Virus record (IMG/VR): IMGVR_UViG_2690316049_000008
Coordinates: 1-19,931 of that record
Source: a virus
Lineage: Duplodnaviria > Heunggongvirae > Uroviricota > Caudoviricetes
DNA: 19,931 bases
Strand: one strand, 5' to 3'
Shown here: positions 1 to 19,931 of the stretch, in pieces
How the letters are laid out: each line of letters begins with the position of its first letter
Numbering within the stretch: the first letter of the stretch is position 1
The notes under the pieces: generated by a model
The model's input: the letters and a program-made list of their open reading frames with translations, nothing else
What the model was told of the DNA's origin: nothing
Database searches by the model: none
Made by a program: the position numbers and the translations under genes

Positions 1-1158
1 ATGCTCACCGTTAAGCAGATTGAAGCAGCAAAGCCGAAAGAAAAACCATACCGCCTACTCGATGGTAATGGCCTGTACCTTTATGTCCCTGTATCAGGGA
101 AAAAGGTATGGCAGCTTCGCTACAAGATTGACGGTAAGGAGAAAATCCTGACCGTCGGAAAATATCCGCTTATGACTTTGCAGGAGGCAAGGGATAAAGC
201 ATGGACCGCGAGGAAAGACATCTCGGTTGGCATCGATCCGGTAAAAGCGAAAAAGGCTTCGTCTAACAACAATTCCTTTAGCGCCATTTACAAGGAATGG
301 TACGAGCACAAGAAGCAAGTCTGGTCAGTAGGCTATGCAAATGAACTTGCAAAAATGTTTGATGACGACATTTTACCTATCATCGGCGGCCTTGAAATTC
401 AGGATATTGAGCCGATGCAACTGCTGGAAGTAATCCGCAGATTTGAAGATCGCGGTGCAATGGAGCGAGCCAACAAAGCCCGCAGAAGATGCGGCGAGGT
501 TTTCCGTTACGCTATTGTCACTGGTAGGGCTAAATATAACCCGGCACCTGACCTTGCTGACGCCATGAAGGGATACCGCAAGAAGAACTTCCCGTTTTTA
601 CCTGCCGACCAGATCCCGGCATTCAACAAAGCACTTGCAACATTTTCAGGAAGTATCGTATCGCTCATTGCGACCAAAGTTTTACGCTACACTGCCCTAA
701 GAACGAAAGAGCTTCGTTCCATGCTATGGAAGAACGTCGATTTTGAAAACAGGATTATCACCATCGACGCCAGTGTGATGAAGGGCCGCAAAATTCATGT
801 GGTCCCGATGTCGGACCAGGTGGTTGAACTTCTCACTACGCTAAGCTCAATCACCAAACCAGTATCAGAGTTTGTTTTTGCCGGGCGCAACGATAAGAAG
901 AAGCCAATCTGCGAGAACGCGGTATTGCTTGTGATCAAACAAATCGGCTATGAGGGTCTGGAAAGCGGTCACGGATTCAGGCATGAATTCAGCACGATTA
1001 TGAACGAGCACGAATGGCCCGCTGATGCTATTGAAGTGCAACTGGCACATGCCAACGGCGGTTCTGTGCGTGGAATTTACAACCATGCTCAGTATCTCGA
1101 CAAACGCAGAGAAATGATGCAGTGGTGGGCAGACTGGCTTGATGGGAAGGTTGATTAA
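1..1158 (+). CDS. int: Tyrosine site-specific integrase, P4/CP4-57-like family
   Basis: 385-aa ORF starting at ATG at position 1. The N-terminus (MLTVKQIEAAKPKEKPYRLLDGNGLYLYV...WQLRYKIDGKEKILTVGKYP) matches the arm-binding domain typical of P4-type integrases. The C-terminus has an H-x-x-R box (GHGFRHEF) and a candidate catalytic Tyr (VRGIYNHAQYL). GC is similar to the phage backbone. Confidence 0.93.
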   Translation: MLTVKQIEAAKPKEKPYRLLDGNGLYLYVPVSGKKVWQLRYKIDGKEKILTVGKYPLMTLQEARDKAWTARKDISVGIDPVKAKKASSNNNSFSAIYKEWYEHKKQVWSVGYANELAKMFDDDILPIIGGLEIQDIEPMQLLEVIRRFEDRGAMERANKARRRCGEVFRYAIVTGRAKYNPAPDLADAMKGYRKKNFPFLPADQIPAFNKALATFSGSIVSLIATKVLRYTALRTKELRSMLWKNVDFENRIITIDASVMKGRKIHVVPMSDQVVELLTTLSSITKPVSEFVFAGRNDKKKPICENAVLLVIKQIGYEGLESGHGFRHEFSTIMNEHEWPADAIEVQLAHANGGSVRGIYNHAQYLDKRREMMQWWADWLDGKVD

Positions 1159-1272
1159 AGAACAATAACAGCGCGTTGCAGCAATTACAGGAAACATCTT
1201 GTTACATACTTGGTTTTATGTCACTAACAAACTAGAGAAATTATGCATGAATAGACATATCGATCGTTATTT

Positions 1273-1288
1273 TTGTTGGTGATATACT
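1273..1288 (+). promoter_or_regulatory. Candidate sigma70 promoter: TTGTTG followed by extended -10 TGaTATACT
   Basis: TTGTTG at 1273-1278 and TGaTATACT at 1280-1288, about 60 bp upstream of the small membrane-protein ORF. Spacing between TTGTTG and the -10 is too short for a canonical -35, so activity would rest on the extended -10. Found by eye only. Confidence 0.2.
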
Positions 1289-1349
1289 TAACTGAATTTT
1301 ATGCACAACCATGTTGCGAATTTACCACATCATTACAAGGCAAACGGAA

Positions 1350-1667
1350 ATGAATAAGGATAAATGCTTAAATATAATTATATTAATAATCATTATAACA
1401 ATAATTGTTATTTCTTTTTATCCTATGTCATCAAGCTCAAAAGGGCATGATACGCAAAGTATTTCAGGTGACAACTTTAAATTAAGATCTTCTTTCTCAA
1501 GAGAATATTCATCATGCATATCAAACCTCAAAATGATAGCGCTAGACTTTGCTGGTCATAACATAGATTTCAACAGCCATAGCCAGTTCATAGCTTCAAG
1601 TGGCGAGGAAAAAATATTAGTAAAATGCACAAAAGATAATAAGTTACTATACATGCAAAATAAATGA
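1350..1667 (+). CDS. Small single-pass membrane or secreted protein of unknown function (~105 aa), cargo gene
   Basis: ORF with stop TGA at 1665-1667. N-terminus MNKDKCLNIIILIIIITIIVISFYP has a positive n-region and a ~20-residue hydrophobic core (signal anchor or signal peptide), followed by a ~80-aa Ser/Asn-rich hydrophilic domain with 3 Cys. Very AT-rich. An alternative in-frame start at 1311 (MLRIY...) would give 118 aa. No strong SD at either start. Followed directly by a strong intrinsic terminator. Confidence 0.5.
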   Translation: MNKDKCLNIIILIIIITIIVISFYPMSSSSKGHDTQSISGDNFKLRSSFSREYSSCISNLKMIALDFAGHNIDFNSHSQFIASSGEEKILVKCTKDNKLLYMQNK

Positions 1668-1673
1668 GAATTT

Positions 1674-1700
1674 CCGCACGCTTATCGCGTGCGGTTTTTT
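1674..1700 (+). terminator. Rho-independent terminator (perfect 8-bp GC-rich stem, 5-nt loop, T6 tract)
   Basis: CCGCACGC (1674-1681), loop TTATC, GCGTGCGG (1687-1694), then TTTTTT (1695-1700), 7 nt after the stop of the small plus-strand ORF. On the minus strand the same hairpin lies just past the stop of the convergent membrane-protein gene but has no U-tract, so it is mainly a plus-strand terminator. Confidence 0.75.
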
Positions 1701-3060
1701 ATTTTTTAGGCAATATATAGTATATTGCCTTATATGAAAAATATACAAATGATACAGTTATTATATTTTTTAAGAAAATAAATAAAAAGAATTCAAGGCT
1801 CTCCCTTGCCATAAAAAATGAAAAAGGCATTGTCATAAGTGCAGCTATTTGTATTACGCCAACTCTCCTCATCAATATGATTTTATCAAGAAATCTAAAA
1901 ACAACGCCTGAGATAACATATGAGCACCAGAAAAAATACTTTCCGAAAATAACAAGCGATGACCCAAGCAAAGTTGATGCCATATTCAATCCATTGCTAA
2001 GACCAAGAGCACTCACGGTAAAGTAATATGAGCTATTCATTGTGACAATTGGTTTGTCAGGCCATATGAATCTTGGGATAAACCCTGAAAATTGAGTAAA
2101 GAAATAATAGATACCACCAACATTGCGATCATTGCTAAAGTATTTAACAGCTATACTCTGATAATTGATAGGAGATACGCTATCAGCTAAATATCTTACT
2201 ATAATGCCAAACAGAGAGCCAGACTCTGAAATATCAACATCTGAGTATCTCACTATAGCCATTATACCAATTAGAATTAAGCACGCAGAGCCTATGCATA
2301 TTAACTTCAATATGCCAATTAGGCCTCTAGAGTGACAAATAAGAGCAACAATAAACATTGCGGAAAACATTACATTTCTTGAGCCACCAATAAGCACATA
2401 ATATGCCATCCCAAATAACAATGACATTATAATTGATTTAACGAACACATACTTATCGTCAGATGTAATTGCATACACTATAACAGCAGAAACAAAAGAT
2501 GACATTATCATTATAATAACACCACTACCAGCATTTCCGCCAAGCTTTAAAGCATAATCATCAGAATTAAAAGATATGCCGTTTATGGCATAAAAAGCCA
2601 TCATCCCAACAAAACTTAAAAACAACGTTGTTCTTACAAATAATTTTGGGCTACCAATAAAATATTTATCAGAAAATGTTATTTTATTTCTTCCTGCCGC
2701 TGTATGAGAGAATACATAAAACAAAACTATACCAATAAACGACAACGTAGACACATCATTTATATATTGATACGGCATATATTCTGCAGAACTAACTTTT
2801 GCCCCAACTCTAAACGGAAGCGATATATACCCAAAAAAATGAGTAAAAACAAGGAATAACATCCCAACAGATTTGAATGACACGCCATGTTTTTTGAATG
2901 ACACGGCACTTAAATATATTAATGTTATGGCATACAACGCAGGTAGCACATAAGTAAAAAATGATTCATAAATATTCATAATATTGTATGTAAAAATGAC
3001 TATTTTTACCCGATCTTTAAAGAAAGTACAGGATGATAGCGCGTTTCTACGCGCCATCAT
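1699..3060 (-). CDS. Polytopic inner-membrane protein (~11-12 predicted TM helices); probable Wzy/WaaL-like O-antigen polymerase or ligase-type surface-polysaccharide protein
   Basis: ORF with stop at 1699-1701. Hydrophobic throughout, with many 18-24-residue hydrophobic segments and one longer, less hydrophobic stretch (roughly residues 275-350) that could be a large periplasmic loop, as in Wzy/WaaL proteins. Extremely AT-rich and Ile/Phe/Tyr/Asn-rich, unlike the neighbouring phage genes. Start is ambiguous: GTG 3066 (overlaps the tailspike stop as GTGA), ATG 3060 or ATG 3057. An AAGGTGA Shine-Dalgarno that contains the tailspike TGA stop sits 2 and 5 nt upstream of the two ATGs, implying translational coupling. 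The functional call is inference from topology, composition and position, not from a recognised motif. Confidence 0.8.
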   Translation of the reverse strand: MMARRNALSSCTFFKDRVKIVIFTYNIMNIYESFFTYVLPALYAITLIYLSAVSFKKHGVSFKSVGMLFLVFTHFFGYISLPFRVGAKVSSAEYMPYQYINDVSTLSFIGIVLFYVFSHTAAGRNKITFSDKYFIGSPKLFVRTTLFLSFVGMMAFYAINGISFNSDDYALKLGGNAGSGVIIMIMSSFVSAVIVYAITSDDKYVFVKSIIMSLLFGMAYYVLIGGSRNVMFSAMFIVALICHSRGLIGILKLICIGSACLILIGIMAIVRYSDVDISESGSLFGIIVRYLADSVSPINYQSIAVKYFSNDRNVGGIYYFFTQFSGFIPRFIWPDKPIVTMNSSYYFTVSALGLSNGLNMASTLLGSSLVIFGKYFFWCSYVISGVVFRFLDKIILMRRVGVIQIAALMTMPFSFFMARESLEFFLFIFLKNIITVSFVYFSYKAIYYILPKK

Positions 3061-3062
3061 AG

Positions 3063-5243
3063 TCACCTTACAACAAATTTGCCATTGCTAATGTCGTTAA
3101 CTAGTGTTGCCACTATGTTAGCAATATCCTTAGTAGATAGGGTGTTTACGTCTCCACCGCGTAACGCACCGGAATTGGTAAATGGATACTGCTGAGGTTG
3201 TGAGCTATTGGCAAACTGGTTGTTAGCCTCATAACGTTTTGTTGGTACAGGGTTGTACCCAATACTACCTGTGGTTGTGTCAGGGGCCACACAGTTCGTA
3301 ATGTTCACTATAGCGTCAGAACCACTACCATTTGTATATATTGGCCTGTTAACTGTCCCGAATGGTTGCACAGCTACCAGCCTGTTAACAATAACACTCT
3401 GTGTGGCTAGTGCTTGTAAATAAGATTCTGCGCTTCCATTGCACCCCCTCAAGTTCACATTATCAACCTCTATGTGGCGGCAGTTAATGATGACGATATA
3501 ATGCCCATTTTCTGTGTTAGGGTAAGCGCCTACTATGCGAACATTTTTTAATGTTAAATCTGTGGTTGGCACCGCAGCAGGCCCACCGTTGAAAACAAAC
3601 CCTTTTGCACCATTTACAAGTGCGTGTATCGTAATGCCGTCAAACTCGATGTCGGCAAGATTAGTCGTGGTATTGGCTGAGTTTCTCAAAAAATAAACAG
3701 CTTCAGCAGAGCAACCTGATATCAAGAAGTTAGAAAAACGCATCCTTGTGTTTTCTACCGGATAGAAGCGGCATAACAAACCCTGCGAGCAGTTACGAAT
3801 AACAACGTTATCGTAGGATACGTCACTAGCTCCTTCAATTGCGACACCTGCGTTCGAACTTTCTACATATAGTCCAGTAACTACTCCATTACGGAAATTC
3901 CCTCGAAGACCGTGGCTTTCACAGTTTTTGATTGTAACGGCGTTTATGTTAACTCTTGTGATAGCTGTGCCATCACCATAACCGTTCATAAGGTCGTCTG
4001 ACTGAATACGCAAACCGTTACCACCAGAGGTATTAATGCTCACATCGTGAATCATAAGATTAAGCGTACGGTTTGGGCGACGTGATGAGAAGAACAAAGA
4101 TGAGGCCCAAGTGTTTCTGCAACGGATATGATGGACGTGCGCCTCTGTGGGGTCATTAACAATGATCGCCATGCCAGTTCGGTTGCTGCCATCTGGATCT
4201 TGAATTTTCCCACGACCACAATCATGTGAGTACAGATTATCGGCAAGAACCCATCTCCCATAATCCATCGTTACGTTGCTATTCCATGCCCCCTGCAATT
4301 CACACCCTGAAAGCTCAAGTGTACCTGCAGATTGCATGGCCAAACCAACCCCTGGGTCAAATGAAGCATTCTGCCGATAAAAATCAAACAAGAAATTACC
4401 GACAATGCGTATATCATATGGAGTATAGTCAAACTCTTGATTTGATTCGTTCCATGTCCGTGGGGATCTGAGCCATAATTGTCTGGAATCTACCGTCACT
4501 TTTGGCAATAACGGCTTTATGAGGATGTCTCCCTGAATATTAAATATACCTTCTACAGTTACGGGAGAGTAAGCGATCCCGATATTTCCAGATAGTGGAA
4601 GTAGTCTACTAAGTTGAGCGTCATTTTGTGCAATTTTCCAACCAGAATTAACCTCGTTAAAAAATGATATTGGGTAAAGTTCAATATTATCATTAATTAC
4701 AGTTGAGTCATAACTGGTAATTGTCAATGGTGATGATAATGGTGTGCTCATCATCATAAGGGCGCCATCAAGCCTAACGAATCTTACACCTTCGGGAATT
4801 AAGTCTCCTATTTTTGCATCAATTCCAATTTTATTAGGATAAACCTCACCACCTAAAAATCCATTCATTCCTCGAAGCCAAGATAGATTTAACATGACTG
4901 ATAACTGATCTGGATCGTACTTCAGCACATTAGGGAAATAGAACTGCTGTGATCCATATGCATCGTACACAGCCATAGAATGCCATTGTACAGTAACGAA
5001 CTTAGCAATCTGTCCGTTATATACAGGGTAGCCAGCAGCGTTAATAATTATTGGTTGCGAAACGGGAATGTGAGAGCCGTCTTCGTTCTCCACATAAACC
5101 TGAATTTGGTTTTCAGGATTTACCGGGTCCGTGTCAATTTTACCGATATAAATTTTGCCATTGGCTACGGCTTTAAAAGAACGAGCCATAGTGAAGAGTT
5201 GCGAAGGCATGCTTACCACAACATTGGCTGTAATGTCTGTCAT
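3063..5243 (-). CDS. Tailspike protein with P22/Sf6-type N-terminal head-binding domain and a divergent C-terminal receptor-binding domain
   Basis: 726-aa ORF. The first ~115 residues ([46 protein letters not shown]...NVLKYDPDQ) match, from memory, the conserved head-binding domain of P22 gp9 and Sf6/HK620 tailspikes. The remainder is Asn/Gly/Ser/Thr-rich with repetitive short beta-strand-like segments, consistent with a parallel beta-helix glycanase domain. GC drops after about nt 4900. SD GGAG lies 9 nt upstream of the ATG. Confidence 0.93.
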
Positions 5244-5262
5244 TTAATTTGCTCCGGACGTA

Positions 5263-5298
5263 GCAATTCCGGACAAGATGCAACCTGTCCGGCATTGC
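5263..5298. promoter_or_regulatory. 13-bp imperfect inverted repeat (RNA hairpin or possible operator) in the 5' leader of the tailspike gene
   Basis: GCAATTCCGGACA (5263-5275), 10-nt spacer, TGTCCGGCATTGC (5286-5298), with one mismatch. A further direct copy of TCCGGAC is at 5253-5259. It lies 20-55 nt upstream of the tailspike ATG, between the last ejection gene and the tailspike. Confidence 0.3.
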
Positions 5299-5338
5299 AC
5301 TAATGTCAGTTATGATTTGTTAATTATGAGGTGAGTCT

Positions 5339-5416
5339 ATGCAAAGAGATCTGTTGAACATTGCGTTCTACATAGTTGGTTTTTGCACGTTCCTGGTGTT
5401 TGCGAAGCTATTCTGA
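5339..5416 (+). CDS. Hypothetical 25-aa hydrophobic peptide (MQRDLLNIAFYIVGFCTFLVFAKLF), antisense to the late operon
   Basis: ATG at 5339 preceded by GAGGTGA (5328-5334) at 4-nt spacing; stop TGA at 5414-5416. Overlaps the 3' end of the gp16-like gene by 9 nt on the opposite strand. The peptide is one predicted TM helix. Too short for the ORF track, no homology evidence, could be chance. Confidence 0.2.
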   Translation: MQRDLLNIAFYIVGFCTFLVFAKLF

Positions 5417-7405
5417 CAACGCATCAGACTTGGCCCCCTGAGTCAGGGCGTTAATGGCCTTTTGCGCCTGCTGCATGGCTTTCTCAAACGCTGTTGATCC
5501 GCGTGGTGTACTTGCCATTCTGAGCATTGCATTTCTGAATGGCTCGCTCTCATAGGCGCGAGTAAGAAGTCCGTAGCTTACTGCTGCGCCAGTTGTTGCA
5601 GGGTTCATTGCCGTCCCATACCCGATAATGAACGGGATGGTTTGCTGCCCTGTTGGTGTTGTTACTGCCGCTTTTGCAGCCTGCTGCGTGGATTGCAGGT
5701 AGTTTTTCAATCCTTTCAGATAAGCAGCGTCCTGCCCCTTAAATGTGATGCCAGTCTGGTTTTGCAGGATGTTAAGCTGCCGAAGGAACTGGTCAGGGGA
5801 TCCTCCAGATTTCTCCATCGCCTTTCCAATAATGCCATTGCGCATTTGCGCCCTGCCAACACGACCAACTGAGTTATACAGAGTCTTAATTTCCGATTTG
5901 TTCTTGCTGAATAGCATGTTGTTGACAACTTCCGGCGTCAGATCGCCTTTCATGAGAACATTCTTCAGCCTGGTATTCTTTAGTTTAGCCGCTTCGTCAG
6001 CGTAGACGGCATTGGCCTGCTGATATTTACGGAGAGTATCGTTGCCAAGATTCTGTCCAATGGCACCATTGATATCGTCGGTCATTGCCTTGTAAACGCG
6101 CTGAATGGCAGCATCGGAACGGTTTGGTAACACTGGTCGCTCACCCTTCACGTCCATTCTGAACTGGCTGCGCAGATCGCTTAATTGCTTCAAATCCAGA
6201 TTTACCGGACCATCAGGACCAGCATTGCGAACAAGCTCATCACGATAGGACTGAAGTTTTGAAATAGTCTCGTTATCAGCTACCTTACCAAGCTTCTGCA
6301 GATTAGATATTTCTGTATCAATCTGCTGAATTGCTCGTGCAGGCTGAATGTTTACTCCTGCCATAGCATTCTGAACCCGCTCCAGTCGATTACCTGCGGC
6401 ACGACGAATTCCTGATGTTTTCGCTTTAAGGCTGTCAATAACAACAGCTGGATCATACTCACCGAATTTATCAGCAAATCTCTGCACCAACTGGCTTCTC
6501 GCTTCCTGTTGCGTTGCTCTCATTCCGCTTGTGCCAGCCAGAGGGATATTTTCTGCTGTAGTCTGCGCCATTTTTCCGACGCGGGAAGTTGGGTGTAACA
6601 GGTCTGTGGTGTGCAGAGGAACACCTTCACGCTCTGCAAATCTGATAGCCTGCTGCGCTTCTGGCGCAATAGCACCACGAACGCCACGATAAGCAGCACC
6701 TAATCCACGTCCGGCAGCGTTAATAGCACCGCCAGCAAGTACACCAACGCCTAAATCGGTGGCGAGTGCTTCCGCATCATCTTTCGCACTATTTGCAGCA
6801 AGTGATCCAACTGCGTTTTCTGCGAGAAGGCGAGTTGCACCCTGAGCAATTCGACCAGCAAGTGTTGGTGCCTGTGTTGCAGCTCTCTCAACTCCAGCAG
6901 GAGTGAGGTAAGGCAATGCTTCAGCAAATACCCTTCCCTCTGTCGTTTGTGGAGTCAGCACGCCTTGCTGAAGGCCAAAGTCCTGCTCTAATCCCTGCGT
7001 TGTTACTCGTGGCGCTGGTTGATATGTCCCATCGCCAATGCCAAGTTTACCGCCAGCCCAAGCCGCCGCGCTTGTTACAGCATCGGCAACTGATGCAGGT
7101 ATGTTTGCCACGTTCACGCCAGCCTGTACCAGTCCGCGACCAGTCTCTTTTACTGCTTCGCCAAGATCAGACATAAATCCACTTTGCTGTGGTTGTTGCT
7201 GTGCTACTGGCTGTTGTGTCTCCACTGGCTGCACAGATGGCAATGGATAGGCAGCATAGAAAGCTTGCTTAGCCTGCTCTGCATTTTCTCCGGCTTGCGG
7301 GGCCACGACTTCATTGAAGTATTGCTCCTGAGCCTGCGCTTTTTGTTCTGGTGCTAACGCCTGATACTGTGGAGAGGCGATAACATCTTTCCATGCTTTA
7401 GCCAT
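5408..7405 (-). CDS. Ejection (injection) protein, P22 gp16-like
   Basis: 665-aa ORF, third of three consecutive ejection-protein genes in the P22 order gp7-gp20-gp16, directly upstream of the tailspike. Ala/Gln/Gly-rich low-complexity composition typical of these proteins. ATG at 7405 overlaps the upstream stop as TAATG; SD GGGGTGA. Confidence 0.8.
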   Translation of the reverse strand: MAKAWKDVIASPQYQALAPEQKAQAQEQYFNEVVAPQAGENAEQAKQAFYAAYPLPSVQPVETQQPVAQQQPQQSGFMSDLGEAVKETGRGLVQAGVNVANIPASVADAVTSAAAWAGGKLGIGDGTYQPAPRVTTQGLEQDFGLQQGVLTPQTTEGRVFAEALPYLTPAGVERAATQAPTLAGRIAQGATRLLAENAVGSLAANSAKDDAEALATDLGVGVLAGGAINAAGRGLGAAYRGVRGAIAPEAQQAIRFAEREGVPLHTTDLLHPTSRVGKMAQTTAENIPLAGTSGMRATQQEARSQLVQRFADKFGEYDPAVVIDSLKAKTSGIRRAAGNRLERVQNAMAGVNIQPARAIQQIDTEISNLQKLGKVADNETISKLQSYRDELVRNAGPDGPVNLDLKQLSDLRSQFRMDVKGERPVLPNRSDAAIQRVYKAMTDDINGAIGQNLGNDTLRKYQQANAVYADEAAKLKNTRLKNVLMKGDLTPEVVNNMLFSKNKSEIKTLYNSVGRVGRAQMRNGIIGKAMEKSGGSPDQFLRQLNILQNQTGITFKGQDAAYLKGLKNYLQSTQQAAKAAVTTPTGQQTIPFIIGYGTAMNPATTGAAVSYGLLTRAYESEPFRNAMLRMASTPRGSTAFEKAMQQAQKAINALTQGAKSDALSE

Positions 7406-8799
7406 TAATCACCCCATAGTGAAGAAAAGTTACTGCTGGCTGCTGGTTGTGATACCTGTGCAGGTTGAGATTGCTGCCGCTGAGATTTACCAACATTAAC
7501 GTTATATTGTTGGTTGTAATTGTTGGTGTATTCCTGAATCTCACGAATCGACTGCTGCATAGCCTCCGGGCTTGAATAGTCAACCTGCGGCATCCCCTGA
7601 AAATACATCTTCGCTTCTGCAACGGTGTTAATACCACTGGCCCCCATGTCCCTTGCTGCCGCCACACCCTGATTCTGCATTCTGCCCTGAATACGTTGTG
7701 CTGAGTTATATAACTGGCGCTGCTCTTTTCCTGTTAATCGGCTGCGAACATCAGCACCAATTGCCGGGTTACCTGCGCCGCCGGTCATTCCTGTCATGAA
7801 ATCGAGAGCAGAAGCGTCTGCATTTGCGATCGCGTCGATATCCTTCTTCATGGCATAGTTTTGTGCTGATGCAGACGATGTTGCAGGCGCTGCGATTGAA
7901 CTGGCAGGAACGCGAACCATATTCCCCTCGTTGTCGATGCCTTCGTAGAACGCATTTGCCCCAGCGCCGTGAAGTTTCCCGCCAACCGTTACAGTTCTGC
8001 CATCTGATAACTGAACTGTACGCTCATCATTCCCAGCGGTTCCTCTTGTTGACGCTCGCTGCATTGCCAAATCCTGCCCGCGTCGCGCAGTAGAAGCAGA
8101 TAAATCCTGACCGCGCATCGTGATGTTCTGACCTCGTGCTGTTAGCGCCTCTCCAGCCTGATTGCTGCGGATTGTCTCTGCAAGTTTTCCGCGATCAATC
8201 TCACGCCCAACGATTCTGTCTTGCGCCTGAAAATATTGTTCTGGACCAAGTGCAGCCATTCCAAGGTGATCAACAAACTCTGTGAAACCTTGTGGATTTT
8301 GCTGATACATTTTCGCCACATCCAGAGGGTCTACTCCGGCACGAGTAAGCTCAGATGAGTTGTTCTGCAACCATGACATCATGGCTTCTGGAGATGAAGC
8401 TGCCAGTCTGGCACTTGCTGCCAGTGTGCCGACAGTGGAACGCTGGTCTTCATCGACAAATTTCATGCCGTTTCTTACAGCGTCAAACTGCTCAGGATAC
8501 TGTGATGCCAGTTTTCGCATTGCATCGCGGTCACCAGATGTATATGCATCAGCATAAGCCTGCTGAAACTCTTGCTGTCGCTTCTGCTGATCCATCTGCT
8601 TATACATATCCATGACAGATGAAATGCCCTGCAAAGCCTGCAAGCCAACGTTATTACGTCCTGAACGCTCCATCTCGTTATTCTGTCGAATGTATGCAAG
8701 CGTGGCGTCTGCATCACTTGCTCTTGGAGCGTTGGAGTTCATGCCGCCTAACCCGGCAAGAAGCGCGCCTGAATTACCAGCCTGTTGCCATGTAGCCAA
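7405..8799 (-). CDS. Ejection (injection) protein, P22 gp20-like
   Basis: 464-aa ORF in the position and size class of P22 gp20. The first codon at 8799 is TTG, preceded by a strong SD GGAGGTG at ~5-nt spacing immediately after the upstream stop, so a TTG start is likely. Confidence 0.8.
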
Positions 8800-8811
8800 G
8801 AGACACCTCCA

Positions 8812-9471
8812 TTAAAACAGTGAACCAAGAAGGCCGACGCCAGCACCAATTGCTGTACCCCAACCAGGCATGATTGCAGTACCCATCGCAGCACCTGCCG
8901 CAGCTCCACCGAGAGCACTCTGAAAACCAGACGGTTTATTGGCATTTGCTGCCGCTGCCGCCGCCTGCTGTTGATACAATTGGCTGACGTTGTTAGCGTA
9001 GTTCTGCCCGGCGTTTGCCTGACCTGTAAGAGCACCAAGGCCAATGTTTGCCAGATTGTTGTAGTTGTTCATCTGACCTGACAGCCAGTTTTGACCGAGT
9101 GTAGGTGCGATTGCTGCTAACTGGTTTCCTGTTGCTGTAGAGCCTAATCCACCCGTTGCCTCTGCTGCAGCAAGACTCTGATAGCGCGCCTGCCCTGCAA
9201 GGTCTTTATACTGCTGGGAGTTGTAATACTGGTTAAGCGCCTGACCTTGCCCCTGAAGAGAGGAAAGATTCTGCAACTGTGATACGTACTGCTGAGCGAG
9301 TGGCGTGAACGGTGCAAGGTTCTGCATGTTTGTCTGCCACATTTCACGCTGCAATTCGATACCCTTTTCAGTTGCGCGTGCCTGGGCTTTAGAGCCGGAG
9401 TCGCTGCCGCCTTTCATGTACCCATTCATGGGAAGCAATTTATTCTTGAAGCTTTCGCTAAGTACCAACAT
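8812..9471 (-). CDS. Ejection (injection) protein, P22 gp7-like
   Basis: 219-aa ORF with a Gly/Ala/Gln-rich C-terminus ending in a hydrophobic Gly-rich tail, and a KGGSDSGSKAQARATE motif resembling P22 gp7. ATG at 9471 is preceded by GAGGAG at 7-nt spacing. Overlaps the gp14-like gene by 14 nt. Confidence 0.8.
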   Translation of the reverse strand: MLVLSESFKNKLLPMNGYMKGGSDSGSKAQARATEKGIELQREMWQTNMQNLAPFTPLAQQYVSQLQNLSSLQGQGQALNQYYNSQQYKDLAGQARYQSLAAAEATGGLGSTATGNQLAAIAPTLGQNWLSGQMNNYNNLANIGLGALTGQANAGQNYANNVSQLYQQQAAAAAANANKPSGFQSALGGAAAGAAMGTAIMPGWGTAIGAGVGLLGSLF

Positions 9472-9925
9472 TTAATAGCTCCTCATATTTCGAACGAGGT
9501 AATTGATAGAGGGTGATTCCTACCGGTTTTCCGTTACTCATGTACGCATCATCAAGGTGACCAACACGGGTAGCGCCAAGCAAACGGATAATTGCCCGTC
9601 CATATTTTGTGGTGTCAGGAACCATAGTGATGCTGTTAAGGAATGGTGAGTTTTCGAGAAGCCACTTGCAGAATAATCGATGCCCTTGCAGTGCATATTC
9701 ACCACGGAATCCGGGGTCGTACACCGCATGGCATTCAACAACGCTATGCCAGAAGTTACGCACTTCATGAACGCCAGCCAGCACTAATCCTTCGTAGATG
9801 CCGAGATATACCGCATCAGGCTTGATGTAGTATTTATCTCCACTGTCTACGATATTTCCCGTGTTTGCCGGGTTGTTGAGGAATTCTGCAAGCTTCACCG
9901 GATTATCGATGAGCTTTATTTCCAT
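9458..9925 (-). CDS. P22 gp14-like protein (role annotated only by position in the late operon)
   Basis: ORF in the gp14 position between tail needle and ejection genes. The track starts at GTG 9928, but ATG 9925 has the better SD spacing (GGAG 5 nt upstream) and overlaps the tail-needle TGA stop as TGATG. Confidence 0.75.
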   Translation of the reverse strand: MEIKLIDNPVKLAEFLNNPANTGNIVDSGDKYYIKPDAVYLGIYEGLVLAGVHEVRNFWHSVVECHAVYDPGFRGEYALQGHRLFCKWLLENSPFLNSITMVPDTTKYGRAIIRLLGATRVGHLDDAYMSNGKPVGITLYQLPRSKYEELLNVGT

Positions 9926-10878
9926 CACTGCTCCGCAATGATTTTGATGGTTGTGGCAGTAAACGCCGCACCATTAGACTGAATGGTTAACGTACTGCCA
10001 TTTGTGGCAAGAAAGCCGTCTTTATCCACGCTGAAGAACGTAGCTAACAGGATGTTGTCGGTTGTTGTCGCCGAGTTGCGACTGCTTACCAGTGTGTCAG
10101 GAACAGAACCGGAAAAAGTTAGCTGCATTGACCTGTTGGCGGTTCCGCTGGGCCACGTCCCAACAATCGACAGCTTGAAGAACAAGGTTTTGTTCTCGTT
10201 GAACACAACCATCTTGTTGTTAACGGTGTCGAAGAATGGTGCCAACTCACCGGATGACGGCGTGAGCGTTTTCAGCAGGCTAACAAGGTTGGTAGGCGAT
10301 GTCGGAATTGTTACCGATACCCCTGAGTAAACAACCTCTGATTTCTTGCGCGTGGTGGCATACTCAAGCGCAGATATTCTTGTTGAGTGATCACCAACTG
10401 TGCTTTGTAGCGTCGAAATACTTCCCTCTGCCGCTGTGAGCCTGGTATCAAGTGCGTCGATATCGGTTGTATTCTGAGTTATGCGCGCATCATGGTTTGC
10501 TAACTCAGATTCATTGGCAGCAATTCGCGTCTCGTGATCAGCCAGCTCTGTTTCAGCAGCCGTAATCCTTGTTTCATGATCTGCAAGAGTGCTTTCCGCT
10601 GCTGCAATTCTATGTTCATGATTGATGAGAGTTGCTTCAGCAGCTTCAATTCTGGATTCATGGTCTGCAAGGGTGACATCCTGCTCATCGTTCCTGACCT
10701 GTGCATCATAAGCGCCCTGTCCGGCCTCGTTGGCTTTGTTAGCCACGTTACCAACATCAGTGCCCTGTGCGATAACGTAAAGCAGATACGACTGCGAGAA
10801 GATATTGCGTGGAAGGACTGATGTGTCGAGCCGTGTAGCCTGAATGATTACCGGCACATTGAGATTCGAATCAGCCAT
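9925..10878 (-). CDS. Tail needle protein (P22 gp26-like) with trimeric coiled-coil repeats and a C-terminal knob domain
   Basis: 317-aa ORF. The N-terminal ~65 residues ([43 protein letters not shown]...) match the conserved gp26 N-terminal hub-binding region. The centre holds 14-residue (double-heptad) repeats of the [11 protein letters not shown] type. The C-terminal ~140 residues are a Ser/Thr-rich globular extension absent from P22 gp26, consistent with an Sf6-type knob. ATG overlaps the gp10-like stop as TAATG. Confidence 0.88.
10459..10677 (-). repeat. Imperfect tandem 42-bp (14-codon) repeats, about 5 copies, inside the tail-needle gene
   Basis: Protein-level repeats [14 protein letters not shown] / [14 protein letters not shown] / [14 protein letters not shown] / [14 protein letters not shown] / [14 protein letters not shown] are mirrored by ~42-nt DNA repeats; 10546-10587 was checked to encode [14 protein letters not shown]. 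Short ORFs on both strands in the ORF track here are frame shadows of this repeat. Confidence 0.7.
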
Positions 10879-12296
10879 TACTCAATCCTTATCTGGCAGC
10901 CTGACAGAGTGACAGGTGACTTCGTGATAACGCGCAATTTGAAACCGACATTTTTCCTGATGCGCCCTACTCGCTTCCACAAAACGCGTTTGTCGTAAAC
11001 GAACGGTTCATTCTGCTCAATCATCTGCTCACGCCCGTAATTGATGCCGTCAGTGGTTGCAGAGAGAAAAAGGCGGTCAGCATACTGCGCAACTCCAGTT
11101 GAAGATTCAACTTCAAGGTCGAAAACTCTGGCGTTATCTGCTTTGAACAACGGAGTAAACAGCAGGTGTTCCTGCTGCTTGTCGTACTGACTGCTGATAT
11201 CGAACTGCAATTTCCCGGTCACCGATTCCAGCTTATCGCCGCACGTTATCTGATTTCCTTCGTAAATGAAGTCGATAGCGCGGTACACATCGTCATACAA
11301 GCCTGTTTTCAACACACACCATTGCGGACCATTGGCGCTTGAAGATGCGTCGTACACGAGGACGTGGCGCGGAAGGTGGATAATCAGCAACTCATGAGCA
11401 TCAAATCGTAGAGACTCCATCACGCCATCAGCCAGTTCATCAGCAGTGTAGGAGCGGAGGATTTTCTCAATGCTCGCGCTGGCGATTGGTGATACCTGAC
11501 CGGAGCCGATGATGTAAACAGACGGCGCACCTGTTGCCGGATTGCTGATGAACGCATACGAATCAGCAAACGGCGTTTTGCAGTAGGTTCCGGCGATTCC
11601 TTTTTGCACCATCAACGATGGCTGGGCGACATACAAAGCGGCACCAACAGTGGTTGCACCAGTCAGGGAAAAATATTCAATCGTCGATGAACCAAAGCAG
11701 ACGATGAAGTCTCGCCATGTTCCGATGCCGATGATGCCGTCAGGCTGCGATTCTGCGCGATATTGTGCGCTGTATCGGTCAGGATGTGATTCGTCTTCAA
11801 GGTCAGTGATAAACCATGAATCAGTGCCGTCTTTTGACCACGCATAACGCCCACGTAAGCGCGTAATGTCGCGTACTGAGCCTAACTCATACTGCGTGAA
11901 TCCGCTGTCTGTAGGCCAGTTTGAGACGGTTTTAACCGTGCCATCATAGCGATACTCGACCAGTTTCCCGTTAACGCCTACCGCCTGTGATGTCCGACCA
12001 TGCGCCATTGATACACGACCACTTCCGGCGACGTCACCGACTTCACTTTCGCCTTTGTACAGCTTGCCACCACACACGCGATAAACAGCATTCTGCGCCA
12101 TGTTGTACTCGACGCCACGCGATACGCCGTTCACATCAGAACGTTTGGCAATGCCCGGGAATGAGCGAAGATATCCGCTGCTGTTAAGGATTTCTTTTGG
12201 TGTAGCCAACATATTCACTGGCAGATAGTCGATATAGTCGGCGTTTCGGAAGTCTTTGCCGACACCTTTCATAAGCGGAAGTTGCTGAATCGGCAT
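10878..12296 (-). CDS. Tail hub / head-completion protein, P22 gp10-like
   Basis: 472-aa ORF, matching the length I recall for P22 gp10 and sitting in its position downstream of the gp4-like gene. ATG at 12296 with SD AGGTGA 5 nt upstream. Confidence 0.85.
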
Positions 12297-12355
12297 TTAT
12301 TCACCTATGCGTTTGGGATATCGCCATCAATCAGAGGGAGATCGCCTGGATAATA

Positions 12356-12787
12356 TCAGTCAGATGTAAACACGTCATATTTATTACCCTGTCCTACAGG
12401 AAAATCTCCACGTCGTCGCATTGAAGGAACAACCAGAGTGTCGGTCATCAAGGCATCATATGAGCGTTGGGCGTTACTGAGAACTTGCGGAGTTGGTTCA
12501 AGGCTGTAATCAGATAGCATTCTCAGCAATAACTGATAGCCTACTGCGTGTTTGTATTTTCTTGGAAGACCTGACTCATCATCTGGTAATGGCTGATCAT
12601 CTCCAGTTGCGAAAGCGTAACCAATGTCGCCGGGGTTAATCATCCACTCGGACATCATATCTTCCAGATCATTTACACCATCTTCAATTGATTGCGGCTC
12701 AACATCAGTCAGCGATGCATTAGAAGCAATAGCAAACTTACGAAGCGCAAAAAGGACGATCTCACCCTTTGTCAGTACTGTTGCCAT
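12356..12787 (-). CDS. Head-to-tail adaptor protein, P22 gp4-like
   Basis: 143-aa ORF whose N-terminus (MATVLTKGEIVLFALRKFAIASNASLTDVEPQS) aligns with what I recall of P22 gp4. It is the first gene after the coat gene and small ORF, as expected. Confidence 0.82.
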   Translation of the reverse strand: MATVLTKGEIVLFALRKFAIASNASLTDVEPQSIEDGVNDLEDMMSEWMINPGDIGYAFATGDDQPLPDDESGLPRKYKHAVGYQLLLRMLSDYSLEPTPQVLSNAQRSYDALMTDTLVVPSMRRRGDFPVGQGNKYDVFTSD

Positions 12788-12947
12788 TGTCTGCCGCCTT
12801 ACGACCTCGCTTACTGGTCGGTTTCAATTCATCAACTGAGGCAACAAAGCCCAACCTTTCGAAAAACTGGAAGTCTTTTTCTGCGATAACGGCCTGTACA
12901 TGCCCGGATTCGTTATCTGCGGCAAGGAATACACTCATCCGATCCAT
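12762..12947 (-). CDS. Small hypothetical protein (61 aa) between coat and adaptor genes
   Basis: ATG at 12947 preceded by a good SD (AAGGAA, 5-nt spacing). Overlaps the start of the gp4-like gene by 26 nt in another frame. No recognisable motif. Confidence 0.45.
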   Translation of the reverse strand: MDRMSVFLAADNESGHVQAVIAEKDFQFFERLGFVASVDELKPTSKRGRKAADNGNSTDKG

Positions 12948-12958
12948 ATTGTTTCCTT

Positions 12959-12986
12959 AAAACATAAAAGGGGCGTAAGCCCCTTG
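12959..12986 (-). terminator. Intrinsic terminator-like hairpin immediately after the coat gene (probably partial or leaky)
   Basis: On the minus strand, right after the coat TAA stop: AAGGGGC, loop TTAC, GCCCCTT, then TTATGTTTT (7-bp stem; stem and loop at 12968-12985). It is followed by the SD of the next small ORF, so some readthrough into downstream late genes is expected. Confidence 0.6.
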
Positions 12987-12989
12987 TTA

Positions 12990-14261
12990 TTACGGATTAC
13001 CGAAGAACTGACCGCCCATGTGAGGGTTAAAGCACACATATGCAGGCAGTAAGTCGAAGCGCATTTTTTGCACGTTGGCATCGCCATCTGCGTATTTATG
13101 TACGCGGATGGAGAAACCTTCATATGTTGCAACAGCAGAATCAATACTGTGCAGTTTCGGCAGTGGGATAGAGCCAAGTCCACAGAAGAACTTGTTATAG
13201 AACAGGTTTGGCTTCATTGTCTGGCTAGCAGTGCCTACTACAGATACGGCATCGCCTGCCTCTACCTGACGACTTACAGAGTTGTACTGCGGGTTTGTAG
13301 TGTCATAAATCGGAACACCAGAAAGCGTAACCGTCACATCGCCACCGCTGTCTGAATTAGCATCAGCAGTAACCGTTGCAGTGAAGCTAATTGGTGTGGT
13401 TCCGTTATACAACGCCTGTTTGGTCTGCTGTTGCAGCCAGTAGGTATTGGTGAATTTGACCTGATCACCAGCTTTCAGAAAACCTGTAACGCTGGCTGTC
13501 GCTCCGGTCAATGTTACAGTGAACTGGTATGAGTCTTTAACTGCGTTATAGGTAACAGTTGGCTGTGTTTTGACTGTCAGTGTTCCGCCAAATGCCCCCT
13601 GCGTACGAGAGGCAAGCCCATTAGACATCAGTGCGCGAATGCCGCCAAAATTGGTTGGGATCTGTGCGTTCTCCCATGCAGTACGAACCAATTGATCTGA
13701 AGCATGCAAACCAGTCTGCGCATCAGCAAGTCGCTGTGCAGACCATGGATCCATTACAGCATAGTTTTCACCTTCATTAACGCCGAGGTCTTTCAGGAAA
13801 GATGCCGTCTGCGCAACATCAGACCATTTGGTGATTGGAGTATTGGGGCTACCAAGTGACAACGCACCGTTATTCATCATGAAGTGAGCAAGCTCTGTTT
13901 CAAGGTCGGTAACGATTCGCTGGCGAACCGGCGCGAGAATTCCTTCCAGCTGGTTAAGCTTGATCGCTTCCTCCAGTTGCTGATATTCAACAGCAACAGT
14001 GATGTAGTTACCTACACGCCCCGTAGCTTTACCTGAGATCAGGTTGTTTTTATTTTTCCCTGAAATATCACCAGTGGGAGTACGGAGGGATGAGAATTGA
14101 TGCGGACGTTTAAAGCTAACGCTATCGCCAGTGCTGGAGTTGATTTCACCTGCCAGCAACTGACGGTCTACGGTTTTCGCCAGAACTAAATCTGACATAA
14201 AACCCGGAAGGAATTTTTTCAGAACGATTTGACTGACGTTACTGTCGAGATTGTTAGGCAT
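12990..14261 (-). CDS. Major capsid (coat) protein, P22 gp5-like
   Basis: 423-aa ORF directly after the scaffold gene and before a terminator hairpin, the classic P22-like order portal-scaffold-coat. Strong SD (AAGGAA, 7-nt spacing). Confidence 0.88.
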   Translation of the reverse strand: MPNNLDSNVSQIVLKKFLPGFMSDLVLAKTVDRQLLAGEINSSTGDSVSFKRPHQFSSLRTPTGDISGKNKNNLISGKATGRVGNYITVAVEYQQLEEAIKLNQLEGILAPVRQRIVTDLETELAHFMMNNGALSLGSPNTPITKWSDVAQTASFLKDLGVNEGENYAVMDPWSAQRLADAQTGLHASDQLVRTAWENAQIPTNFGGIRALMSNGLASRTQGAFGGTLTVKTQPTVTYNAVKDSYQFTVTLTGATASVTGFLKAGDQVKFTNTYWLQQQTKQALYNGTTPISFTATVTADANSDSGGDVTVTLSGVPIYDTTNPQYNSVSRQVEAGDAVSVVGTASQTMKPNLFYNKFFCGLGSIPLPKLHSIDSAVATYEGFSIRVHKYADGDANVQKMRFDLLPAYVCFNPHMGGQFFGNP

Positions 14262-14272
14262 TTATCTTTTCC

Positions 14273-15157
14273 TTATTCGATTTTTGCGCCGGGGCATAAT
14301 TTGTTGAATTCGTCTTGTTTCGCATCAGCACCGCCACCACGTACTTCCGGCTCTGGCTTGATGGCTTTCTTTGGTTTTGGAGCAAGGCTTACCTGTTTGC
14401 TAATCTGCCCCAAGAGGAATGCTGCGCGAATTGGATCTGTCTCAGCGGCTACACGCTGGCGTAATTGCTGGCTCTTGCCTAAGCCATAGGCGAGTAGTTC
14501 AGAGCCTTCGTCTGCACAGTGAATGATGATTTCCTGCTGAATTGGTGGTAGCTCACTAAGAACAATGGCTTCCATTTCCTGATAATCTTTCACAGGAAGT
14601 TTGGCTGCCCGTTGTTTATGCGCTTCTACCCTTTGCTGGAAACGCTGCTGGTATTCCTGTTGCTGACGTAGTTTTTGTTGCTGCTGCTGTTCGACACGGC
14701 CTTTTTTCTCATGCCAATCAGTCAATGCCTGTTCAAACGCCTGTTCGTCATAATCACACGACTCAAGAGTCGGTTTTGGTGGAATAGCGTCTGGTTGTGG
14801 TTGCTGATGTTCCGCTGGCTTGGCTAATGCTTCCTCAAGCTGGCGGCGCAACTCACGGTTTTCTTTCTGTGTTTCTTTGAAGCCTTTGCGAAGATCTTTC
14901 ACCCATTGCGGCGCAGGTTGCCCGTCAATGTGATCATCATCGTCAGCGTTAAGCTGAATTTCTTCATCACCAATACGCAAGGCGTAATCTTCTGGTGTCT
15001 CTTCGGTTTTTTCAGGCTCAGTTGCCACCTCTTTACCGTTGTCATCCTGGCTTTCATTCTCAGGCTGTGACTCTGTTTGGATGATGGTTTCTTCTGCATT
15101 TTCCTGTGTTTCAGACAGGTCAATAACCTGACCGTCGATGATCAGTTCGTTTTCCAT
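14273..15157 (-). CDS. Scaffolding protein, P22 gp8-like
   Basis: 294-aa ORF between portal and coat. Highly acidic N-terminal half, Gln/Arg-rich predicted helical middle (QQQQQKLRQQQEYQQRFQQRVEAHKQR) and a basic C-terminus, as in phage scaffolds. SD AGGAG 6 nt upstream of the ATG. Confidence 0.82.
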   Translation of the reverse strand: MENELIIDGQVIDLSETQENAEETIIQTESQPENESQDDNGKEVATEPEKTEETPEDYALRIGDEEIQLNADDDDHIDGQPAPQWVKDLRKGFKETQKENRELRRQLEEALAKPAEHQQPQPDAIPPKPTLESCDYDEQAFEQALTDWHEKKGRVEQQQQQKLRQQQEYQQRFQQRVEAHKQRAAKLPVKDYQEMEAIVLSELPPIQQEIIIHCADEGSELLAYGLGKSQQLRQRVAAETDPIRAAFLLGQISKQVSLAPKPKKAIKPEPEVRGGGADAKQDEFNKLCPGAKIE

Positions 15158-15170
15158 TGATTACTCCTGG

Positions 15171-17297
15171 TTAACTCGGCATTAAGTCTGCCGGTGACTG
15201 TGGTGGTGACTGGAATTGCTGTTGTTGTGACTCGGCGACATCTTTCAGAAGGCGTATTGCCTCCATCACTGCTTTGTCATCGATGTTTCTGGCTTGAGCC
15301 AGTTTATAGACAGTGTTTGCCTGACTCTCCATCGCATCCTGCTGGGCAGTAAATGCTTTGATTTGAGTTTGAGCAGTTTCGTTAGTTGCTTTTTGCGCTT
15401 CTGCCTGCGCTGCTACCATTTGCGCCTGAGCGAGAACCATTTCAGGATTTGGCTGGCTTTGTGCTGCCATTTGCGCCTGTTGAACAATCTGCTGCTCTTT
15501 CTCATTGCGTGGTTTTGCAATGCCAGATATCAGCAGTTGGTTTCGGTTGTACTCTTTGAAGTCATCAAGGCCTTCGCCATCAATATTGTCCAGAATAATA
15601 CCCTGAATTGCCGGGCGCATTGGGTCTGTTGGAAGCATAGAGCTAAGGACATTTGTCAGTACAGAAACCGTTGCATCACGTCGTGCTGTGTAGCTTGGTC
15701 CAACATCAACCGTCACATCGTATCGACCGACAGAAAGGTCATTTAAAGCAACAACAGCCCCTGTTTGCCTGTCAACAACCTGTGCGCTCAGGACAGCGAT
15801 ATCATCACTTCCATCTTCGTTAACGATGCGCACTTCACGCTCTGAACCGTACACTTCACGCGCCATTGACAGCCATACTTCACCAGCGCGTTTAAGACTT
15901 TTCGCCATATTGTCCAGATAGATAAACGAAGCCATATCTGCTCTGTTCATCAAGTTGTTAACCGTTTCCTGAGCAATATTACTTGGCATCTGCTGCATGG
16001 CCTGACTGCCGCCTGTAACCTCCTGAATATCTGCACTGGTTTGCTGTAGTAATGCAGCCAATGCCTGATTCATAACCGCAGGCTGTGTATATCCTGCCGG
16101 GGTAGCTCCAGCGATAATGTTGCCAGATTTATCTCTCACTTCGCGCAACGGCAAGAACGCTGGTCGTTTCTTGTTGCGAGCCTCCCAGTGCTTCTCAAGT
16201 CCACGAATTTGCTCCATGCCAACTATAGGGATCTGACCGGGGTCTTGCGCTGCAGTATCAGCCAGCATTGATACCTGAAGGTTATACAAACGCTGTGGAT
16301 CCATTGCTTTTGCAATGTGCCCTTCGACACGCTCAATGTCATCAATGAACCAGCGTTTTCCATAAACCGGGATGAGGGGGATATGCTCACCAGGAATACG
16401 TCGAGGTTTCTCAAGGAAACCATCACCATCCACTACGGATACATACACACGACGGCGCTTCACTGAGCGCCTTGCCACTTCATGAAATCCAGCTATTGCC
16501 AGTTCATCTTCAATATCTTCAACCTGATCACTGTCGTATGTTGCAATCTCTCCAGTGATTGGATGTCGATAACTGATGACGTCAACAGACTCTTTACGAA
16601 CTTCGTAATACTTCGCTATGTAAATAACATCTGCACCAAACCAGTTATATTCCCAACTGGTCATAGACGTTACATCCAGAGAAGTAGGAGGTTTCTTCCC
16701 GTATTCAGCCTCATATTTTTCAGGTGACAACGAATACATACAGAACGCCCACAACGCGTCAGATTTGTCGTACTTCTTAGCGTCAGGGTCAAACCACACA
16801 GAGCGCGACGGGTCGTATATTGGTTCAATAGCAATACGCTGACGATCGTCCATGGGGTCGTATTCATTGACCAGCATCGACGTCAAACGGAAGCAACCGA
16901 AACCACCAGTAGCAGCGTCGTCAAATGCATTATCGCAAGCCTCACCGCCATCAGTTTCTTCGTAGTCAGCACGGAACAGACCATTTAATTTATTGGCTAA
17001 CTCTTCGCTTGCCTCTCTGTCACCAGGACGAAACTTAACGGTTATTCTGTTATTGCGGTATTCTGCAATGATGCGGTTAAGTTCAGTTGCTACCTTATTG
17101 ATTTCAAACTTAGGATACTTCTCGAACTGCTCATCAAGCTTAGTTCCAGCCGCCGTTGCTCCTTCCCATTGACCTCCGGGGACACGAGCAAACCTCGTAG
17201 CTTCAATGCACTTTTCGCGCACTTCCTTCTGTGGAGAATAGGCGCGGTCAAACCTGAGCATGATCCGCTCATGTTTTTTCTCTAATGTCTCTGCCAT
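15171..17297 (-). CDS. Portal protein, P22 gp1-like
   Basis: 709 aa from ATG 17297 (MAETLEKK...), placed 2 nt after the terL stop. The track ORF extends 24 codons further upstream, but that extension overlaps terL and is unlikely to be translated. Size, position and a C-terminal Gln/Ala-rich predicted helical tail match P22-like portals. Confidence 0.9.
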   Translation of the reverse strand: MAETLEKKHERIMLRFDRAYSPQKEVREKCIEATRFARVPGGQWEGATAAGTKLDEQFEKYPKFEINKVATELNRIIAEYRNNRITVKFRPGDREASEELANKLNGLFRADYEETDGGEACDNAFDDAATGGFGCFRLTSMLVNEYDPMDDRQRIAIEPIYDPSRSVWFDPDAKKYDKSDALWAFCMYSLSPEKYEAEYGKKPPTSLDVTSMTSWEYNWFGADVIYIAKYYEVRKESVDVISYRHPITGEIATYDSDQVEDIEDELAIAGFHEVARRSVKRRRVYVSVVDGDGFLEKPRRIPGEHIPLIPVYGKRWFIDDIERVEGHIAKAMDPQRLYNLQVSMLADTAAQDPGQIPIVGMEQIRGLEKHWEARNKKRPAFLPLREVRDKSGNIIAGATPAGYTQPAVMNQALAALLQQTSADIQEVTGGSQAMQQMPSNIAQETVNNLMNRADMASFIYLDNMAKSLKRAGEVWLSMAREVYGSEREVRIVNEDGSDDIAVLSAQVVDRQTGAVVALNDLSVGRYDVTVDVGPSYTARRDATVSVLTNVLSSMLPTDPMRPAIQGIILDNIDGEGLDDFKEYNRNQLLISGIAKPRNEKEQQIVQQAQMAAQSQPNPEMVLAQAQMVAAQAEAQKATNETAQTQIKAFTAQQDAMESQANTVYKLAQARNIDDKAVMEAIRLLKDVAESQQQQFQSPPQSPADLMPS

Positions 17298-17299
17298 GT

Positions 17300-18712
17300 T
17301 TACCAACCGGAGGATGAGGGAACGTATATTTCTGTTTCTTCGCGGACCAATGCCGGGCAATGCATACACATCATCAGCGCATCAGCCAGGTTAGGAGATG
17401 AAATACCGAGCTTCTGCTTCATTTCGACCTTAGTCATAAGCTCCAGCTTCCCGTTATTATTGAATTTGCGCTGAATCTGCGTCAGTTCTGCAAACAGCTT
17501 CTCCAGCATCTTCTCGCCTATCACTTCTTTGTCGAAACTCAGCATGTCGTCGGGGTCTGCATACTCACCGTGGACAACCGCCCGATATGTCAGATACAGC
17601 CTGTCAGCCAGCGCGTAATAGAATTGCGCTCGCTTATTGCGGAATACATCGCCAATAGTGCGAACGTTGTCGCCCTGTACGACTTCATCAGCCCATGCTC
17701 CGGCCTGATACGGAGCATCTTCATCGAATGGCGATTCGCTGCCCTTGAACATCGTGGCGGTGATTTTCTTGCCGGAGAACGCTTCCGTTGTCTGTCTGCG
17801 TAGCCCGGCACCAACACCATCACCATCCCACAGGTAATGGTCAGCGCCGTCTTCAATCGCCAGCGAAGTAGCCCAGTCAGCACCCTCGTTGATGTCCATC
17901 AGCAGACCTTCGGCAATGCGCTTAACTACCGAACCGTGACGCGATGCATAACCTTTAGCATCTGGCCCTGTATCTGATGGGTCATGCGCAGAGACAACAG
18001 CGCCTTTCGCTTTCCATCCGAGTTTCTTGTGCGCATCGGTTGCGGCTTCAAGCCATTCACGTTTGATGATTGCCATATCACTTGCGCTTACTGGCTCACC
18101 AAGCCAGATGTGACGATACAGTGTCGGGTTTCTGCGTTTGCACTCTTCCATCTCCAGACGGAGAACTTCAGGAAAATGCGGGTTGTCGGTGTAGTTCACC
18201 GTCAGCAGGCAAATATCATCGGGAGGATTTACAACGAATCGCTGATAGGTATCGTCGAGTATGTTCTTCGGGTTAAAGCTCACCCATATTTCGGAAAACG
18301 GCTTGCGGATGGTTGGAATCAGGATATCCCACGATTCCTTTGTTACCGCTTCCGCTTCTTCCACCCAGCAAATATCAATGCCTTCTAGCGATTTAATCTT
18401 CGTCGGGTTGTTTTTGATGCCGTAGAACATGAATTCAGCATTCGTTCCGAGATGACGAATCATTGAACGCTGAATTTCAAACTCAGACGAATACCCTTCC
18501 CGCTCTATGGTGTCTTCAAGCAACCGGATTACCGAATCGCTGATACTGTTTTGCAGTTCACGAGCGCAGAGAATACGCACTGGCTGACGACGCGCCGCTT
18601 CAACAAGCAGCCTAGCAATTGCCCATGACTTACCGCTACCTCGACCGCCTTTGGCGACTTTGTAGCGATGCGCCTCAATGAACGGTTCAAAGATAGGATT
18701 AATCGAGGTCAT
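17300..18712 (-). CDS. terL: Terminase large subunit
   Basis: 470-aa ORF with an N-terminal Walker A P-loop (KGGRGSGKS) and Walker B-like hydrophobic-DE (ICWVEEAEA), followed by a C-terminal acidic nuclease-type region. ATG overlaps the terS stop as ATGA. Closely resembles the Sf6-type large terminase as I recall it. Confidence 0.93.
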   Translation of the reverse strand: MTSINPIFEPFIEAHRYKVAKGGRGSGKSWAIARLLVEAARRQPVRILCARELQNSISDSVIRLLEDTIEREGYSSEFEIQRSMIRHLGTNAEFMFYGIKNNPTKIKSLEGIDICWVEEAEAVTKESWDILIPTIRKPFSEIWVSFNPKNILDDTYQRFVVNPPDDICLLTVNYTDNPHFPEVLRLEMEECKRRNPTLYRHIWLGEPVSASDMAIIKREWLEAATDAHKKLGWKAKGAVVSAHDPSDTGPDAKGYASRHGSVVKRIAEGLLMDINEGADWATSLAIEDGADHYLWDGDGVGAGLRRQTTEAFSGKKITATMFKGSESPFDEDAPYQAGAWADEVVQGDNVRTIGDVFRNKRAQFYYALADRLYLTYRAVVHGEYADPDDMLSFDKEVIGEKMLEKLFAELTQIQRKFNNNGKLELMTKVEMKQKLGISSPNLADALMMCMHCPALVREETEIYVPSSSGW

Positions 18713-19134
18713 TTTCCGAATAGAGTGCTCATCGGTGATGTTTCAATCTGAATTGCGCCGCCGTCTTTGCCGACAAGCTCGTTAGTTACCTTGTCGCCAT
18801 ACTTACGGGGATTCATTCGGGCCAGCGCCCATTTGCGGGTATCAACGCGAAGTCTTGCCTTTGCCACCTCAGCAGCATCTGGAATCGCAGTGTCAGCAAT
18901 TTCGAATATCTCTTCGAAAATAGAATCAGCTCGTGCCTCAGTTGCCTTCGCGTACTTGTCTCTAAATTCTTCATGCTCTGACAGCCAGCGAAATACAGTA
19001 GCCTTTGCTGGCATGCCGGGGCGCTTGCAAACCTTAACCAGACTTTCCCCGGAGGCAAGCAGCGCACAGATATCATCAGCCACCTCCGGTAGGTAATCCG
19101 AAGGGCGACCGACATTCTTTTTCTCAGTCGCCAT
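18709..19134 (-). CDS. terS: Terminase small subunit
   Basis: 141-aa ORF directly upstream of and overlapping terL. The N-terminal region (RPSDYLPEVADDICALLASGESL) looks like a helix-turn-helix DNA-binding part. Resembles the Sf6-type small terminase as I recall it. Confidence 0.85.
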   Translation of the reverse strand: MATEKKNVGRPSDYLPEVADDICALLASGESLVKVCKRPGMPAKATVFRWLSEHEEFRDKYAKATEARADSIFEEIFEIADTAIPDAAEVAKARLRVDTRKWALARMNPRKYGDKVTNELVGKDGGAIQIETSPMSTLFGK

Positions 19135-19213
19135 ATTGATTATTTCCCTTCTGCTTGCTTATCCCATTCATCGCGGAATTTGGATGGGTTGTCGAAACCT
19201 TGAGTTGCCATGT

Positions 19214-19456
19214 TTATGCTCCGGTAGTGAACAGGTCTAACGCTTCCTTCGATTTACGCACCGCTTCAAATGTGCGGATCGTGATATCCGAATTAGCGCC
19301 ACCTGACTGGAAGTGAATTTTGAATAGCTCAAGCTTCAGTTCGTCAGTGCCAATGAATTGAAATGCTTCTTCTGCGGCTGCGTTCTGGTTCATGACCAGT
19401 TTGTAAATCTCTAACTGGAATTTCTGTTCTTCAGTCATGGGAATAATCTCTGCCAT
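19214..19456 (-). CDS. Hypothetical protein (80 aa), acidic, predicted helical
   Basis: ATG at 19456 preceded by GGAG at 6-nt spacing. Sits between the gp66-family gene and terS. No recognisable motif. Confidence 0.6.
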   Translation of the reverse strand: MAEIIPMTEEQKFQLEIYKLVMNQNAAAEEAFQFIGTDELKLELFKIHFQSGGANSDITIRTFEAVRKSKEALDLFTTGA

Positions 19457-19475
19457 TGTTGGCTCCGTTTATCCG

Positions 19476-19503
19476 TTAAAAGGGATATCAGTTAAGTTAT
19501 CCC
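19476..19503 (-). terminator. Weak terminator-like hairpin between the gp66-family gene and the 80-aa ORF
   Basis: On the minus strand: GGGATA, 10-nt loop, TATCCC, then TTTTAA (6-bp stem, 19482-19503). Stem is short and the loop large, so function is uncertain. Confidence 0.3.
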
Positions 19504-19559
19504 GTGTAGGGTATAAGCCATTATCAAAGCCACTCAGTAAGGAATGGCTTTTGTAATAA

Positions 19560-19931
19560 CTACTGTTCGCTTAGCTTCTGCTTCAGCAAGTAACCTTCGA
19601 GCATCCAGATTTTGTTTACAGCATTCTGCCGGGCAATCTTCCGACCAATTTCTGCATCAAAATTTTCCGGACTTGCACAGGCACTCTCTCCGGTGACGGT
19701 GAAGCCGTTGCGCAGCACCAGGACGCAGAACGTCAGCAGAGAAAGTGATTCGTGCGGCTGGTAGTTTACCTCTCCGCCAGTATGTTTCGCTTTTATGGCT
19801 TTGCCAAAGGCACCATCCTCTGCTGTGAAATATGCCTCCTGAGCAATAATTCCTTCGATATGGTCTGGCGTAACTCGCGGTGCCGTTTTGCCTTTCTCAA
19901 CGATTTCTTTTTCGATTTGCTGGTCGTTCAT
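19560..19931 (-). CDS. Phage protein of the N4 Gp49 / Sf6 gene-66 family (function unknown)
   Basis: 123-aa ORF whose ATG is the last codon position of the window (19931). Motifs such as TFCVLVLRNGFTVTGESACASPENFDAEIGRKIARQNA resemble my recollection of this family. Its position just upstream of terS matches Sf6 gene 66. Confidence 0.65.
   Translation of the reverse strand: MNDQQIEKEIVEKGKTAPRVTPDHIEGIIAQEAYFTAEDGAFGKAIKAKHTGGEVNYQPHESLSLLTFCVLVLRNGFTVTGESACASPENFDAEIGRKIARQNAVNKIWMLEGYLLKQKLSEQ

Follow-up and report, generated by a model that had tools for sequence, protein, structure and literature searches.

The analysed window, which comprises the whole stretch of 19,931 nucleotides of viral DNA, carries, within positions 1159-3062, two convergent ORFs between an integrase and a tailspike gene (Table 1). 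The GC content of this block is 29-35%, compared with ~49% for the phage backbone. In 300-nt windows it stays at 0.28-0.36 across ~1200-3000, against 0.45-0.50 in the integrase and 0.42-0.48 in the tailspike; by feature, the values are 0.34 for the spacer before the small ORF, 0.29 for the small ORF, 0.32 for the large ORF and 0.35 for the gap at 2980-3062, whereas the integrase reaches 0.48 and the backbone (5400-19931) 0.49. The backbone is that of a P22/Sf6-like E. coli prophage and combines P22 coat, gp4, gp10, gp7 and gp20 with an Sf6-type needle knob and small terminase. In host strain 124 the same integrase gene is annotated as intS and lies 162 nt downstream of tRNA-Arg, with the prophage at argW. 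An initial annotation of this DNA had described the block as far more AT-rich than the backbone and as occupying the slot where P22 carries gtrABC and Sf6 carries oac; the composition bears out the former, and the backbone and argW location agree with the latter. An insertion-sequence remnant, which that annotation had named as a contrary outcome, was looked for, and profile searches of the block with Pfam, NCBIfam and PHROGs gave no transposase or IS signature.

Table 1. Features of the block and of the flanking genes (window coordinates).
Feature	Position	Strand	Basis or remark
IntS-type tyrosine integrase; prophage end at tRNA-Arg argW	1-1158	+	Pfam Phage_integrase, Phage_int_M, Arm-DNA-bind_3
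AT-rich spacer, GC 0.34, 5' of small ORF	1159-1349		
Possible extended -10 element TGATATACT	~1281-1289	+	Read by eye in spacer; low weight
Orphan ORF, 105 aa (alternative ATG 1311, 118 aa)	1350-1667	+	ORF and RefSeq start
GC-rich hairpin, 8 bp with 7 GC pairs, and T-runs; terminator-like on + strand	1674-1694		Terminator scan and sequence
wzy, predicted Wzy-type (WzyE-like family) repeat-unit polymerase, 426 aa from ATG 2979	1699-2979	-	
12-bp hairpin directly 3' of tailspike stop codon, then T-rich tract; terminator-like	3033-3060	-	Terminator scan
Tailspike	3063-5243	-	P22 Head_binding
Tailspike receptor-binding/enzymatic part, aa 120-726	3063-4886	-	Co-inherited with wzy
P22-type head-binding domain at tailspike N-terminus, aa 1-119, virion adaptor	4887-5243	-	Pfam Head_binding, E 6e-66, residues 1-113

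The large ORF is, by profile HMM, a Wzy-type repeat-unit polymerase, for which polymerising activity is predicted. Pfam WzyE (PF06899) matches with 68.2 bits (gathering score 25; E 9e-19), aligning residues 39-428 with model positions 10-406 of 447; it is the sole Pfam family at E <= 1 and recurs in all 11 database homologues. The NCBIfam equivalog for the ECA polymerase scores 70.8 bits with a cut-off of 510, and neither PHROGs nor any other NCBIfam model gave a match. WzyE proper, i.e. an orthologue of the ECA polymerase, was therefore rejected, on this score as well as on the location in a prophage at argW and not in the wec cluster. RefSeq already labels the protein 'WzyE family oligosaccharide polymerase'. 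The open frame spans 1699-3066 on the minus strand (455 codons, reaching GTG 3066), with RefSeq start models at ATG 3060 (453 aa) or ATG 2979 (426 aa), the equivalent of the latter being used in strain J31; ATG 2979 is the more likely start, since homologues begin at the corresponding M.

Concerning architecture, the AlphaFold model (pLDDT 83.3, pTM 0.85) displays ~11 long membrane helices and a loop of ~100 residues at 245-350 with short helices, in agreement with the hydropathy segments, and the positive-inside rule suggests an N-out, C-in orientation. Residues R201, R244, R303, K309, R392 and E393 are invariant across 10 sequences sharing 18-62% identity, with no motif-level correspondence to RX10G established, and this orientation would place them in periplasmic loops. 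In P. aeruginosa Wzy, according to a mapping study, catalysis is Arg-dependent and involves RX10G motifs (PMC3854497). The profile searches and topology and structure predictions that the initial annotation had proposed were thus carried out, and the ~450-aa protein with 11-12 hydrophobic segments and one long loop that it described is what they return. Its reading of this architecture as that of a Wzy polymerase or WaaL ligase stands in the first half only, as no match to Wzy_C/WaaL, acyltransferase-3, GtrA/GtrB/GtrC or a transporter family, the last also listed there as a contrary outcome, was obtained in Pfam, NCBIfam or PHROGs. Gtr glucosylation, Oac acetylation and WaaL ligase identities were rejected, such domains being absent from the large ORF. 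The gene shows 15 synonymous and 6 non-synonymous changes (pN/pS 0.11, p = 2e-6), i.e. it is under strong purifying selection, and it is intact in degraded prophages, also where an IS3 splits the tailspike.

The extended -10 element in the spacer is given low weight because it is our own reading of the sequence and was missed by the consensus promoter scan. The hairpin between the convergent ORFs could terminate the wzy transcript too. The RefSeq start codon at 3060 falls inside the hairpin that follows the tailspike, and the RNA fold of 2975-3075 on the minus strand reaches -33.6 kcal/mol (z = -5.9 against shuffles). Given this terminator-like hairpin between tailspike and wzy, and since the consensus scan found no convincing promoter for wzy, expression in the lysogen is assumed.

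The receptor-binding domain of the neighbouring tailspike has precisely the distribution of wzy among E. coli genomes, both being present in the same 27, and in a related phage locus (L004) a 70%-identical receptor-binding domain lies upstream of a 62%-identical wzy, the N-terminal adaptor being unrelated. Linkage of wzy to a single receptor-binding domain is strict in these two phage lineages, whose virion adaptors are not related to each other. At 68-69% identity, this domain also matches a coliphage G7C protein (probably gp66) whose annotation reads 'tail fiber/tail protein', as well as the spikes of Shigella phage MK-13 and Enterobacter phage fGh-Ecl02. Related phage wzy genes are 55-62% identical to that of the block, and wzy recurs in another P22-like prophage, which lies at bio-ybhB. 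A 56%-identical wzy of IMG/VR prophages sits between tailspike and gtrABC (a related wzy adjoins gtrABC in L018), which supports a conversion-slot position for these genes; it follows there an unrelated receptor-binding domain, so the linkage of spike and wzy is not universal.

Outside phages, the closest relatives of the phage Wzy are capsule-cassette polymerases (33-37% identity). All non-phage homologues with readable context head a wzy-wzx-(orf498)-GT4-Alg14-Alg13-ugd cassette, for example in V. cholerae, in P. damselae and on two metagenomic contigs. E. coli has a six-gene cassette, wzy-wzx-orf496-GT4-pssD-pssE, between galF and gnd, which is gene-for-gene homologous to these at 32-55% identity; between its Wzy and the phage protein the identity is 31% (E 1e-37; host Wzy range 27-31%). 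The depositors annotate the cassette transferases as GlcA and GlcNAc transferases. Judging from depositor names and from what Amor and Whitfield 1997 reportedly described, the cassette is probably the K40 cluster, for a group-4 K antigen of O8 strains.

Among 5426 complete E. coli genomes, the block is present in 27 and the cassette in 67 (1.2%), yet 24 of the 27 block carriers, from at least 7 lineages, have the cassette with an intact chromosomal wzy (Fisher p = 4e-45, a value that overstates independence because many of the carriers appear to be one ST410-like clone). Lysogens do not differ from non-lysogens in the cassette (100% identity). The cassette-negative carriers, N273 (O131-like) and E92/E94 (O180), none of them O8, fit the conversion model proposed below, since N273 belongs to a carrier clone and has had its whole galF-his region swapped for an O131-like cluster, while in E92/E94 a deletion of 10 bp at codon 3 puts the phage wzy out of frame. 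O8 as such is not what the block associates with; its ABC-transporter genes occur in 277-308 genomes. Host strain 124 has an O8 ABC-transporter cluster and, as is well established, polymers of the ABC-transporter pathway are not polymerised by Wzy, so the main O antigen is likely not the target; a more likely one is a second polysaccharide, a Wzx/Wzy-dependent polymer of GlcA/GlcNAc type whose genes lie between galF and gnd. Of the undescribed O-antigen or surface-modification module put forward in the initial annotation, the conversion slot and a polymerase thus remain, but the protein already had its RefSeq label and the main O antigen would probably give way to another polymer as the target. 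It should be noted that the host association could also reflect tailspike specificity alone, i.e. which hosts are infectable, and not the substrate of the polymerase.

We consider it probable that the block is lysogenic-conversion cargo, whose working part is a phage Wzy-type polymerase that switches the linkage of a host polymer. In the lysogen, the 426-aa inner-membrane enzyme would use undecaprenyl-diphosphate-linked repeat units that the host itself makes and flips by means of its chromosomal galF-gnd cassette for the GlcA/GlcNAc polymer (probably K40 of O8 strains), and would join them at the periplasmic face through an inter-unit linkage unlike that made by the chromosomal Wzy. The tailspike, whose gene lies directly upstream, would no longer find its substrate or receptor in the altered polymer, and the lysogen would thereby change its K/O serospecificity and resist superinfection by phages with that spike. 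Substrate, linkage change, expression and effect on adsorption are all inferred.

This conversion model works without the 105-aa ORF. The ORF is convergent and predicted, as initially annotated, to encode a single-pass membrane protein, with one N-terminal hydrophobic segment (anchor at about residues 7-24) ahead of a tail of 80 residues for which an extracytoplasmic location is predicted. It would have a part in a two-component conversion, in which it inhibits the chromosomal Wzy, like Iap of phage D3, and lets the phage Wzy take over. Its position adjacent to wzy, always co-inherited, and its topology suit such a role, as do the strong terminator 3' of it and the improbability of a chance frame of 105-118 codons in 29% GC DNA (estimated at ~5e-5 per start position); other phage wzy genes are also followed by small hydrophobic ORFs (45 aa in L004, 51 aa in L018), and D3 is reported to use a small hydrophobic inhibitor (Newton et al. 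2001). However, those small ORFs have no detectable similarity to this one, which is not conserved beside the 55-62% identical phage wzy genes. Searches in Pfam, NCBIfam and PHROGs gave sub-threshold matches only, no homologue but itself was found among 5.8 billion proteins, and RefSeq annotates it in some carriers only. All of its 5 substitutions in 8 lineages are non-synonymous and none is synonymous, which is compatible with neutrality (p = 0.59) and unlike the 15:6 of wzy (Fisher p = 0.007), so that the ORF may not be under selection. Moreover, WzyPh1 of A. baumannii is reported to change the linkage, and the abstract of PMC9241936 describes no inhibitor. The initially proposed pairing of polymerase and inhibitor is therefore unsupported, and an inhibitor of this kind seems unlikely to us.

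The phage enzyme might instead form the linkage that the host Wzy also forms, acting as a spare or booster that yields more or longer polymer, e.g. shielding other receptors, with serospecificity unchanged. The cassette polymerases are indeed members of its family, a linkage change is a prediction, and capsule thickening can itself block phages. Nevertheless, lysogens have the same intact chromosomal wzy as non-lysogens, so no complementation is needed, the 27-31% identity to the host Wzy is typical of polymerases of different specificity, and the phage's own spike would still recognise a same-linkage polymer, which would therefore bring no immunity benefit. The polymerases of D3 and epsilon15 change linkage as well. 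Proven precedents all do so, that of A. baumannii included (PMC9241936), and we regard a mere booster as rather improbable. The best Pfam and NCBIfam models being WzyE and ECA polymerase, the enzyme could alternatively re-polymerise ECA units, the spikes targeting a shared antigen; the receptor-binding domain is indeed found in phages of three genera (Escherichia, Shigella, Enterobacter), and ECA is common to Enterobacterales (PMC10743462). The equivalog score (70.8 bits against 510) and the closer relationship to cassette polymerases than to WzyE argue against this, as does the frameshift of wzy in an O180 host lacking the cassette. Furthermore, ECA is, as far as is known, made by all E. coli, so it cannot explain why a cassette found in 1.2% of genomes accompanies the block in 24 of 27 carriers, and ECA as the substrate is very unlikely. 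An inert, decaying remnant hitch-hiking without present function would be consistent with the low GC content, suggestive of recent foreign origin, with the degraded state of the prophage in many carriers and with the promoter scan, which identified none. It is hardly reconcilable with the purifying selection on wzy (pN/pS 0.11), with its integrity while neighbouring phage genes decay, and with its divergence (62% identity) in step with the tailspike domain (70%) across phage lineages; we deem it highly improbable.

The conversion model has several relatives. P22 gtrABC, Sf6 oac and yfdGHI of E. coli K-12 CPS-53 (at argW) occupy the same slot between tailspike or phage end and int/att, and share the purpose proposed here, modification of the phage's own receptor; they glucosylate or acetylate finished units, whereas a phage Wzy would alter how units are joined, and no Gtr or acyltransferase domain is found in the block. 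Salmonella phage epsilon15 is likewise a podovirus with conversion genes adjoining the tailspike gene, namely a beta-polymerase and an alpha-polymerase inhibitor downstream of it, and its polymerase switch abolishes its own receptor, but it has a backbone of another kind than P22, with no relationship between the two, the main O antigen is its target, and inhibitor proteins are known for it. Coliphage Kapi1 is also a P22-like E. coli prophage at argW, and its cargo likewise lies in the interval from tailspike to integrase; its receptor is O antigen, and its lysogens have altered LPS. Its slot, however, holds an acyltransferase-like gene, its conversion gene is still unidentified and no wzy is reported (bioRxiv 10.1101/2021.04.09.439263). 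WzyE resembles the phage enzyme in its Pfam family and polytopic architecture, while the latter is phage-borne, scores far below the equivalog cut-off and has its nearer relatives among capsule-cassette polymerases.

Two further systems have a substitute polymerase. According to PMC9241936, the A. baumannii prophage gene for WzyPh1 (K127 capsule) overrides the linkage of the K-locus Wzy, a chemically proven change, and occurs in unrelated phages, always in hosts with a matching K locus. As proposed here, the host locus keeps its own intact Wzy, and polymerases related to the phage enzyme are found in other loci for similar units; the differences are the genus, the Wzy family, a linkage change that we only infer, and a wzy that directly adjoins the tailspike gene and has diverged together with the receptor-binding domain. 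Likewise, in P. aeruginosa phage D3 (iap, wzy-beta, oac) a temperate phage replaces the host linkage with an alternative O-unit polymerase but reportedly needs a small peptide inhibitor of the host polymerase and adds an O-acetylase (Newton et al. 2001), the former being unsubstantiated and the latter absent in the block. Phage serotype conversion by an alternative polymerase is of a known kind, although not known to have been described in E. coli, and the polymer most likely re-linked is a second surface polysaccharide, specified by the GlcA/GlcNAc K-antigen cassette of O8 strains such as ST410.

GC content falls to 0.28-0.36 between the integrase stop codon (1158) and the tailspike stop codon (3063) when computed in 300-nt windows, with 0.45-0.50 and 0.42-0.48 in the two flanks, and per feature it amounts to 0.29 for the small ORF and 0.32 for the large ORF against 0.49 elsewhere in the window. 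Both measures bear out the AT-rich character that the initial annotation had given to this block, which had also placed the flanks correctly, with a tyrosine integrase on one side and a tailspike carrying a P22 head-binding domain on the other. Inside the block lie two convergent ORFs; what remains of the window corresponds to a P22/Sf6-like structural module, and the insertion site in complete genomes is the tRNA-Arg gene argW, beside intS. Megablast against 50,697 phage records returned integrase fragments only, hence the block is carried by no sequenced phage. As in Sf6, no immI region (ant, arc, mnt) separates the tailspike from the ejection-protein genes; at the corresponding place the remnant of the carrier E. 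coli strain 124, near-identical in other respects, has an antirepressor and two Arc-family genes.

Positions of the features discussed (in the window unless a locus or accession is given)
Feature	Position	Strand	Remarks
Small ORF	1350-1667	+	105 aa; alternative start 118 aa
GC-rich hairpin with T-runs	1674-1694		between the convergent ORFs; terminator scan
Large ORF, phage wzy	1699-2979	-	
Deletion in E92/E94 (E94 = L012)	2964-2973		between direct repeats ATGAAT...ATGAAT
Hairpin past tailspike stop	3033-3060	-	fold z = -5.9
Tailspike receptor-binding domain (RBD)	3063-4886		
Place of absent immI	5243-5408		
Antirepressor and Arc-family genes, strain 124	L001:24245-25700		
Six-gene polysaccharide cassette	L002:12079-17957; L008:10001-15923; L014:8001-13868		GC ~0.30
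78-codon ORF	L004:3840-4076	-	
Match to RBD start, A10	NZ_CP195143, ~2,112,820		
Match to RBD start, MY203L1	NZ_CP115186, ~302,149		

The large ORF matches Pfam WzyE (PF06899) over nearly its full length with 68.2 bits (cut-off 25), and no other Pfam family; with the NCBIfam model of the true ECA polymerase it reaches 70.8 bits (cut-off 510), and thus it belongs to a WzyE-like Wzy family but is not WzyE. PHROGs yielded no family for it, solved structures gave no match by sequence or by Foldseek, and its existing RefSeq name is 'WzyE family oligosaccharide polymerase'. A confident AlphaFold model (ten homologues as input; pLDDT 83, pTM 0.85) consists of some eleven long helices plus a loop of ~100 residues containing short helices, which, together with the Pfam score, upholds the polymerase that had been proposed from the sequence. 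Residues invariant in an alignment down to 18% identity include R201, R244, R303, K309, R392 and E393, all of which would lie on the periplasmic side according to the positive-inside rule.

Concerning the start codon, RefSeq places it at ATG 3060 in most copies (453 aa), which falls within a strong 12-bp hairpin immediately past the tailspike stop; the product is 426 aa in strain J31 and 416 aa in E94. The first Met of the chromosomal homologues, and of the aligned Wzy homologue P0003, corresponds to the Met encoded at 2979, where the homologue P0002 also has one. Given these homologue starts, and the 2979-equivalent start that RefSeq itself takes in J31, the gene was taken as 1699-2979 (426 aa). 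A scan for the wzy promoter gave no convincing candidate. Of the differences in wzy among eight lineages, 15 are synonymous and 6 non-synonymous but conservative (pN/pS 0.11, p = 2e-6), and the gene is intact in a prophage cut down to ~12 kb as well as where the tailspike is split by IS3.

Only 11 relatives of this Wzy were found in 5.8 billion proteins, and two peptide patterns scanned against 100,044 species-representative genomes returned none. Three of the 11 are phage-borne (55-62% identity), and the remaining ones with a readable context are all the first gene of a wzy-wzx-(orf498)-GT4-Alg14-Alg13 array, followed by ugd in complete loci; wza-wzb-wzc precede the cassette in V. cholerae and P. 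damselae. In strain 124 a homologous cassette (wzy-wzx-orf496-GT4-pssD-pssE) sits between galF and gnd, and the gnd-his interval contains an O8-type ABC-transporter mannan cluster. Each of the six E. coli genes has homologues in Vibrio and Photobacterium (32-55% identity), the chromosomal Wzy shares 31% identity with that of the phage (E 1e-37), and the GC of the cassette (0.30) is low like that of the phage block. The six-gene cassette is shared gene for gene between the E. coli O8 galF-gnd region and the Vibrio cholerae and Photobacterium damselae capsule loci.

An exact-sequence look-up in UniProt gave old depositor names for the E. coli cassette products: 'Putative O-antigen polymerase' (O30626), 'Putative GlcNAc transferase' (O30629) and 'N/C terminus subunit of GlcA transferase'. 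The orf496 product (496 aa) matches no Pfam family and resembles asparagine synthase only faintly (E 1e-3); it may be an enzyme amidating a uronic acid. Amor and Whitfield reportedly described, in 1997, the K40 cluster of E. coli O8:K40:H9, whose unit is said to be GlcA amidated with serine plus two GlcNAc. The depositor names and the orf496 match fit this description, and K40 is offered as a tentative identity for the cassette.

Of 5426 complete E. coli genomes, 27 contain the block and 67 the cassette, and the two coincide in 24 of the 27 block carriers (Fisher p = 4e-45, a value that overstates independence, as many carriers seem to be one ST410-like clone). One exception, N273 (L011), is an O-antigen switch inside the carrier clone: this member of the clonal group has its whole galF-his region swapped for an O131-like cluster. 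The replacement took the cassette and the O8 cluster together, and the new cluster is a sialic-acid one (neuBC) with a wzzB pseudogene. The other two, E92 and E94, are O180 without the cassette, and their phage wzy has a 10-bp deletion directly after codon 2 that shifts the frame. The O8 mannan was considered as the partner polymer and rejected, the module of RBD and wzy being found only in cassette-positive genomes, bar three non-O8 carriers. As O8 wzm/wzt transporter genes occur in 277-308 genomes, and the cassette-less carriers are O131-like or O180, the block tracks the cassette and not O8. Two cassette-positive, module-negative genomes, A10 and MY203L1, match the RBD start over 266 nt at 90% identity, within a 'phage tailspike protein' merely ~21-24 kb from the cassette.

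An IS remnant as origin of the block is rejected, given the absence of transposase domains and a coding sequence under selection. The small ORF had been paired with the polymerase as its inhibitor, and its outline is that of a single-pass membrane protein followed by a terminator. No homologue was found in 5.8 billion proteins, all family matches (Pfam, NCBIfam, PHROGs) are sub-threshold, and neither tblastn nor blastn revealed similarity or a counterpart in the regions downstream of related wzy genes. Its substitutions are 5/5 non-synonymous and neutral-looking, differing from wzy (Fisher p = 0.007). Lacking homologue and counterpart, and with neutral-looking variation, the inhibitor pairing is not supported and looks improbable. 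The membrane segment resembles a 45-aa ORF of L004, a phage locus, through no more than a 15-nt match (E 0.11), and this likeness was dropped.

The set of 27 genomes that carry the tailspike RBD (aa 120-726) is identical to the set with the wzy block. In STEC306-8 the argW remnant lacks the block and a second P22-like prophage at bio-ybhB has it; with the STEC308 copy, the block is therefore found with two different integration modules. In the STEC308 argW remnant the tailspike abuts a truncated intS, the wzy block being deleted, and the bio-ybhB prophage has tailspike and wzy (L023, L024). Beyond these genomes, metagenomic contigs show a 62%-identical wzy after a tailspike with a 70%-identical RBD and an unrelated N-terminal adaptor. 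This adaptor is also found on an IMG/VR prophage tailspike with an unrelated RBD, behind which follow a 56%-identical wzy, a 51-aa membrane ORF and gtrC-gtrB-gtrA. Such neighbours indicate that wzy belongs to prophage conversion loci, and the RBD/wzy pairs that in two lineages wzy co-diverged with one spike specificity. No prophage of this IMG/VR type (L018) was found among complete E. coli genomes. Downstream of the 62%-identical wzy, the 78-codon ORF of L004 has a GtrA-like N-terminus and looks like what is left of a gtr operon of the kind that is intact in L018.

The RBD is 68-69% identical to spikes of coliphage G7C ('tail fiber/tail protein', HQ259105), MK-13 (MK509462) and fGh-Ecl02 (ON212266), the latter two being large-genome Shigella and Enterobacter phages, respectively. 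From its position and PHROG match the G7C protein is probably gp66, for which we found no receptor assigned in the literature consulted; host association suggests the GlcA/GlcNAc cassette polymer.

Taken together, lysogenic conversion by polymerase replacement is the best-supported reading. The phage Wzy would polymerise the Und-PP-linked GlcA/GlcNAc units of the host cassette via a different linkage, and the changed linkage would deprive the spike encoded upstream of its receptor. Of the initial annotation the polymerase stands, the inhibitor pairing is unsupported, and the target is more probably a K-type polymer than the main O antigen. A bolder proposal, which we consider rather unlikely, is that RBD and wzy form a portable 'recognise and rewrite' pair, exchanged among phages whose virion adaptors are unrelated, and target a second Wzy-dependent K antigen (probably K40) beside the ABC-transporter O8 mannan, not the main O antigen.

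P22 gtrABC, Sf6 oac and the Kapi1 cargo occupy the same slot as the block but differ in mode of action. Epsilon15 is a classical case of polymerase replacement, and uses an inhibitor. D3 is likewise a classical case with an inhibitor. In A. baumannii WzyPh1 (PMC9241936), the closest proven parallel, a prophage Wzy akin to the polymerases of other loci overrides the K-locus Wzy, itself intact, so that the units are joined by a changed linkage. Conversion by an alternative phage polymerase is already well known. The literature searched describes phage-encoded wzy almost only for Acinetobacter; we found none for E. coli, where a review of O-antigens ascribes prophage-driven diversification to gtr genes only (PMC7685785).

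The significance lies in the idea of a spike-wzy cassette and in its link to O8/ST410 surface antigens, and, if true, this would be the first E. coli case of conversion by polymerase replacement. If the phage Wzy re-links the cassette polymer, typing the surface antigens of O8 E. coli from the rfb/K locus and nothing else would give wrong results for lysogens, including the ST410 O8:H9 clone B4/H24RxC (PMC10786849); the same problem was met in A. baumannii capsule typing (PMC9241936). It would also provide a testable receptor for the tailspike family of virulent therapy-candidate phages (G7C-like, MK-13, fGh-Ecl02). Should the portable pair be real, the orphan receptor of the G7C (probably gp66), Shigella and Enterobacter spikes would be the GlcA/GlcNAc polymer, and prophage content would determine, in O8 lineages including carbapenem-resistant ST410, the structure of the K antigen and how susceptible the cells are to phages and antibodies. 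A simple rule may follow from the strict linkage of spike and wzy, by which to predict the surface polymer that a prophage both uses and alters.

What the first reader, a model, noticed from the sequence alone, without database searches (positions are those of the whole stretch)
1311..1700. Small single-pass membrane protein with its own terminator: possible partner or inhibitor in the conversion module
The ORF has an N-terminal signal-anchor-like segment (MNKDKC followed by LNIIILIIIITIIVISFYP) and an ~80-aa hydrophilic domain, and ends 7 nt before a perfect 8-bp-stem terminator. It is convergent with the Wzy-like gene and shares its extreme AT content, suggesting co-acquisition. In epsilon15 and D3 conversion systems, small membrane proteins inhibit the host polymerase. 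No homologue is recognisable by eye and the start codon (1311 or 1350) is uncertain.
Basis: inference. Interest (0 to 1): 0.5.

Follow-up and report, generated by a model that had tools for sequence, protein, structure and literature searches.

The report
Orphan membrane protein in phage O-antigen module
A real but uncharacterised 105-residue membrane-anchored periplasmic protein travels with phage-borne sugar-chain polymerases and one family of tailspikes in E. coli and Providencia prophages. It is a good but untested candidate for the factor that lets the phage polymerase take over from the host's.

Summary
Window 1350-1667 (+) encodes a 105-aa protein, and the start is ATG 1350, not 1311. 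It has one strong transmembrane helix and an ~80-aa C-terminal part. A strong terminator follows (1674-1694, -19.9 kcal/mol). The gene lies in a 30% GC island and is convergent with a WzyE-family polymerase in a P22-like E. coli prophage at argW.

It matches no Pfam, PHROG, NCBIfam, PADLOC or PDB entry. An exhaustive HMMER scan of 1.84 billion proteins found only two other lineages (36-45% identity). Non-synonymous change is far below saturated synonymous change, and two cysteines plus about 20 other residues are invariant.

All three lineages sit beside a polytopic polymerase-like gene and a tailspike of one receptor-binding family. The polymerases belong to two families with no detectable similarity. 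The phages include P22-like and myovirus-like types. The hosts are E. coli and Providencia. In two lineages the small gene lies directly upstream of the polymerase, as epsilon15 gp22 does.

E. coli carriers share a rare galF-gnd locus with its own WzyE-type wzy (66 of 5426 genomes; at least 24 of 28 carriers).

Best reading (~0.4): a new, non-homologous functional analogue of the phage inhibitors of host Wzy. Function is inferred from context only.

The parts
1280..1288 (+). Possible extended -10 promoter (TGaTATACT) for the small gene. The predicted transcript start is near 1295-1297.
   Evidence: Read directly from the sequence. The consensus scan did not flag it because the -35 is poor. Inference only.
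1350..1667 (+). Small gene: 105 codons plus stop. It is the founding member of an uncharacterised three-lineage family.
   Evidence: ORF list. PGAP CDS WP_040073225.1. Homologues P0028, P0030, P0031 and P0032. pN 0.39-0.46 against saturated pS 0.70-0.78.
1356..1418 (+). Transmembrane helix or signal anchor (residues 3-23), ending in the invariant F-x-P motif (F23, P25).
   Evidence: Hydropathy. AF2 helix 3-23. Invariant columns.
1422..1475 (+). Variable, predicted-disordered tether (residues 25-42).
   Evidence: pLDDT below 50 over residues 25-42. Poorly conserved in the alignments.
1476..1664 (+). Conserved alpha+beta domain: a helix at residues 53-65 packed on a four-stranded sheet at 71-103. 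It carries invariant Cys56 and Cys93 and is predicted to be periplasmic.
   Evidence: AF2 pLDDT of about 88-92 over residues 50-100. Invariant residues. Periplasmic location is inferred from topology and the conserved Cys pair.
1674..1707 (+). Intrinsic terminator: 8-bp stem, 5-nt loop, T tract. It lies between the convergent small gene and wzy.
1699..3060 (-). WzyE-family O-unit polymerase gene, as annotated by PGAP. The start suggested by comparison with homologues is ATG 2979, giving 426 aa.
   Evidence: PF06899 at 68 bits. PGAP annotation. The homologues' N-termini align with MNIYESFF. 31% identity to the host wzy of the galF-gnd locus.
3063..5243 (-). P22-type tailspike. It has an N-terminal head-binding domain and a receptor-binding domain shared by all modules that carry the small protein.
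   Evidence: PF09008. 50-52% identity to the L018 and L021 tailspikes, 70% to L014, and 68-69% to G7C gp66, MK-13 and fGh-Ecl02.
1..1158 (+). Prophage integrase IntS, marking the argW end of the prophage.

Best explanation
The gene encodes a type II (N-in, C-out) inner-membrane protein. A flexible tether holds its small disulfide-bonded alpha+beta domain at the periplasmic face of the membrane. It is a component of a phage surface-polysaccharide conversion module made of tailspike, polymerase and small protein. Its most likely job is to act on the host's Wzx/Wzy assembly machinery, most probably by blocking the resident Wzy of the host galF-gnd locus. That would let the prophage-encoded polymerase determine the linkage between repeat units, and so make the lysogen resistant to phages carrying the same tailspike. 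This would make it a functional analogue of epsilon15 gp22 and D3 Iap, built differently and unrelated to them in sequence. What is shown: the gene is real, conserved and under purifying selection, has one TM helix plus a folded domain, and is genomically linked to polymerase and tailspike in several phage and host backgrounds. What is inferred: the periplasmic orientation, the disulfide, expression in the lysogen, and the target.
For: (1) Real gene. Three lineages at 36-45% identity have conserved length and 23 invariant residues. pN is 0.39-0.46 against saturated pS of 0.70-0.78, with dN/dS about 0.26. The gene is intact in all 13 E. coli loci inspected. (2) Architecture. There is one TM helix and a confidently modelled domain, with two invariant cysteines outside the TM. 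(3) Module linkage. In the window the gene is convergent with a WzyE-type wzy. In Providencia (L018) its stop overlaps the start of a 392-aa polytopic gene (precomputed PF13425 hit). In E. coli and 'E. cloacae' lineage 3 it ends 1 nt before a 406-aa homologue of that gene. In every case a tailspike of the same receptor-binding family is adjacent. (4) The L018 and L020 layout (small gene, then polymerase, convergent on the tailspike) is the layout of epsilon15 gp22-gp21-gp20. (5) The small protein is retained while the polymerase family changes: no BLASTP or hhalign similarity. This argues for a target other than the phage polymerase. (6) E. coli carriers of lineages 1 and 3 share one rare host locus with its own WzyE-type wzy. 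That locus is in 66 of 5426 genomes, in 22-23 of 26 lineage-1 carriers and in 2 of 2 lineage-3 carriers, and is 97% identical between strains 124 and MY203L1. (7) The phage Wzy is a 31%-identical paralogue of the host Wzy, as expected for an alternative polymerase acting on the same repeat unit. (8) The module survives in a decayed island with the small gene intact. Where it decays, all three genes decay together.
Against: There is no functional, expression or interaction evidence of any kind. There is no sequence or fold similarity to gp22, Iap, Wzz or any characterised protein. Known inhibitors are TM-only peptides, whereas here the conserved part is a soluble domain. The association with the host locus is also what tailspike specificity alone would produce, and many carriers belong to one clone (ST410), so the counts are not independent. 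The polymerase assignment of the 392- and 406-aa proteins is weak: Wzy_C E = 0.016, TIGR04370 E = 0.0027, plus one precomputed Pfam hit. A module with 70% tailspike and 59% Wzy identity (L014) shows no homologue in the 560 bp available after wzy. Near-overlap with the polymerase gene in two lineages would equally suit a partner protein.
Confidence: 0.4

Rival explanations
1. It is a helper of the conversion reaction rather than an inhibitor. A periplasmic accessory factor would bind the repeat unit, Wzz or WaaL, or the phage polymerase, and so be needed for, or tune, polymerisation, chain length or ligation of the converted polymer.
For: The gene nearly overlaps the downstream polymerase-like gene in two lineages: an ATGA overlap in L018 and a 1-nt spacer in L020. 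It always co-occurs with the polymerase. The conserved part is a folded periplasmic domain suited to binding a protein or a glycan.
Against: It pairs with two polymerase families that show no detectable similarity. In the window it is an independent, convergent transcription unit. It shows no similarity to Wzz.
Confidence: 0.22
2. It is an unrelated moron product that merely occupies the moron slot next to the tailspike. One example would be a superinfection-exclusion or injection-blocking inner-membrane protein of the HK97 gp15 or P22 SieA kind (recalled from memory).
For: It has a moron-like anatomy: an AT-rich island, a candidate promoter of its own and a strong terminator. There are weak sub-threshold PHROG hits to Sie-like families (E = 0.19-0.22) over the TM region only. 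Small type II membrane proteins are typical of such functions (background knowledge).
Against: The PHROG hits are not significant and PADLOC gives nothing. In three lineages, across podovirus- and myovirus-type prophages, the gene stays beside the polymerase-like gene, and in two of them it nearly overlaps it. That would not be expected of an injection blocker.
Confidence: 0.18
3. It is a cleaved secretory protein. The hydrophobic segment would be a Sec signal peptide and the mature product a soluble ~75-aa periplasmic protein. This rival concerns the protein's form and is compatible with any of the functions above.
For: There is a Pro at the end of the hydrophobic segment. Small residues follow it in the window (SSS|S) and in L018 (AIT|K) (read by eye).
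Against: The hydrophobic core is 18-19 residues long, which is long for a signal peptide. No acceptable -3/-1 site is conserved in lineage 3 (PKSADE). No signal-peptide predictor was available.
Confidence: 0.15
4. It is not a functional gene but a chance or decaying ORF.
For: It is an ORFan in standard databases. PGAP omits it in about a third of lineage-1 genomes and in lineage 3.
Against: It is conserved across three lineages with pN well below pS. It is intact in every E. coli copy inspected, including unannotated ones. An ORF this long arises in 0.35% of shuffles. It has a dedicated terminator.
Confidence: 0.03

Closest known systems
Salmonella phage epsilon15 gp22, annotated 'serotype conversion: alpha polymerase inhibitor'
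   Same: It is a small membrane protein encoded in the tailspike-proximal conversion locus. In L018 and L020 the small gene lies directly upstream of, and co-oriented with, the polymerase-like gene, and the pair is convergent on the tailspike. That is exactly the gp22-gp21-gp20 order.
   Different: gp22 is 66 aa with two TM segments and no soluble domain. The window protein is 105 aa with one TM helix and a folded ~60-aa domain. tblastn against 50,697 phage records, which include epsilon15, found nothing at E <= 1. In the window itself the small gene is convergent with wzy rather than upstream of it.
Pseudomonas phage D3 Iap (inhibitor of alpha-polymerase)
   Same: It is a phage-encoded single-TM product that accompanies a phage Wzy and switches off the host polymerase (function taken from PMC12004945, and PMC7685785).
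   Different: Iap is a 31-aa peptide said to mimic Wzz TM2. Here the conserved, structured part is periplasmic. hhalign of the family against the host WzzB found nothing.
Prophage-borne Wzy conversion in Acinetobacter baumannii (Wzy-Ph plus tailspike depolymerase)
   Same: A prophage carries both a tailspike or depolymerase and an extra Wzy that overrides the K-locus Wzy (PMC13228068).
   Different: No suppressor of the resident Wzy has been identified there; the authors list a specific inhibitor as one open option. That system concerns capsule rather than O or K-LPS antigen, and it has no homologue of this protein.
Sf6, HK620 and Kapi1-type P22-like coliphages with morons between int and tailspike
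   Same: They share the prophage type, the argW site and the slot between integrase and tailspike that is used for O-antigen modification genes.
   Different: Those phages carry acetyltransferase or gtr genes or unassigned ORFs. None matches this region at the DNA level: megablast against the phage collection found nothing.

Membership tests
D3 Iap-type polymerase inhibitor | A very short (~31 aa) peptide consisting essentially of one TM helix | tested here: not met
   The protein is 105 aa, with a TM helix plus an 81-aa extramembrane part that contains a confidently modelled domain.
D3 Iap-type polymerase inhibitor | Resemblance to the TM2 region of Wzz (mimicry) | tested here: not met
   hhalign of family alignment A4 against the host WzzB gave probability 0.2% over 2 aligned columns. 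Only one Wzz was tried.
D3 Iap-type polymerase inhibitor | Encoded next to a phage wzy in a conversion locus | tested here: met
D3 Iap-type polymerase inhibitor | Abolishes polymerisation by the resident Wzy | not testable with these tools
   This needs expression in a non-lysogen followed by LPS profiling.
epsilon15 gp22 alpha-polymerase inhibitor | Sequence homology to gp22 | tested here: not met
   tblastn against the phage collection gave no match at E <= 1. The gp22 sequence was read.
epsilon15 gp22 alpha-polymerase inhibitor | About 66 aa with two TM segments | tested here: not met
   The protein has a single hydrophobic segment. The next-best 19-residue window has mean hydropathy 0.65.
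epsilon15 gp22 alpha-polymerase inhibitor | Gene immediately upstream of the phage polymerase, with the pair convergent on the tailspike | tested here: inconclusive
   Met in L018 and in L020-L025. Not met in the window, where the small gene is convergent with wzy.
Wzz / polysaccharide co-polymerase (PCP-1) | Two TM helices flanking a large (>200 aa) periplasmic coiled-coil domain, with a Pfam Wzz hit | tested here: not met
   There is one TM helix and an ~80-aa periplasmic part. There is no Pfam hit and no profile similarity to WzzB.
Phage superinfection-exclusion membrane proteins (PHROG 8545 / 15667) | Significant profile match | tested here: not met
   E = 0.19 and 0.22, covering the N-terminal TM region only. 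PADLOC gave nothing.
Intrinsic (rho-independent) terminator | G+C-rich stem, short loop and a following U tract, more stable than shuffled sequence | tested here: met
   8-bp stem with 7 G-C pairs, 5-nt loop and T6AT6. -19.9 kcal/mol, z = -4.7.
WzyE-family polymerase (the neighbouring gene) | Pfam PF06899 score above the gathering threshold | tested here: met
   68.2 bits against a 25-bit cut-off, covering residues 39-428. The score is far below the NCBIfam ECA-polymerase equivalog cut-off (70.8 against 510 bits), so the gene is a family member but not the ECA enzyme itself.
New small-protein family (P0001 / P0028 / P0031) | About 102-107 aa; N-terminal TM helix ending F-x-P; SSF, Y-x-x-C and DF motifs; a second Cys in C-x-K; C-terminal NKL-x-Y-x-Q | tested here: met
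   Alignments A2-A4 and the invariant columns. phmmer E = 3e-15 for P0028 and 3.5e-4 for P0030. Profile E-values of 1e-37 to 1e-46.

The most novel reading that the evidence does not exclude
The protein founds a new class of phage-encoded 'polymerase-switch' factors. In this class a membrane-tethered, disulfide-bonded periplasmic domain, rather than a bare TM peptide, silences the resident Wzy (or its coupling to Wzz or WaaL). It would be exchanged between phages as a unit with the tailspike specificity, independently of which polymerase family supplies the new linkage. This would explain how prophage-borne Wzy enzymes override host polymerases in Enterobacterales, including the ST410 high-risk E. 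coli clone.
Probability: 0.35. Interest if true: 0.7.

Novelty: new variant of a known kind. Interest (0 to 1): 0.52.

Why it matters
Prophage-borne Wzy polymerases are increasingly recognised as the reason why surface-polysaccharide structures differ from what the chromosomal locus predicts. How the resident polymerase is silenced is known in only two phages, both of which use small TM peptides. It is explicitly described as an open question elsewhere (PMC13228068; also raised for E. coli O118/O151 in PMC7685785).

This protein is a concrete, easily testable candidate with a different architecture. It sits in a module found in the internationally spread ST410 B4/H24RxC background: strain 020026 of PMC10786849 carries the host locus. 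In silico typing reports only 'O8' for that background and misses both the galF-gnd wzx/wzy locus and the prophage polymerase.

If the protein inhibits a Wzy through a soluble domain, it would also give a handle for structural and inhibitor work on Wzy enzymes. If it does not, the finding is still a conserved, unannotated gene that annotation pipelines frequently miss.

Tried and rejected
- **Family libraries:** Pfam, PHROGs, NCBIfam and PADLOC scans of the small protein and its two relatives gave only sub-threshold, TM-driven hits.
- **Word-indexed protein search:** it found only the protein itself. Pattern scans of GTDB species representatives and IMG/VR with the family alignment found nothing.
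- **Phage collection:** tblastn found nothing.
- **Wzz mimicry:** hhalign against the host WzzB was negative.
- **Two polymerase families:** I tested whether the two phage polymerase families are related. BLASTP and hhalign were negative, and also negative against epsilon15 gp21.
- **L014:** I looked for a homologue downstream of the 59%-identical Wzy. The DNA alignment showed no homology. The only feature there is a 45-aa TM ORF whose TM is 10/18 identical to the window's, which could be compositional.
- **Within-E. coli polymorphism:** there is too little diversity to test selection.
- **Host polysaccharide identity:** I tried to confirm my recollection that the host galF-gnd locus is the K40 (O8:K40) cluster. 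The relevant papers are not held, so this remains an unverified lead.
- **Kapi1 and Hf4s papers:** these phages modify O-antigen by other or unknown genes and are not related to this module.

Full report
**What is there**

The window is the argW end of a P22-like E. coli prophage. The gene order is integrase IntS (1-1158, +), the small ORF (+), a WzyE-family polymerase (-), a P22-type tailspike (3063-5243, -), then the ejection proteins gp16, gp20 and gp7 and the rest of the virion module.

The small ORF and the polymerase lie in a 30% GC island (about 1200-3000) within DNA of 45-55% GC. After MNKDK comes an 18-19-residue, extremely hydrophobic segment (mean hydropathy 2.94). The remaining 81 residues are hydrophilic. 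The stop codon at 1665-1667 is followed six bases later by a perfect 8-bp G+C-rich hairpin and a T tract. That hairpin has -19.9 kcal/mol and z = -4.7, and no shuffle folds as well. An ATG ORF this long arises in 7 of 2000 dinucleotide shuffles of the region.

**Is it a gene, and where does it start?**

Standard resources call it nothing:
- Pfam, PHROGs, NCBIfam and PADLOC gave no significant hit.
- The phage collection gave no hit by tblastn.
- The word-indexed search of 5.8 billion clusters returned only the protein itself, from E. coli, on more than 320 contigs.

The exhaustive HMMER scan of 1.84 billion representatives found two real relatives: P0028 (107 aa, 45% identity, E = 3e-15) and P0030 (113 aa, 36-38%, E = 3.5e-4). 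A profile search added P0031, the intact form of P0030, and P0032, a frameshifted copy.

The three lineages have nearly the same length (105, 107 and 102 aa from the aligned Met). They share 23 invariant positions: F23 and P25 at the end of the TM helix, the motif SSF, Y53, C56, D66-F67, F74-N75, C93, K95 and N97-K98-L99-x-Y-x-Q. Synonymous sites are saturated (pS 0.70-0.78) while pN is 0.39-0.46. For the one pair where dS can still be estimated, dN/dS is about 0.26.

The gene is intact in all 13 E. coli loci examined. That includes genomes where PGAP does not annotate it and the lineage-3 copy in strain MY203L1. It is therefore a real protein-coding gene.

The start is ATG 1350. PGAP uses it and both other lineages align from it. 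An AAGG lies 10 nt upstream, and an equivalent AAAGG lies 9 nt upstream in the Providencia copy, whereas ATG 1311 has no ribosome-binding site. By eye there is a TGaTATACT extended -10 element at 1280-1288. The consensus scan did not report it, so this is inference only.

**Structure**

AlphaFold2, run with the four-sequence alignment, gives mean pLDDT 73.5. It predicts:
- a helix at residues 3-23;
- a low-confidence, poorly conserved tether at residues 25-42;
- a compact domain with pLDDT of about 88-92, made of a helix (53-65) packed on a four-stranded antiparallel sheet (71-103).

The two invariant cysteines lie in the helix and in strand 3. The short, weakly basic N-terminus and the Cys pair suggest an N-in, C-out topology with a periplasmic, disulfide-bonded domain. 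This is an inference. I could not run a signal-peptide predictor, and a cleaved form cannot be excluded.

**Context is the informative part**

- **Lineage 1 (the window).** In 26 of 5426 complete E. coli genomes the small gene and the wzy always occur together. The prophage sits at argW or, in the STEC306-308 strains, beside bioA-ybhB with only an 84-nt integrase remnant. The cassette therefore moves between prophage backbones.
- **Lineage 2 (L018).** The flanking seqA is 99% identical to that of Providencia huashanensis. The prophage has myovirus-type baseplate genes. The small gene's stop overlaps (ATGA) the start of a 392-aa polytopic protein with a precomputed PF13425 O-antigen_lig hit. 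That gene is convergent on an 817-aa tailspike.
- **Lineage 3 (L020-L026, L019, L030).** The hosts are E. coli strains MY203L1 and A10, a record labelled Enterobacter cloacae GS1, and several sequencing-run assemblies. The small gene ends 1 nt before a 406-aa protein that is 48% identical to the Providencia one, and that gene is convergent on a P22-type tailspike.

The three tailspikes share a receptor-binding domain at 50-52% identity. That domain is 68-69% identical to the C-terminal part of G7C gp66 and to tailspikes of Shigella phage MK-13 and Enterobacter phage fGh-Ecl02.

The polymerases, by contrast, are of two kinds with no detectable similarity by BLASTP or profile-profile comparison. 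The polymerase assignment of the 392- and 406-aa proteins is itself only weakly supported. The arrangement in L018 and L020, with the small gene followed by the polymerase and the pair convergent on the tailspike, is the arrangement of epsilon15 gp22 (annotated alpha-polymerase inhibitor), gp21 and gp20.

**Host side**

Strain 124, which carries the window sequence at 100% identity, has a six-gene Wzx/Wzy locus between galF and gnd. The genes are a WzyE-family wzy, wzx, a 496-aa unknown, a GT4 glycosyltransferase, pssD and pssE. Downstream of wzzB it also has an O8 mannan ABC-transporter locus with an internally stopped manC.

The phage Wzy is 31% identical to this host Wzy (E = 1e-37). MY203L1, which carries the lineage-3 module with the other polymerase type, has the same galF-gnd locus at 97% nucleotide identity.

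The locus is present in 66 of 5426 genomes. It is found in 22, possibly 23, of the 26 lineage-1 carriers and in both lineage-3 carriers. Many carriers belong to one clone. Strain SCEC020026, which carries the locus without the prophage, is the B4/H24RxC ST410 reference of PMC10786849. The counts are therefore not independent. Even so, the STEC, bovine, wild-boar, duck and river isolates show that the association is not purely clonal.

From memory, this locus resembles the K40 cluster of O8:K40 strains. I could not verify that, because the papers are not held.

**Interpretation**

What stays constant across the three modules is the tailspike specificity, the small protein and, where known, the host locus with its resident Wzy. 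What changes is the phage polymerase family, the phage type and the gene order.

A protein that had to fit the phage polymerase would not be expected to survive that exchange. A protein aimed at a host component that goes with the receptor polysaccharide would. The obvious host component is the resident Wzy, whose activity must be suppressed for a second polymerase to impose a new linkage. That is the role established for D3 Iap (PMC12004945) and annotated for epsilon15 gp22.

I therefore rank 'inhibitor of the resident polymerase, or of its coupling to Wzz or WaaL' first, at about 0.4. An accessory or partner role comes next at about 0.2. The near-overlap with the polymerase gene in two lineages fits that role equally well. 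An unrelated moron function such as superinfection exclusion is also at about 0.2.

None of these was tested. The host-locus association is also what tailspike specificity alone would give. One related module counts mildly against strict linkage. L014 has 70% tailspike and 59% Wzy identity, yet shows no homologue in the 560 bp available. It has only a convergent 45-aa single-TM ORF followed by a hairpin.

**Comparison with known systems**

The protein plausibly works like Iap or gp22, but it is not a member of either family. Size, number of TM segments, the presence of a conserved soluble domain and the absence of any sequence similarity all fail the membership tests. It is best described as the founding member of a new, very narrowly distributed family within the known class of phage serotype-conversion accessory membrane proteins.

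**Verdict**

Function is unproven. Interest is moderate: this is a specific and cheap-to-test candidate for an acknowledged open question, located in a clinically relevant E. coli background.

Noticed in passing
window 2979-3066 (- strand): The annotated wzy start (ATG 3060, or GTG 3066 in the ORF list) lies inside a 12-bp hairpin at 3033-3060, immediately after the tailspike stop. That hairpin looks like the tailspike terminator. The homologues' N-termini align with MNIYESFF, so the real wzy start is probably ATG 2979 (426 aa), with any wzy promoter in the ~50 nt in between.
   Followed up: partly
L013 versus window 1159-3066: One E. coli genome (GCA_040327395.1) has 33 substitutions spread over wzy (1711-3015) and none in the small gene or its upstream region (1159-1700). 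This points to a recombination breakpoint at or near the shared terminator.
   Followed up: partly
L014 3603-3740 (-); L017 1366-1521 (-): The two closest Wzy relatives (59% and 55% identity) each have a different small hydrophobic ORF convergent with wzy. One is a 45-aa single-TM ORF followed by a hairpin, and its TM is 10/18 identical to the window's. The other is a 51-aa ORF with two TM segments, which recalls gp22. Either could be an alternative inhibitor or a chance ORF in AT-rich DNA.
   Followed up: partly
window 3063-4900; L027 (G7C gp66): The tailspike receptor-binding domain is 68-69% identical to the C-terminal ~600 aa of coliphage G7C gp66 and to tailspikes of Shigella phage MK-13 and Enterobacter phage fGh-Ecl02. 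As far as I recall, the receptor of gp66 is not established. The galF-gnd polysaccharide of these hosts is a candidate.
   Followed up: partly
L029 12079-17957 and 23163-35243 (E. coli strain 124): The host carries two polysaccharide loci: a six-gene wzy/wzx locus between galF and gnd, and an O8 mannan ABC-transporter locus whose manC has an internal stop. In silico typing of the ST410 B4 clone reports only O8 (PMC10786849). From memory, the galF-gnd locus resembles the K40 cluster; this is unverified.
   Followed up: partly
L031 16141-18213 (E. coli MY203L1): An IS1 sits between galF and the host wzy, and the annotated host Wzy has a different, shorter N-terminus (392 against 413 aa). The resident polymerase may therefore be impaired in a strain that keeps the lineage-3 small gene, polymerase and tailspike in a decayed island between dacD and sbcB.
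   Followed up: no
[not shown]
   Followed up: yes
(N273, E94, E92, 90-1): Three or four genomes carry the prophage module but not the galF-gnd locus. This may reflect O-locus replacement after lysogeny, since the ST410 B5 subclone is reported to have switched from O8 to OgN5.
   Followed up: no
L019 8001-11481 (record labelled Enterobacter cloacae GS1); L026: These copies of the lineage-3 module are 98-99% identical to the E. coli ones, but the small gene, the polymerase and the tailspike are all disrupted together. The whole module has decayed rather than one gene selectively.
   Followed up: partly
window 5244-5407 versus L001 10195-12093: The window lacks the immI-like Ant/Arc/Mnt region between gp16 and the tailspike that strain 124's otherwise identical prophage carries. 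The prophages are mosaic around a constant tailspike-wzy-small-gene cassette.
   Followed up: no

Follow-up and report, generated by a model that had tools for sequence, protein, structure and literature searches.

The tailspike gene and the gene that follows it in the window (the whole stretch of 19,931 nt that was analysed, from IMG/VR record IMGVR_UViG_2690316049_000008) most likely form a conversion module of an already known kind. The reading preferred here, with a probability of roughly 0.6, is a module for receptor recognition and serotype conversion that swaps a polymerase in the style of phages epsilon15 and D3, with the polymerase gene, wzy, expressed independently of the late operon. 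The prophage is P22-like (Sf6/HK620-type) and sits at argW of Escherichia coli, and the locus would be its end for receptor recognition and serotype conversion. The integrase is 96-98% identical to the int products of Sf6, HK620 and CUS-3, and in an identical E. coli record a tRNA-Arg lies 160 nt upstream of its gene. The beta-helical receptor-binding domain (RBD) of the tailspike would bind, and probably process, a Wzy-dependent surface polysaccharide, the likely receptor being the product of a host galF-gnd cluster (wzy-wzx-orf3-GT4-pssD-pssE). In the lysogen the phage Wzy would most likely join the same lipid-linked repeat units via a different linkage, with the resident polymerase outcompeted, inhibited or eventually lost. 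The resulting loss of the tailspike receptor would shut out superinfecting phages, both this one and others that share its RBD, on the epsilon15/D3 principle.

Table 1. Features at the tailspike end of the window
Feature	Position	Strand	Basis
IntS-type integrase, argW end of prophage (context)	1..1158	plus	Pfam integrase domains
105-aa orphan, N-terminal membrane anchor and ~80-aa domain with two conserved Cys	1350..1667	plus	PGAP CDS
Bidirectional intrinsic terminator between convergent wzy and small ORF	1674..1694	.	hairpin scan
wzy, WzyE-family repeat-unit polymerase, 426-aa conserved core	1699..2979 (stop included, start ATG 2979)	minus	Pfam PF06899
12-bp GC-cored hairpin	3033..3060	minus	terminator-like match in scan
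AAGGTGA, Shine-Dalgarno-like, holds the tailspike TGA stop	3063..3069	minus	read from sequence
Tailspike gene, 726 aa	3063..5243 (stop included)	minus	single ORF
RBD, residues 116-726, right-handed parallel beta-helix and C-terminal helix	3063..4898	minus	homology, AlphaFold2
Hypervariable/exchanged RBD core	3150..4300	minus	alignment with E. coli prophage alleles L018, L020
Head-binding (particle-attachment) domain, residues 1-115	4899..5243	minus	Pfam, PDB and DNA homology

In the identical E. coli record the tailspike is labelled by PGAP as a phage head-binding domain-containing protein; the initial annotation did not mention its minus-strand location. Its sequence supports a mosaic of a conserved P22/Sf6 head-binding adaptor and an exchanged RBD. 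Residues 1-113 match the Pfam Head_binding family (PF09008, E 5.8e-66), and in a sequence search of the PDB the solved tailspikes of Sf6 (gp14) and P22 (gp9) align with residues 1-118 only, with no match to them beyond residue 118. The initial annotation had recognised a P22/Sf6 head-binding domain of ~115 residues and placed the breakpoint at about nt 4900, which is accurate, as the DNA similarity to Sf6 (91.4% over 548 nt) ends at window nt 4903, that is codon ~114.

The remainder of the protein is, judged by its sequence, a member of the G7C gp66 family, being 68-70% identical to G7C gp66 (over its C-terminal 600 aa) and to the tailspikes of MK-13, fGh-Ecl02 and the L005/L022 prophages, and it is assigned to PHROG 12242 ('tail protein'). 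Fold recognition of this part, which had been proposed at the outset, returns a beta-helix, with an AlphaFold2 model (pLDDT 87.2) made almost entirely of beta-strand rungs and Foldseek matches of low TM score (0.2-0.4) to beta-helices of tailspikes, depolymerases and the pectate-lyase type. In podo-, myo- and siphoviruses, members of this RBD family (66-86% identity) are joined to P22-type, PF18668/G7C-gp66-type or other N-terminal adaptors, which bears out the earlier suggestion that the domain is exchanged. Against the L018 and L020 alleles the nucleotide identity of the RBD core is only 44-70%, and outside the core these alleles are 94-100% identical in the flanks, the last ~90 nt of the tailspike gene and wzy.

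The GC content is 0.423 in the head-binding part, 0.426 over the RBD and 0.491 in the phage backbone. A lower GC from about nt 4900 onward had been claimed, and there is indeed a dip to 0.387 in 4300-4898, but it rises to 0.451 in 3150-4299 and the real, sharp drop comes at wzy (0.323) and the small ORF (0.289). This 30% GC insert downstream of the tailspike consists of wzy, a bidirectional terminator (CCGCACGC-TTATC-GCGTGCGG, then TTTTTTATTT; 8 pairs, 7 of them GC) and a convergent 105-aa membrane-anchored orphan. The orphan matched only itself among 5.8 billion proteins and had no Pfam, PHROG or NCBIfam match; its single homologue (34%), in L025, is encoded upstream of a 406-aa polytopic membrane protein, next to a different tailspike. 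Speculatively, the orphan might act on the resident polymerase as an accessory or an inhibitor.

The gene between the tailspike and the orphan, initially described as a membrane protein with a putative role in surface modification, can be refined on sequence grounds to a surface-polysaccharide polymerase of the WzyE family, as it scores 68 bits against the Pfam WzyE family (PF06899, cut-off 25). In alignments that include genuine Salmonella WzyE, the motifs GG(S/T)R, RY, SP and P..W..P and the residue R392 are common to the phage Wzy, all of its relatives and true WzyE, and the homologues in Enterobacter phages, 55-61% conserved, keep all of the family-invariant residues. The closest non-phage relative is the polymerase of a Vibrio cholerae capsule locus (39%), which is syntenic with the E. 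coli galF-gnd cluster (orf3 46%, glycosyltransferases 42-51%), and the polymerase of the host galF-gnd cluster is also of the WzyE family, 32% identical to the phage Wzy (E 6e-38). In an O8:H9 background this cluster has a six-gene layout of wzy-wzx-orf3 and three glycosyltransferase genes, with ugd nearby, a layout that is probably K40-like (for K40 see Amor & Whitfield 1997/1999). The galF-gnd cluster of O8 strains encodes a K antigen, its wzx/wzy genes being said by DebRoy et al. to direct capsule synthesis (PMC4732683).

Carriage of the tailspike-wzy cassette follows this cluster. The cassette is found in 26 of 5426 complete E. coli genomes and the galF-gnd Wzx/Wzy cluster, itself rare, in 66 of the 5426, and at least 21 of the 26 carriers also have the cluster, with at least 19 carriers among the cluster-bearing genomes listed; in J31 and 90-1 the alleles are diverged, and in Z226-5 the cluster is likewise present. 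As 90-1 and Z226-5 have the galF-gnd cluster and no O8 mannan cluster, the Wzx/Wzy cluster is the common denominator. A tie between cassette carriage and one host polysaccharide cluster is supported by these counts, with the cluster absent in two carrier lineages, E94 (O180) and N273 (O131-type), and with the association resting on about five independent lineages, since a single ST410-like clone accounts for most carriers. The ST410/STEC-type carriers have 100% identical clusters and all retain an intact resident wzy, so the polymerase swap presupposes competition or inhibition in these strains.

The linkage of the RBD and wzy extends beyond E. coli. An RBD gene stands next to a WzyE-family gene in three P22-like alleles of E. 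coli, L018 and L020 among them, and also in the Enterobacter prophages L022/L005, where both have diverged (RBD 66-70%, Wzy 61%). As diverged copies at 60-70% identity are still adjacent, the idea of a cassette in which receptor specificity and a surface-modification gene travel together holds. The pairing is nevertheless loose, because an unchanged wzy stands behind swapped RBD cores in E. coli and a 66% RBD variant is paired with an acyltransferase. Virulent phages and one temperate phage have the RBD without wzy, and behind more remote RBDs (45-57% full-length identity) the conversion genes are of other kinds, either acyltransferases or a small ORF and a polytopic membrane protein. Going by these comparisons, the linkage is supported as real yet not absolute.

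How wzy is expressed depends on the junction, gttgtAAGGTGActATGATGgcg. As the initial annotation had described, the TGA stop of the tailspike (3065-3063) lies inside AAGGTGA (3069-3063) and overlaps a GTG (3066-3064) as GTGA; ATGs follow at 3060 and 3057. Two nucleotides past the stop begins a 12-bp hairpin (ATGATGGCGCGT-AGAA-ACGCGCTATCAT; -19.6 kcal/mol, z -5.85) that contains both ATGs. It is probably a late-operon terminator or a module boundary, with equivalent hairpins found right after the stop codon of the RBD genes of L022/L005 and G7C gp66 and of the unrelated CobraSix tailspike, although its U-tract is weak (CCUGUACUUUCUU) and termination there may thus be weak. The wzy reading frame is open up to GTG 3066 or ATG 3060, but the conserved start is Met30 (ATG 2979), which is the start in the Pfam and NCBIfam models, in genuine WzyE and in 7 of 8 homologue clusters. 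Upstream of ATG 2979 there was neither a convincing promoter nor a convincing Shine-Dalgarno sequence, and in a promoter scan sigma-70-like sites were no commoner than chance (14 found, 16.6 expected).

These observations bear on whether tailspike and wzy form one translationally coupled unit, with reinitiation at ATG 3060 (or GTG 3066) via AAGGTGA, the hairpin melted, a Wzy of 453-455 aa and expression in the late operon only, which is considered unlikely. The geometry is certainly that of the textbook, with the stop within the Shine-Dalgarno sequence, an ATG 2 nt on and a GTGA overlap, and burial of both ATGs in the hairpin is expected of a start that depends on coupling. The frame stays open upstream in the E. 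coli locus and in the Enterobacter one (chance 0.13 and 0.16 respectively), which together with the good Shine-Dalgarno sequence 2 nt before ATG 3060 keeps the long coupled form alive; the 29-codon extension is basic, fitting a cytoplasmic N-terminus, and the long form is picked by PGAP and other gene callers in most records, whilst the PGAP call on identical DNA varies between it and ATG 2979 (the choice in J31). However, the extension, which spans the hairpin, is not conserved, being unrelated in sequence in the Enterobacter homologue P0002/L022 and closed by three stop codons in CobraSix. The Enterobacter homologue, whose tailspike ends GTCAGATAA, is also without AAGGTGA, with neither a Shine-Dalgarno sequence nor an ATG near the stop and with a canonical terminator at the junction (GGCGCGC-AACAA-GCGCGCC then AUUUUGCUUU). 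Variation within E. coli is uninformative on coupling because every allele examined has the same junction. Expression from the late operon only is also unlikely because a conversion gene must presumably work in the lysogen, where the late operon is off. Of the coupling originally proposed the geometry therefore stands, whereas obligatory coupling is unsupported, with Met30 conserved and the extension not; the hairpin and the conserved start likewise speak against obligatory co-expression, and translation of the two genes as a single unit is probably not obligatory. In the preferred polymerase-swap reading, late transcription would be ended or attenuated by the hairpin and wzy translation would begin at ATG 2979, with expression most likely independent of the late operon, whilst AAGGTGA-TGA-ATG may add some coupled translation of the longer Wzy form in lytic growth.

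It is also possible, though distinctly improbable, that the prophage Wzy is simply the working polymerase, the resident wzy being off or lost and the host keeping a polymerised K or O antigen. There is a precedent in Acinetobacter baumannii, where according to the abstract of PMC9241936 a Wzy carried on a prophage, outside the polysaccharide locus, polymerises host-made K127 units, although this is a capsule in a different genus and the abstract gives no tailspike linkage. In J31 (-2 nt), 90-1 (-31 nt) and Z226-5 (+1 T), the three non-ST410 carriers with the galF-gnd cluster, three different mutations in a single poly-T tract put the resident wzy out of frame, and two non-carriers of the same allele group have it in frame; yet these numbers are very small (3 vs 2), the tract, as a hot spot for slippage, could change whether or not a prophage is present, and the resident gene is intact in the ST410/STEC-type carriers. 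Such replacement is in any case compatible with the polymerase swap, not exclusive of it. That wzy is an inert passenger or a decaying remnant, its position reflecting an insertion hot spot, is very improbable. The gap between tailspike and int is the usual accessory site in P22-like phages (oac in Sf6, gtr or acyltransferases elsewhere), wzy is damaged by a 10-nt deletion in E94, and an IS3 element lies inside the cassette of Z226-5/6, but both damaged copies are in hosts without the cluster or with a decaying one. In all other carriers and in L018/L020 wzy is intact and 98-100% conserved despite an adjacent RBD core that differs by 30-45%, and the conservation of the Enterobacter copies argues the same way. 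Least credible of all is a phage Wzy that remodels chains of enterobacterial common antigen (ECA), not O or K antigen; WzyE, the sole family assignment, is the ECA polymerase family, and the invariant residues are those of Salmonella WzyE, but the NCBIfam ECA-polymerase model gives 72 bits, far under the equivalog cut-off of 510, identity to true WzyE is only 22-24%, the proteins nearest to the phage enzyme come from K40-like capsule/O clusters, in which they are the polymerases, not from wec clusters, and ECA is universal in E. coli while carriage follows the galF-gnd cluster.

The polymerase-swap module most resembles epsilon15 (gp20 tailspike, gp21 beta-polymerase, gp22 alpha-polymerase inhibitor), with a polytopic repeat-unit polymerase and a small membrane protein right after the tailspike gene, in a podovirus that is temperate, and a hairpin past the tailspike stop, in epsilon15 an annotated terminator followed by the operon of polymerase and alpha-polymerase inhibitor. 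In epsilon15 the altered inter-unit linkage abolishes the receptor of the phage itself (PMC4815439), and by analogy a changed linkage would be the expected outcome here. It differs in its Uetakevirus backbone, in a polymerase of the O-antigen-ligase/Wzy_C type and in an operon that is convergent with the tailspike, whereas here, on a P22-like backbone, a WzyE-family wzy is co-directional and abuts the tailspike stop, with the small ORF on the opposite strand. Comparison of the small ORF with gp22, and of the 406-aa L025 protein with gp21, the two pairs compared, gave no sequence homology. In Pseudomonas phage D3 a phage Wzy-beta replaces the resident polymerase and a small membrane peptide, Iap, inhibits the resident Wzy (PMC4815439); the likeness is a phage-borne polymerase and, by analogy, a small membrane protein as candidate inhibitor of the resident Wzy. 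Host, polymerase family and genome position all differ, and in place of an Iap homologue, a 31-aa peptide in D3, there is an anchored 105-aa protein with a soluble two-Cys domain.

Sf6 oac and the gtrABC genes of P22 and epsilon34 share the backbone, the head-binding domain, the locus between tailspike gene and int/att, and the combination of a tailspike for one receptor with a gene that modifies this receptor. The products of oac and gtrABC acetylate or glucosylate the polymer, and these genes have separate transcription, oac being convergent with its own annotated promoter and terminator, whereas here the gene encodes a polymerase and is co-directional with no annotated promoter. G7C gp66 and the tailspikes of the Ackermannviridae MK-13 and fGh-Ecl02 share the C-terminal module (68-69% identical over ~600 aa) and the stem-loop after the stop, but these phages are virulent, lack a conversion gene and attach the module to different N-terminal adaptors. 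The stem-loop after gp66 was flagged by the G7C authors as a possible recombination boundary.

The window represents the end of the late operon of a P22-like prophage. Its positions 1-5500 match E. coli N1454 with 100% identity; in that strain the prophage adjoins tRNA-Arg (argW) and the annotated order is intS - hypothetical - 'WzyE family oligosaccharide polymerase' - 'phage head-binding domain-containing protein' - ejection proteins. The tailspike gene is the last of a P22-type late operon and comes after the gene 7/20/16 ejection-protein genes, with the PGAP annotation of an identical record giving the order tail needle knob, DUF2824 protein, hypothetical, DNA ejection protein, hypothetical, tailspike, and with P22_gp7, Inj_translocase and P22_gp16 Pfam matches found in the same order at related loci. 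A second ORF, the phage wzy, follows the tailspike gene on the same strand. At the equivalent of the spacer upstream of the tailspike gene, related prophages have an arc/mnt/ant insert.

Features of the tailspike-wzy cassette and of the resident host wzy (positions are in the window unless a fetched locus, L, is named)
Feature	Position	Strand	Remark
Spacer	5244-5407		164 nt; between gene-16-type ejection-protein gene and tailspike; holds inverted repeat CCGGACAGGTTGCATCTTGTCCGG
Tailspike ORF	5243-3063	-	726 aa
Junction promoter match	3085-3056		ATGGCA-18-TATGAT; weak
Shine-Dalgarno sequence AAGGTGA	3069-3063	-	inside the tailspike gene
Tailspike stop codon TGA	3065-3063	-
Phage wzy ORF	3066-1699	-	455 aa; open from GTG 3066
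ATG of the long wzy frame	3060	-
ATG of the short wzy form	2979	-
Bidirectional terminator	1674-1694	both	strong; end of wzy
Small ORF	1350-1667	+	105 aa; convergent with wzy; N-terminal membrane anchor
Resident wzy, N1454	L008:16907-18148		frame used for comparison
Resident wzy frameshift, J31	L014:~39240		-2 nt
Resident wzy frameshift, 90-1	L017:~5510		-31 nt
Resident wzy frameshift, Z226-5	L041:~19640		+1 T

The initial annotation described the tailspike as a mosaic, in which a P22/Sf6 head-binding domain of ~115 residues is joined near nt 4900 to a divergent remainder, and this is borne out at each point. Pfam Head_binding (PF09008) covers residues 1-113 with 220 bits and an E-value of 5.8e-66, the solved Sf6 and P22 tailspikes align with residues 1-118 only, and similarity to Sf6 DNA, at 91.4% identity, extends from the upstream spacer as far as window nt 4903 (codon ~114), beyond which identity drops to ~50%, the level expected for unrelated sequence. 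The pattern is textbook for the P22 group, in which conservation covers the head-binding domain (residues 1-115) and what follows it occurs in unrelated forms (PMC2629481). A lower GC content from nt 4900 had also been proposed, which holds only in part (0.423 for the head-binding part, 0.387 for the 600 nt after it, 0.451 for the core of the receptor-binding domain (RBD) and 0.426 for the whole RBD, with a phage backbone of 0.491); low GC is real, but the steep fall comes downstream of the tailspike gene, at wzy (0.323) and the small ORF (0.289).

The RBD is shared by phages of very different kinds, with residues ~120-726 being 68-69% identical to the last 600 aa of gp66 of the N4-like phage G7C and equally to the tailspikes of the Ackermannviridae MK-13 and fGh-Ecl02, whilst prophage spikes bearing other N-terminal adaptors (PF18668 or none) are 66-86% identical over the RBD. 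An AlphaFold2 model of the RBD (39 homologues; pLDDT 87.2, pTM 0.81) has consecutive short strands, a long parallel beta-helix and a C-terminal helix, close RBD homologues give weak Pfam Beta_helix matches, and a right-handed parallel beta-helix is clear as the predicted fold class. Foldseek matches the model with a probability of ~1 to the CBA120 TSP1/TSP3, APK16 gp47, Sf6 and HK620 spikes and to a polygalacturonase, at a TM of only 0.2-0.4; these are tailspikes, capsule depolymerases and pectate-lyase-type enzymes, all of them generic beta-helices at low TM, and the RBD is therefore placed in no enzymatic class. Neither a PDB sequence search nor Foldseek found a close solved relative from which an active site could be transferred. 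The tailspike of the Enterobacter phage CobraSix was tried as a further RBD relative and rejected, its similarity being not above noise.

Judged by its sequence, the phage Wzy is a member of the WzyE family and not the ECA enzyme itself. It matches Pfam WzyE (PF06899) with 68.2 bits against a cut-off of 25, over residues 39-428 of the 455-aa frame, scores 72 bits on the ECA polymerase equivalog NCBIfam NF002820, below the cut-off of 510, and is 22-24% identical to Salmonella WzyE, with its gene lying in a prophage between the tailspike gene and int and not in the wec (ECA) cluster. An alignment with sequences from Enterobacter phages, Vibrio, Photobacterium and the E. coli cluster and with genuine WzyE of Salmonella shows that it retains the invariant motifs GG(S/T)R, RY, SP and P..W..P together with N, D and R positions; the residues G198, G199, R201, R244, Y245, S269 and P270, and further P302, W306, P310, N315, D365 and R392, are invariant in phage, Vibrio, E. 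coli-cluster and Salmonella WzyE. The phage Wzy falls in no PHROGs family, the PDB has no sequence match and no relative was found in a scan of GTDB species-representative genomes. The sole annotated phage with a homologue (55%) is the temperate Enterobacter siphovirus CobraSix, where the gene also comes after a tailspike gene, in this case an unrelated one, and a scan of IMG/VR for relatives gave only five contigs, all with the CobraSix layout.

The tailspike stop codon does lie inside a Shine-Dalgarno sequence, and overlaps a GTG start as GTGA, exactly as first described. The translational coupling that was read from this is another matter; the geometry is right, with stop and start overlapping and the Shine-Dalgarno sequence within the tailspike gene, but the coupled start and the N-terminus it would give are not conserved in homologues, so that coupling is possible but the weaker reading. 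It seems more probable (about 0.6) that wzy initiates independently at ATG 2979. The Met of this codon is the start of the Pfam model and of all seven other aligned family members, true WzyE included, it is where seven of the eight homologue clusters begin, and PGAP chose the short form in J31 on identical DNA. That the coupled long form should be the main wzy product is unlikely, although no stop closes the frame upstream of ATG 2979 in either the E. coli or the Enterobacter loci (chance 0.13 and 0.16) and ATG 2979 has no Shine-Dalgarno sequence. The 29-codon extension is dissimilar to that called in the Enterobacter homologue, three stops interrupt its equivalent in CobraSix, and the Enterobacter junction has neither a Shine-Dalgarno sequence nor an ATG at the tailspike stop codon. 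Comparison within the species is uninformative on the start codon, as four diverged alleles share the junction (2940-3110) with 100% identity.

The extension also encodes a hairpin directly 3' of the tailspike gene, from 2 nt past the stop, with a 12-bp stem (-19.6 kcal/mol, z -5.85); ATG 3060 and ATG 3057 both lie within it, which again tells against the long form. GC-rich hairpins are found at the same position after the RBD in the Enterobacter loci and in G7C gp66, and even after the unrelated CobraSix tailspike, with proper U-tracts behind them in all three, and epsilon15 has an annotated terminator at the equivalent position after its tailspike. The authors of the G7C study saw their post-RBD hairpin as a terminator-like module boundary (10.1101/542787). 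The U-tract in the window is weak, the tail after the stem being CCUGUACUUUCUU, which barely passes a terminator scan, and no promoter stands out for independent expression of wzy, both of which tell against setting coupling aside; sigma-70 sites are no commoner than in shuffled sequence and the single match at the junction is weak, therefore no promoter is claimed. Some expression of wzy by read-through or coupling during lytic growth is possible whichever start is used. A minimum free energy fold of window 2975-3075 (minus strand; 101 nt, -33.6 kcal/mol, z -5.9) pairs the 3' end of the tailspike gene, including AAGGUGACUAU, with AUAGUCAUUUUUAC, which lies ~20-35 nt upstream of ATG 2979; such a predicted fold across the junction could link the accessibility of the Shine-Dalgarno sequence at one wzy start to the other.

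It had been suggested that receptor specificity and the conversion gene travel together, and largely they do, being adjacent in several backgrounds, but the link is not rigid. RBD and wzy are neighbours in the window, in two more E. coli P22-like alleles, and in Enterobacter hormaechei prophages and matching metagenomic contigs, the latter having diverged in parallel (66-70% for the RBD, 61% for Wzy). The RBD occurs alone, without wzy, in virulent phages and one temperate contig, and its relatives of 45-57% full-length identity are followed by other conversion genes, either convergent acyltransferases or a small ORF with a 406-aa polytopic membrane protein; phage records were found to contain no case of RBD and wzy together. 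Within E. hormaechei, the prophage L022 has a 68% identical RBD and then a co-directional wzy, whereas L034, with the backbone of L022 and the same downstream lysis cassette, has a 66% identical RBD and then a convergent Acyl_transf_3 gene, these being alternative conversion genes behind one RBD family. In L018 and L020, the two other E. coli alleles, DNA identity over the core of the RBD (window ~4300-3150) is only 44-70%. It is 94-100% in the flanking parts (for L018 these include the N-terminal part of the RBD), in the final ~90 nt of the tailspike gene and throughout wzy. RBD cores delimited by recombination are being exchanged in front of a constant wzy.

The host itself has a polymerase of the same family. 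The galF-gnd cluster of N1454 has six genes, a WzyE-family wzy, wzx, a 496-aa orf3, a GT4 gene, pssD and pssE, next to which are gnd-ugd-wzzB and then the O8 mannan ABC-transporter cluster; its gene order presumably matches that of the K40 cluster of O8:K40:H9. Between the resident polymerase and the phage Wzy identity is 32% (E 6e-38). Of 5426 complete genomes, 66 have this galF-gnd cluster and 26 the tailspike-wzy cassette, with at least 21 of the 26 carriers having the cluster and at least 19 carriers being among the cluster-bearers listed. DebRoy et al. point out that the galF-gnd wzx/wzy genes in O8 direct a capsule (PMC4732683), and many carriers group with the named O8:H9 ST410 B4/H24RxC strains (PMC10786849). 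The wild boar isolate J31 has a diverged allele together with O8. The carriers 90-1 (from a broiler) and Z226-5 have the cluster and lack the O8 genes, and because of these the Wzx/Wzy cluster, not O8, is the feature common to carriers; O8 mannan was rejected as the receptor on the same ground.

Two carrier lineages are without a WzyE-type cluster at galF-gnd. The bovine isolate E94 has an O180 O-antigen cluster alongside the cassette. A 10-nt deletion between two TTATGAAT repeats of its prophage wzy, corresponding to window ~2970-2979, destroys the start region and breaks both candidate frames. The Swiss isolate N273 has an ST410-type backbone with the cassette at argW-proximal coordinates as in other carriers, and in it an O131-type, sialic-acid-containing O-locus replaces O8 and the Wzx/Wzy cluster, with wzzB a pseudogene, which is consistent with replacement of the O-locus after lysogeny.

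Outside of phages the phage Wzy comes nearest (39%) to the polymerase encoded in a wza-wzb-wzc capsule locus of V. cholerae (L033, GCA_038011275.1), in which wzy is followed by wzx, a 498-aa homologue of orf3 (46%), GT4, Alg14, GT28C and ugd, the remaining genes being syntenic with the E. coli galF-gnd cluster and 35-51% identical. The V. cholerae Wzy is nearer to the phage Wzy (39%) than to the resident E. coli Wzy (32%), and phage, resident and Vibrio polymerases therefore represent three lineages of one family on one repeat-unit type. An alternative polymerase that changes the linkage would be expected to look like this.

Taking N1454 as the reference frame, all three cluster-bearing carriers outside ST410 have a frameshift in the resident wzy at one poly-T tract (codon ~30), each through a different mutation. 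The gene is in frame in the non-carriers 2020CK-00188 and ZYB62, which belong to the same allele group, and also in the ST410/STEC-type carriers. These observations fit a resident polymerase that is dispensable or harmful once a phage polymerase is present, the numbers (3 vs 2) being too small for a test.

The 105-aa product of the small ORF has no relative other than itself among 5.8 billion proteins, no Pfam, NCBIfam or PHROG match, and no similarity to epsilon15 gp22. A tblastn search of the fetched loci gave one homologue (34%, with two conserved Cys) at L025:7394-7699 on the minus strand, just upstream of a 406-aa polytopic membrane protein, the pair being convergent with a tailspike whose RBD is 45% identical. 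The membrane protein is unrelated both to the WzyE profile (hhalign) and to epsilon15 gp21. In layout the pair mirrors epsilon15 gp22, the alpha-polymerase inhibitor, and gp21, the polymerase, without homology of sequence, and small hydrophobic ORFs convergent with wzy are present in the Enterobacter and CobraSix loci. It is an attractive guess, and nothing more, that the 105-aa protein may be an antagonist of the resident polymerase.

The cassette belongs to a known class of tailspike-linked serotype-conversion modules, and the ideas of a mosaic tailspike and of a cassette are supported and now tied to a concrete host polysaccharide cluster. The classic examples of a phage polymerase changing O-antigen linkages are epsilon15 of Salmonella and D3 of Pseudomonas. 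The cassette is like these in having a polymerase as its conversion gene and unlike the usual P22-like phages, where an acetyl- or glucosyl-transferase has this role; the literature yielded no description of a linkage-rewriting phage polymerase for a P22-like coliphage or for the WzyE family. Two traits of a polymerase swap are present, namely a phage repeat-unit polymerase and a host Wzy-dependent polymer cluster with a polymerase of the same family. The substrate of the phage Wzy, the linkage change, the exclusion, and the promoter and start codon of its gene are all things that we infer.

A far bolder reading, and a distinctly improbable one, is a complete polymerase takeover of the K antigen (K-LPS or group-4-like capsule) of O8-type E. 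coli, the pandemic ST410 clone included, by a linkage-rewiring WzyE-family polymerase and an antagonist of a new kind, the 105-aa two-Cys protein. If it were true, the resident wzy would be repeatedly lost by poly-T slippage, and RBD cores would be swapped before the same wzy while phages chase the converted polymer. 

The cassette is in about one third of the complete genomes that have this Wzx/Wzy cluster, many of them of the multidrug-resistant O8:H9 ST410 lineage. Should it act as a polymerase-swap conversion module of the epsilon15/D3 kind, the surface polysaccharide of carriers would not be predictable from the chromosomal locus alone, with a bearing on in-silico serotyping, glycoconjugate vaccines and the prediction of host range in phage therapy. 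The G7C-gp66-type RBD, so far an orphan module, would gain a candidate receptor, and there would be a simple genetic system for two Wzy enzymes competing for one substrate.

Some carriers differ in further details. STEC306-308 have the cassette adjoining bioA-ybhB, with only a remnant of the integrase, and Z226-5/6 have an IS3 element within the cassette, the wzzB and orf3 of the host cluster being damaged as well. The O8 mannan cluster of N1454 has a manC-type gene (L008:27991-29406) with an internal stop; the gene is intact in STEC308 and J31, and O8 expression in the N1454 lysogen may depend on the colanic-acid cpsB.

What the first reader, a model, noticed from the sequence alone, without database searches (positions are those of the whole stretch)
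5244..5338. Tailspike leader carries a 13-bp inverted repeat and three CCGGAC motifs where P22 has its immI region
In P22 the interval between gene 16 and gene 9 holds sieA, mnt, arc and ant. Here it is only 164 bp. It contains GCAATTCCGGACA, a 10-nt spacer and TGTCCGGCATTGC (one mismatch), plus an extra direct TCCGGAC copy. This could form a stable 5'-UTR hairpin affecting tailspike translation or mRNA stability, or serve as an operator for a dimeric regulator. It may also be a scar of immI loss.
Basis: seen in the sequence. Interest (0 to 1): 0.35.

Follow-up and report, generated by a model that had tools for sequence, protein, structure and literature searches.

The report
Conserved RNA hairpin before tailspike gene
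The inverted repeat upstream of this Sf6-like prophage's tailspike gene is a real RNA hairpin, conserved in the late messenger RNA only, and beside it lies an unannotated 25-codon membrane-peptide gene that may matter more than the hairpin.

Summary
The gene16-tailspike spacer is 164 bp (5244-5407). It contains GCAATTCCGGACA / TGTCCGGCATTGC at 5263-5275 and 5286-5298.

Across 35 distinct variants from related prophages the repeat behaves as a 15-bp stem with a 6-nt loop. 90.7% of cells pair, and the same stem position occurs as C-G, G-C or U-A. Conservation is strand-specific: 77 G.U cells against 5 A.C cells on the tailspike-sense strand, and 33 of 35 variants fold better there (mean -18.6 vs -11.3 kcal/mol). 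It is therefore an RNA hairpin of the late mRNA, ending 7 nt before the tailspike Shine-Dalgarno. It is not a DNA operator, and in this window it is not an intrinsic terminator because there is no U-tract.

The third CCGGAC copy is simply the Shine-Dalgarno context and is not conserved as a repeat.

The spacer is not an empty immI scar. It carries a conserved -10 box, a Shine-Dalgarno and a 25-aa membrane-peptide ORF (5339-5416, + strand). In phage BTP1 the same locus is transcribed as the "non-coding" RNA STnc6030, which excludes superinfecting phage. The published escape mutants are gp16 missense changes, as they are for P22 SieA.

What the hairpin does (mRNA stability or RBS insulation, versus attenuation) is inferred, not shown.

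The parts
5263..5298 (-). RNA stem-loop of the late (gene 16 to tailspike) transcript. The 5' arm is 5298-5284 (GCAAUGCCGGACAGG), the loop is 5283-5278 (UUGCAU) and the 3' arm is 5277-5263 (CUUGUCCGGAAUUGC). 14 of 15 positions pair, including one G.U and one G.A mismatch.
   Evidence: Searches cover its presence and stability. Searches cover covariation and strand-specific G.U pairs in 35 unique variants.
5252..5255 (-). Tailspike Shine-Dalgarno GGAG, 8 nt before the ATG (5243-5241) and 7 nt after the hairpin.
   Evidence: Sequence. GGAGCA is invariant in alignment A2.
5253..5259 (+). The third TCCGGAC copy. It overlaps the tailspike Shine-Dalgarno and is lineage-specific, not a conserved repeat.
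   Evidence: word not enriched. Searches show relatives with CCCGGAGC, GTCTGGAGC, CTAGGAGC and CCAGGAGC here.
5311..5316 (+). -10-like hexamer TATGAT (TATAAT in most relatives), 22 nt before the small-ORF ATG. There is no recognisable -35. The hairpin occupies roughly -25 to -60 relative to the guessed start site.
   Evidence: Conserved in all short-junction loci that carry a small ORF. Not called by the consensus promoter scan.
5328..5334 (+). Shine-Dalgarno GAGGTGA of the small ORF.
   Evidence: GGAGG in relatives.
5339..5416 (+). Unannotated 25-codon ORF, MQRDLLNIAFYIVGFCTFLVFAKLF. It is predicted to be a single-pass membrane peptide. It is convergent with gene 16 and overlaps its stop codon by 9 nt.
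   Evidence: translation; 49 unique DNA variants, length kept at 25 or 23 codons, and variation concentrated at third codon positions; present inside BTP1 STnc6030; in no family library or protein collection.
3063..5243 (-). Tailspike gene (N-terminal head-binding domain).
5408..7405 (-). P22 gp16-type DNA-ejection protein gene.
   Evidence: annotated as DNA transfer protein or P22-gp16 family in Sf6 and in E. coli genomes.

Best explanation
The repeat is a cis-acting RNA stem-loop of the late polycistronic mRNA. As RNA polymerase runs from gene 16 through the 164-nt untranslated spacer into the tailspike gene, nucleotides 5298 to 5263 fold into a 15-bp, 6-nt-loop hairpin of about -21 kcal/mol. 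Its 3' end lies 7 nt before the tailspike Shine-Dalgarno.

I propose that it acts after transcription as a structural bumper. It would separate the tailspike ribosome-binding site from the AU-rich spacer upstream, which is also targeted by antisense transcription. It would keep the Shine-Dalgarno single-stranded. After endonucleolytic cleavage in the spacer it would protect the tailspike segment as a 5' hairpin, and the upstream segment as a 3' hairpin. The result would be tailspike mRNA stability and translation set independently of gene 16.

Shown here: the hairpin exists; it is conserved through compensatory and G.U changes on this strand only; its distance to the Shine-Dalgarno is fixed; and a comparable sense-strand hairpin occurs in tailspike leaders of every junction type among P22-like phages. 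Inferred: the effect on stability or translation.
For: Structure and chance. Minus-strand fold -23.5 kcal/mol, z -3.1. IR pattern in 0/200 shuffles.

Conservation. Sf6 is 97% identical across the junction. 133 E. coli genomes carry the junction at full length. Salmonella g341c and BTP1 are about 75% identical.

Covariation. In 35 unique variants 90.7% of cells pair, against 33-45% when the partner column is slid by 1-3. No shuffle in 500 reaches the observed value. Pair 10/27 is C-G in 23 variants, G-C in 5, U-A in 2, plus G.U. Pairs 5/32, 6/31 and 9/28 also change on both sides.

Strand specificity. 77 G.U against 5 A.C cells. 33/35 variants fold better on the tailspike-sense strand, mean -18.6 vs -11.3 kcal/mol. 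In g341c the plus strand is indistinguishable from shuffles, z +0.13.

Independence from the neighbouring promoter. The same hairpin follows the gene-16 stop codon directly in L094 and L093, which lack the small ORF and its -10.

Generality. P22 and HK620 (CCGUAG..CUGCGG), mnt-type leaders (AUGCAAUCA..UGGUUGCAU) and a further leader type (L022, L043 and L068; the same sequence is in L086) all have a sense-strand hairpin with U.G pairs just 5' of the Shine-Dalgarno. Among 60 unique leaders the sense strand is more stable in 48, mean z -2.9 vs -1.3.

Not a terminator. In the 8 nt after the core stem (37 distinct hairpin-plus-flank variants) only 6 have 5 or more U; after the full stem none does. 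The window is not called by the terminator scan.
Against: No experiment or transcript-end data bears on this hairpin. The functional step is inference.

The sequences are related, so shuffle controls overstate significance. The number of independent substitution events behind the G.U excess is modest: 8 pair positions show G.U and 4 show A.C.

A strand-biased mutation spectrum could contribute to the asymmetry.

Some relatives (L092, L105, L117 and 6 short-junction variants) carry a true terminator-like hairpin at this position, which favours a transcriptional role.

The invariant GCAA/UUGC base of the stem shows no covariation and could be conserved for another reason.
Confidence: 0.45

Rival explanations
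1. Leaky intrinsic terminator or attenuator, a functional stand-in for P22 tANT. The hairpin would stop or pause polymerases that are not Q-modified, or a fraction of late transcripts, before the tailspike gene. This would set the tailspike dose or silence spurious transcription in lysogens.
For: P22, HK620 and CUS-3 have a canonical terminator in the tailspike leader. Published work ties P22 tail-protein level to transcription through this region (cited in PMC2629481). L092, L105 and L117 have canonical terminators exactly where this hairpin sits. 6 of 37 short-junction variants have 5 or more U after the core stem. G.U pairs make the hairpin one-directional, which would suit a terminator that must let plus-strand transcripts pass.
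Against: The window has AAUUGCUA after the core stem and UACGUCCG after the full stem, and it is not called by the terminator scan. The stem is maintained in the 31 of 37 variants that lack a U-tract. In P22-type leaders a proximal hairpin coexists with a strong terminator upstream, so the two are separate elements. Q-modified polymerase would ignore it during lytic growth (established lambdoid biology).
Confidence: 0.25
2. DNA operator for a dimeric regulator. A repressor or activator would bind the palindrome and control the divergent small-ORF promoter (the IR centre lies about 42 bp upstream of the guessed start site) and/or the tailspike gene.
For: It is palindromic. It lies immediately upstream of a conserved -10 that lacks a -35, the place where an activator or repressor site would sit. 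The homologous interval of P22 is full of operators.
Against: The DNA palindrome is imperfect at the same positions in most variants, and those mismatches are A.C on the plus strand, which is G.U on minus-strand RNA: 77 vs 5. The hairpin is retained without the promoter or small ORF in L093 and L094. There is no repressor ORF in the spacer. In mnt-type phages the Mnt-operator-like palindrome (GTACC-N5-GGTAC) is a separate element upstream of the leader hairpin.
Confidence: 0.05
3. Site for double-strand-specific processing or antisense pairing. The hairpin would be an RNase III target, or a loop that nucleates pairing between the late mRNA and the plus-strand STnc6030-like RNA that overlaps it.
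For: In BTP1 the plus strand across this junction is transcribed in lysogens. The window helix can extend to about 20 bp with bulges.
Against: The loop sequence is not conserved: UUGCAU, UUUUAU, UUAACU and UUUUAG all occur. The plus-strand partner hairpin is not conserved. P22-type versions are only 6 bp, too short for RNase III. The BTP1 upstream promoter is not conserved in the window.
Confidence: 0.1
4. Non-functional relic of recombination or of immI loss, conserved only because the junction was recently shared.
For: The junction is a known hot spot of module exchange, annotated as a 'boundary sequence' in CUS-3 and called the 'ant moron in rapid flux' in PMC2629481. Many copies are near-identical.
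Against: Pairing is kept at 75% overall DNA identity through changes on both sides and through G.U changes, across E. coli, Salmonella, Citrobacter and other hosts.
Confidence: 0.08

Closest known systems
P22 / HK620 / CUS-3 tailspike-leader elements (tANT terminator and the proximal CCGYAG-N5-CUGYGG hairpin)
   Same: Same position between the gene-16 side and the tailspike Shine-Dalgarno. The last ~30 nt of the leader are homologous (..UUGC..C[C/U]GGAGCAAAUUAAAUG). There is a sense-strand hairpin with G.U pairs.
   Different: The window has no U-tract terminator. Its hairpin is 15 bp rather than 6 bp. No ant remnant lies upstream.
Intercistronic or 5'-proximal mRNA stabiliser hairpins (ompA 5' stem-loop, the malE-malF REP hairpin, pap and puf operon hairpins, T7 RNase III-site hairpins). 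These examples are from my own knowledge.
   Same: A stable stem-loop without a U-tract sits between cistrons of a long operon, next to an AU-rich single-stranded stretch and just upstream of a ribosome-binding site.
   Different: No processing or half-life data exist here. There is no sequence relationship, and Rfam returns nothing.
STnc6030 of Salmonella prophage BTP1 (Owen et al. 2020, PMC7067206)
   Same: Same locus and the same strand as the window's plus strand. BTP1 has the homologous hairpin, -10 and small ORF. STnc6030 (D23580 403942-404727) maps to L122:703-1488 and contains all three.
   Different: STnc6030 was described as a non-coding antisense RNA. Its mapped promoter (TTGAAT-17-TTCAAT inside the tailspike gene) is degenerate in the window (CTGATA / TTCAGC). 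The hairpin is conserved on the opposite strand to STnc6030.
P22 immI operators (Omnt, Oarc)
   Same: Palindromic DNA in the gene 16 - gene 9 interval.
   Different: No Arc/Mnt gene is present. The conservation pattern is that of RNA on one strand. The Omnt-like palindrome of mnt-type relatives is a different element.
P22 SieA superinfection exclusion (Leavitt et al. 2024, PMC10883804), for the neighbouring small ORF
   Same: A gene next to the 3' end of gene 16 on the opposite strand, with a predicted inner-membrane product. Published escape mutations for SieA (gp16 G532W and P546S, of 609 aa per the P22 CDS) and for the STnc6030 clone (codons 61-73 from the gp16 C-terminus) fall in the same C-terminal region of gp16.
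   Different: 23-25 aa against 164 aa, with no detectable sequence similarity. The peptide's role is untested.

Membership tests
Rho-independent (intrinsic) terminator, P22 tANT type | G+C-rich stem-loop in the transcript | tested here: met
   15-bp stem; -20.9 kcal/mol for the 36-nt hairpin alone and -23.5 kcal/mol for the 70-nt stretch around it.
Rho-independent (intrinsic) terminator, P22 tANT type | U-rich tract (about 5 or more U in 8 nt) directly 3' of the stem | tested here: not met
   Window tails are AAUUGCUA after the core stem and UACGUCCG after the full stem. The scan does not call it. Only 6/37 family variants qualify.
Rho-independent (intrinsic) terminator, P22 tANT type | Transcript 3' ends or termination at the site | not testable with these tools
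   No transcript-end data for this prophage.
Arc/Mnt-type immI operator | Cognate ribbon-helix-helix repressor gene in the module | tested here: not met
   The only ORF in the spacer is the 25-aa peptide. An Arc/Mnt-like gene occupies this place in IME10-type phages instead.
Arc/Mnt-type immI operator | Symmetric duplex-DNA half-sites with no strand preference in how symmetry is broken | tested here: not met
   77 G.U against 5 A.C cells; 33/35 variants fold better on the minus strand.
Conserved cis-regulatory mRNA leader hairpin | Base pairs kept through compensatory and wobble changes across homologues | tested here: met
   90.7% paired, 0/500 shuffles, 4 pairs with changes on both sides.
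Conserved cis-regulatory mRNA leader hairpin | Effect on expression of the downstream gene | not testable with these tools
   Needs reporter fusions or mRNA half-life measurements.
Any curated RNA family (Rfam 15) | Covariance-model match | tested here: not met
   Only two chance-level hits, E = 2 and 8.8, far below the gathering scores.
RNase III processing site | About two helical turns (~20 bp) of dsRNA | tested here: inconclusive
   15 bp, extendable to about 20 bp with a bulge and an internal loop in the window. The extension is not conserved, and P22-type versions are 6 bp.
STnc6030 locus of BTP1 | Homologous sequence at the gene16-tailspike junction | tested here: met
   BTP1 has the same short junction: hairpin, TATAAT and a 23-aa ORF. 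The coordinates map inside STnc6030.
STnc6030 locus of BTP1 | Promoter at the mapped STnc6030 start site | tested here: inconclusive
   BTP1 has TTGAAT-17-TTCAAT. The window has CTGATA-17-TTCAGC.
SieA-like superinfection exclusion protein (small ORF) | Sequence membership (phrog_7745 / SieA) | tested here: not met
   No Pfam, PHROG or NCBIfam hit for the peptide. P22 SieA hits phrog_7745.
SieA-like superinfection exclusion protein (small ORF) | Blocks DNA entry, with escape mutations in ejection protein gp16 | not testable with these tools
   Indirect evidence only. A BTP1 clone that contains the ORF excludes BTP1, and the escapes are gp16 missense changes.

The most novel reading that the evidence does not exclude
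The hairpin marks one edge of a minimal, overlooked accessory module in phages said to have none at this site (Sf6 type). The plus-strand transcript leaving this junction would not be a non-coding antisense RNA. It would be the mRNA of an unannotated 23-25-aa inner-membrane peptide that blocks DNA entry of related phages by acting on the C-terminal region of ejection protein gp16. In that reading it is a miniature functional analogue of SieA and the true effector behind BTP1's STnc6030 phenotype. The G.U-rich, one-strand-only hairpin would then be the device that lets the late mRNA fold while the opposite-strand peptide mRNA stays unstructured.
Probability: 0.4. Interest if true: 0.7.

Novelty: new member of a known kind. 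Interest (0 to 1): 0.42.

Why it matters
The hairpin itself adds a conserved, strand-specific RNA element to the tailspike leader of P22-like phages. That region is already suspected of tuning tail-protein dose, and this gives a concrete target for testing how the last gene of a 20-kb late operon is set apart from the rest.

The more consequential point is that the "empty" gene16-tailspike junction of Sf6-type phages is not empty. It encodes a conserved peptide that is too short for gene callers to predict. The peptide lies inside the published superinfection-exclusion RNA STnc6030. It offers a simpler explanation for three features of that study: exclusion of infection but not of induction, missense escapes in gp16, and major transcripts shorter than the proposed antisense seed. 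A single start-codon mutation would decide between the two models.

Tried and rejected
- Consensus promoter and terminator scans found nothing in the spacer.
- Rfam found nothing.
- Pfam, PHROGs and NCBIfam gave no hit for the peptide.
- The exact-sequence look-up found none of five peptide variants among 15 billion proteins.
- The Sf6 genome paper is not held.
- No paper in the library describes a tailspike-leader stem-loop.
- Alternative pairing of the 5' arm with the Shine-Dalgarno-proximal GUCCGG was rejected. The motif is absent in Salmonella-type leaders and broken in some E. coli variants (GTCTGGAG, GTCAGGAG).
- A -35 for the small-ORF promoter could not be found. TTGCAC/TTGCGT at the hairpin's end is only 10 bp from the -10, and the hexamer at 17 bp is CGCAGC-like.
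- No conserved terminator follows the small ORF.
- BTP1 RNA-seq TPM values were not informative for the hairpin. Tailspike sense reads in lysogens are flat across conditions and, according to the authors, begin inside the gene.
- The Gally and VSe13 gene upstream of the small ORF is not detectably SieA: no BLASTP alignment, and it belongs to a different PHROG.

Full report
**1. What is in the window**

The window is the late region of an Sf6-like (Lederbergvirus, P22-like) prophage of E. coli. The 351 bases around the finding are 97.4% identical to Shigella phage Sf6. They are 100% identical to several E. coli chromosomes, and 133 complete E. coli genomes carry the junction at full length.

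The late genes run on the minus strand:
- a gp16-type ejection protein gene at 5408..7405
- the tailspike at 3063..5243, with a Head_binding domain at residues 1-113
- a WzyE-like O-antigen polymerase gene at 1699..3066

In P22 the homologous interval holds sieA, orf59a, mnt, arc and ant.

**2. The observation**

The arms GCAATTCCGGACA (5263-5275) and TGTCCGGCATTGC (5286-5298) are there, 12/13 complementary with 10 nt between them. The pattern never arises in 200 dinucleotide shuffles of the window. The surrounding 70 nt fold at -23.5 kcal/mol on the minus strand, z -3.1.

TCCGGAC occurs at 5253-5259 and 5268-5274, and its complement lies in the other arm. As a word it is not enriched: 3 copies in the window against 1.2 expected. 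The 5253-5259 copy overlaps the tailspike Shine-Dalgarno. On the minus strand it reads GUCCGGAG, with GGAG 8 nt before the ATG.

**3. Conservation and strand**

I collected relatives in three independent ways:
- A scan of viral contigs with a degenerate pattern for the neighbouring small ORF gave 79 loci.
- A scan with a pattern made only of invariant hairpin positions gave 96 matches across all loci held. 85 of these are followed by a tailspike start, and they comprise 35 distinct 36-nt hairpins.
- A protein-based search for the head-binding domain in one genome per bacterial species gave 34 loci from Escherichia, Citrobacter, Xenorhabdus, Yersinia, Serratia and others.

On the 35 distinct hairpins a 15-bp stem with a 6-nt loop is paired in 90.7% of cells. 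When the partner column is slid by 1-3 the figure is 33-45%. No shuffle in 500 reaches the observed pairing or covariation score. Pair 10/27 is C-G in 23 variants, G-C in 5 and U-A in 2. Pairs 5/32, 6/31 and 9/28 also change on both sides.

The departures from Watson-Crick pairing are strongly one-sided. On the tailspike-sense (minus) strand 77 cells are G.U and only 5 are A.C. Read on the plus strand, those 77 would be A.C mismatches. Accordingly 33 of 35 variants fold more stably on the minus strand, mean -18.6 against -11.3 kcal/mol. In Salmonella phage g341c the plus-strand fold is no better than shuffles (z +0.13), while the minus strand gives -21.7 kcal/mol.

Close E. coli variants of the window's own type (L029, L038, L044, L065, L130, L146) keep 14-15 of 15 pairs on the minus strand through G.U changes.

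This is the signature of an RNA structure in the gene 16 to tailspike transcript. It is not the signature of a protein-binding DNA palindrome or of a plus-strand RNA. One caveat applies: the sequences are related, and G.U occurs at 8 pair positions against 4 with A.C. The number of independent events is therefore modest.

**4. It belongs to the tailspike leader**

In Citrobacter sp. NCU1 (L094) and in L093 the same hairpin follows the gene-16 stop codon within about 20-40 nt. Neither has a small ORF or a -10 box in between.

Other junction types have their own sense-strand hairpin just 5' of the Shine-Dalgarno, each with U.G wobbles on the tailspike-sense strand:
- P22 and HK620: CCGUAG-N5-CUGCGG, downstream of the tANT terminator
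- mnt-only E. coli phages: AUGCAAUCA-CAUCA-UGGUUGCAU, downstream of an Omnt-like palindrome GTACC-N5-GGTAC
- a further type: GCUAGCAAU-GAAU-AUUGCUGGC

Over 60 distinct leaders the sense strand is the more stable in 48, mean z -2.9 against -1.3. The 3' flank (..UUGC..C[C/U]GGAGCA) is homologous between the window and P22.

**5. What it is not**

*Terminator.* It is not a canonical terminator here. The tail after the core stem is AAUUGCUA and after the full stem UACGUCCG, and the scan does not call it. Only 6 of 37 distinct hairpin-plus-flank variants have 5 or more U in the 8 nt after the core stem, and none after the full stem. The stem is nevertheless maintained in all of them. On the other side, L092, L105 and L117 have true terminators at exactly this spot, and P22 biology links this region to tail-protein dose (PMC2629481). 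A leaky attenuator role therefore stays a serious rival.

*Operator.* The strand asymmetry argues against this. So does persistence of the hairpin without the neighbouring promoter, the absence of any repressor gene, and the separate Omnt-like element in mnt-type phages.

*Three-motif idea.* In relatives the Shine-Dalgarno context reads CCCGGAGC, GTCTGGAGC, CTAGGAGC or CCAGGAGC. Neither the repeat nor an alternative pairing with it is conserved.

*Known RNA family.* Rfam has nothing.

**6. Most likely mechanism**

I commit to a post-transcriptional role. The hairpin would be a stable stem-loop that insulates the tailspike ribosome-binding site from the AU-rich untranslated spacer. It would also act as a protective end structure after cleavage in that spacer. 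Together these would set tailspike mRNA stability and translation. My confidence is about 0.45.

The structure, its strand, its conservation and its fixed 7-8-nt distance to GGAG are shown. The effect on expression is inferred. The rivals are attenuation (0.25), RNase III or antisense pairing (0.1), relic (0.08) and DNA operator (0.05).

**7. The spacer is not an empty scar**

On the plus strand, 40 nt beyond the hairpin, lies an unannotated ORF at 5339-5416: MQRDLLNIAFYIVGFCTFLVFAKLF. It is preceded by GAGGTGA and by a -10-like TATGAT (5311-5316), which is TATAAT in most relatives.

I found 49 distinct DNA versions. All keep 25 codons (E. coli type) or 23 codons (Salmonella type, MERDLLNFAFLIFGLVVGKLLFA), and variation is concentrated at third codon positions: 13 against 7 and 5 sites, and 19 against 11 and 6.

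In most phages the same ORF sits at the far end of a larger module, directly after an Arc/Mnt-like gene (IME10 type) or after another gene (Gally, VSe13). In a few loci the same promoter and Shine-Dalgarno slot holds unrelated short ORFs. No record annotates the ORF. It matches no family and is absent from a 15-billion-protein collection. The literature describes this module as absent from Sf6 (PMC2629481).

**8. Link to published work**

BTP1, a P22-like Salmonella prophage, has the same short junction: hairpin, TATAAT and a 23-aa ORF.

Owen et al. 2020 (PMC7067206) reported STnc6030, a 786-nt RNA abundant in lysogens. It is antisense to the tailspike 5' end and the gene-16 3' end. They called it non-coding because no ORF exceeded 60 aa. 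Expressed from a plasmid, it gives complete immunity to BTP1 infection but does not affect prophage induction. All four distinct escape SNPs are missense changes within a 36-bp stretch near the 3' end of the gp16 gene. The main Northern species are about 480-500 nt, not 786 nt.

Using their coordinates, STnc6030 maps to L122:703-1488. It therefore contains the hairpin region and the whole small ORF (1110-1181). The escape region maps to 1352-1389, which is codons 61-73 from the gp16 C-terminus. If the 480-500-nt species start at the mapped start site, they would end just after the small ORF and would not reach the proposed antisense seed.

Leavitt et al. 2024 (PMC10883804) showed that P22 SieA blocks DNA injection. 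SieA is an inner-membrane protein encoded at this same place and on this same strand. It is escaped by gp16 G532W and P546S (of 609 aa, from the P22 CDS), together with gp20 changes.

The parallel suggests that the peptide, not antisense pairing, is the exclusion effector. This is a hypothesis. The promoter mapped in BTP1 is degenerate in the window, and nothing shows that the peptide is made.

**9. Verdict**

The RNA-hairpin reading is supported, and sharpened to one strand. The operator and three-motif readings are not supported. The "scar" reading is only partly right.

The hairpin is a new member of a known kind, a conserved leader or intercistronic mRNA stem-loop, and is of moderate interest. 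The neighbouring peptide gene and its bearing on STnc6030 are the most interesting by-product, and they can be tested with one mutation.

Noticed in passing
window 5339-5416 (+): An unannotated, conserved 25-codon ORF for a predicted single-pass membrane peptide, with its own Shine-Dalgarno and -10. It lies inside the locus published as the non-coding superinfection-exclusion RNA STnc6030 in BTP1. The published escape mutants are gp16 missense changes in the same C-terminal region as P22 SieA escapes.
   Followed up: partly
L137, L154/L169, L181 (viral contigs), upstream of the hairpin: The same promoter and Shine-Dalgarno slot next to the hairpin carries unrelated short ORFs in some phages (for example MGVKHKFIDAVKGLAFVFF.., MKNKIVSCLKTIAFIIMM.., MNGNERYNLKLKEL..). 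The slot behaves as an exchangeable mini-cassette.
   Followed up: no
L003/L006-type loci (IME10-like), tailspike leader: In mnt-only modules the Omnt-like palindrome (GTACCATTTCGGTA) and a Pant-like region face the tailspike gene directly, with no arc or ant. An Mnt-type repressor may therefore control a promoter that reads straight into the tailspike.
   Followed up: no
window 5231-5243 and 5301-5313: An 11/13 direct repeat, TAATGTCTGTCAT / TAATGTCAGTTAT. One copy contains the tailspike start codon and the other lies just upstream of the hairpin on the late strand, so the two bracket the hairpin-bearing leader. It is not seen in Salmonella-type junctions and may be chance or a recombination trace.
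   Followed up: no
window 1699-3066 (-): A WzyE-like O-antigen polymerase gene overlaps the tailspike stop codon, as with hkcF in HK620. It is probably a serotype-conversion gene.
   Followed up: partly
window 12985-12968 (-) and 1674-1694 (+): Canonical intrinsic terminators. One follows the coat gene inside the late operon (AAGGGGCTTACGCCCCTT + T-run). A strong one (CCGCACGC..GCGTGCGG + TTTTTT) follows the 118-aa ORF at 1311-1667.
   Followed up: no
two viral-contig loci (not identified by id; peptide listed): In two loci the small ORF reads through its usual stop to 50-52 aa (MQRDLLNIAFYIFGFCTFLVFSKLFRQRIRL..), running further antisense into gene 16.
   Followed up: no
L120 966-1481 and L121 996-1481: In phages Gally and VSe13 the small ORF directly follows a 161-171-aa gene of unknown function (phrog_6067). 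That gene occupies the sieA position but shows no detectable similarity to P22 SieA (phrog_7745).
   Followed up: partly

Follow-up and report, generated by a model that had tools for sequence, protein, structure and literature searches.

A conserved 23–25-codon gene overlapping the end of gene 16 in P22-like prophages may encode a superinfection-exclusion micro-protein

P22 SieA is an inner-membrane superinfection-exclusion protein that blocks DNA injection (Leavitt et al. 2024, PMC10883804). Escape from SieA in P22 requires the gp16 substitutions P546S and G532W plus changes in gp20 (PMC10883804), and according to work cited in the same paper, residues 476–609 of P22 gp16 are dispensable for membrane association in vitro. 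A second inner-membrane exclusion protein, HK97 gp15, is encoded by a moron (Cumby et al. 2012, as summarised in PMC3594210). In the Salmonella prophage BTP1, exclusion has been ascribed to STnc6030, a 786-nt 'antisense RNA' (D23580 positions 403942–404727; Owen et al. 2020, PMC7067206). This RNA is well and constitutively expressed in lysogens, as seen by RNA-seq and Northern blot, and its expression from a plasmid gave total exclusion of BTP1, no exclusion of P22 and no effect on BTP1 prophage induction (PMC7067206). Escape SNPs clustered at 404041–404078, where all four were missense in the injection protein STMMW_03891; the escape phages were sequenced in the STnc6030 region only (PMC7067206). 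STnc6030 was classed as non-coding because only ORFs longer than 60 amino acids were considered and it contains none (PMC7067206), and a 2025 review lists it as an antisense RNA (PMC12197685). Both lysogen expression and cognate-phage exclusion have been shown experimentally for BTP1 only (PMC7067206).

The stretch of DNA that we analysed (19,931 nt, hereafter the window) is an Sf6-like (Lederbergvirus, P22-like) E. coli prophage with its late operon on the minus strand. Pfam and BLAST searches identified an integrase gene on the plus strand (1–1158) and, on the minus strand, a WzyE-like gene (1699–3066), the tailspike gene (3063–5243), a gene for a gp16-like DNA-ejection protein of the Sf6 gene 13 type (5408–7405; 665 amino acids), and the genes for gp20 (7405–8799) and gp7 (8812–9471). 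The gp16-like protein has 74% identity with BTP1 STMMW_03891 and 37% with P22 gp16. Gene 16 and the tailspike gene are separated by a 164-nt spacer (5244–5407) that contains most of a micro-ORF on the plus strand (5339–5416), which runs from an ATG at 5339–5341 through 25 codons to a TGA at 5414–5416 and would encode the peptide MQRDLLNIAFYIVGFCTFLVFAKLF. This peptide, which is identical in phage Sf6, has a polar N terminus (MQRD), a hydrophobic core of approximately 17–19 residues and a lysine at position 23; the mean Kyte–Doolittle hydropathy of residues 5–21 is 2.26. A first-pass annotation of the window had described the same ORF, preceded by GAGGTGA, as a small hydrophobic single-helix peptide encoded opposite to the late operon, in a known cargo hotspot. 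Both the hydropathy and the gene coordinates, which place the ORF in the accessory slot between gene 16 and the tailspike gene, support that description. The annotation had further noted an overlap with the 3′ end of the gp16-like gene. The overlap is real but it is only 9 nt long (5408–5416, both strands), including both stop codons, and in it the codons for L24, F25 and the stop of the micro-ORF face the last two sense codons and the stop of gp16 (S-E-TAG). Because the gp16 and tailspike genes leave the ORF in the spacer between them, it is mostly intergenic and not substantially antisense to gp16.

The window has the same gene order as BTP1, and its spacer and ORF align with those of BTP1. 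We mapped the D23580 coordinates onto the BTP1 genome through the gene table in the published supplement (offset 390239), which placed STnc6030 at positions 13703–14488 of the minus strand; the cloning primers match both ends of this interval. Inside it lies a 23-codon homologue of the micro-ORF, MERDLLNFVFLIFGLVVGKLLFA (14011–14082, minus strand), which corresponds to nucleotides 407–478 of the cloned STnc6030 fragment and has its own Shine–Dalgarno (SD) sequence, GGAGGG, and a TATAAT box upstream. The mapped transcript start in BTP1 (D23580 404727) is 406 nt upstream of this ORF and about 310 nt inside the tailspike gene. The bands of about 500 nt on BTP1 Northern blots could come from a transcript that begins at the mapped 5′ end and stops shortly beyond the ORF, and equally well from one with a proximal start and a longer 3′ end. 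A homologue of the micro-ORF is thus part of the published 'non-coding' exclusion RNA of Salmonella, and its peptide may be the true blocker. In the published model, the 3′ end of gene 16 in the late mRNA is the pairing site of an STnc6030-like cis-antisense RNA, which destabilizes the message; the ORF would then be a passenger, or its translation would stabilize the RNA. In favour of this model, RNA-seq and Northern blots detected STnc6030, BTP1 is excluded by the cloned fragment, and gene 16 has its escape SNPs within the stretch complementary to STnc6030 (PMC7067206). By geometry, any transcript of the ORF that reads on is also antisense to gene 16. We nevertheless consider this model unlikely, on grounds that are given below with the data that bear on each.

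To collect relatives without reference to the ORF itself, we used as a probe the C-terminal 180 residues of gp16, of both the window type and the BTP1 type. This yielded 80 loci for each type from IMG/VR and 10 from species-representative genomes, and 167 of these had enough sequence to be assessed. An intact homologous ORF was present in 166 of the 167 (25 codons in 81 and 23 codons in 85), representing 56 distinct peptides and 78 distinct DNA sequences. The sole exception was a Yersinia relative that has a differing gp16 C terminus and an HkcB-like membrane-protein gene in place of the micro-ORF. Relatives with an intact ORF came from Escherichia, Shigella and Salmonella and from a divergent set comprising Citrobacter, Kluyvera, Erwinia, Atlantibacter and Pseudescherichia, and the ORF is also carried by phages Sf6, L, BTP1, IME10, Gally and VSe13. 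Only its own frame (+0) is open in all 78 distinct sequences, and each of the other five frames is closed in many or all of them. The 23-codon and 25-codon types are separated by a 9-nt in-frame indel.

We then compared the variants of each type with the synonymous fraction expected by chance, leaving out the start codon and the part that overlaps gp16; the expectation varies with the transition bias that is assumed. For the 23-codon type, 33 of 63 distinct variants were synonymous (52%, against 22–29% expected; p = 8e-8 to 6e-5), whereas the wrong frames +1 and +2 showed no excess (17% and 10% synonymous, respectively). Variants of this type numbered 21, 8 and 47 at codon positions 1, 2 and 3, respectively. 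The 25-codon type, to which the window belongs, gave a weaker result in the same direction (35% synonymous, against 19–23% expected; p = 0.004–0.04). Its peptide varies considerably, at polar positions near the N and C termini, and the adjacent gp16 C terminus is nearly invariant.

Upstream of the ORF in the window is an SD-like sequence, GAGGTGAG (5328–5335, plus strand), whose GAGGT core ends 6 nt before the ATG. Among 51 unique upstream sequences of relatives, SD matches of at least 4 nt were found in 42 and of at least 5 nt in 33, compared with 15% and 2.8%, respectively, at random positions. The strong ribosome-binding site reported in the first-pass annotation is indeed present in the window, but its strength hinges on G5331, which is specific to the window: this base is T in Sf6 and A in 683R2 and most relatives of the same context (GAGTTGAG and GAGATGAG), so that the SD is weak in the closest relatives. 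The conservation of ORF and SD that the annotation had named as a check is accordingly borne out for the ORF and, in most relatives, for an SD, but not for a strong SD among the nearest relatives.

Together, the intactness of the ORF in 166 of 167 loci, the single open frame, the frame-specific synonymous excess, the in-frame indel and the SD enrichment lead us to conclude that the ORF is very probably a protein-coding gene under purifying selection, as judged by comparison of sequences. The first-pass annotation had held that it may equally be a chance ORF. It is true that 25 codons are unremarkable in a single sequence, where a lone ORF of this length is not beyond chance, and that the nearest relatives lack the strong SD. 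The conservation of the ORF is beyond chance, however, and an accidental open frame in a conserved non-coding spacer is contradicted by a frame that stays open in all 78 sequences, by the excess of synonymous variants in that frame, by the conserved ATG, by the in-frame indel and by the SD enrichment. We therefore reject this explanation as scarcely credible. The same observations count against the published RNA model, as a passenger ORF would not be expected to show a frame-specific synonymous excess, in-frame indels and near-universal intactness.

The peptides share the pattern M-x-R-D-x-L-N-[FIL]-A-F-[YL]-I-F-G-..., with conserved positions M1, R3, D4, N7, A9, F10, I12, F13, G14, V20, L24 and F25; the terminal L24-F25 is also constrained by the overlap with gp16. 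Three of these residues in the hydrophobic stretch, Asn7, Ala9 and Gly14, are of a kind that would suit helix–helix packing in a membrane. One peptide variant has Arg at position 14, a point against the membrane micro-protein that we propose below. Searches of Pfam, NCBIfam, PHROGs and PADLOC gave no match to the peptide at E ≤ 10, and an exact look-up of 16 variants, including forms extended in frame upstream, found none among 15 billion predicted proteins. The ORF is unannotated in the records that we inspected (Sf6, 683R2, IME10, Gally, VSe13, 720R6, L, ST64T, MG40, BTP1 and RefSeq E. coli), and a literature search by peptide sequence found no paper, among those searched, that prints it. 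We also considered orf25 of P22, a 25-amino-acid ORF, as a possible counterpart and rejected it, as it is at another locus and unrelated. Of 5,426 complete E. coli genomes, 333 (approximately 6%) carry the 25-codon type; E. coli W has it at 95.5% identity.

How the ORF would be transcribed was examined by alignment and by promoter scans. A candidate −10 hexamer, TATGAT (5311–5316, plus strand), lies 22 nt upstream of the ATG, with a predicted start near 5323, and it aligns with the conserved GTTATAAT of relatives. In an alignment of 35 unique gp16–tailspike spacers from loci whose ORF neighbours the tailspike gene, GTTATAAT / GTTATGAT / GTTATAGT were conserved at 90% or more. No acceptable −35 element was found 16–18 nt from TATGAT, and consensus sigma-70 scans of the window and of BTP1 called no full promoter in the spacer and none at TATGAT. 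The search therefore returned a conserved −10 from the alignment and no full sigma-70 promoter and, because there is neither a −35 nor a scanner call, we treat promoter use at TATGAT in the window as presumptive. The distal BTP1 promoter (TTGAAT-17-TTCAAT) is not conserved in the window, where the corresponding sequence is CTGATA-17-TTCAGC at 4898–4926, without the final T of the −10. Scans for the promoter of a short antisense RNA were negative, as were terminator scans of the spacer and of the sequence after the ORF in both the window and BTP1. Hairpins do follow the stop codon in BTP1 (TTCGCTC-CCT-GAGCGAA) and in the window, but their registers differ relative to the gp16 codons and we rejected them as a conserved terminator.

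An Rfam scan of positions 4800–6000 gave no match at E ≤ 1, and the putative mRNA (5323–5480) was not more stable than its shuffles (fold z = 0.51). The lack of unusual structure and of an Rfam match speaks against an RNA-based mechanism, and it also bears on the suggestion in the first-pass annotation that the peptide resembles a type I toxin. Type I toxin peptides such as Ibs, TisB, ShoB and Ldr are hydrophobic, single-helix proteins of 18–35 amino acids. A peptide of this kind, or an abortive-infection peptide, would depolarize the membrane when de-repressed; the size and hydrophobicity of the micro-protein do resemble Ibs-, TisB- and ShoB-type toxins, and the convergent late mRNA could in principle act as the antisense partner. 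No dedicated antitoxin RNA was found, however, and a transcript from the proximal promoter, if that is the one in use, would have a short leader without structure that leaves the SD accessible. In addition, the BTP1 fragment that carries the homologue is expressed constitutively in lysogens and escape from it maps to an ejection protein, and cells over-expressing STnc6030 from the PLlacO-1 promoter (pPL-STnc6030) formed lawns and plated P22 normally (PMC7067206). These observations leave the toxin suggestion without support, and we regard it as very unlikely.

Whatever the context, no other gene comes between the ORF and the gp16 stop, and the ORF is convergent with gene 16 on the opposite strand. 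The overlap with gp16 measures 9 nt throughout the 25-codon loci and, with one exception, 12 nt in the 23-codon loci. Upstream, by comparison, the ORF is kept in at least three gene contexts: 59 loci, with the window, Sf6 and BTP1 among them, have the tailspike start about 90 nt away, 38 (the IME10 type) have an Arc/Mnt-like repressor gene on the same strand, and about 31 (the Gally and VSe13 type) have a lipoprotein gene. Several rarer upstream arrangements were also seen. Loci of different contexts lose homology to each other at the SD or start codon or slightly upstream of it, as is typical of gene boundaries in mosaic phage genomes. Where the upstream neighbour is the Arc/Mnt-like or the lipoprotein gene, the tailspike-antisense part of STnc6030 is missing and the ORF is retained, a further point against the RNA as the functional unit. 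Because the stop codons overlap, the peptide gene and the gp16 C terminus would be expected to travel as one recombination module. Peptide subtype and gp16 escape segment correlate only as two major types, and this correlation is confounded by the physical linkage of the two. Phages with other gp16 types hold other membrane-protein genes in the slot: P22 has sieA in exactly the position of the micro-ORF, with no small ORF, and HK620 and CUS-3 have hkcB. None of the 166 loci has a sieA motif within 1.2 kb of its ORF.

A conserved single-helix peptide in an accessory-gene slot, apparently expressed from the prophage strand, could also be a host-directed small membrane modulator that contributes to lysogenic conversion or fitness, comparable to MgrB, AcrZ or KdpF. 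Such a role would leave unexplained the obligatory tail-to-tail linkage to one type of gp16 C terminus in every context, and the sole functional data for the locus concern phage exclusion with gp16 escape mutants (PMC7067206). We consider a host-directed role improbable, although the 'small membrane modulator' of the first-pass annotation comes close to the reading that we favour, which is exclusion of other phages.

That reading draws on where escape mutations fall in gp16. The BTP1 escape region corresponds to gp16 residues 583–595 (ILGIGTVTNPALV), which lie within the most hydrophobic 19-residue stretch of BTP1 gp16. When the three gp16 proteins are aligned, the partner of P22 P546 is V589 of BTP1, within the escape cluster, and that of P22 G532 is G576 of BTP1, which precedes the cluster by seven residues. 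The counterpart of BTP1 583–595 and of P22 P546 in the window is gp16 residues 593–605 (IIGYGTAMNPATT; 5591–5629, minus strand), which we infer to be a contact or specificity segment. A contact embedded in the membrane is uncertain, because these positions belong to the C-terminal region of P22 gp16 that membrane association in vitro is reported not to need.

Our proposal is that a prophage-expressed inner-membrane micro-protein blocks gp16-dependent DNA entry, with SieA-like action but without homology to SieA. It rests on the selection seen at the protein level, on the location of the ORF inside the BTP1 clone that confers exclusion, on missense escape at SieA-escape sites and on unaffected induction. 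We find this proposal somewhat more probable than not, with its membrane location and expression predicted from the DNA. The same facts fit poorly with an antisense RNA that is perfectly complementary to its target over about 300 nt. Single mismatches rarely abolish pairing over such a length; all four escape SNPs are missense and lie where the SieA-escape changes of P22 map; and prophage induction needs the same late mRNA, yet is unaffected (PMC7067206). From this we infer a peptide effector in place of the RNA, and direct contact with gp16. We see an even chance that the 23–25-residue peptide, and not the antisense RNA, is the effector of STnc6030-type exclusion: a one-helix protein that disables the gp16 part of the ejection conduit and whose gene is fused to that of its target by the overlap of their stops. 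If so, it would be the smallest exclusion protein known to us.

The proposed mechanism is as follows. In P22-like (Lederbergvirus) prophages the ORF would be translated into a micro-protein. Its transcript would run against the late operon and would start at a weak promoter in the spacer or, in other phages, reach the ORF by read-through from accessory genes upstream; for the window, promoter use, translation and membrane insertion are presumed. The peptide would block delivery of DNA by superinfecting phages that have a cognate gp16 of the Sf6/L/BTP1 type, probably by acting on the C-terminal region of gp16 at residues ~586–605. It would thereby be a minimal functional analogue of P22 SieA in the same slot, and the overlapping stops would ensure that the specificity of exclusion and the type of target are inherited together.

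These results add an unannotated gene to the model phages Sf6, L, BTP1, ST64T and MG40 and to E. coli prophages, and they offer a cheaply testable reinterpretation of a published 'non-coding RNA' defence. Exclusion by membrane proteins at the DNA-entry step is already known; a version of it carried out by an unannotated micro-peptide would be new and, if true, would extend micro-proteins to phage–phage exclusion. If the peptide is the effector, it would also be a minimal probe of the part that gp16 plays in completing the DNA-delivery conduit at the inner membrane. More generally, the locus is a warning that long 'antisense RNAs' of prophages deserve to be screened for ORFs well below 60 codons.

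SieA shares several features with the locus. The sieA gene occupies the same slot between genes 16 and 9, is convergent with gene 16 on the prophage-expressed strand and is likewise downstream of mnt-type genes. Its product is a membrane protein, as the peptide is predicted to be; SieA-escape and STnc6030-escape mutations fall in a homologous C-terminal region of gp16; and SieA blocks entry without affecting induction, as STnc6030 spares the induction of BTP1. The two differ in that SieA has 162–164 amino acids and three predicted transmembrane helices (PMC10883804), whereas the peptide has 23–25 residues and one helix, and the window peptide falls outside the family features of SieA (approximately 160–200 amino acids and three or four transmembrane helices; PMC10883804). 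The cytoplasmic FxRYPxEAxxFNK motif of SieA is absent from the peptide, P22 escape from SieA also needs changes in gp20, and SieA excludes hybrids that carry Sf6 ejection proteins, whereas STnc6030 does not exclude P22. BLASTP of the peptide against P22 SieA gave no alignment, and we rejected an apparent likeness to the last SieA helix (7 of 21 identities by eye) as hydrophobic composition.

HK97 gp15, in the summary cited above, is also a small inner-membrane protein expressed from the prophage within an operon of virion genes, and it blocks genome injection with a specificity set by the tail or ejection apparatus of the incoming phage; the membrane location of our peptide is a prediction. 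It differs in belonging to an unrelated YebO-like family, in being larger and in coming from a siphovirus that relies on a tape-measure protein; it has no sequence similarity to the peptide, and its gene does not overlap that of its target. Type I toxins resemble the micro-ORF in being small and hydrophobic and in overlapping a convergent transcript, but the window locus has neither an antitoxin sRNA match nor a structured leader, and the homologue is constitutive in lysogens (PMC7067206). HkcB of HK620 and CUS-3, a hypothetical protein, is encoded immediately convergent with gene 16 in phages of another gp16 type and has an N-terminal transmembrane helix; it differs in its length of 109 amino acids, its long coiled-coil tail and its lack of sequence similarity to the peptide. 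The window differs from the STnc6030 locus itself in having a peptide of the 25-codon type, together with another gp16 segment, but BTP1 and the window have in common a conserved ORF of 23 or 25 codons preceded by an SD.

Just upstream of the mapped 5′ end of STnc6030, the published superinfection-exclusion 'antisense RNA' of the Salmonella prophage BTP1, lies a promoter-like sequence, TTGAAT-17-TTCAAT (minus strand of the BTP1 genome, L098, about 14495–14523). At its counterpart in the window (plus strand, 4898–4926) this is replaced by CTGATA-17-TTCAGC and, judged on these motifs, the site is probably non-functional. A promoter scan gave a weak match, TATACA-17-AATAAT, on the plus strand inside the tailspike gene (5020–5048); promoter matches in the surrounding region were no more numerous than in shuffled sequence.

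A conserved hairpin (CCGGACA, 10 nt, TGTCCGG) on the minus strand, the late-mRNA strand, occupies 5269–5292, after the stop of gp16 and before the start of the tailspike gene. RNAalifold on 35 unique spacers gave −12.2 for the late-mRNA strand versus −1.3 for the other; the same set showed strand-specific G–U pairs and a few compensatory changes. We rejected the reading of this hairpin as a classic terminator because it lacks a U-run. It might have a role in mRNA processing or stability, or in tailspike translation. Beyond the tailspike, a WzyE-like O-antigen polymerase gene (minus strand, 1699–3066) is apparently transcribed together with the late operon, because its start lies 4 nt within the end of the tailspike gene (overlap 3063–3066). 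Farther out, both on the plus strand, are an ORF of 118 amino acids (1311–1667), for which no Pfam match was found, and the integrase gene (1–1158).

Phages of the Gally, VSe13 and 720R6 type have a gene for a lipoprotein of 161–178 amino acids (lipobox LAGC) directly 5′ of the micro-ORF on the same strand (plus in locus orientation; L004 1966–2481, L005 1996–2481 and L006 1996–2481). In the Atlantibacter prophage (L092) this position holds the gene for a different secreted protein, of 128 amino acids. These genes, too, may serve exclusion or conversion. The Salmonella phage VSe13 type, found at L005 2503–2580 and in three IMG/VR loci, has a 25-codon variant, MQRDTINLVFYIFRFFTFMMFTKLF, in which Gly14, invariant elsewhere in the family, is changed to Arg. 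Despite this and several more changes the ORF is still open, and the variant may be an altered-specificity or a decaying form. The annotated 25-residue orf25 of P22 (MSGLDNGLYHRLDIIRFIPSMWGGG; L185 21330–21407, between rha and orf80) was rejected as a homologue of the micro-ORF, being at a different locus and unrelated in sequence.

In all gp16 types examined, the product of the gene that directly converges on gene 16 is a membrane protein, which suggests that there is a general slot for a gene-16-linked membrane protein. The position is occupied by sieA in P22 (L007 3337–3831), by hkcB in HK620 (L182 3383–3712) and CUS-3 (L184 1204–1501), and by an HkcB-like ORF just downstream of gp16 in a Yersinia prophage (L094). 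HkcB has an N-terminal transmembrane helix and a coiled coil; the proteins of the slot are SieA, HkcB and the peptide of 23 or 25 amino acids.

Follow-up and report, generated by a model that had tools for sequence, protein, structure and literature searches.

The gp20 protein of phage P22 is packaged in the virion, ejected into the host and forms a trans-envelope channel (PMC4992974, PMC8954989). It is the most abundant of the P22 ejection proteins, with about 30 copies per virion compared with about 12 each of gp7 and gp16 (PMC4992974). The genes for this protein in P22 (gene 20), Sf6 (gene 12) and HK620 (gene 20) belong, like the gene described here, to Pfam family PF16928. In all four cases the gene is located between gp7-like and gp16-like genes, encodes a common N-terminus, (M)ATWQQ...LAG(I/L)GG..N.NAP, starts 9–12 nt past the gene 7 stop, and ends in a stop codon that overlaps the start of the next gene. 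Our subject is the initiation codon of this gene in an Escherichia coli prophage, which is TTG. UUG is a canonical start codon in E. coli, where it opens approximately 3% of genes, is read by fMet-tRNA and yields 10–100% of the output of AUG in reporters (bioRxiv 10.1101/063800). Evolutionary switches from AUG to UUG are generally selected against, and switches to UUG or GUG tend to bring a stronger Shine–Dalgarno (SD) sequence (Belinky, Rogozin and Koonin 2017, PMC5622118).

The window, by which we mean the whole 19,931-nt stretch of DNA that was analysed, comes from an E. coli prophage of the Sf6-like Lederbergvirus kind and covers the end of its late operon; it is 94.5–96.1% identical to phages vB_EcoP-683R2, Gally, Sf6 and HF4s over 65–70% of its length. 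An integrase gene lies at the left end on the plus strand. The minus strand carries, in order, a terminase-size ORF, the portal gene (P22_portal), scaffold-size and coat-size ORFs, gp4-like and gp10-like genes, a tail needle gene with an Sf6-type knob, a DUF2824 (gp14) gene, the gp7-like gene (P22_gp7), the gp20-like gene, a gene at the gp16 position, a tailspike gene (Head_binding N-terminus) and a gene for a Wzy-like polymerase. The features relevant to the junction of genes 7 and 20 are as follows.

8812..9471, minus strand: gp7-like ejection protein gene, 219 aa (Pfam PF25688 P22_gp7, E=9.5e-92)
8804..8810, minus strand: Shine–Dalgarno sequence GGAGGTG, its GGAGG core 6 nt upstream of the TTG, with strong pairing to the 16S 3′ end
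8797..8799, minus strand: TTG, predicted initiation codon of the gp20-like gene; the sole start after the in-frame stop, aligned with the ATG of homologues
8740..8742, minus strand: codon 20, the first in-frame ATG, rejected as an alternative start; without a usable SD and not conserved
7405..8799, minus strand: gp20-like ejection (DNA transfer) protein gene, 464 codons, TTG start (Pfam PF16928 Inj_translocase)
5408..7405, minus strand: gp16-like gene, 665 aa, from the ORF list, at the same position as Sf6 gene 13, with a stop/start overlap with gene 20

The assignment of the central gene to the gp20-like ejection proteins, which the initial annotation had made, was borne out by the PF16928 match, by the gp14-gp7-gp20-gp16 gene order and by the close DNA match to Lederbergvirus genomes (Sf6, Gally and HF4s). 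The product scored 243.5 bits against PF16928 (E=2.7e-72), exceeding the gathering cut-off of 29.7, with residues 13–227 matching positions 2–217 of the 218-position profile, which is described as ‘DNA/protein translocase of phage P22 injectosome’. In the operon the gene follows the tail needle and gp14 genes and is flanked by the gp7-like gene on one side and the gp16-like gene on the other, an order shared with Sf6, P22 and HK620. Its TAA stop has one nucleotide in common with the ATG of the gp16-like gene (TAATG), the gp7-like CDS is annotated identically by PGAP in E. coli EC9, and the late genes around it are intact. A profile search with the gp16-like gene returned no Pfam match, and a PDB sequence search with gp20 returned no matching chain or solved structure. 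By homology with P22, the gp20-like protein would be carried in the virion and enter the host by ejection, there to form the trans-envelope channel.

Read 5′ to 3′ on the minus strand, the end of gene 7 (GGT TCA CTG TTT TAA, the stop at 8814-8812) is followed by a single t, GGAGGTG (8810-8804), TCTC (8803-8800) and TTG (8799-8797), and the gp20-like reading frame continues GCT ACA TGG CAA CAG GCT GGT AAT. The gene 7 stop shares the reading frame of the gp20-like ORF and lies 12 nt upstream of its start, so only four codons, TGG AGG TGT CTC, separate the in-frame TAA from the TTG. None of the four is a canonical (ATG/GTG/TTG) or near-cognate (CTG/ATT/ATC/ATA) start, and the TTG was also the first codon of the ORF in the ORF listing (7405..8799, minus strand). 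The TTG had been proposed as the only in-frame start near the upstream stop, with a strong GGAGGTG about 5 nt upstream and the next in-frame methionine 19 codons downstream without an SD. The first and last of these points hold: the four intervening codons cannot serve as starts, and the next in-frame ATG (8742-8740) is preceded by GGGTTAGGCGGC, in which the sole SD-like element, AGGCGG, is 1 nt away and too close to work. The strength of the SD was likewise confirmed, but the spacing required correction, being 4 nt after GGAGGTG and 6 nt after the GGAGG core; the latter distance is functional by a criterion of about 5–9 nt from the core.

Neither motif was statistically enriched in the window, where bare GGAGGTG was seen twice (1.4 expected) and GGAGG-N3-8-TTG also twice (2.8 expected). 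The significance of the motif therefore comes from position and homology, that is, from its placement between two conserved genes, in a gap of 12 nt, and from the alignment of the TTG with the ATG start of all characterised relatives. We found no mRNA structure sequestering the SD or the start. Shuffled sequences fold better than the initiation region (z=+1.56), which is thus likely accessible. A further ATG (8791-8789, ac-ATG-g), the only one near the SD, is out of frame. It lies 14 nt from the GGAGG core, opens an ORF of five codons (ATG GCA ACA GGC TGG TAA) and is absent from other alleles, existing only owing to the ACA at codon 3, where other alleles have ACT, ACG or ACC; it was rejected as a start.

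Comparison with homologous genes, which had been suggested as a check on the start codon, places the TTG in exact alignment with the ATG of relatives, namely P22, Sf6, HK620, Gally, vB_EcoP-683R2, Louie, vB_EcoP-720R6 and an IMG/VR relative (L087). The products of these ATG-start genes begin MATW(Q/N), and those of P22, Sf6, HK620, Gally and Louie begin MATWQ. ATG is the commonest start codon, and the first in-frame ATG of the window gene is codon 20; it could be argued on these grounds that translation starts there and that the TTG and the 19 codons from it form an untranslated leader, a reading with which the Inj_translocase profile match, beginning only at residue 13, would agree. The codons in question, however, do not behave as a leader. 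When the window is compared with five other alleles, codons 2–19 show 5–10 synonymous changes at conserved residues and 4–7 non-synonymous changes, and this synonymous excess indicates that the stretch is under protein-coding constraint and is translated; the same codons belong to the annotated P22, Sf6 and HK620 proteins.

The methionine at codon 20, by contrast, is not conserved. The residue is valine in the Sf6 type and glutamine in the P22, HK620 and Louie types, and the codon is CTG (leucine) even in one contig of the TTG allele (L017). A natural recombinant (L107) joins the window-type end of gene 7, the SD, the TTG and about three codons to an HK620-type gene 20, in which codon 20 is CAA and no methionine is nearby. 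A start at codon 20 would in addition leave the strong SD 63 nt upstream, serving nothing, and would have to make do with an SD-like element 1 nt from the ATG. The conservation of codons 2–19, the unconserved methionine and the missing SD thus rule out the downstream start, to which we assign very little probability. Because of the homologous starts, the codon constraint, the unconserved codon 20 and the recombinant, the TTG is, on sequence comparison, predicted to be the only possible start of the gp20-like gene, with the downstream methionine excluded. In the papers covered by a full-text literature search, no experimental N-terminus was found for gp20 of the window allele, P22 or Sf6.

The shared frame of the two genes raises a different possibility, that gp20 is made as a gp7-gp20 fusion by readthrough of the gene 7 stop codon and needs no separate start. 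The stop and the gp20 ORF are in one frame both in the window, with its 12-nt gap, and in the Sf6-type allele, with a 9-nt gap. In P22, however, a gap of 10 nt puts the two genes in different frames, and the lack of conservation of the shared frame rules out such a fusion. The gene 7 stop is also TAA, the tightest stop codon, and a dedicated SD lies within the gap. In the P22 virion, gp7 and gp20 are separate proteins (PMC4992974). We regard readthrough as so improbable that it can be set aside in favour of independent initiation at the TTG.

The TTG allele is widespread. Among the 80 closest IMG/VR relatives together with GenBank and RefSeq loci, TTG was present in 25 loci encoding 18 distinct proteins of 433–477 aa, and in all 25 the SD and TTG were invariant, with no base variation from −18 to +18 of the start. 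The first ~180 codons are essentially identical (about 100%) in most of these loci, and several unrelated mosaic types can be distinguished among the C-terminal halves; the SD and TTG are joined to at least ten gp20 lengths or mosaic forms, every one with an intact ORF. We then scanned IMG/VR with the pattern ATGGAGGTGTCTC-N-TGGCTAC, in which the first base of the start codon was left free, and carried out a reciprocal scan with the GGGG-type context GGGGTAATC, which matched at least 120 contigs. TTG was present in 41 of 41 contigs with the GGAGGTG context and ATG in all 120 of the contigs listed for the GGGG type, but the contigs are related and the association between SD and start codon represents only about four to five independent alleles, so that the two counts are not independent and do not prove compensation statistically. 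The pattern scan of genome contigs beyond IMG/VR gave a single, unrelated chance match in an Actinoallomurus MAG.

In bacterial genomes, the 60-nt junction was found at ≥96.6% identity in 38 of the 5,426 complete sequences of E. coli searched, these 38 coming from unrelated hosts in different countries. In two strains, 0H24 and 0H26, it is also present on a separate circular replicon of 39,448 bp, which is probably the excised phage genome. Prophages decay, the window is itself a prophage, and in one related prophage of E. coli (19KM1831) frameshifts interrupt the gp14-like and gp16-like genes; the TTG could accordingly be imagined as a sequencing error, or as an ATG lost by mutation in a degenerating element, the gene then not being properly expressed. 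Such an explanation is hard to reconcile with an identical SD and TTG in 41 viral contigs and with the junction in 38 complete E. coli genomes, and this recurrence, together with the intact ORFs of the different gp20 forms, rules it out. The intact late genes neighbouring the start in the window, and the two strains that carry the element as a separate 39.4-kb circle, point the same way, and the chance that the TTG is an artefact or a lesion seems to us negligible. These comparisons show where the gene starts, and that the arrangement around the start is conserved and widespread.

The TTG start is already in the public annotation. The RefSeq (PGAP) CDS started on the TTG in six of six E. coli records inspected, and the window protein is identical to RefSeq WP_021527634.1, ‘phage DNA ejection protein’, and identical in five retrieved loci. 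Starts of this kind are, moreover, commonplace in the genes of bacteria and phages. The start call of the initial annotation is therefore upheld by the homologous ATG, the constraint on codons 2–19, the unconserved methionine at codon 20 and the RefSeq annotation of the same junction.

The SD of the TTG allele is exceptional in strength. Its duplex with the anti-SD was calculated at −10.6, −13.1 and −14.5 kcal/mol for anti-SD sequences of 9, 10 and 13 nt, respectively. This was the strongest pairing among the 14 late-gene starts scored in the window, the next-best late gene reaching −9.0 kcal/mol with the 10-nt anti-SD, and also the strongest of any gene 7/20 junction allele. The ATG alleles gave −8.6 to −11.5 kcal/mol with the 13-nt anti-SD and −8.2 to −8.6 kcal/mol with the 9-nt anti-SD, the advantage of the TTG allele being only ~2 kcal/mol in the latter case. 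We estimated initiation with a crude thermodynamic model that combines the SD duplex and a start-codon term and subtracts local mRNA folding, with start-codon energies that we take to be those of the Salis RBS Calculator. In this crude model the ATG alleles initiate at 0.2–2 times the rate of the TTG allele, which thus falls inside the ATG range. Among the junction alleles, TTG was found with no SD other than the strongest. As an observation in its own right, the start codon and the SD vary together naturally at this junction, GGAGG going with TTG and GGGG with ATG, and a recombinant has arisen in nature.

These estimates bear on the expectation, raised when the TTG was first noted, that a non-ATG start lowers the level of the ejection protein. 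A stronger form of this idea is that TTG deliberately tunes gp20 down, giving less protein than in ATG relatives or making synthesis dependent on IF3 or on coupling to gene 7, and so sets the stoichiometry of the ejection proteins. UUG output is below that of AUG in the same context (10–100%; bioRxiv 10.1101/063800), AUG-to-UUG switches are generally selected against (PMC5622118), and replacing TTG with ATG in silico raised the modelled rate and never lowered it. The increase was only 1.3-fold, however. No other SD in the operon pairs as strongly as the one before the TTG, and the rate modelled for this allele is one that the ATG alleles span. Nor is there an obvious need to lower gp20, which outnumbers the other ejection proteins in P22 (PMC4992974). 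No ATG variant occurs in the 41 contigs, although ATG is one mutation away. This would fit selection for TTG or a young allele, but is also explicable by low diversity, the first ~180 codons being ~100% identical in most TTG loci. We therefore consider down-tuning unlikely, and the predicted loss of expression was not supported. The strong SD most likely makes up for the weaker codon, so that gp20 output would probably be similar to that of the ATG alleles and not reduced. We infer this compensation, which is plausible, from the strongest SD, the unstructured region, the modelled rate within the ATG range and the published trend for start-codon switches (PMC5622118).

Taken together, these results make it very likely that the gp20-like gene starts at the TTG at 8799-8797, that initiation there is directed by GGAGGTG and yields fMet, that the junction is one of several alleles, and that its SD offsets the weaker codon. 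Under the model that we favour, the TTG would be decoded as fMet, and initiation would be directed by the SD directly after the gene 7 stop, with the GGAGG core 6 nt upstream. The combination of strong SD and TTG would be one of several alternative initiation regions at P22-like gene 7/20 junctions, the others combining weaker SDs (GGGG, GGTGGG or GAGGAG) with ATG, and the strong SD would provide for a roughly normal supply of gp20. Ribosomes terminating on gene 7, 12 nt upstream, may reinitiate at the TTG; such coupling is geometrically plausible, and one form of the down-tuning idea invokes it as well. The identity of the N-terminal residue, the coupling to gene 7 and the compensation are thus predictions of the model.

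A more specific proposal is that the strong SD and TTG form a co-adapted cassette, in which TTG is kept by selection and which recombines between gene 20 alleles, as in L107, altering gp20 output relative to a weak SD with ATG. We think this improbable. Were it true, gp20 synthesis could, for example, depend more heavily on IF3 discrimination or on the supply of ribosomes coming off gene 7, and the gp7:gp20 ratio required for the ejection channel would thereby be fixed.

For the gene itself, the matter is one of annotation quality only and opens no new question: the TTG start gives the full 464-aa gp20 with its conserved MATWQ N-terminus instead of a protein truncated by 19 residues. The contrast between junction alleles could serve for measuring how the stoichiometry of the ejection proteins is set in P22-like phages.

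Compared with the described phages, the window differs at the junction and in the distal part of the gene. P22, Sf6 and HK620 have ATG behind the weaker SD AAGGGG and a gap of 9–10 nt, whereas the window has TTG behind GGAGGTG and a gap of 12 nt, and the C-terminal half of its gp20 is a different mosaic module from theirs. In having ATG-start orthologues with weaker SDs, the window gene resembles the genes that follow the general trend for UUG and GUG starts (PMC5622118), although that study dealt with substitutions along a tree, and here it is mosaic alleles of one phage gene, exchanged by recombination, that are contrasted at the level of sequence. The gene for WP_021527634.1 in E. coli prophages shows no difference at all, its coding sequence and junction being identical to those of the window and its start the same TTG. 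As in the canonical UUG-start genes of E. coli, the window gene combines UUG with an SD at optimal spacing.

Two GTG codons appear as starts of virion genes in the mechanical ORF listing of the window, each with an ATG available downstream:

9928, minus strand, GTG listed as the start of the gp14-like gene
17369, minus strand, GTG listed as the start of the portal gene

Neither was retained. The codon directly after the first is an ATG (9925), the start used by PGAP, and the portal frame has an ATG 24 codons downstream (MAETLEKK...), just beyond the end of the terminase ORF. Both GTG calls are mechanical, which leaves the TTG of gene 20 as the one start other than ATG that is credible for any virion gene of the window.

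The module that begins at this TTG, approximately 180 aa at the N-terminus of gp20, is about 100% identical in most of the loci compared, and is attached to several mutually unrelated C-terminal halves, giving proteins of 433 to 490 aa. The mosaic part in the window is:

7405-8260, minus strand, C-terminal half of gp20 (mosaicism also seen in loci L006-L008, L033, L064 and L070)

A passage of PMC10461980, citing Casjens and Thuman-Commike 2011, describes intragenic mosaicism of P22-like ejection proteins; the varied C-terminal halves are that known mosaicism and are not new. From its sequence, the IMG/VR relative IMGVR_UViG_2534682160_000015 (L107) is a natural recombinant: at about 7500-7650 it carries the gene 7 end of the window's allele, GGAGGTG and the TTG, and roughly three codons into the gene its sequence becomes that of a gene 20 of the HK620 type, with the crossover inside the conserved GCTAC.TGGCA stretch.

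A related prophage in E. coli 0H26 and 0H24 is present both in the chromosome and as a 39,448-bp circular record (NZ_CP081786.1, L254, and NZ_CP081778.1) labelled 'plasmid unnamed 4', with the TTG junction of the window. The circle is probably an excised, replicating phage genome caught in the assembly. The scan of genome contigs with the 21-nt junction pattern gave a single match, in an Actinoallomurus MAG (JAOPYG010000011.1, L133, 3764-3784), which was rejected as a gp20 homologue and attributed to chance: ATG replaces TTG, and the 122-aa ORF that it opens (MATPTTGINP...) is unrelated.

Two further minus-strand ORFs of the window merit description:

1699-3066, minus strand, WzyE-like ORF, 455 aa
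5408-7405, minus strand, ejection protein at the gp16 position of the late operon, 665 aa

The first lies between the tailspike gene, whose stop it overlaps by 4 nt, and the integrase. It matches the O-antigen assembly polymerase family WzyE of Pfam (PF06899, E=8.8e-19) and looks like an O-antigen polymerase carried by the prophage, with a possible role in serotype conversion; its true start is probably an ATG 2 or 3 codons past the mechanical GTG (VTMMARR...). The gp16-position protein gave no Pfam match at E<=0.001 and is labelled 'hypothetical protein' by PGAP, which calls a different allele at this position, in E. coli 19KM1831, a 'lytic transglycosylase domain-containing protein'. At 665 aa, the window's protein is equal in length to Sf6 gp13.

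Follow-up and report, generated by a model that had tools for sequence, protein, structure and literature searches.

A tail needle shaft encoded by recognizably repeated DNA raises the question of whether that DNA is a recent tandem array, through which the length of the needle could readily change, or an old repeat of the protein that is visible at the DNA level. The locus lies in a 19,931-nt stretch of a caudoviricete genome (IMG/VR record IMGVR_UViG_2690316049_000008, positions 1 to 19,931; this whole stretch is referred to as the window). A first-pass annotation had described five near-identical tandem 42-bp repeats at 10459-10677 in the coiled coil of a tail needle, had taken them as a sign of recent duplication and had proposed that slipped-strand events or recombination could expand or contract them and in that way change needle length.

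The gene is a tail needle gene with the repeats in its coiled coil, as the annotation had it; Pfam and PDB matches agree on this. The full model of PF16532 ('Sf6-type phage tail needle knob') is covered at 5.1e-107, PHROG 1030 'tail needle knob' matches at 7e-136 and PHROG 1219 'tail needle protein' matches residues 1-111 at 3.5e-59. The gene and its immediate neighbors are the following:

9925..10878, minus: tail needle gene of the HS1/Sf6-knob type, P22 gp26 family; 954-nt open reading frame, 317 aa plus stop
10878..12296, minus: upstream neighbor, gp10-like tail hub/packaged-DNA stabilization protein of 472 aa (PF11134, 1.8e-301)
9458..9928, minus: downstream neighbor, gp14-like DUF2824 protein (PF11039, 2.6e-65; PHROG 651)

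These genes belong to a P22-like operon for morphogenesis that is encoded wholly on the minus strand and runs terminase small and large subunits, portal, scaffold, coat, gp4, gp10, needle, gp14, gp7, gp20, gp16 and tailspike, with a Wzy-like gene and an integrase after the tailspike; the needle gene thus has the placement of the gp26 family, between gp10 and the gp14, gp7, gp20 and gp16 (ejection protein) genes. A prophage of E. coli N1454 carries the needle gene at 100% identity, as does an IMG/VR locus (L001), and the needle genes of the isolated phages Gally, vB_EcoP-720R6 and JEP4 are 95-97% identical to it. Because all residues named for the needle of the HS1 prophage are present at the same positions, the gene is, judged by its sequence, an allele of the already characterized HS1-type (16-heptad) tail needle. 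In P22 and Sf6 the needle plugs the tail channel, retains the packaged DNA and is expelled at infection (PMC3741392; PMC9728967), and the window needle would likewise serve its P22-like (Lederbergvirus) prophage as a plug of the tail channel that projects past the tailspikes.

The protein can be divided into an N-terminal virion-binding part, a long shaft and a C-terminal knob:

10675..10878, minus: aa 1-68, N-terminal virion-binding domain and start of the helix, homolog of P22 gp26 by phmmer
10678..10692, minus: NxxQD polar core motif N63-D-E-Q66-D67, with N at heptad position a, Q at d and D at e by heptad register
10633..10674, minus: unit A, aa 69-82, with the R-h-x-x-h-E motif RIEAAE (R at g)
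10591..10632, minus: unit B, aa 83-96, by sequence and register
10549..10590, minus: unit C, aa 97-110, 79% identical to unit A in DNA, the closest pair
10507..10548, minus: unit D, aa 111-124
10465..10506, minus: unit E, aa 125-138
10381..10464, minus: degenerate units F and G, aa 139-166, in the same heptad register as A-E
10363..10380, minus: RISALE, aa 167-172, the last R-h-x-x-h-E motif and, by register, the end of the coiled coil
9928..10362, minus: Sf6-type TNF-like knob, aa 173-317, 98-99% identical to 4K6B and 3RWN

In a phmmer search of the PDB, residues 1-138 align from residue 1 onwards with the P22 gp26 chains 3C9I, 2POH and 4ZKP (E about 1e-41 to 1e-42; 1e-41 to 1e-47 for gp26 chains in general), and the N-terminal virion-binding domain of about 60 residues is homologous to that of gp26. 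NxxQD is a Ca2+ site in the coiled-coil core of P22 gp26 (PMC13580157), and the N63-x-x-Q66-D67 motif of the window needle may bind an ion as well. From V35 to L171 the heptad pattern, with all a and d positions listed explicitly and L70 at a, runs without a break: the a positions are V35, V42, A49, A56, N63, L70, I77 and so on to I168, and the d positions are Q38 and so on through H73, A80, H87, A94, H101, A108, H115, N122 and H129 to L171. Each 14-residue unit in this way supplies the core with four layers, Leu(a)-His(d)-Ile(a)-Ala(d). Position e of the shaft is nearly always Glu and alternate g positions are Arg, so that most units contain R-h-x-x-h-E, of which there are five, a recognized trimerization motif (PMC6173795). 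Fourier analysis of hydrophobicity over the shaft was uninformative because half of the core positions are His or Ala. In the AlphaFold2 monomer a single unbroken helix spans residues 41-174 (pLDDT 92-98) and is followed by a beta-rich knob. From the register and the homologous structures we infer that the shaft is a parallel trimeric coiled coil with His core layers; 104 residues lie between NDEQDV and YATTRKK, and the heptads of this core are continuous, as in the 16-heptad HS1 type.

The annotation was also right about a C-terminal knob without counterpart in P22 gp26. Beyond the match to PF16532 (5e-107) and the beta-rich prediction, the PDB search matched residues 165-317 at 98-99% identity to the knobs of HS1 (4K6B) and Sf6 (3RWN). 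The HS1 knob is TNF-like and binds three L-glutamates via E181, K235, S283 and D285, and its crystal construct, residues 167-317, includes the RISALE part of the shaft (PMC3741392). In the window needle these four residues and the S266-R267-N268 tip triad are present at the published positions, which makes L-glutamate binding a putative property of its knob.

With regard to the repeats, five consecutive 14-residue units are present at aa 69-138 (10465-10674, minus strand), within the interval of the annotation, and the periodicity that it reported at the DNA level is real. Self-identity at lag 42 is 0.607 vs 0.26 in mononucleotide shuffles (z = 10.5) and 0.31 in codon-order shuffles (z = 8.6), none of 5000 shuffles reached the observed value, and lags 42, 84 and 126 rank as the top three; TRF reports a period of 42 with 3.0 copies and 68% matches at 10552-10675. 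What did not hold is that the units are near-identical, as the tandem units of a hypermutable repeat would be: DNA identity between units is 36-79%, with 57-64% for adjacent units and 79% for the best pair, A and C, and nowhere in the shaft is an exact in-register repeat longer than 9 nt. Owing to this divergence, a repeat search with 7-nt seeds over the array yielded no more than fragmentary families of two copies.

The DNA repeat is no more than a shadow of the peptide repeat. When synonymous codons were resampled with the protein held fixed, the mean lag-42 identity was 0.598 (z = 0.39) and 1953 of 5000 resamplings reached the observed value. Units A-C share 18 of 29 synonymous codons vs 10.7 expected (p about 0.005, uncorrected and with non-independent pairs), and the remaining unit pairs (D-G) share 17 of 78, below the 27.4 expected. 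This excess suggests that the A-C part of the array may be younger or may have been homogenized by gene conversion.

Comparison of alleles likewise speaks against recent duplication. The 79 IMG/VR genes extracted from the best 80 relatives (95-100% identity) represent 66 distinct DNA alleles, all of 317 codons and ungapped; the scans returned as their best 80 loci only loci of the query's own length, and for this reason they are unfit for estimating allele frequencies. Among these 79 genes nucleotide diversity is lower in the repeat region (0.027) than in the knob (0.045) and the N-terminal part (0.059). Needle length does not vary in the roughly 163 complete E. coli genomes with a match over at least 80% of the gene, and homologs in Klebsiella aerogenes and Serratia marcescens (76-77% identity) keep the 104-residue core and the unit count. 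Because the unit count is kept across the 66 alleles and in these homologs, the array is old rather than recently duplicated, and the five units together with the two degenerate ones are probably the products of ancient duplications that have fully diverged at synonymous sites.

The reading that the units are near-identical through recent duplication and that the locus changes fast, readily altering needle length, draws on the strong 42-bp periodicity, on the mild excess of shared codons in units A-C and on the existence of relatives with other unit numbers, some with perfect 84-bp duplications. Against it stand (i) the low identity between units and the 9-nt longest exact repeat, (ii) the finding that their similarity does not exceed the level imposed by the protein, (iii) the constancy of length in the 66 alleles from the best 80 IMG/VR loci, in the E. 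coli genomes and in other genera and (iv) the rarity of variant junctions. Junction-specific megablast searches of 5,426 complete E. coli genomes gave no matches to the A/B and A/C fusion junctions, and the three variant junctions searched were found in 0, 1 and 0 of these genomes; because the same alleles are found on many draft contigs, we read these nulls as rarity and not as absence. The frequent copy-number differences among close relatives that characterize a contingency locus were thus not found (79/79 genes at 317 aa among the best 80; 0, 1 and 0 of 5,426). For this window the reading is already largely refuted, and we regard it as very unlikely.

We favor the alternative that these are old shaft units of two heptads each and that relatives have gained or lost whole units only rarely. 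In the 120 best protein clusters, measured from NDEQDV to YATTRKK, copy number NEVERTHELESS varies across relatives, with cores of 41, 55, 69, 76, 83, 90, 97, 104, 118, 125 and 132 residues. All of these lengths are 6 mod 7; off-phase lengths occur in only 4 of 102 anchored clusters, which are singletons and mostly from short contigs. Copy number is thus not invariant among relatives (cores of 41-132 residues), and the idea of the first-pass annotation that expansion and contraction alter needle length survives in part: relatives differ through in-register events at short repeats, but a ready change in this allele is not indicated, the variants being rare. The variants, with the shared sequence at each junction, are:

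345 aa: 84-bp tandem duplication of A+B, the copies identical save the junction base; crossover in CTTGCAGA, common to A and C
331 aa: independent duplication of A+B on another haplotype (both copies with AEE), together with a D/E fusion
303 aa, first type: A/B fusion at AGAATTG
303 aa, second type: D/E fusion at CGCGAAT
289 aa, first type: A/C fusion at CATGAA
289 aa, second type: A/C fusion at GCTGCTGAA
268 aa: D/G fusion, 147 bp (seven heptads), at TGATCAC

In the 331-aa allele the junction base is ACC and not ACT, which a simple A/C crossover does not explain, so that a further event or another breakpoint has to be assumed for this allele. Needles of the Sf6 lineage carry 0, 1, 2 or 3 copies of an 84-bp block and are 254, 282, 310 and 338 aa long, respectively; within a genome the copies are 100% identical, the duplications lie on two different haplotypes and the shared homology is GACCATGAAAC (11 bp). 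Events were judged to be independent by comparing junction sequences and haplotypes. Within the window, the longest exact repeats in register are GCTGCTGAA (9 nt) and CTTGCAGA (8 nt), both at a lag of 84, and junctions of natural alleles lie at both of them; 10 of the 15 exact repeats of at least 7 nt in the window shaft are in heptad phase, which implies that mutation bias and selection both favor phase-preserving changes. A 324-aa protein (P0008) and entries of 285, 288, 298 and 394 aa were considered as shaft variants and rejected, their lengths reflecting N-terminal extensions of the gene call on normal cores.

We take the variants to be real alleles: they recur on as many as 24 or more contigs, where the neighboring gp10, gp14 and gp7 are intact, and one lies in a closed genome. 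That the variants might be assembly artefacts or alleles of decaying prophages, with functional needles of this type fixed in length, is an explanation to which several observations lend themselves: the 345-aa, the 338-aa and one of the 289-aa alleles each come from a single draft contig, in the sole closed genome with a 303-aa needle the tailspike is a truncated pseudogene, and the isolated phages found have needles of 317 or 282 aa only. It does not account for the 303-, 289-, 268- and 254-aa alleles, each of which is found on 7 to 24 or more independent contigs, or for the fact that the multi-contig alleles are all in frame, in heptad phase and beside full-length gp10, gp14 and gp7. Moreover, a typical read is longer than these repeats (42-84 bp), which makes expansion by misassembly unlikely, and a P22 needle in which a shaft segment was duplicated in the laboratory folds and has been crystallized (PDB 4LIN). 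In total, we consider an artefactual origin of the variants most unlikely.

Combining the allele series with the repeat structure, we suggest the following model for the preferred reading, which we hold to be probable as a whole: old double-heptad shaft units persist, and relatives rarely gain or lose whole units via in-register microhomologies. In this model, (i) the repeat motif would leave in-register microhomologies of 6-11 bp, mainly in the GAYCAYGAR codons for Asp-His-Glu, in the Arg-Ile codons that come next and in GCTGCTGAA, (ii) slippage during replication or unequal recombination there would on rare occasions delete or duplicate whole units, (iii) only products that keep both the reading frame and the heptad phase would persist, presumably through selection, (iv) the outcome would be a series of alleles with shafts of about 7 to 20 heptads and (v) a perfect 84-bp duplication, once present, could expand further, as the 1x, 2x and 3x states in the Sf6 lineage would illustrate. 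RecA-independent slippage, a phage recombinase or host recombination could each have produced the junctions, these processes looking alike by sequence. Coiled-coil geometry gives about 1.5 Å per residue; by this calculation each 14-residue unit would add about 21 Å (roughly 10 Å per heptad) and the natural series would span about 135 Å.

Of all parts of a P22-like virion the needle is thought to reach the outer membrane first, and it controls the release of DNA; for these reasons its length is a plausible functional variable. One proposal is that the shaft is an adaptive ruler, tuned by gain and loss of units to the tailspike or to the thickness of the O-antigen layer of the host. The needle projects past the tailspikes, and changes in its tip alter the kinetics of DNA delivery (PMC3741392); a heptad-quantized allele series exists. 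We addressed this proposal with 160 IMG/VR loci with 10-kb flanks (the best 80 per scan), which yielded 99 complete tailspikes, taken by their head-binding domain. Needle length was not associated with tailspike type or length in these 99 tailspikes: needles of 317 aa occur with 30 tailspike receptor-binding clusters (478-825 aa) and needles of 282 aa with 40 (446-981 aa), five clusters are shared between the two needle lengths, and tailspike lengths are alike (median 690 aa for 317-aa needles vs 679 aa for 282-aa needles; Mann-Whitney p = 0.80). In addition, two lengths dominate and intermediates are rare. We regard a ruler matched to the tailspike or the O-antigen as quite unlikely.

A related speculation, which we rate as unlikely, is that the polymorphism of 7-20 heptads is kept by selection because shaft length tunes virion stability or the trigger or rate of DNA delivery, and that in the common alleles the codon diversification of the older units (D-G) was itself selected against slippage. 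If this were true, the shaft would be a deliberately stabilized yet adjustable molecular ruler.

Because the repeats are old, diverged shaft blocks of a characterized needle and relatives rarely change unit number, the finding is largely ordinary, and the needle type, the knob and variation in heptad number (11-16) were already known and published in 2013 (PMC3741392). The additions made here are modest: the repeats of the common allele are old and stable; the natural range is 7-20 heptads vs the published 11-16, with lengths that would arise at short in-register microhomologies and an allele series resolved at the level of junctions; and needle length is not matched to tailspike type. The allele series opens no new question, and natural alleles with 12, 14, 16, 18 and 20 heptads in nearly the same background form a ready set for testing effects of length on stability and DNA delivery. 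Within the accessible literature, a search on duplication in tail needles of P22-like phages gave nothing relevant.

The window needle can be placed among several known systems, of which the needle of the HS1 prophage (EcHS_A0316; knob 4K6B) is the closest. That needle has 317 aa, is 98% identical to Sf6 in the N-terminal domain and 99% in the knob, and has a shaft of 16 heptads vs 11 in Sf6 and P22 that is only 67% identical to that of Sf6; the needles of P22-like phages in general have 11-16 heptads and are 220-320 Å long, knob swaps leave host specificity unchanged and changes in the tip slow K+ release (PMC3741392, Leavitt et al. 2013). The window needle shares with it the length of 317 aa and the numbering, with S169, E181, K235, S266-R267-N268, S283, D285 and A305 all present, the 16-heptad shaft, the position of the gene between gp10 and gp14 and a knob segment that is 98% identical; in the compared segment it differs by only a few substitutions (T166 for S, S192 for A, E210 for T), and the likeness of the shaft follows the published description.

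Sf6 gp9 (282 aa; 3RWN) has a nearly identical N-terminal domain and knob, the same gene order and a 14-residue unit of the same xLxDHExRIxxxExx design. Its shaft, however, is diverged in sequence and 35 residues (5 heptads) shorter, with 11 vs 16 heptads, its DNA matches the window gene only in two pieces with 79% coverage, and its own variable block is an 84-bp unit. P22 gp26 (233 aa; 2POH, 3C9I) resembles the window needle in the N-terminal 60-70 residues, NxxQD, the first LADHExRI unit and a trimeric coiled-coil shaft (predicted for the window needle), whereas it has fewer DHExRI units and a different, non-knob C-terminal tip, and homology stops at about residue 140-160.

The gp26 fibre in PDB 4LIN (a 300-residue chain), which we take to be a deliberately engineered elongated fibre in a P22 background, parallels the natural variants in that its shaft was lengthened by duplication of a coiled-coil block in register, and the duplicated segment (DDHESRITANT...NNISALQA) is visible in the alignment to the window needle. 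Because this in-register duplication crystallized, the fold tolerates such insertions. A 2009 paper by the same group reportedly links the stability of the needle to the length of its coiled coil. With respect to the origin of the junctions, RecA-independent slipped misalignment in E. coli makes deletions and duplications between short direct repeats. The junctions described here are similar in that they lie in exact direct repeats of 6-11 bp less than 200 bp apart and in that both deletion and tandem duplication are seen; they differ in that they are products read from sequence, for which phage or host homologous recombination between diverged units is a possible alternative source.

The tailspikes encoded downstream of the needle genes are extremely mosaic. 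When receptor-binding domains were clustered at a threshold of at least 50% identity, the 100 complete tailspikes, comprising 99 from IMG/VR contigs (loci L093-L252, downstream of the needle) and the window's own, fell into 66 clusters, and the window's own tailspike was the sole member of its cluster. The features of the window in this region are:

3063-5243, the window's own tailspike, 726 aa
1699-3066, minus strand, WzyE-like O-antigen polymerase homologue, 455 aa (PF06899, 8.8e-19)
1311-1667, plus strand, ORF of 118 aa, with the integrase on one side and the Wzy-like gene on the other

The start of the Wzy-like gene overlaps the tailspike stop codon, and comparison of the gene with PHROG gave no match. 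Its position between the tailspike and the integrase makes a role in prophage seroconversion probable. The 118-aa ORF had no match in Pfam or PHROG.

In the 2013 study, this knob was found only in P22-like phages of Escherichia and Shigella (PMC3741392). Our searches also identified them in prophages of Klebsiella aerogenes and Serratia marcescens (needle clusters P0063, P0067, P0070 and P0074) as well as in Salmonella phages S9-5 and ABTNLsp11242, Aeromonas phage 4_4512 and Shewanella phage ZP9 (matches H88-H91). In E. coli O157:H7, many chromosomes were matched only at the knob half of the needle gene and the neighboring DUF2824 gene (query 1-448, 95% identity; H50-H68), a pattern consistent with the small remnants of P22-like prophages that Leavitt et al. 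2013 mention (PMC3741392).

Among the needle alleles, four singletons are out of heptad phase owing to indels in the shaft:

P0004, 316 aa, indel of -1 residue
P0048, 298 aa, indel of -5 residues
P0054, 309 aa, indel of -1 residue
P0056, 285 aa, indel of -18 residues

Most of these alleles come from short contigs, and they may represent errors, dead genes or tolerated stutters. A 303-aa needle, of the type in which units D and E are fused, is present in a single closed E. coli genome, NZ_CP023142 (L092, 1626562-1644603). The head and tail module there is otherwise complete, but the annotation gives the tailspike as a truncated pseudogene.

Within the 14-residue repeat units of the shaft, the older units D-G (10381-10548, minus strand) have 17 of 78 synonymous codons in common, fewer than the 27.4 expected from codon usage, whereas units A-C share 18 of 29, more than the 10.7 expected. 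Avoidance of DNA identity that would promote recombination may explain this pattern, or it could result only from small numbers and non-independent pairs. Two further ORFs run across the repeat region:

10534-10821, plus strand, 95 aa, opposite to the needle gene
10500-10757, minus strand, 85 aa, in another frame than the needle gene

Both translations are of low complexity, and the periodicity of the coding sequence is the most likely reason why these ORFs exist.

In the motif NDEQD (aa 63-67 of the needle; 10678-10692, minus strand), N occupies heptad position a, Q position d and D position e, and the motif does not vary among the 25 aligned homologues. NDEQD is an instance of the NxxQD core motif, which has been shown to coordinate Ca2+ in P22 gp26 (PMC13580157).

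Follow-up and report, generated by a model that had tools for sequence, protein, structure and literature searches.

Does the short interval in front of the terminase genes of this phage carry functional elements, or is it spacer? We analyzed a window of 19,931 nucleotides, by which we mean the whole stretch of DNA, and in it positions 19,135 to 19,559. The original prediction had listed here two short open reading frames, a terminator-like hairpin and a second inverted repeat, had placed them at the end of the lysis and accessory region directly 5′ of terS, and had called the evidence weak. The placement is correct. The interval forms the end of the accessory region in the late operon of a phage or prophage of E. 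coli that resembles Sf6 and P22 (Lederbergvirus type). By BLAST, the DNA of the region is 94–97% identical to Sf6 and HK620.

Layout of the interval

According to the ORF list, all genes of the interval are on the minus strand. A gp66-family gene is followed by an untranslated gap of 103 nt, an 80-aa ORF, a 23-aa ORF, terS and terL. The features are:

19560..19931, minus strand: gp66-family accessory gene, 123 aa (Pfam PF13876 Phage_gp49_66, E = 8.6e-35)
19517..19560, minus strand: two-part RNA stem–loop of 44 nt, hairpin 1 (MFE fold, covariance model)
19478..19503, minus strand: hairpin 2 plus U4, GGGAUAAC / GAUAUCCC, one A-A mismatch, loop UUAACU
19463..19466, minus strand: Shine-Dalgarno sequence GGAG of the DUF2560 gene, 6 nt 5′ of the ATG, conserved in related loci
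19214..19456, minus strand: DUF2560 gene, 80 aa, equivalent to P22 orf80, Sf6 gene 67 (gp67) and HK620 hkbM (HkbM)
19140..19211, minus strand: micro-gene, 23 codons, MATQGFDNPSKFRDEWDKQAEGK and stop, from the ORF list, with its own Shine-Dalgarno sequence
18709..19134, minus strand: terS, Sf6-type small terminase, 141 aa (Pfam PF20901 Sf6_terminase, E = 9.6e-45)

The 3′ end of terS overlaps the start of terL (18712) by 4 nt. The sole Shine-Dalgarno-like sequence that can be read upstream of terS is a distant AAGGG, 11 nt away.

A moron carries its own sigma-70 promoter and a terminator. We found no promoter-like site in the interval and the terminator is weak; a promoter scan of Sf6 (37600–39043) gave no promoter-like site either. 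The unit does not qualify as a moron. An IHF site and a pac site within the interval were considered and dropped, as neither has a consensus match. In phages of this type pac is located within terS. Ribosome bypassing of the T4 gene 60 type was dropped as well, there being no matched take-off and landing codons. Three ACGGR motifs are present 5′ of the DUF2560 start as putative CsrA-binding sites, a reading that we noted and dropped. The BTP1 transcriptome paper does not extend to this site, which lies outside its coverage.

A covarying stem–loop behind accessory genes

The first base of hairpin 1 is the G of the TAG stop codon (19562–19560) of the gp66-family gene. The outer stem pairs GUUAUUA (19560–19554) with UAAUGGC (19523–19517) and the inner stem pairs AAAGCCAUUC (19551–19542) with GAGUGGCUUU (19535–19526). 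The two are separated by an internal loop of CA (19553–19552) and GA (19525–19524), and positions 19541–19536 form the terminal loop. The predicted energy is −18.3 kcal/mol. The fold of a 136-nt region has a z of −3.95, and 0 of 200 shuffled sequences were equally stable. The inverted repeat had been proposed at about 19517–19552, and its arms AAGCCATT (19550–19543) and AATGGCTT (19522–19515) are literally complementary; they are, however, not the partners, since this pairing is lost in relatives and since thermodynamics and evolution both favour AAAGCCAUUC/GAGUGGCUUU together with the outer stem.

Related stem–loops are seen in P22-like, HK97 and HK97-like, HK022 and HK022-like, HK544, mEp460 and Stx phages, and they follow no fewer than five different upstream modules. 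Each genome has one copy or two, always in this region. A covariance-model scan finds a single copy in the 19.9-kb window, and the 39 kb of Sf6 contain exactly two copies, one on each side of gene 66. Of 108 copies, about half begin 0–6 nt past a stop codon. The late region of the K-12 prophage DLP12 has no copy, so that K-12 RNase or Ribo-seq datasets are uninformative here. Searches of Rfam 15 gave no relevant match, either for window positions 18900–19931 (E up to 10) or for the loci of Sf6, APC_JM3.2, Emek and Stx-1717 (E up to 1). In the annotated records that we inspected the element is unmarked.

The structure is supported by an alignment of 58 distinct sequences, which was fitted to the model. 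In it 96.3% of the paired cells can pair, compared with 32–54% when the partners are slid. Compensatory changes on both sides occur in 12 of the 17 pairs; as the sequences are related, the independent compensatory events are fewer than the cell counts suggest. None of 500 shuffles reached the observed value by any of five measures. The inner stem takes 25 different forms, and in 18 of these every position is paired. In contrast to this variable top, the arms CATTACA and GATAATG are conserved and the CA/GA internal loop is invariant in 57 of the 58 sequences. The invariant loop and the AUUA/UAAU lower stem suggest a sequence-specific partner, for which our model below has no place.

Is the structure formed by RNA or by DNA? 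G-U cells outnumber A-C cells by 124 to 12, about tenfold, and the covariance model scores hairpin 1 with 62.2 bits on the minus strand and with 16.3 bits on the plus strand. Both observations point to selection of the structure on the transcribed strand. A bidirectional or opposite-strand terminator was rejected, the antisense strand having A-C mismatches and class B lacking a T-run. We note, however, that folded single-stranded DNA can contain G-T pairs as well; the strand asymmetry alone is compatible with a site that acts at the DNA level.

Such a site, folded in a strand-specific manner, would serve recombination or act as a boundary; it would mark the 3′ end of exchangeable accessory-gene cassettes and mediate their shuffling. 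Strand-specific folded palindromes behind the stop codons of cassettes or genes are known from integron attC sites and REP elements. Like these, hairpin 1 is a palindrome that follows the stop codons of many different accessory genes, combines a conserved base and an unpaired bubble with a top that varies, is strand-specific and is tied to exchangeable accessory genes. The one or two copies per genome bracket a swappable gene (gene 66 in Sf6, elsewhere modules with Rha or KilA-N), and BLAST alignments lose homology at the hairpin or within it (19536 and 19557–19560). At one locus (L252) the hairpin is a hybrid, its 5′ arm being of class A and its 3′ arm of class B. It also resembles the boundary sequences (bsq) annotated at mosaic joints in Sf6 and HK620, which are likewise short, conserved and located at lambdoid module junctions. 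On the other hand, no dedicated recombinase was seen beside the element and no enzyme of the IntI or RAYT type is nearby; in Sf6, whose genome is fully annotated, a lambda-type integrase and an IS911 are the only candidates. The attC R-box (GTTRRRY) is unmatched, a GTAG consensus box is lacking too, and the copies are far fewer than those of attC or REP. Casjens's annotation of Sf6 places none of bsq2 to bsq7 here, and boundary sequences have not been described as covarying hairpins. Moreover, the inner stems differ between the two copies of one genome, ordinary homologous recombination within a conserved RNA element would produce an identical mosaic, and the strand asymmetry is explained equally well by RNA. 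We regard a DNA-level site as unlikely.

For a structure in the transcript the closest parallels are the RNase III processing hairpins of long phage transcripts, such as the R sites of T7 and lambda sib. Hairpin 1 shares with them the intercistronic two-part stem–loop with an internal loop, the recurrence at gene boundaries of a long transcript and a structure that is more conserved than the sequence. It differs by being shorter, by its small symmetric 2×2 loop of invariant sequence and by its one or two copies per genome in the accessory region only. RNase III requires about two helical turns of double-stranded RNA (roughly at least 20 bp), often with an internal loop. With 7 + 10 bp and the 2×2 loop, hairpin 1 has the equivalent of about 19 stacked positions; its 17 bp are short for a canonical site.

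The DUF2560 gene

The original prediction of an acidic 80-aa ORF with a good Shine-Dalgarno sequence is borne out (19456..19214, GGAG at 19466–19463, charge about −5 from 13 D+E and 8 K+R). The comparison with Sf6, HK620 and P22 that had been proposed identifies it with gp67, HkbM and Orf80. Residues 5–76 of the protein match positions 1–72 of the 72-position Pfam model PF10834 DUF2560 with 143.3 bits (E = 2.6e-42), far above the gathering cut-off of 25 bits, and its PHROG equivalent is phrog_571. The structure prediction yields a small acidic protein with four predicted helices; the family has no solved structure and gave no informative fold match. As in P22, Sf6 and HK620, the gene is located in the late operon directly 5′ of terS, which we read from the annotated regions of Sf6, P22 and Emek. 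It is under purifying selection and is a real gene. Being full-length, high-scoring and at its usual site, it shows no difference to the family; it is an ordinary, already catalogued gene.

Database proteins of 102–129 aa seemed to indicate a longer isoform, which we rejected; the five that we inspected (106–129 aa) are upstream-extended gene calls. The TAAAC-ATG junction 3′ of the DUF2560 gene is shared and leads to terS, to gp68-like genes or to the micro-ORF in relatives.

In P22, an orf25-orf80::Km mutant still lysogenises and lyses (PMC11016777). As this deletion is viable, the DUF2560 gene is probably dispensable. Plaque formation proceeds without both P22 orf80 and the P22 copy of the stem–loop, which overlaps orf25. 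In the literature we found nothing on a function for DUF2560, DUF2740, hkbM, the boundary sequences or the literal motifs.

A conserved micro-gene in front of terS

The 23-aa ORF is present as predicted, although the proposed extent (19143–19211) omits the stop codon and the gene runs from 19211 to 19140. Its Shine-Dalgarno sequence GGAG is located 7 nt 5′ of the ATG within the last codons of DUF2560. The gap to the DUF2560 stop is 2 nt and that to the ATG of terS 5 nt. Homologues with their own start, Shine-Dalgarno sequence and stop are found in phages and prophages of Escherichia, Salmonella, Cronobacter, Proteus, Enterobacter, Rosenbergiella, Atlantibacter and Trabulsiella. They are 23–29 aa long and share the motif …G[FS]DNPSKFR[DE]EWD…, in which G, N, P, K, F, R, E and D are invariant across 18 variants. 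Outside the searched motif the entropies of the three codon positions are 0.86, 0.69 and 1.32, and among the closest copies four of four substitutions are synonymous. With start, Shine-Dalgarno sequence and stop conserved and substitutions concentrated at third positions, the micro-ORF bears, as judged from its sequence, the marks of a protein-coding gene.

The micro-gene is absent from the PGAP annotation and has no match among PHROGs, NCBIfam or PDB profiles. In Pfam, PF10872 DUF2740 (cut-off 27 bits) gives a weak local match. The ORF and four relatives score 12.7–15.3 bits and three further relatives do not score. The core GFDNPSKFR[DE]EWD weakly matches profile positions 19–32 of 43, and we conclude that the micro-ORF is not a member. 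Sf6 gp68 and P22 Orf59c were tested as members of DUF2740 or as relatives of the micro-ORF and rejected.

Its usual neighbour is terS or a hairpin. The micro-ORF directly precedes terS of the Sf6_terminase and GP3_package types, and with terS of the Terminase_2 type it is upstream with a hairpin in between. Across the three terS families the gaps to terS are 5, 2, −1 or −4 nt. It is also found at a distance from terS, behind terminators and in front of hairpins, and without a close downstream gene. In Emek, HK544 and many diverged prophages its stop abuts the base of a hairpin.

It could be argued that the micro-ORF is a mere translated spacer which couples ribosomes into terS and whose peptide is without function. 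The flanking gaps of 2 and 5 nt, the distant AAGGG as the only such sequence of terS and the recurrence of the arrangement before three terS families would all fit. We consider this quite improbable, because the amino acids are conserved while the third positions are free to vary and because the micro-ORF is also found where no gene closely follows.

The small hairpin

Hairpin 2 pairs GGGAUAAC (19503–19496) with GAUAUCCC (19489–19482), followed by UUUU (19481–19478). Its energy is −8.3 kcal/mol, compared with −4.2 kcal/mol for the alternative hairpin, the competing pairing being that of UUAUACCC (19516–19509) with GGGAUAA. The hairpin is found in 82 of 92 unique related segments; in others it is deleted or has its U-tract replaced, and covariation is almost absent. 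In the scan that we used, an intrinsic terminator has at least five U in the 8 nt after a G+C-rich stem, whereas hairpin 2 has three G-C pairs and then only UUUUAACG. A consensus terminator scan, for which 1.7 terminator-like sites are expected by chance in this stretch, did not call it. The weak terminator-like hairpin seen at 19476–19503 thus exists, but with four U, its low energy and no call by the scan it is indistinct from chance. At best, hairpin 2 is a weak intrinsic terminator.

A regulatory RNA unit of hairpin 1, linker, hairpin 2 and UUUU is nevertheless conceivable, either as an attenuator that would control the amount of transcription or translation entering the packaging genes or as a small RNA derived from a 3′-UTR, with the micro-ORF serving as leader peptide in relatives. 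A module of about 100 nt, from hairpin 1 to …AACGGAUAAA, is near-unchanged before unrelated sequences, its downstream partner being DUF2560 or, in Stx phages and mEp460, GGTATTCAAGCC…. Two sets of pairings exclude each other, namely UUAUACCC:GGGAUAA with UAUCC:GGAUA and GGGAUAAC:GAUAUCCC followed by UUUU, and substitutions are mostly at unpaired positions of these helices. The micro-ORF stops that abut hairpins and the peptide motif at fixed spacing from the stop also fit. In this respect the micro-gene resembles TnaC, a regulatory leader peptide of 24 aa. Both have about 23–29 codons, a conserved motif with Trp/Asp at a fixed distance from the stop, and a stop that is often set against a downstream RNA structure.

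Several observations speak against such a unit. Hairpin 2 is weak and hardly covaries, and several relatives that keep DUF2560 have lost it. In the present window the micro-ORF is away from the hairpins. In 47 of 52 sequences its stop follows six codons past WD. Its C-terminal residues and its stop codon vary, however, unlike in known stop-codon arrest peptides; in contrast to TnaC the context is variable as well, and the motif reads as a salt-bridged amphipathic helix. No Rfam family matches. Since Q/gp23 antiterminates the late transcripts of these phages, a weak terminator such as hairpin 2 should be overridden, which further counts against the regulatory RNA. We consider it a doubtful reading.

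A model for the interval

Could the hairpins and the 23-aa ORF simply be incidental spacer features without function? The viable P22 deletion would agree with this, as would hairpin 2, which alone is no better than chance. For hairpin 1 and the micro-ORF this explanation is already contradicted by the conservation across genera, the compensatory changes, the strand asymmetry and the codon-position signature; it is possible for hairpin 2 only, and as an account of the whole it is very improbable. A lack of conservation would have spoken against the predicted elements. We found the opposite, as both ORFs and the large stem–loop are conserved and thereby stand far above chance. Real, selected features are present, and the initial judgement of weak evidence has to be upgraded.

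We suggest that the stem–loop punctuates the late mRNA and that translation restarts behind it and is coupled into the terminase genes. To this joint account, in which we infer all functional steps, we assign a probability of roughly 0.5. Hairpin 1 would act in the late mRNA rather than in the DNA, as 3′-end punctuation of the accessory-gene unit. It could block 3′ exonucleases, be processed (possibly by RNase III), or do both. Hairpin 2 may trim transcripts that are not antiterminated. Past the 103-nt gap the ribosomes would start afresh at the Shine-Dalgarno sequence of DUF2560. Tight coupling could then lead from DUF2560 over 2 nt to the micro-gene, over 5 nt to terS and through the 4-nt overlap to terL. 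Against the model, relatives without the micro-ORF express terS from its own leader, and the P22 deletion leaves plaque formation intact. As the micro-ORF also occurs far from terS, coupling into terS is not its sole role, and since the peptide is conserved it probably has a function of its own. NPSKFR[DE]EWD might form a short amphipathic helix that binds a conserved partner.

A more far-reaching idea is that the CATTACA…GATAATG stem–loops, rather than being passive mRNA hairpins, are recognized by a system for cassette exchange or regulation that is specific to the lambdoid late accessory region. A phage or host factor would read the CA/GA bubble. The NPSKFR[DE]EWD micro-protein, so often encoded right beside such a stem–loop or beside terS, would belong to this system; it could, as a nascent peptide or a small protein, regulate the expression of terminase or the exchange of accessory genes. 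This is speculative and we give it little credence.

Few temperate phages have been studied as well as P22, Sf6, HK97, HK022 and the Stx phages. Two selected elements in this part of their late operon, the covarying stem–loop and the gene of 23–29 aa, are nevertheless unmarked in the inspected records and absent from Rfam, NCBIfam, PHROGs and above-threshold Pfam. P22 orf25 and several hypothetical proteins in phages of Proteus and Providencia lie over these elements and look like mis-called ORFs; if the elements are confirmed, annotation would gain and such ORFs could be corrected. The micro-gene, if confirmed, would add a conserved small protein beside the packaging genes to the phage gene lists. 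The stem–loop, if confirmed, would give a handle on the insulation or exchange of moron-like accessory genes within an antiterminated transcript of 20 kb.

The gene cassette upstream of terS

At this end of the window every gene is oriented on the minus strand:

19931..19560, minus strand: gp66-family accessory gene (Pfam Phage_gp49_66, E = 8.6e-35)
19560..19517, minus strand: large stem–loop (44 nt, two-part)
19559..19457, minus strand: untranslated gap of 103 nt
19503..19478, minus strand: small hairpin
19456..19214, minus strand: 80-aa ORF
19211..19140, minus strand: 23-aa ORF, starting 2 nt past the 80-aa ORF
19134..18709, minus strand: terS, 5 nt past the 23-aa ORF (Pfam Sf6_terminase, E = 9.6e-45)
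18712..17300, minus strand: terL, overlapping terS by 4 nt

The DNA here shares 94–98% identity with Sf6, HK620, IME10, APC_JM3.2 and numerous further P22-like phages and is 100% identical to E. coli chromosomal prophages. In Escherichia phage Huey (PQ850609.1) a near-identical gp66-family gene (window 19560-19931) is labelled 'anti-CRISPR protein'; all other records label it hypothetical or Gp49 family.

The original prediction described short ORFs and hairpins between the gp66-family gene and terS and rated the evidence as weak. The observation is real and has more support than it was first given; the terminator, however, is weak, and one hairpin was mis-drawn.

The 80-aa ORF is a full-length member of Pfam DUF2560 (143 bits vs a cut-off of 25), a family already known; its counterparts are Sf6 gene 67, HK620 hkbM and P22 orf80, and its PHROG, phrog_571, carries no functional description. 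Judged by its sequence it is clearly a real gene, because it has a Shine–Dalgarno GGAG 6 nt ahead of the ATG, because the identical protein is found in 80 IMG/VR loci with differing flanks and because synonymous changes are in excess. The 124 distinct DNA versions encode 16 proteins, with 758 synonymous vs 196 non-synonymous codon differences and 26/11/48 variable sites at codon positions 1/2/3. A P22 mutant in which orf25-orf80 was swapped for a kanamycin cassette retained lysogeny and lysis (PMC11016777), and therefore the gene is probably dispensable in the laboratory.

Five database 'DUF2560' proteins of 106–129 aa (P0001, P0003, P0006, P0009, P0016) all read as upstream-extended gene calls, some of which start at the AUG of the hairpin loop and run through both hairpins. 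HK97 (1403-1490 of the fetched locus L087) and HK544 (L084, 1378-1465) keep both hairpins and then only the first ~28 DUF2560 codons, followed in HK97-like phages by unrelated sequence and the HNH gene gp74. This truncation is a mosaic junction within the DUF2560 gene, and a phrog_23132 match to DUF2560 residues 1–28 agrees with it.

A large stem–loop with compensatory changes

The inverted repeat originally proposed, AAGCCATT/AATGGCTT, is present in the sequence, but the conserved pairing is a different one. At minimum energy (z = -3.95) the minus-strand RNA folds into three parts: the large stem–loop, -18.3 kcal/mol on its own, has an inner stem AAAGCCAUUC/GAGUGGCUUU and an outer stem GUUAUUA/UAAUGGC, separated by a 2x2 internal loop CA/GA. 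It begins on the G that ends the gp66 TAG stop codon. Among the 80 loci with identical DUF2560 it is preceded by at least five unrelated upstream sequences, and its stems differ yet compensate (for example AAAGCC/GGCUUU, GAGACC/GGUCUC and AAGCCC/GGGCUU). Covariation was counted in a hand-checked MAFFT alignment of 42 unique hairpins and in a covariance-model alignment of 110 strong sense-strand hits (58 distinct).

Covariation in the large stem–loop (MAFFT; covariance model). The covariance-model alignment is itself fitted to the model, and as the hairpin sequences are related, independent events are fewer than the cells counted.
Standard-pair cells: 97.2%; 96.3%
Standard-pair cells, 3′ partners slid: 30–54%; 32–54%
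Pairs changed on both sides: 5; 12 of 17
Shuffles matching the observed value: 0 of 500 on the covariation score; 0 of 500 on all five measures

In the covariance-model alignment 18 of the 25 distinct inner stems are fully paired, and all but one of the 58 sequences have the same CA/GA loop. There are 124 G-U cells and 12 A-C cells, with the caveat that G-T pairs are also possible in single-stranded DNA. Scored with the model, the sense strand of the stem–loop reaches 62 bits and the antisense strand 16.

BLAST and the covariance model find the stem–loop in HK97, HK022, HK544, HK106, mEp235, mEp460, several Stx1/Stx2 phages and P22, a range which by these matches is wider than the P22-like phages. 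An Rfam search returned no matching family, and the late region of E. coli K-12 DLP12 has no copy. The orientation is always that of the late genes, and about half of 108 copies start 0–6 nt past an ORF stop codon. In P22 the stem–loop sits 3′ of rha; in the Stx phages and mEp460 the sequence downstream of it is unrelated. P22 'orf25' (L088, NC_002371, 1521-1598 = record 40329-40406) starts at the loop AUG and runs through the 3′ arm, and is more likely a hairpin artefact than a gene. Proteus phage Brookers (L086, 1201-2054) has the same four elements at ~60% identity but arranged differently, in the order micro-ORF, gp66-family gene, DUF2560, and then the stem–loop directly past the DUF2560 stop, an arrangement that suggests an old association.

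Two same-strand copies occur in 35 of 73 loci. The complete Sf6 genome has exactly two (37833-37872 and 38497-38540), which flank gene 66, and none elsewhere; the window has one, and any second copy would lie past base 19931. A main rival explanation is that the stem–loop acts on the DNA level as a cassette boundary or recombination site. Swappable genes bracketed by stem–loops, homology breakpoints at the hairpin and one hybrid hairpin (L252, a class-A 5′ arm with a class-B 3′ arm) speak for it, but no cognate enzyme was seen beside it.

The ~200-nt spacer between two hairpin copies holds a second conserved micro-ORF, MNLQPYGKKDSLWWRTDGKTS..., which lies outside the window: in Sf6 (L317) at ~38022-38087, in P22 (L088) at ~1440-1500 and in Emek/HK544 (L083/L084) at ~1130-1170. 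In Rha-type contexts it enters the next hairpin and ends at the loop UGA, whereas four loci show an in-frame fusion between it and the NPSKFRDEWD micro-ORF. Of 5426 complete E. coli genomes, 1115 contain at least the first ~50 nt of this second micro-ORF, in no case with an annotation.

The small hairpin

The predicted weak terminator-like hairpin does exist, as GGGAUAAC/GAUAUCCC followed by UUUU, but its support is thin: it has -8.3 kcal/mol and four U only, a terminator scan, for which 1.7 such sites are expected by chance, did not call it, and an alternative pairing, UUAUACCC:GGGAUAA, competes with it. Of 92 unique related segments 82 carry it, and it is too nearly invariant to be judged by covariation. 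In several DUF2560-bearing relatives it is gone or the U-tract differs. It is possibly a weak terminator or attenuator element, nothing beyond. Direct repeats UUAUACCC and GAUAUCCC bound the segment deleted in relatives lacking it. No more than 50 nt from where DUF2560 starts (19457-19516, minus strand) there are three ACGG[GA]... motifs, ACGGGAUAAC, ACGGAUAAAC and ACGGAGCCAAC, the last overlapping the Shine–Dalgarno sequence; the trio might be likened to a CsrA-type cluster of GGA sites.

A conserved micro-gene

The 23-aa ORF encodes MATQGFDNPSKFRDEWDKQAEGK, with a GGAG 7 nt upstream within the final DUF2560 codons. In other phages its slot is taken by gp68/HkbN, an HNH gene, plain spacer or terS itself. 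In the closest copies all four observed substitutions are synonymous, and tblastn finds complete ORFs of 23–27 aa with 52–75% identity in Emek, HK544, Cronobacter ES2 and Proteus/Providencia phages. The family shares the motif …G[FS]DNPSKFR[DE]EWD…, and a degenerate DNA pattern for its core gave 142 matches in the fetched loci (~48 peptide variants of 23–29 aa) and 14, all genuine, in a one-genome-per-species bacterial collection: Escherichia, Enterobacter, Proteus, Rosenbergiella, Atlantibacter, Trabulsiella and two MAG contigs. The latter, assigned to Cellvibrionaceae (L322) and Candidatus Nanosynbacter (L323), have a micro-ORF and hairpin that hardly differ from the E. coli/Salmonella type, and almost certainly represent enterobacterial phage DNA that contaminated the bins.

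We regard the micro-ORF as coding because its entropy at codon positions 1/2/3 is 0.86/0.69/1.32 (outside the pattern-fixed codons), an unconstrained Gly codon varies almost solely at the third base, the stop follows exactly six codons past the WD in 47 of 52 sequences and nearly all copies have a Shine–Dalgarno sequence. PHROG and NCBIfam searches gave no match, Pfam DUF2740 matched only locally and below threshold, and full-text literature searches for the motif found nothing. PGAP leaves the micro-ORF unannotated, and in some phage records a wrong-frame 'hypothetical protein' overlies it. Proteus phage Pm34 gp6 (L315) and Providencia phage PSTNGR2lys QPB11334 (L316), 'hypothetical proteins' of 48–63 aa, cross an intrinsic terminator, overlap the micro-ORF out of frame and are probably mis-called.

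The micro-ORF lies directly 5′ of terS of the Sf6_terminase and GP3_package families (gaps of 5, 2, -1 or -4 nt), and 5′ of Terminase_2-type terS with a hairpin in the 55-nt gap. It also lies directly 5′ of the large type of stem–loop or another small hairpin, its stop codon touching the stem, and often just 3′ of an intrinsic terminator. The other main rival is that the two hairpins together make up an attenuator or a small-RNA unit, for which the micro-ORF would serve as leader in some phages.

Proposed function

In phages of this kind the late operon forms a single long antiterminated transcript, as is established for P22 and lambda. We suggest that the large stem–loop would be RNA punctuation which closes the accessory-gene unit, serving as a barrier to 3′-exonucleases and/or an endonuclease site, for which RNase III is the obvious candidate. 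Past the 103-nt gap, translation could restart at the DUF2560 Shine–Dalgarno sequence, and close coupling would hand it via the micro-ORF to terS and then terL; the sole Shine–Dalgarno-like sequence upstream of terS is a distant AAGGG. The peptide, pictured with F/W on one helical face and i/i+4 salt bridges, probably also acts as a molecule in itself, because its sequence is conserved.

The stem–loop and the micro-gene are conserved elements absent from the libraries and annotated records examined, and each is a new family of a kind already familiar.
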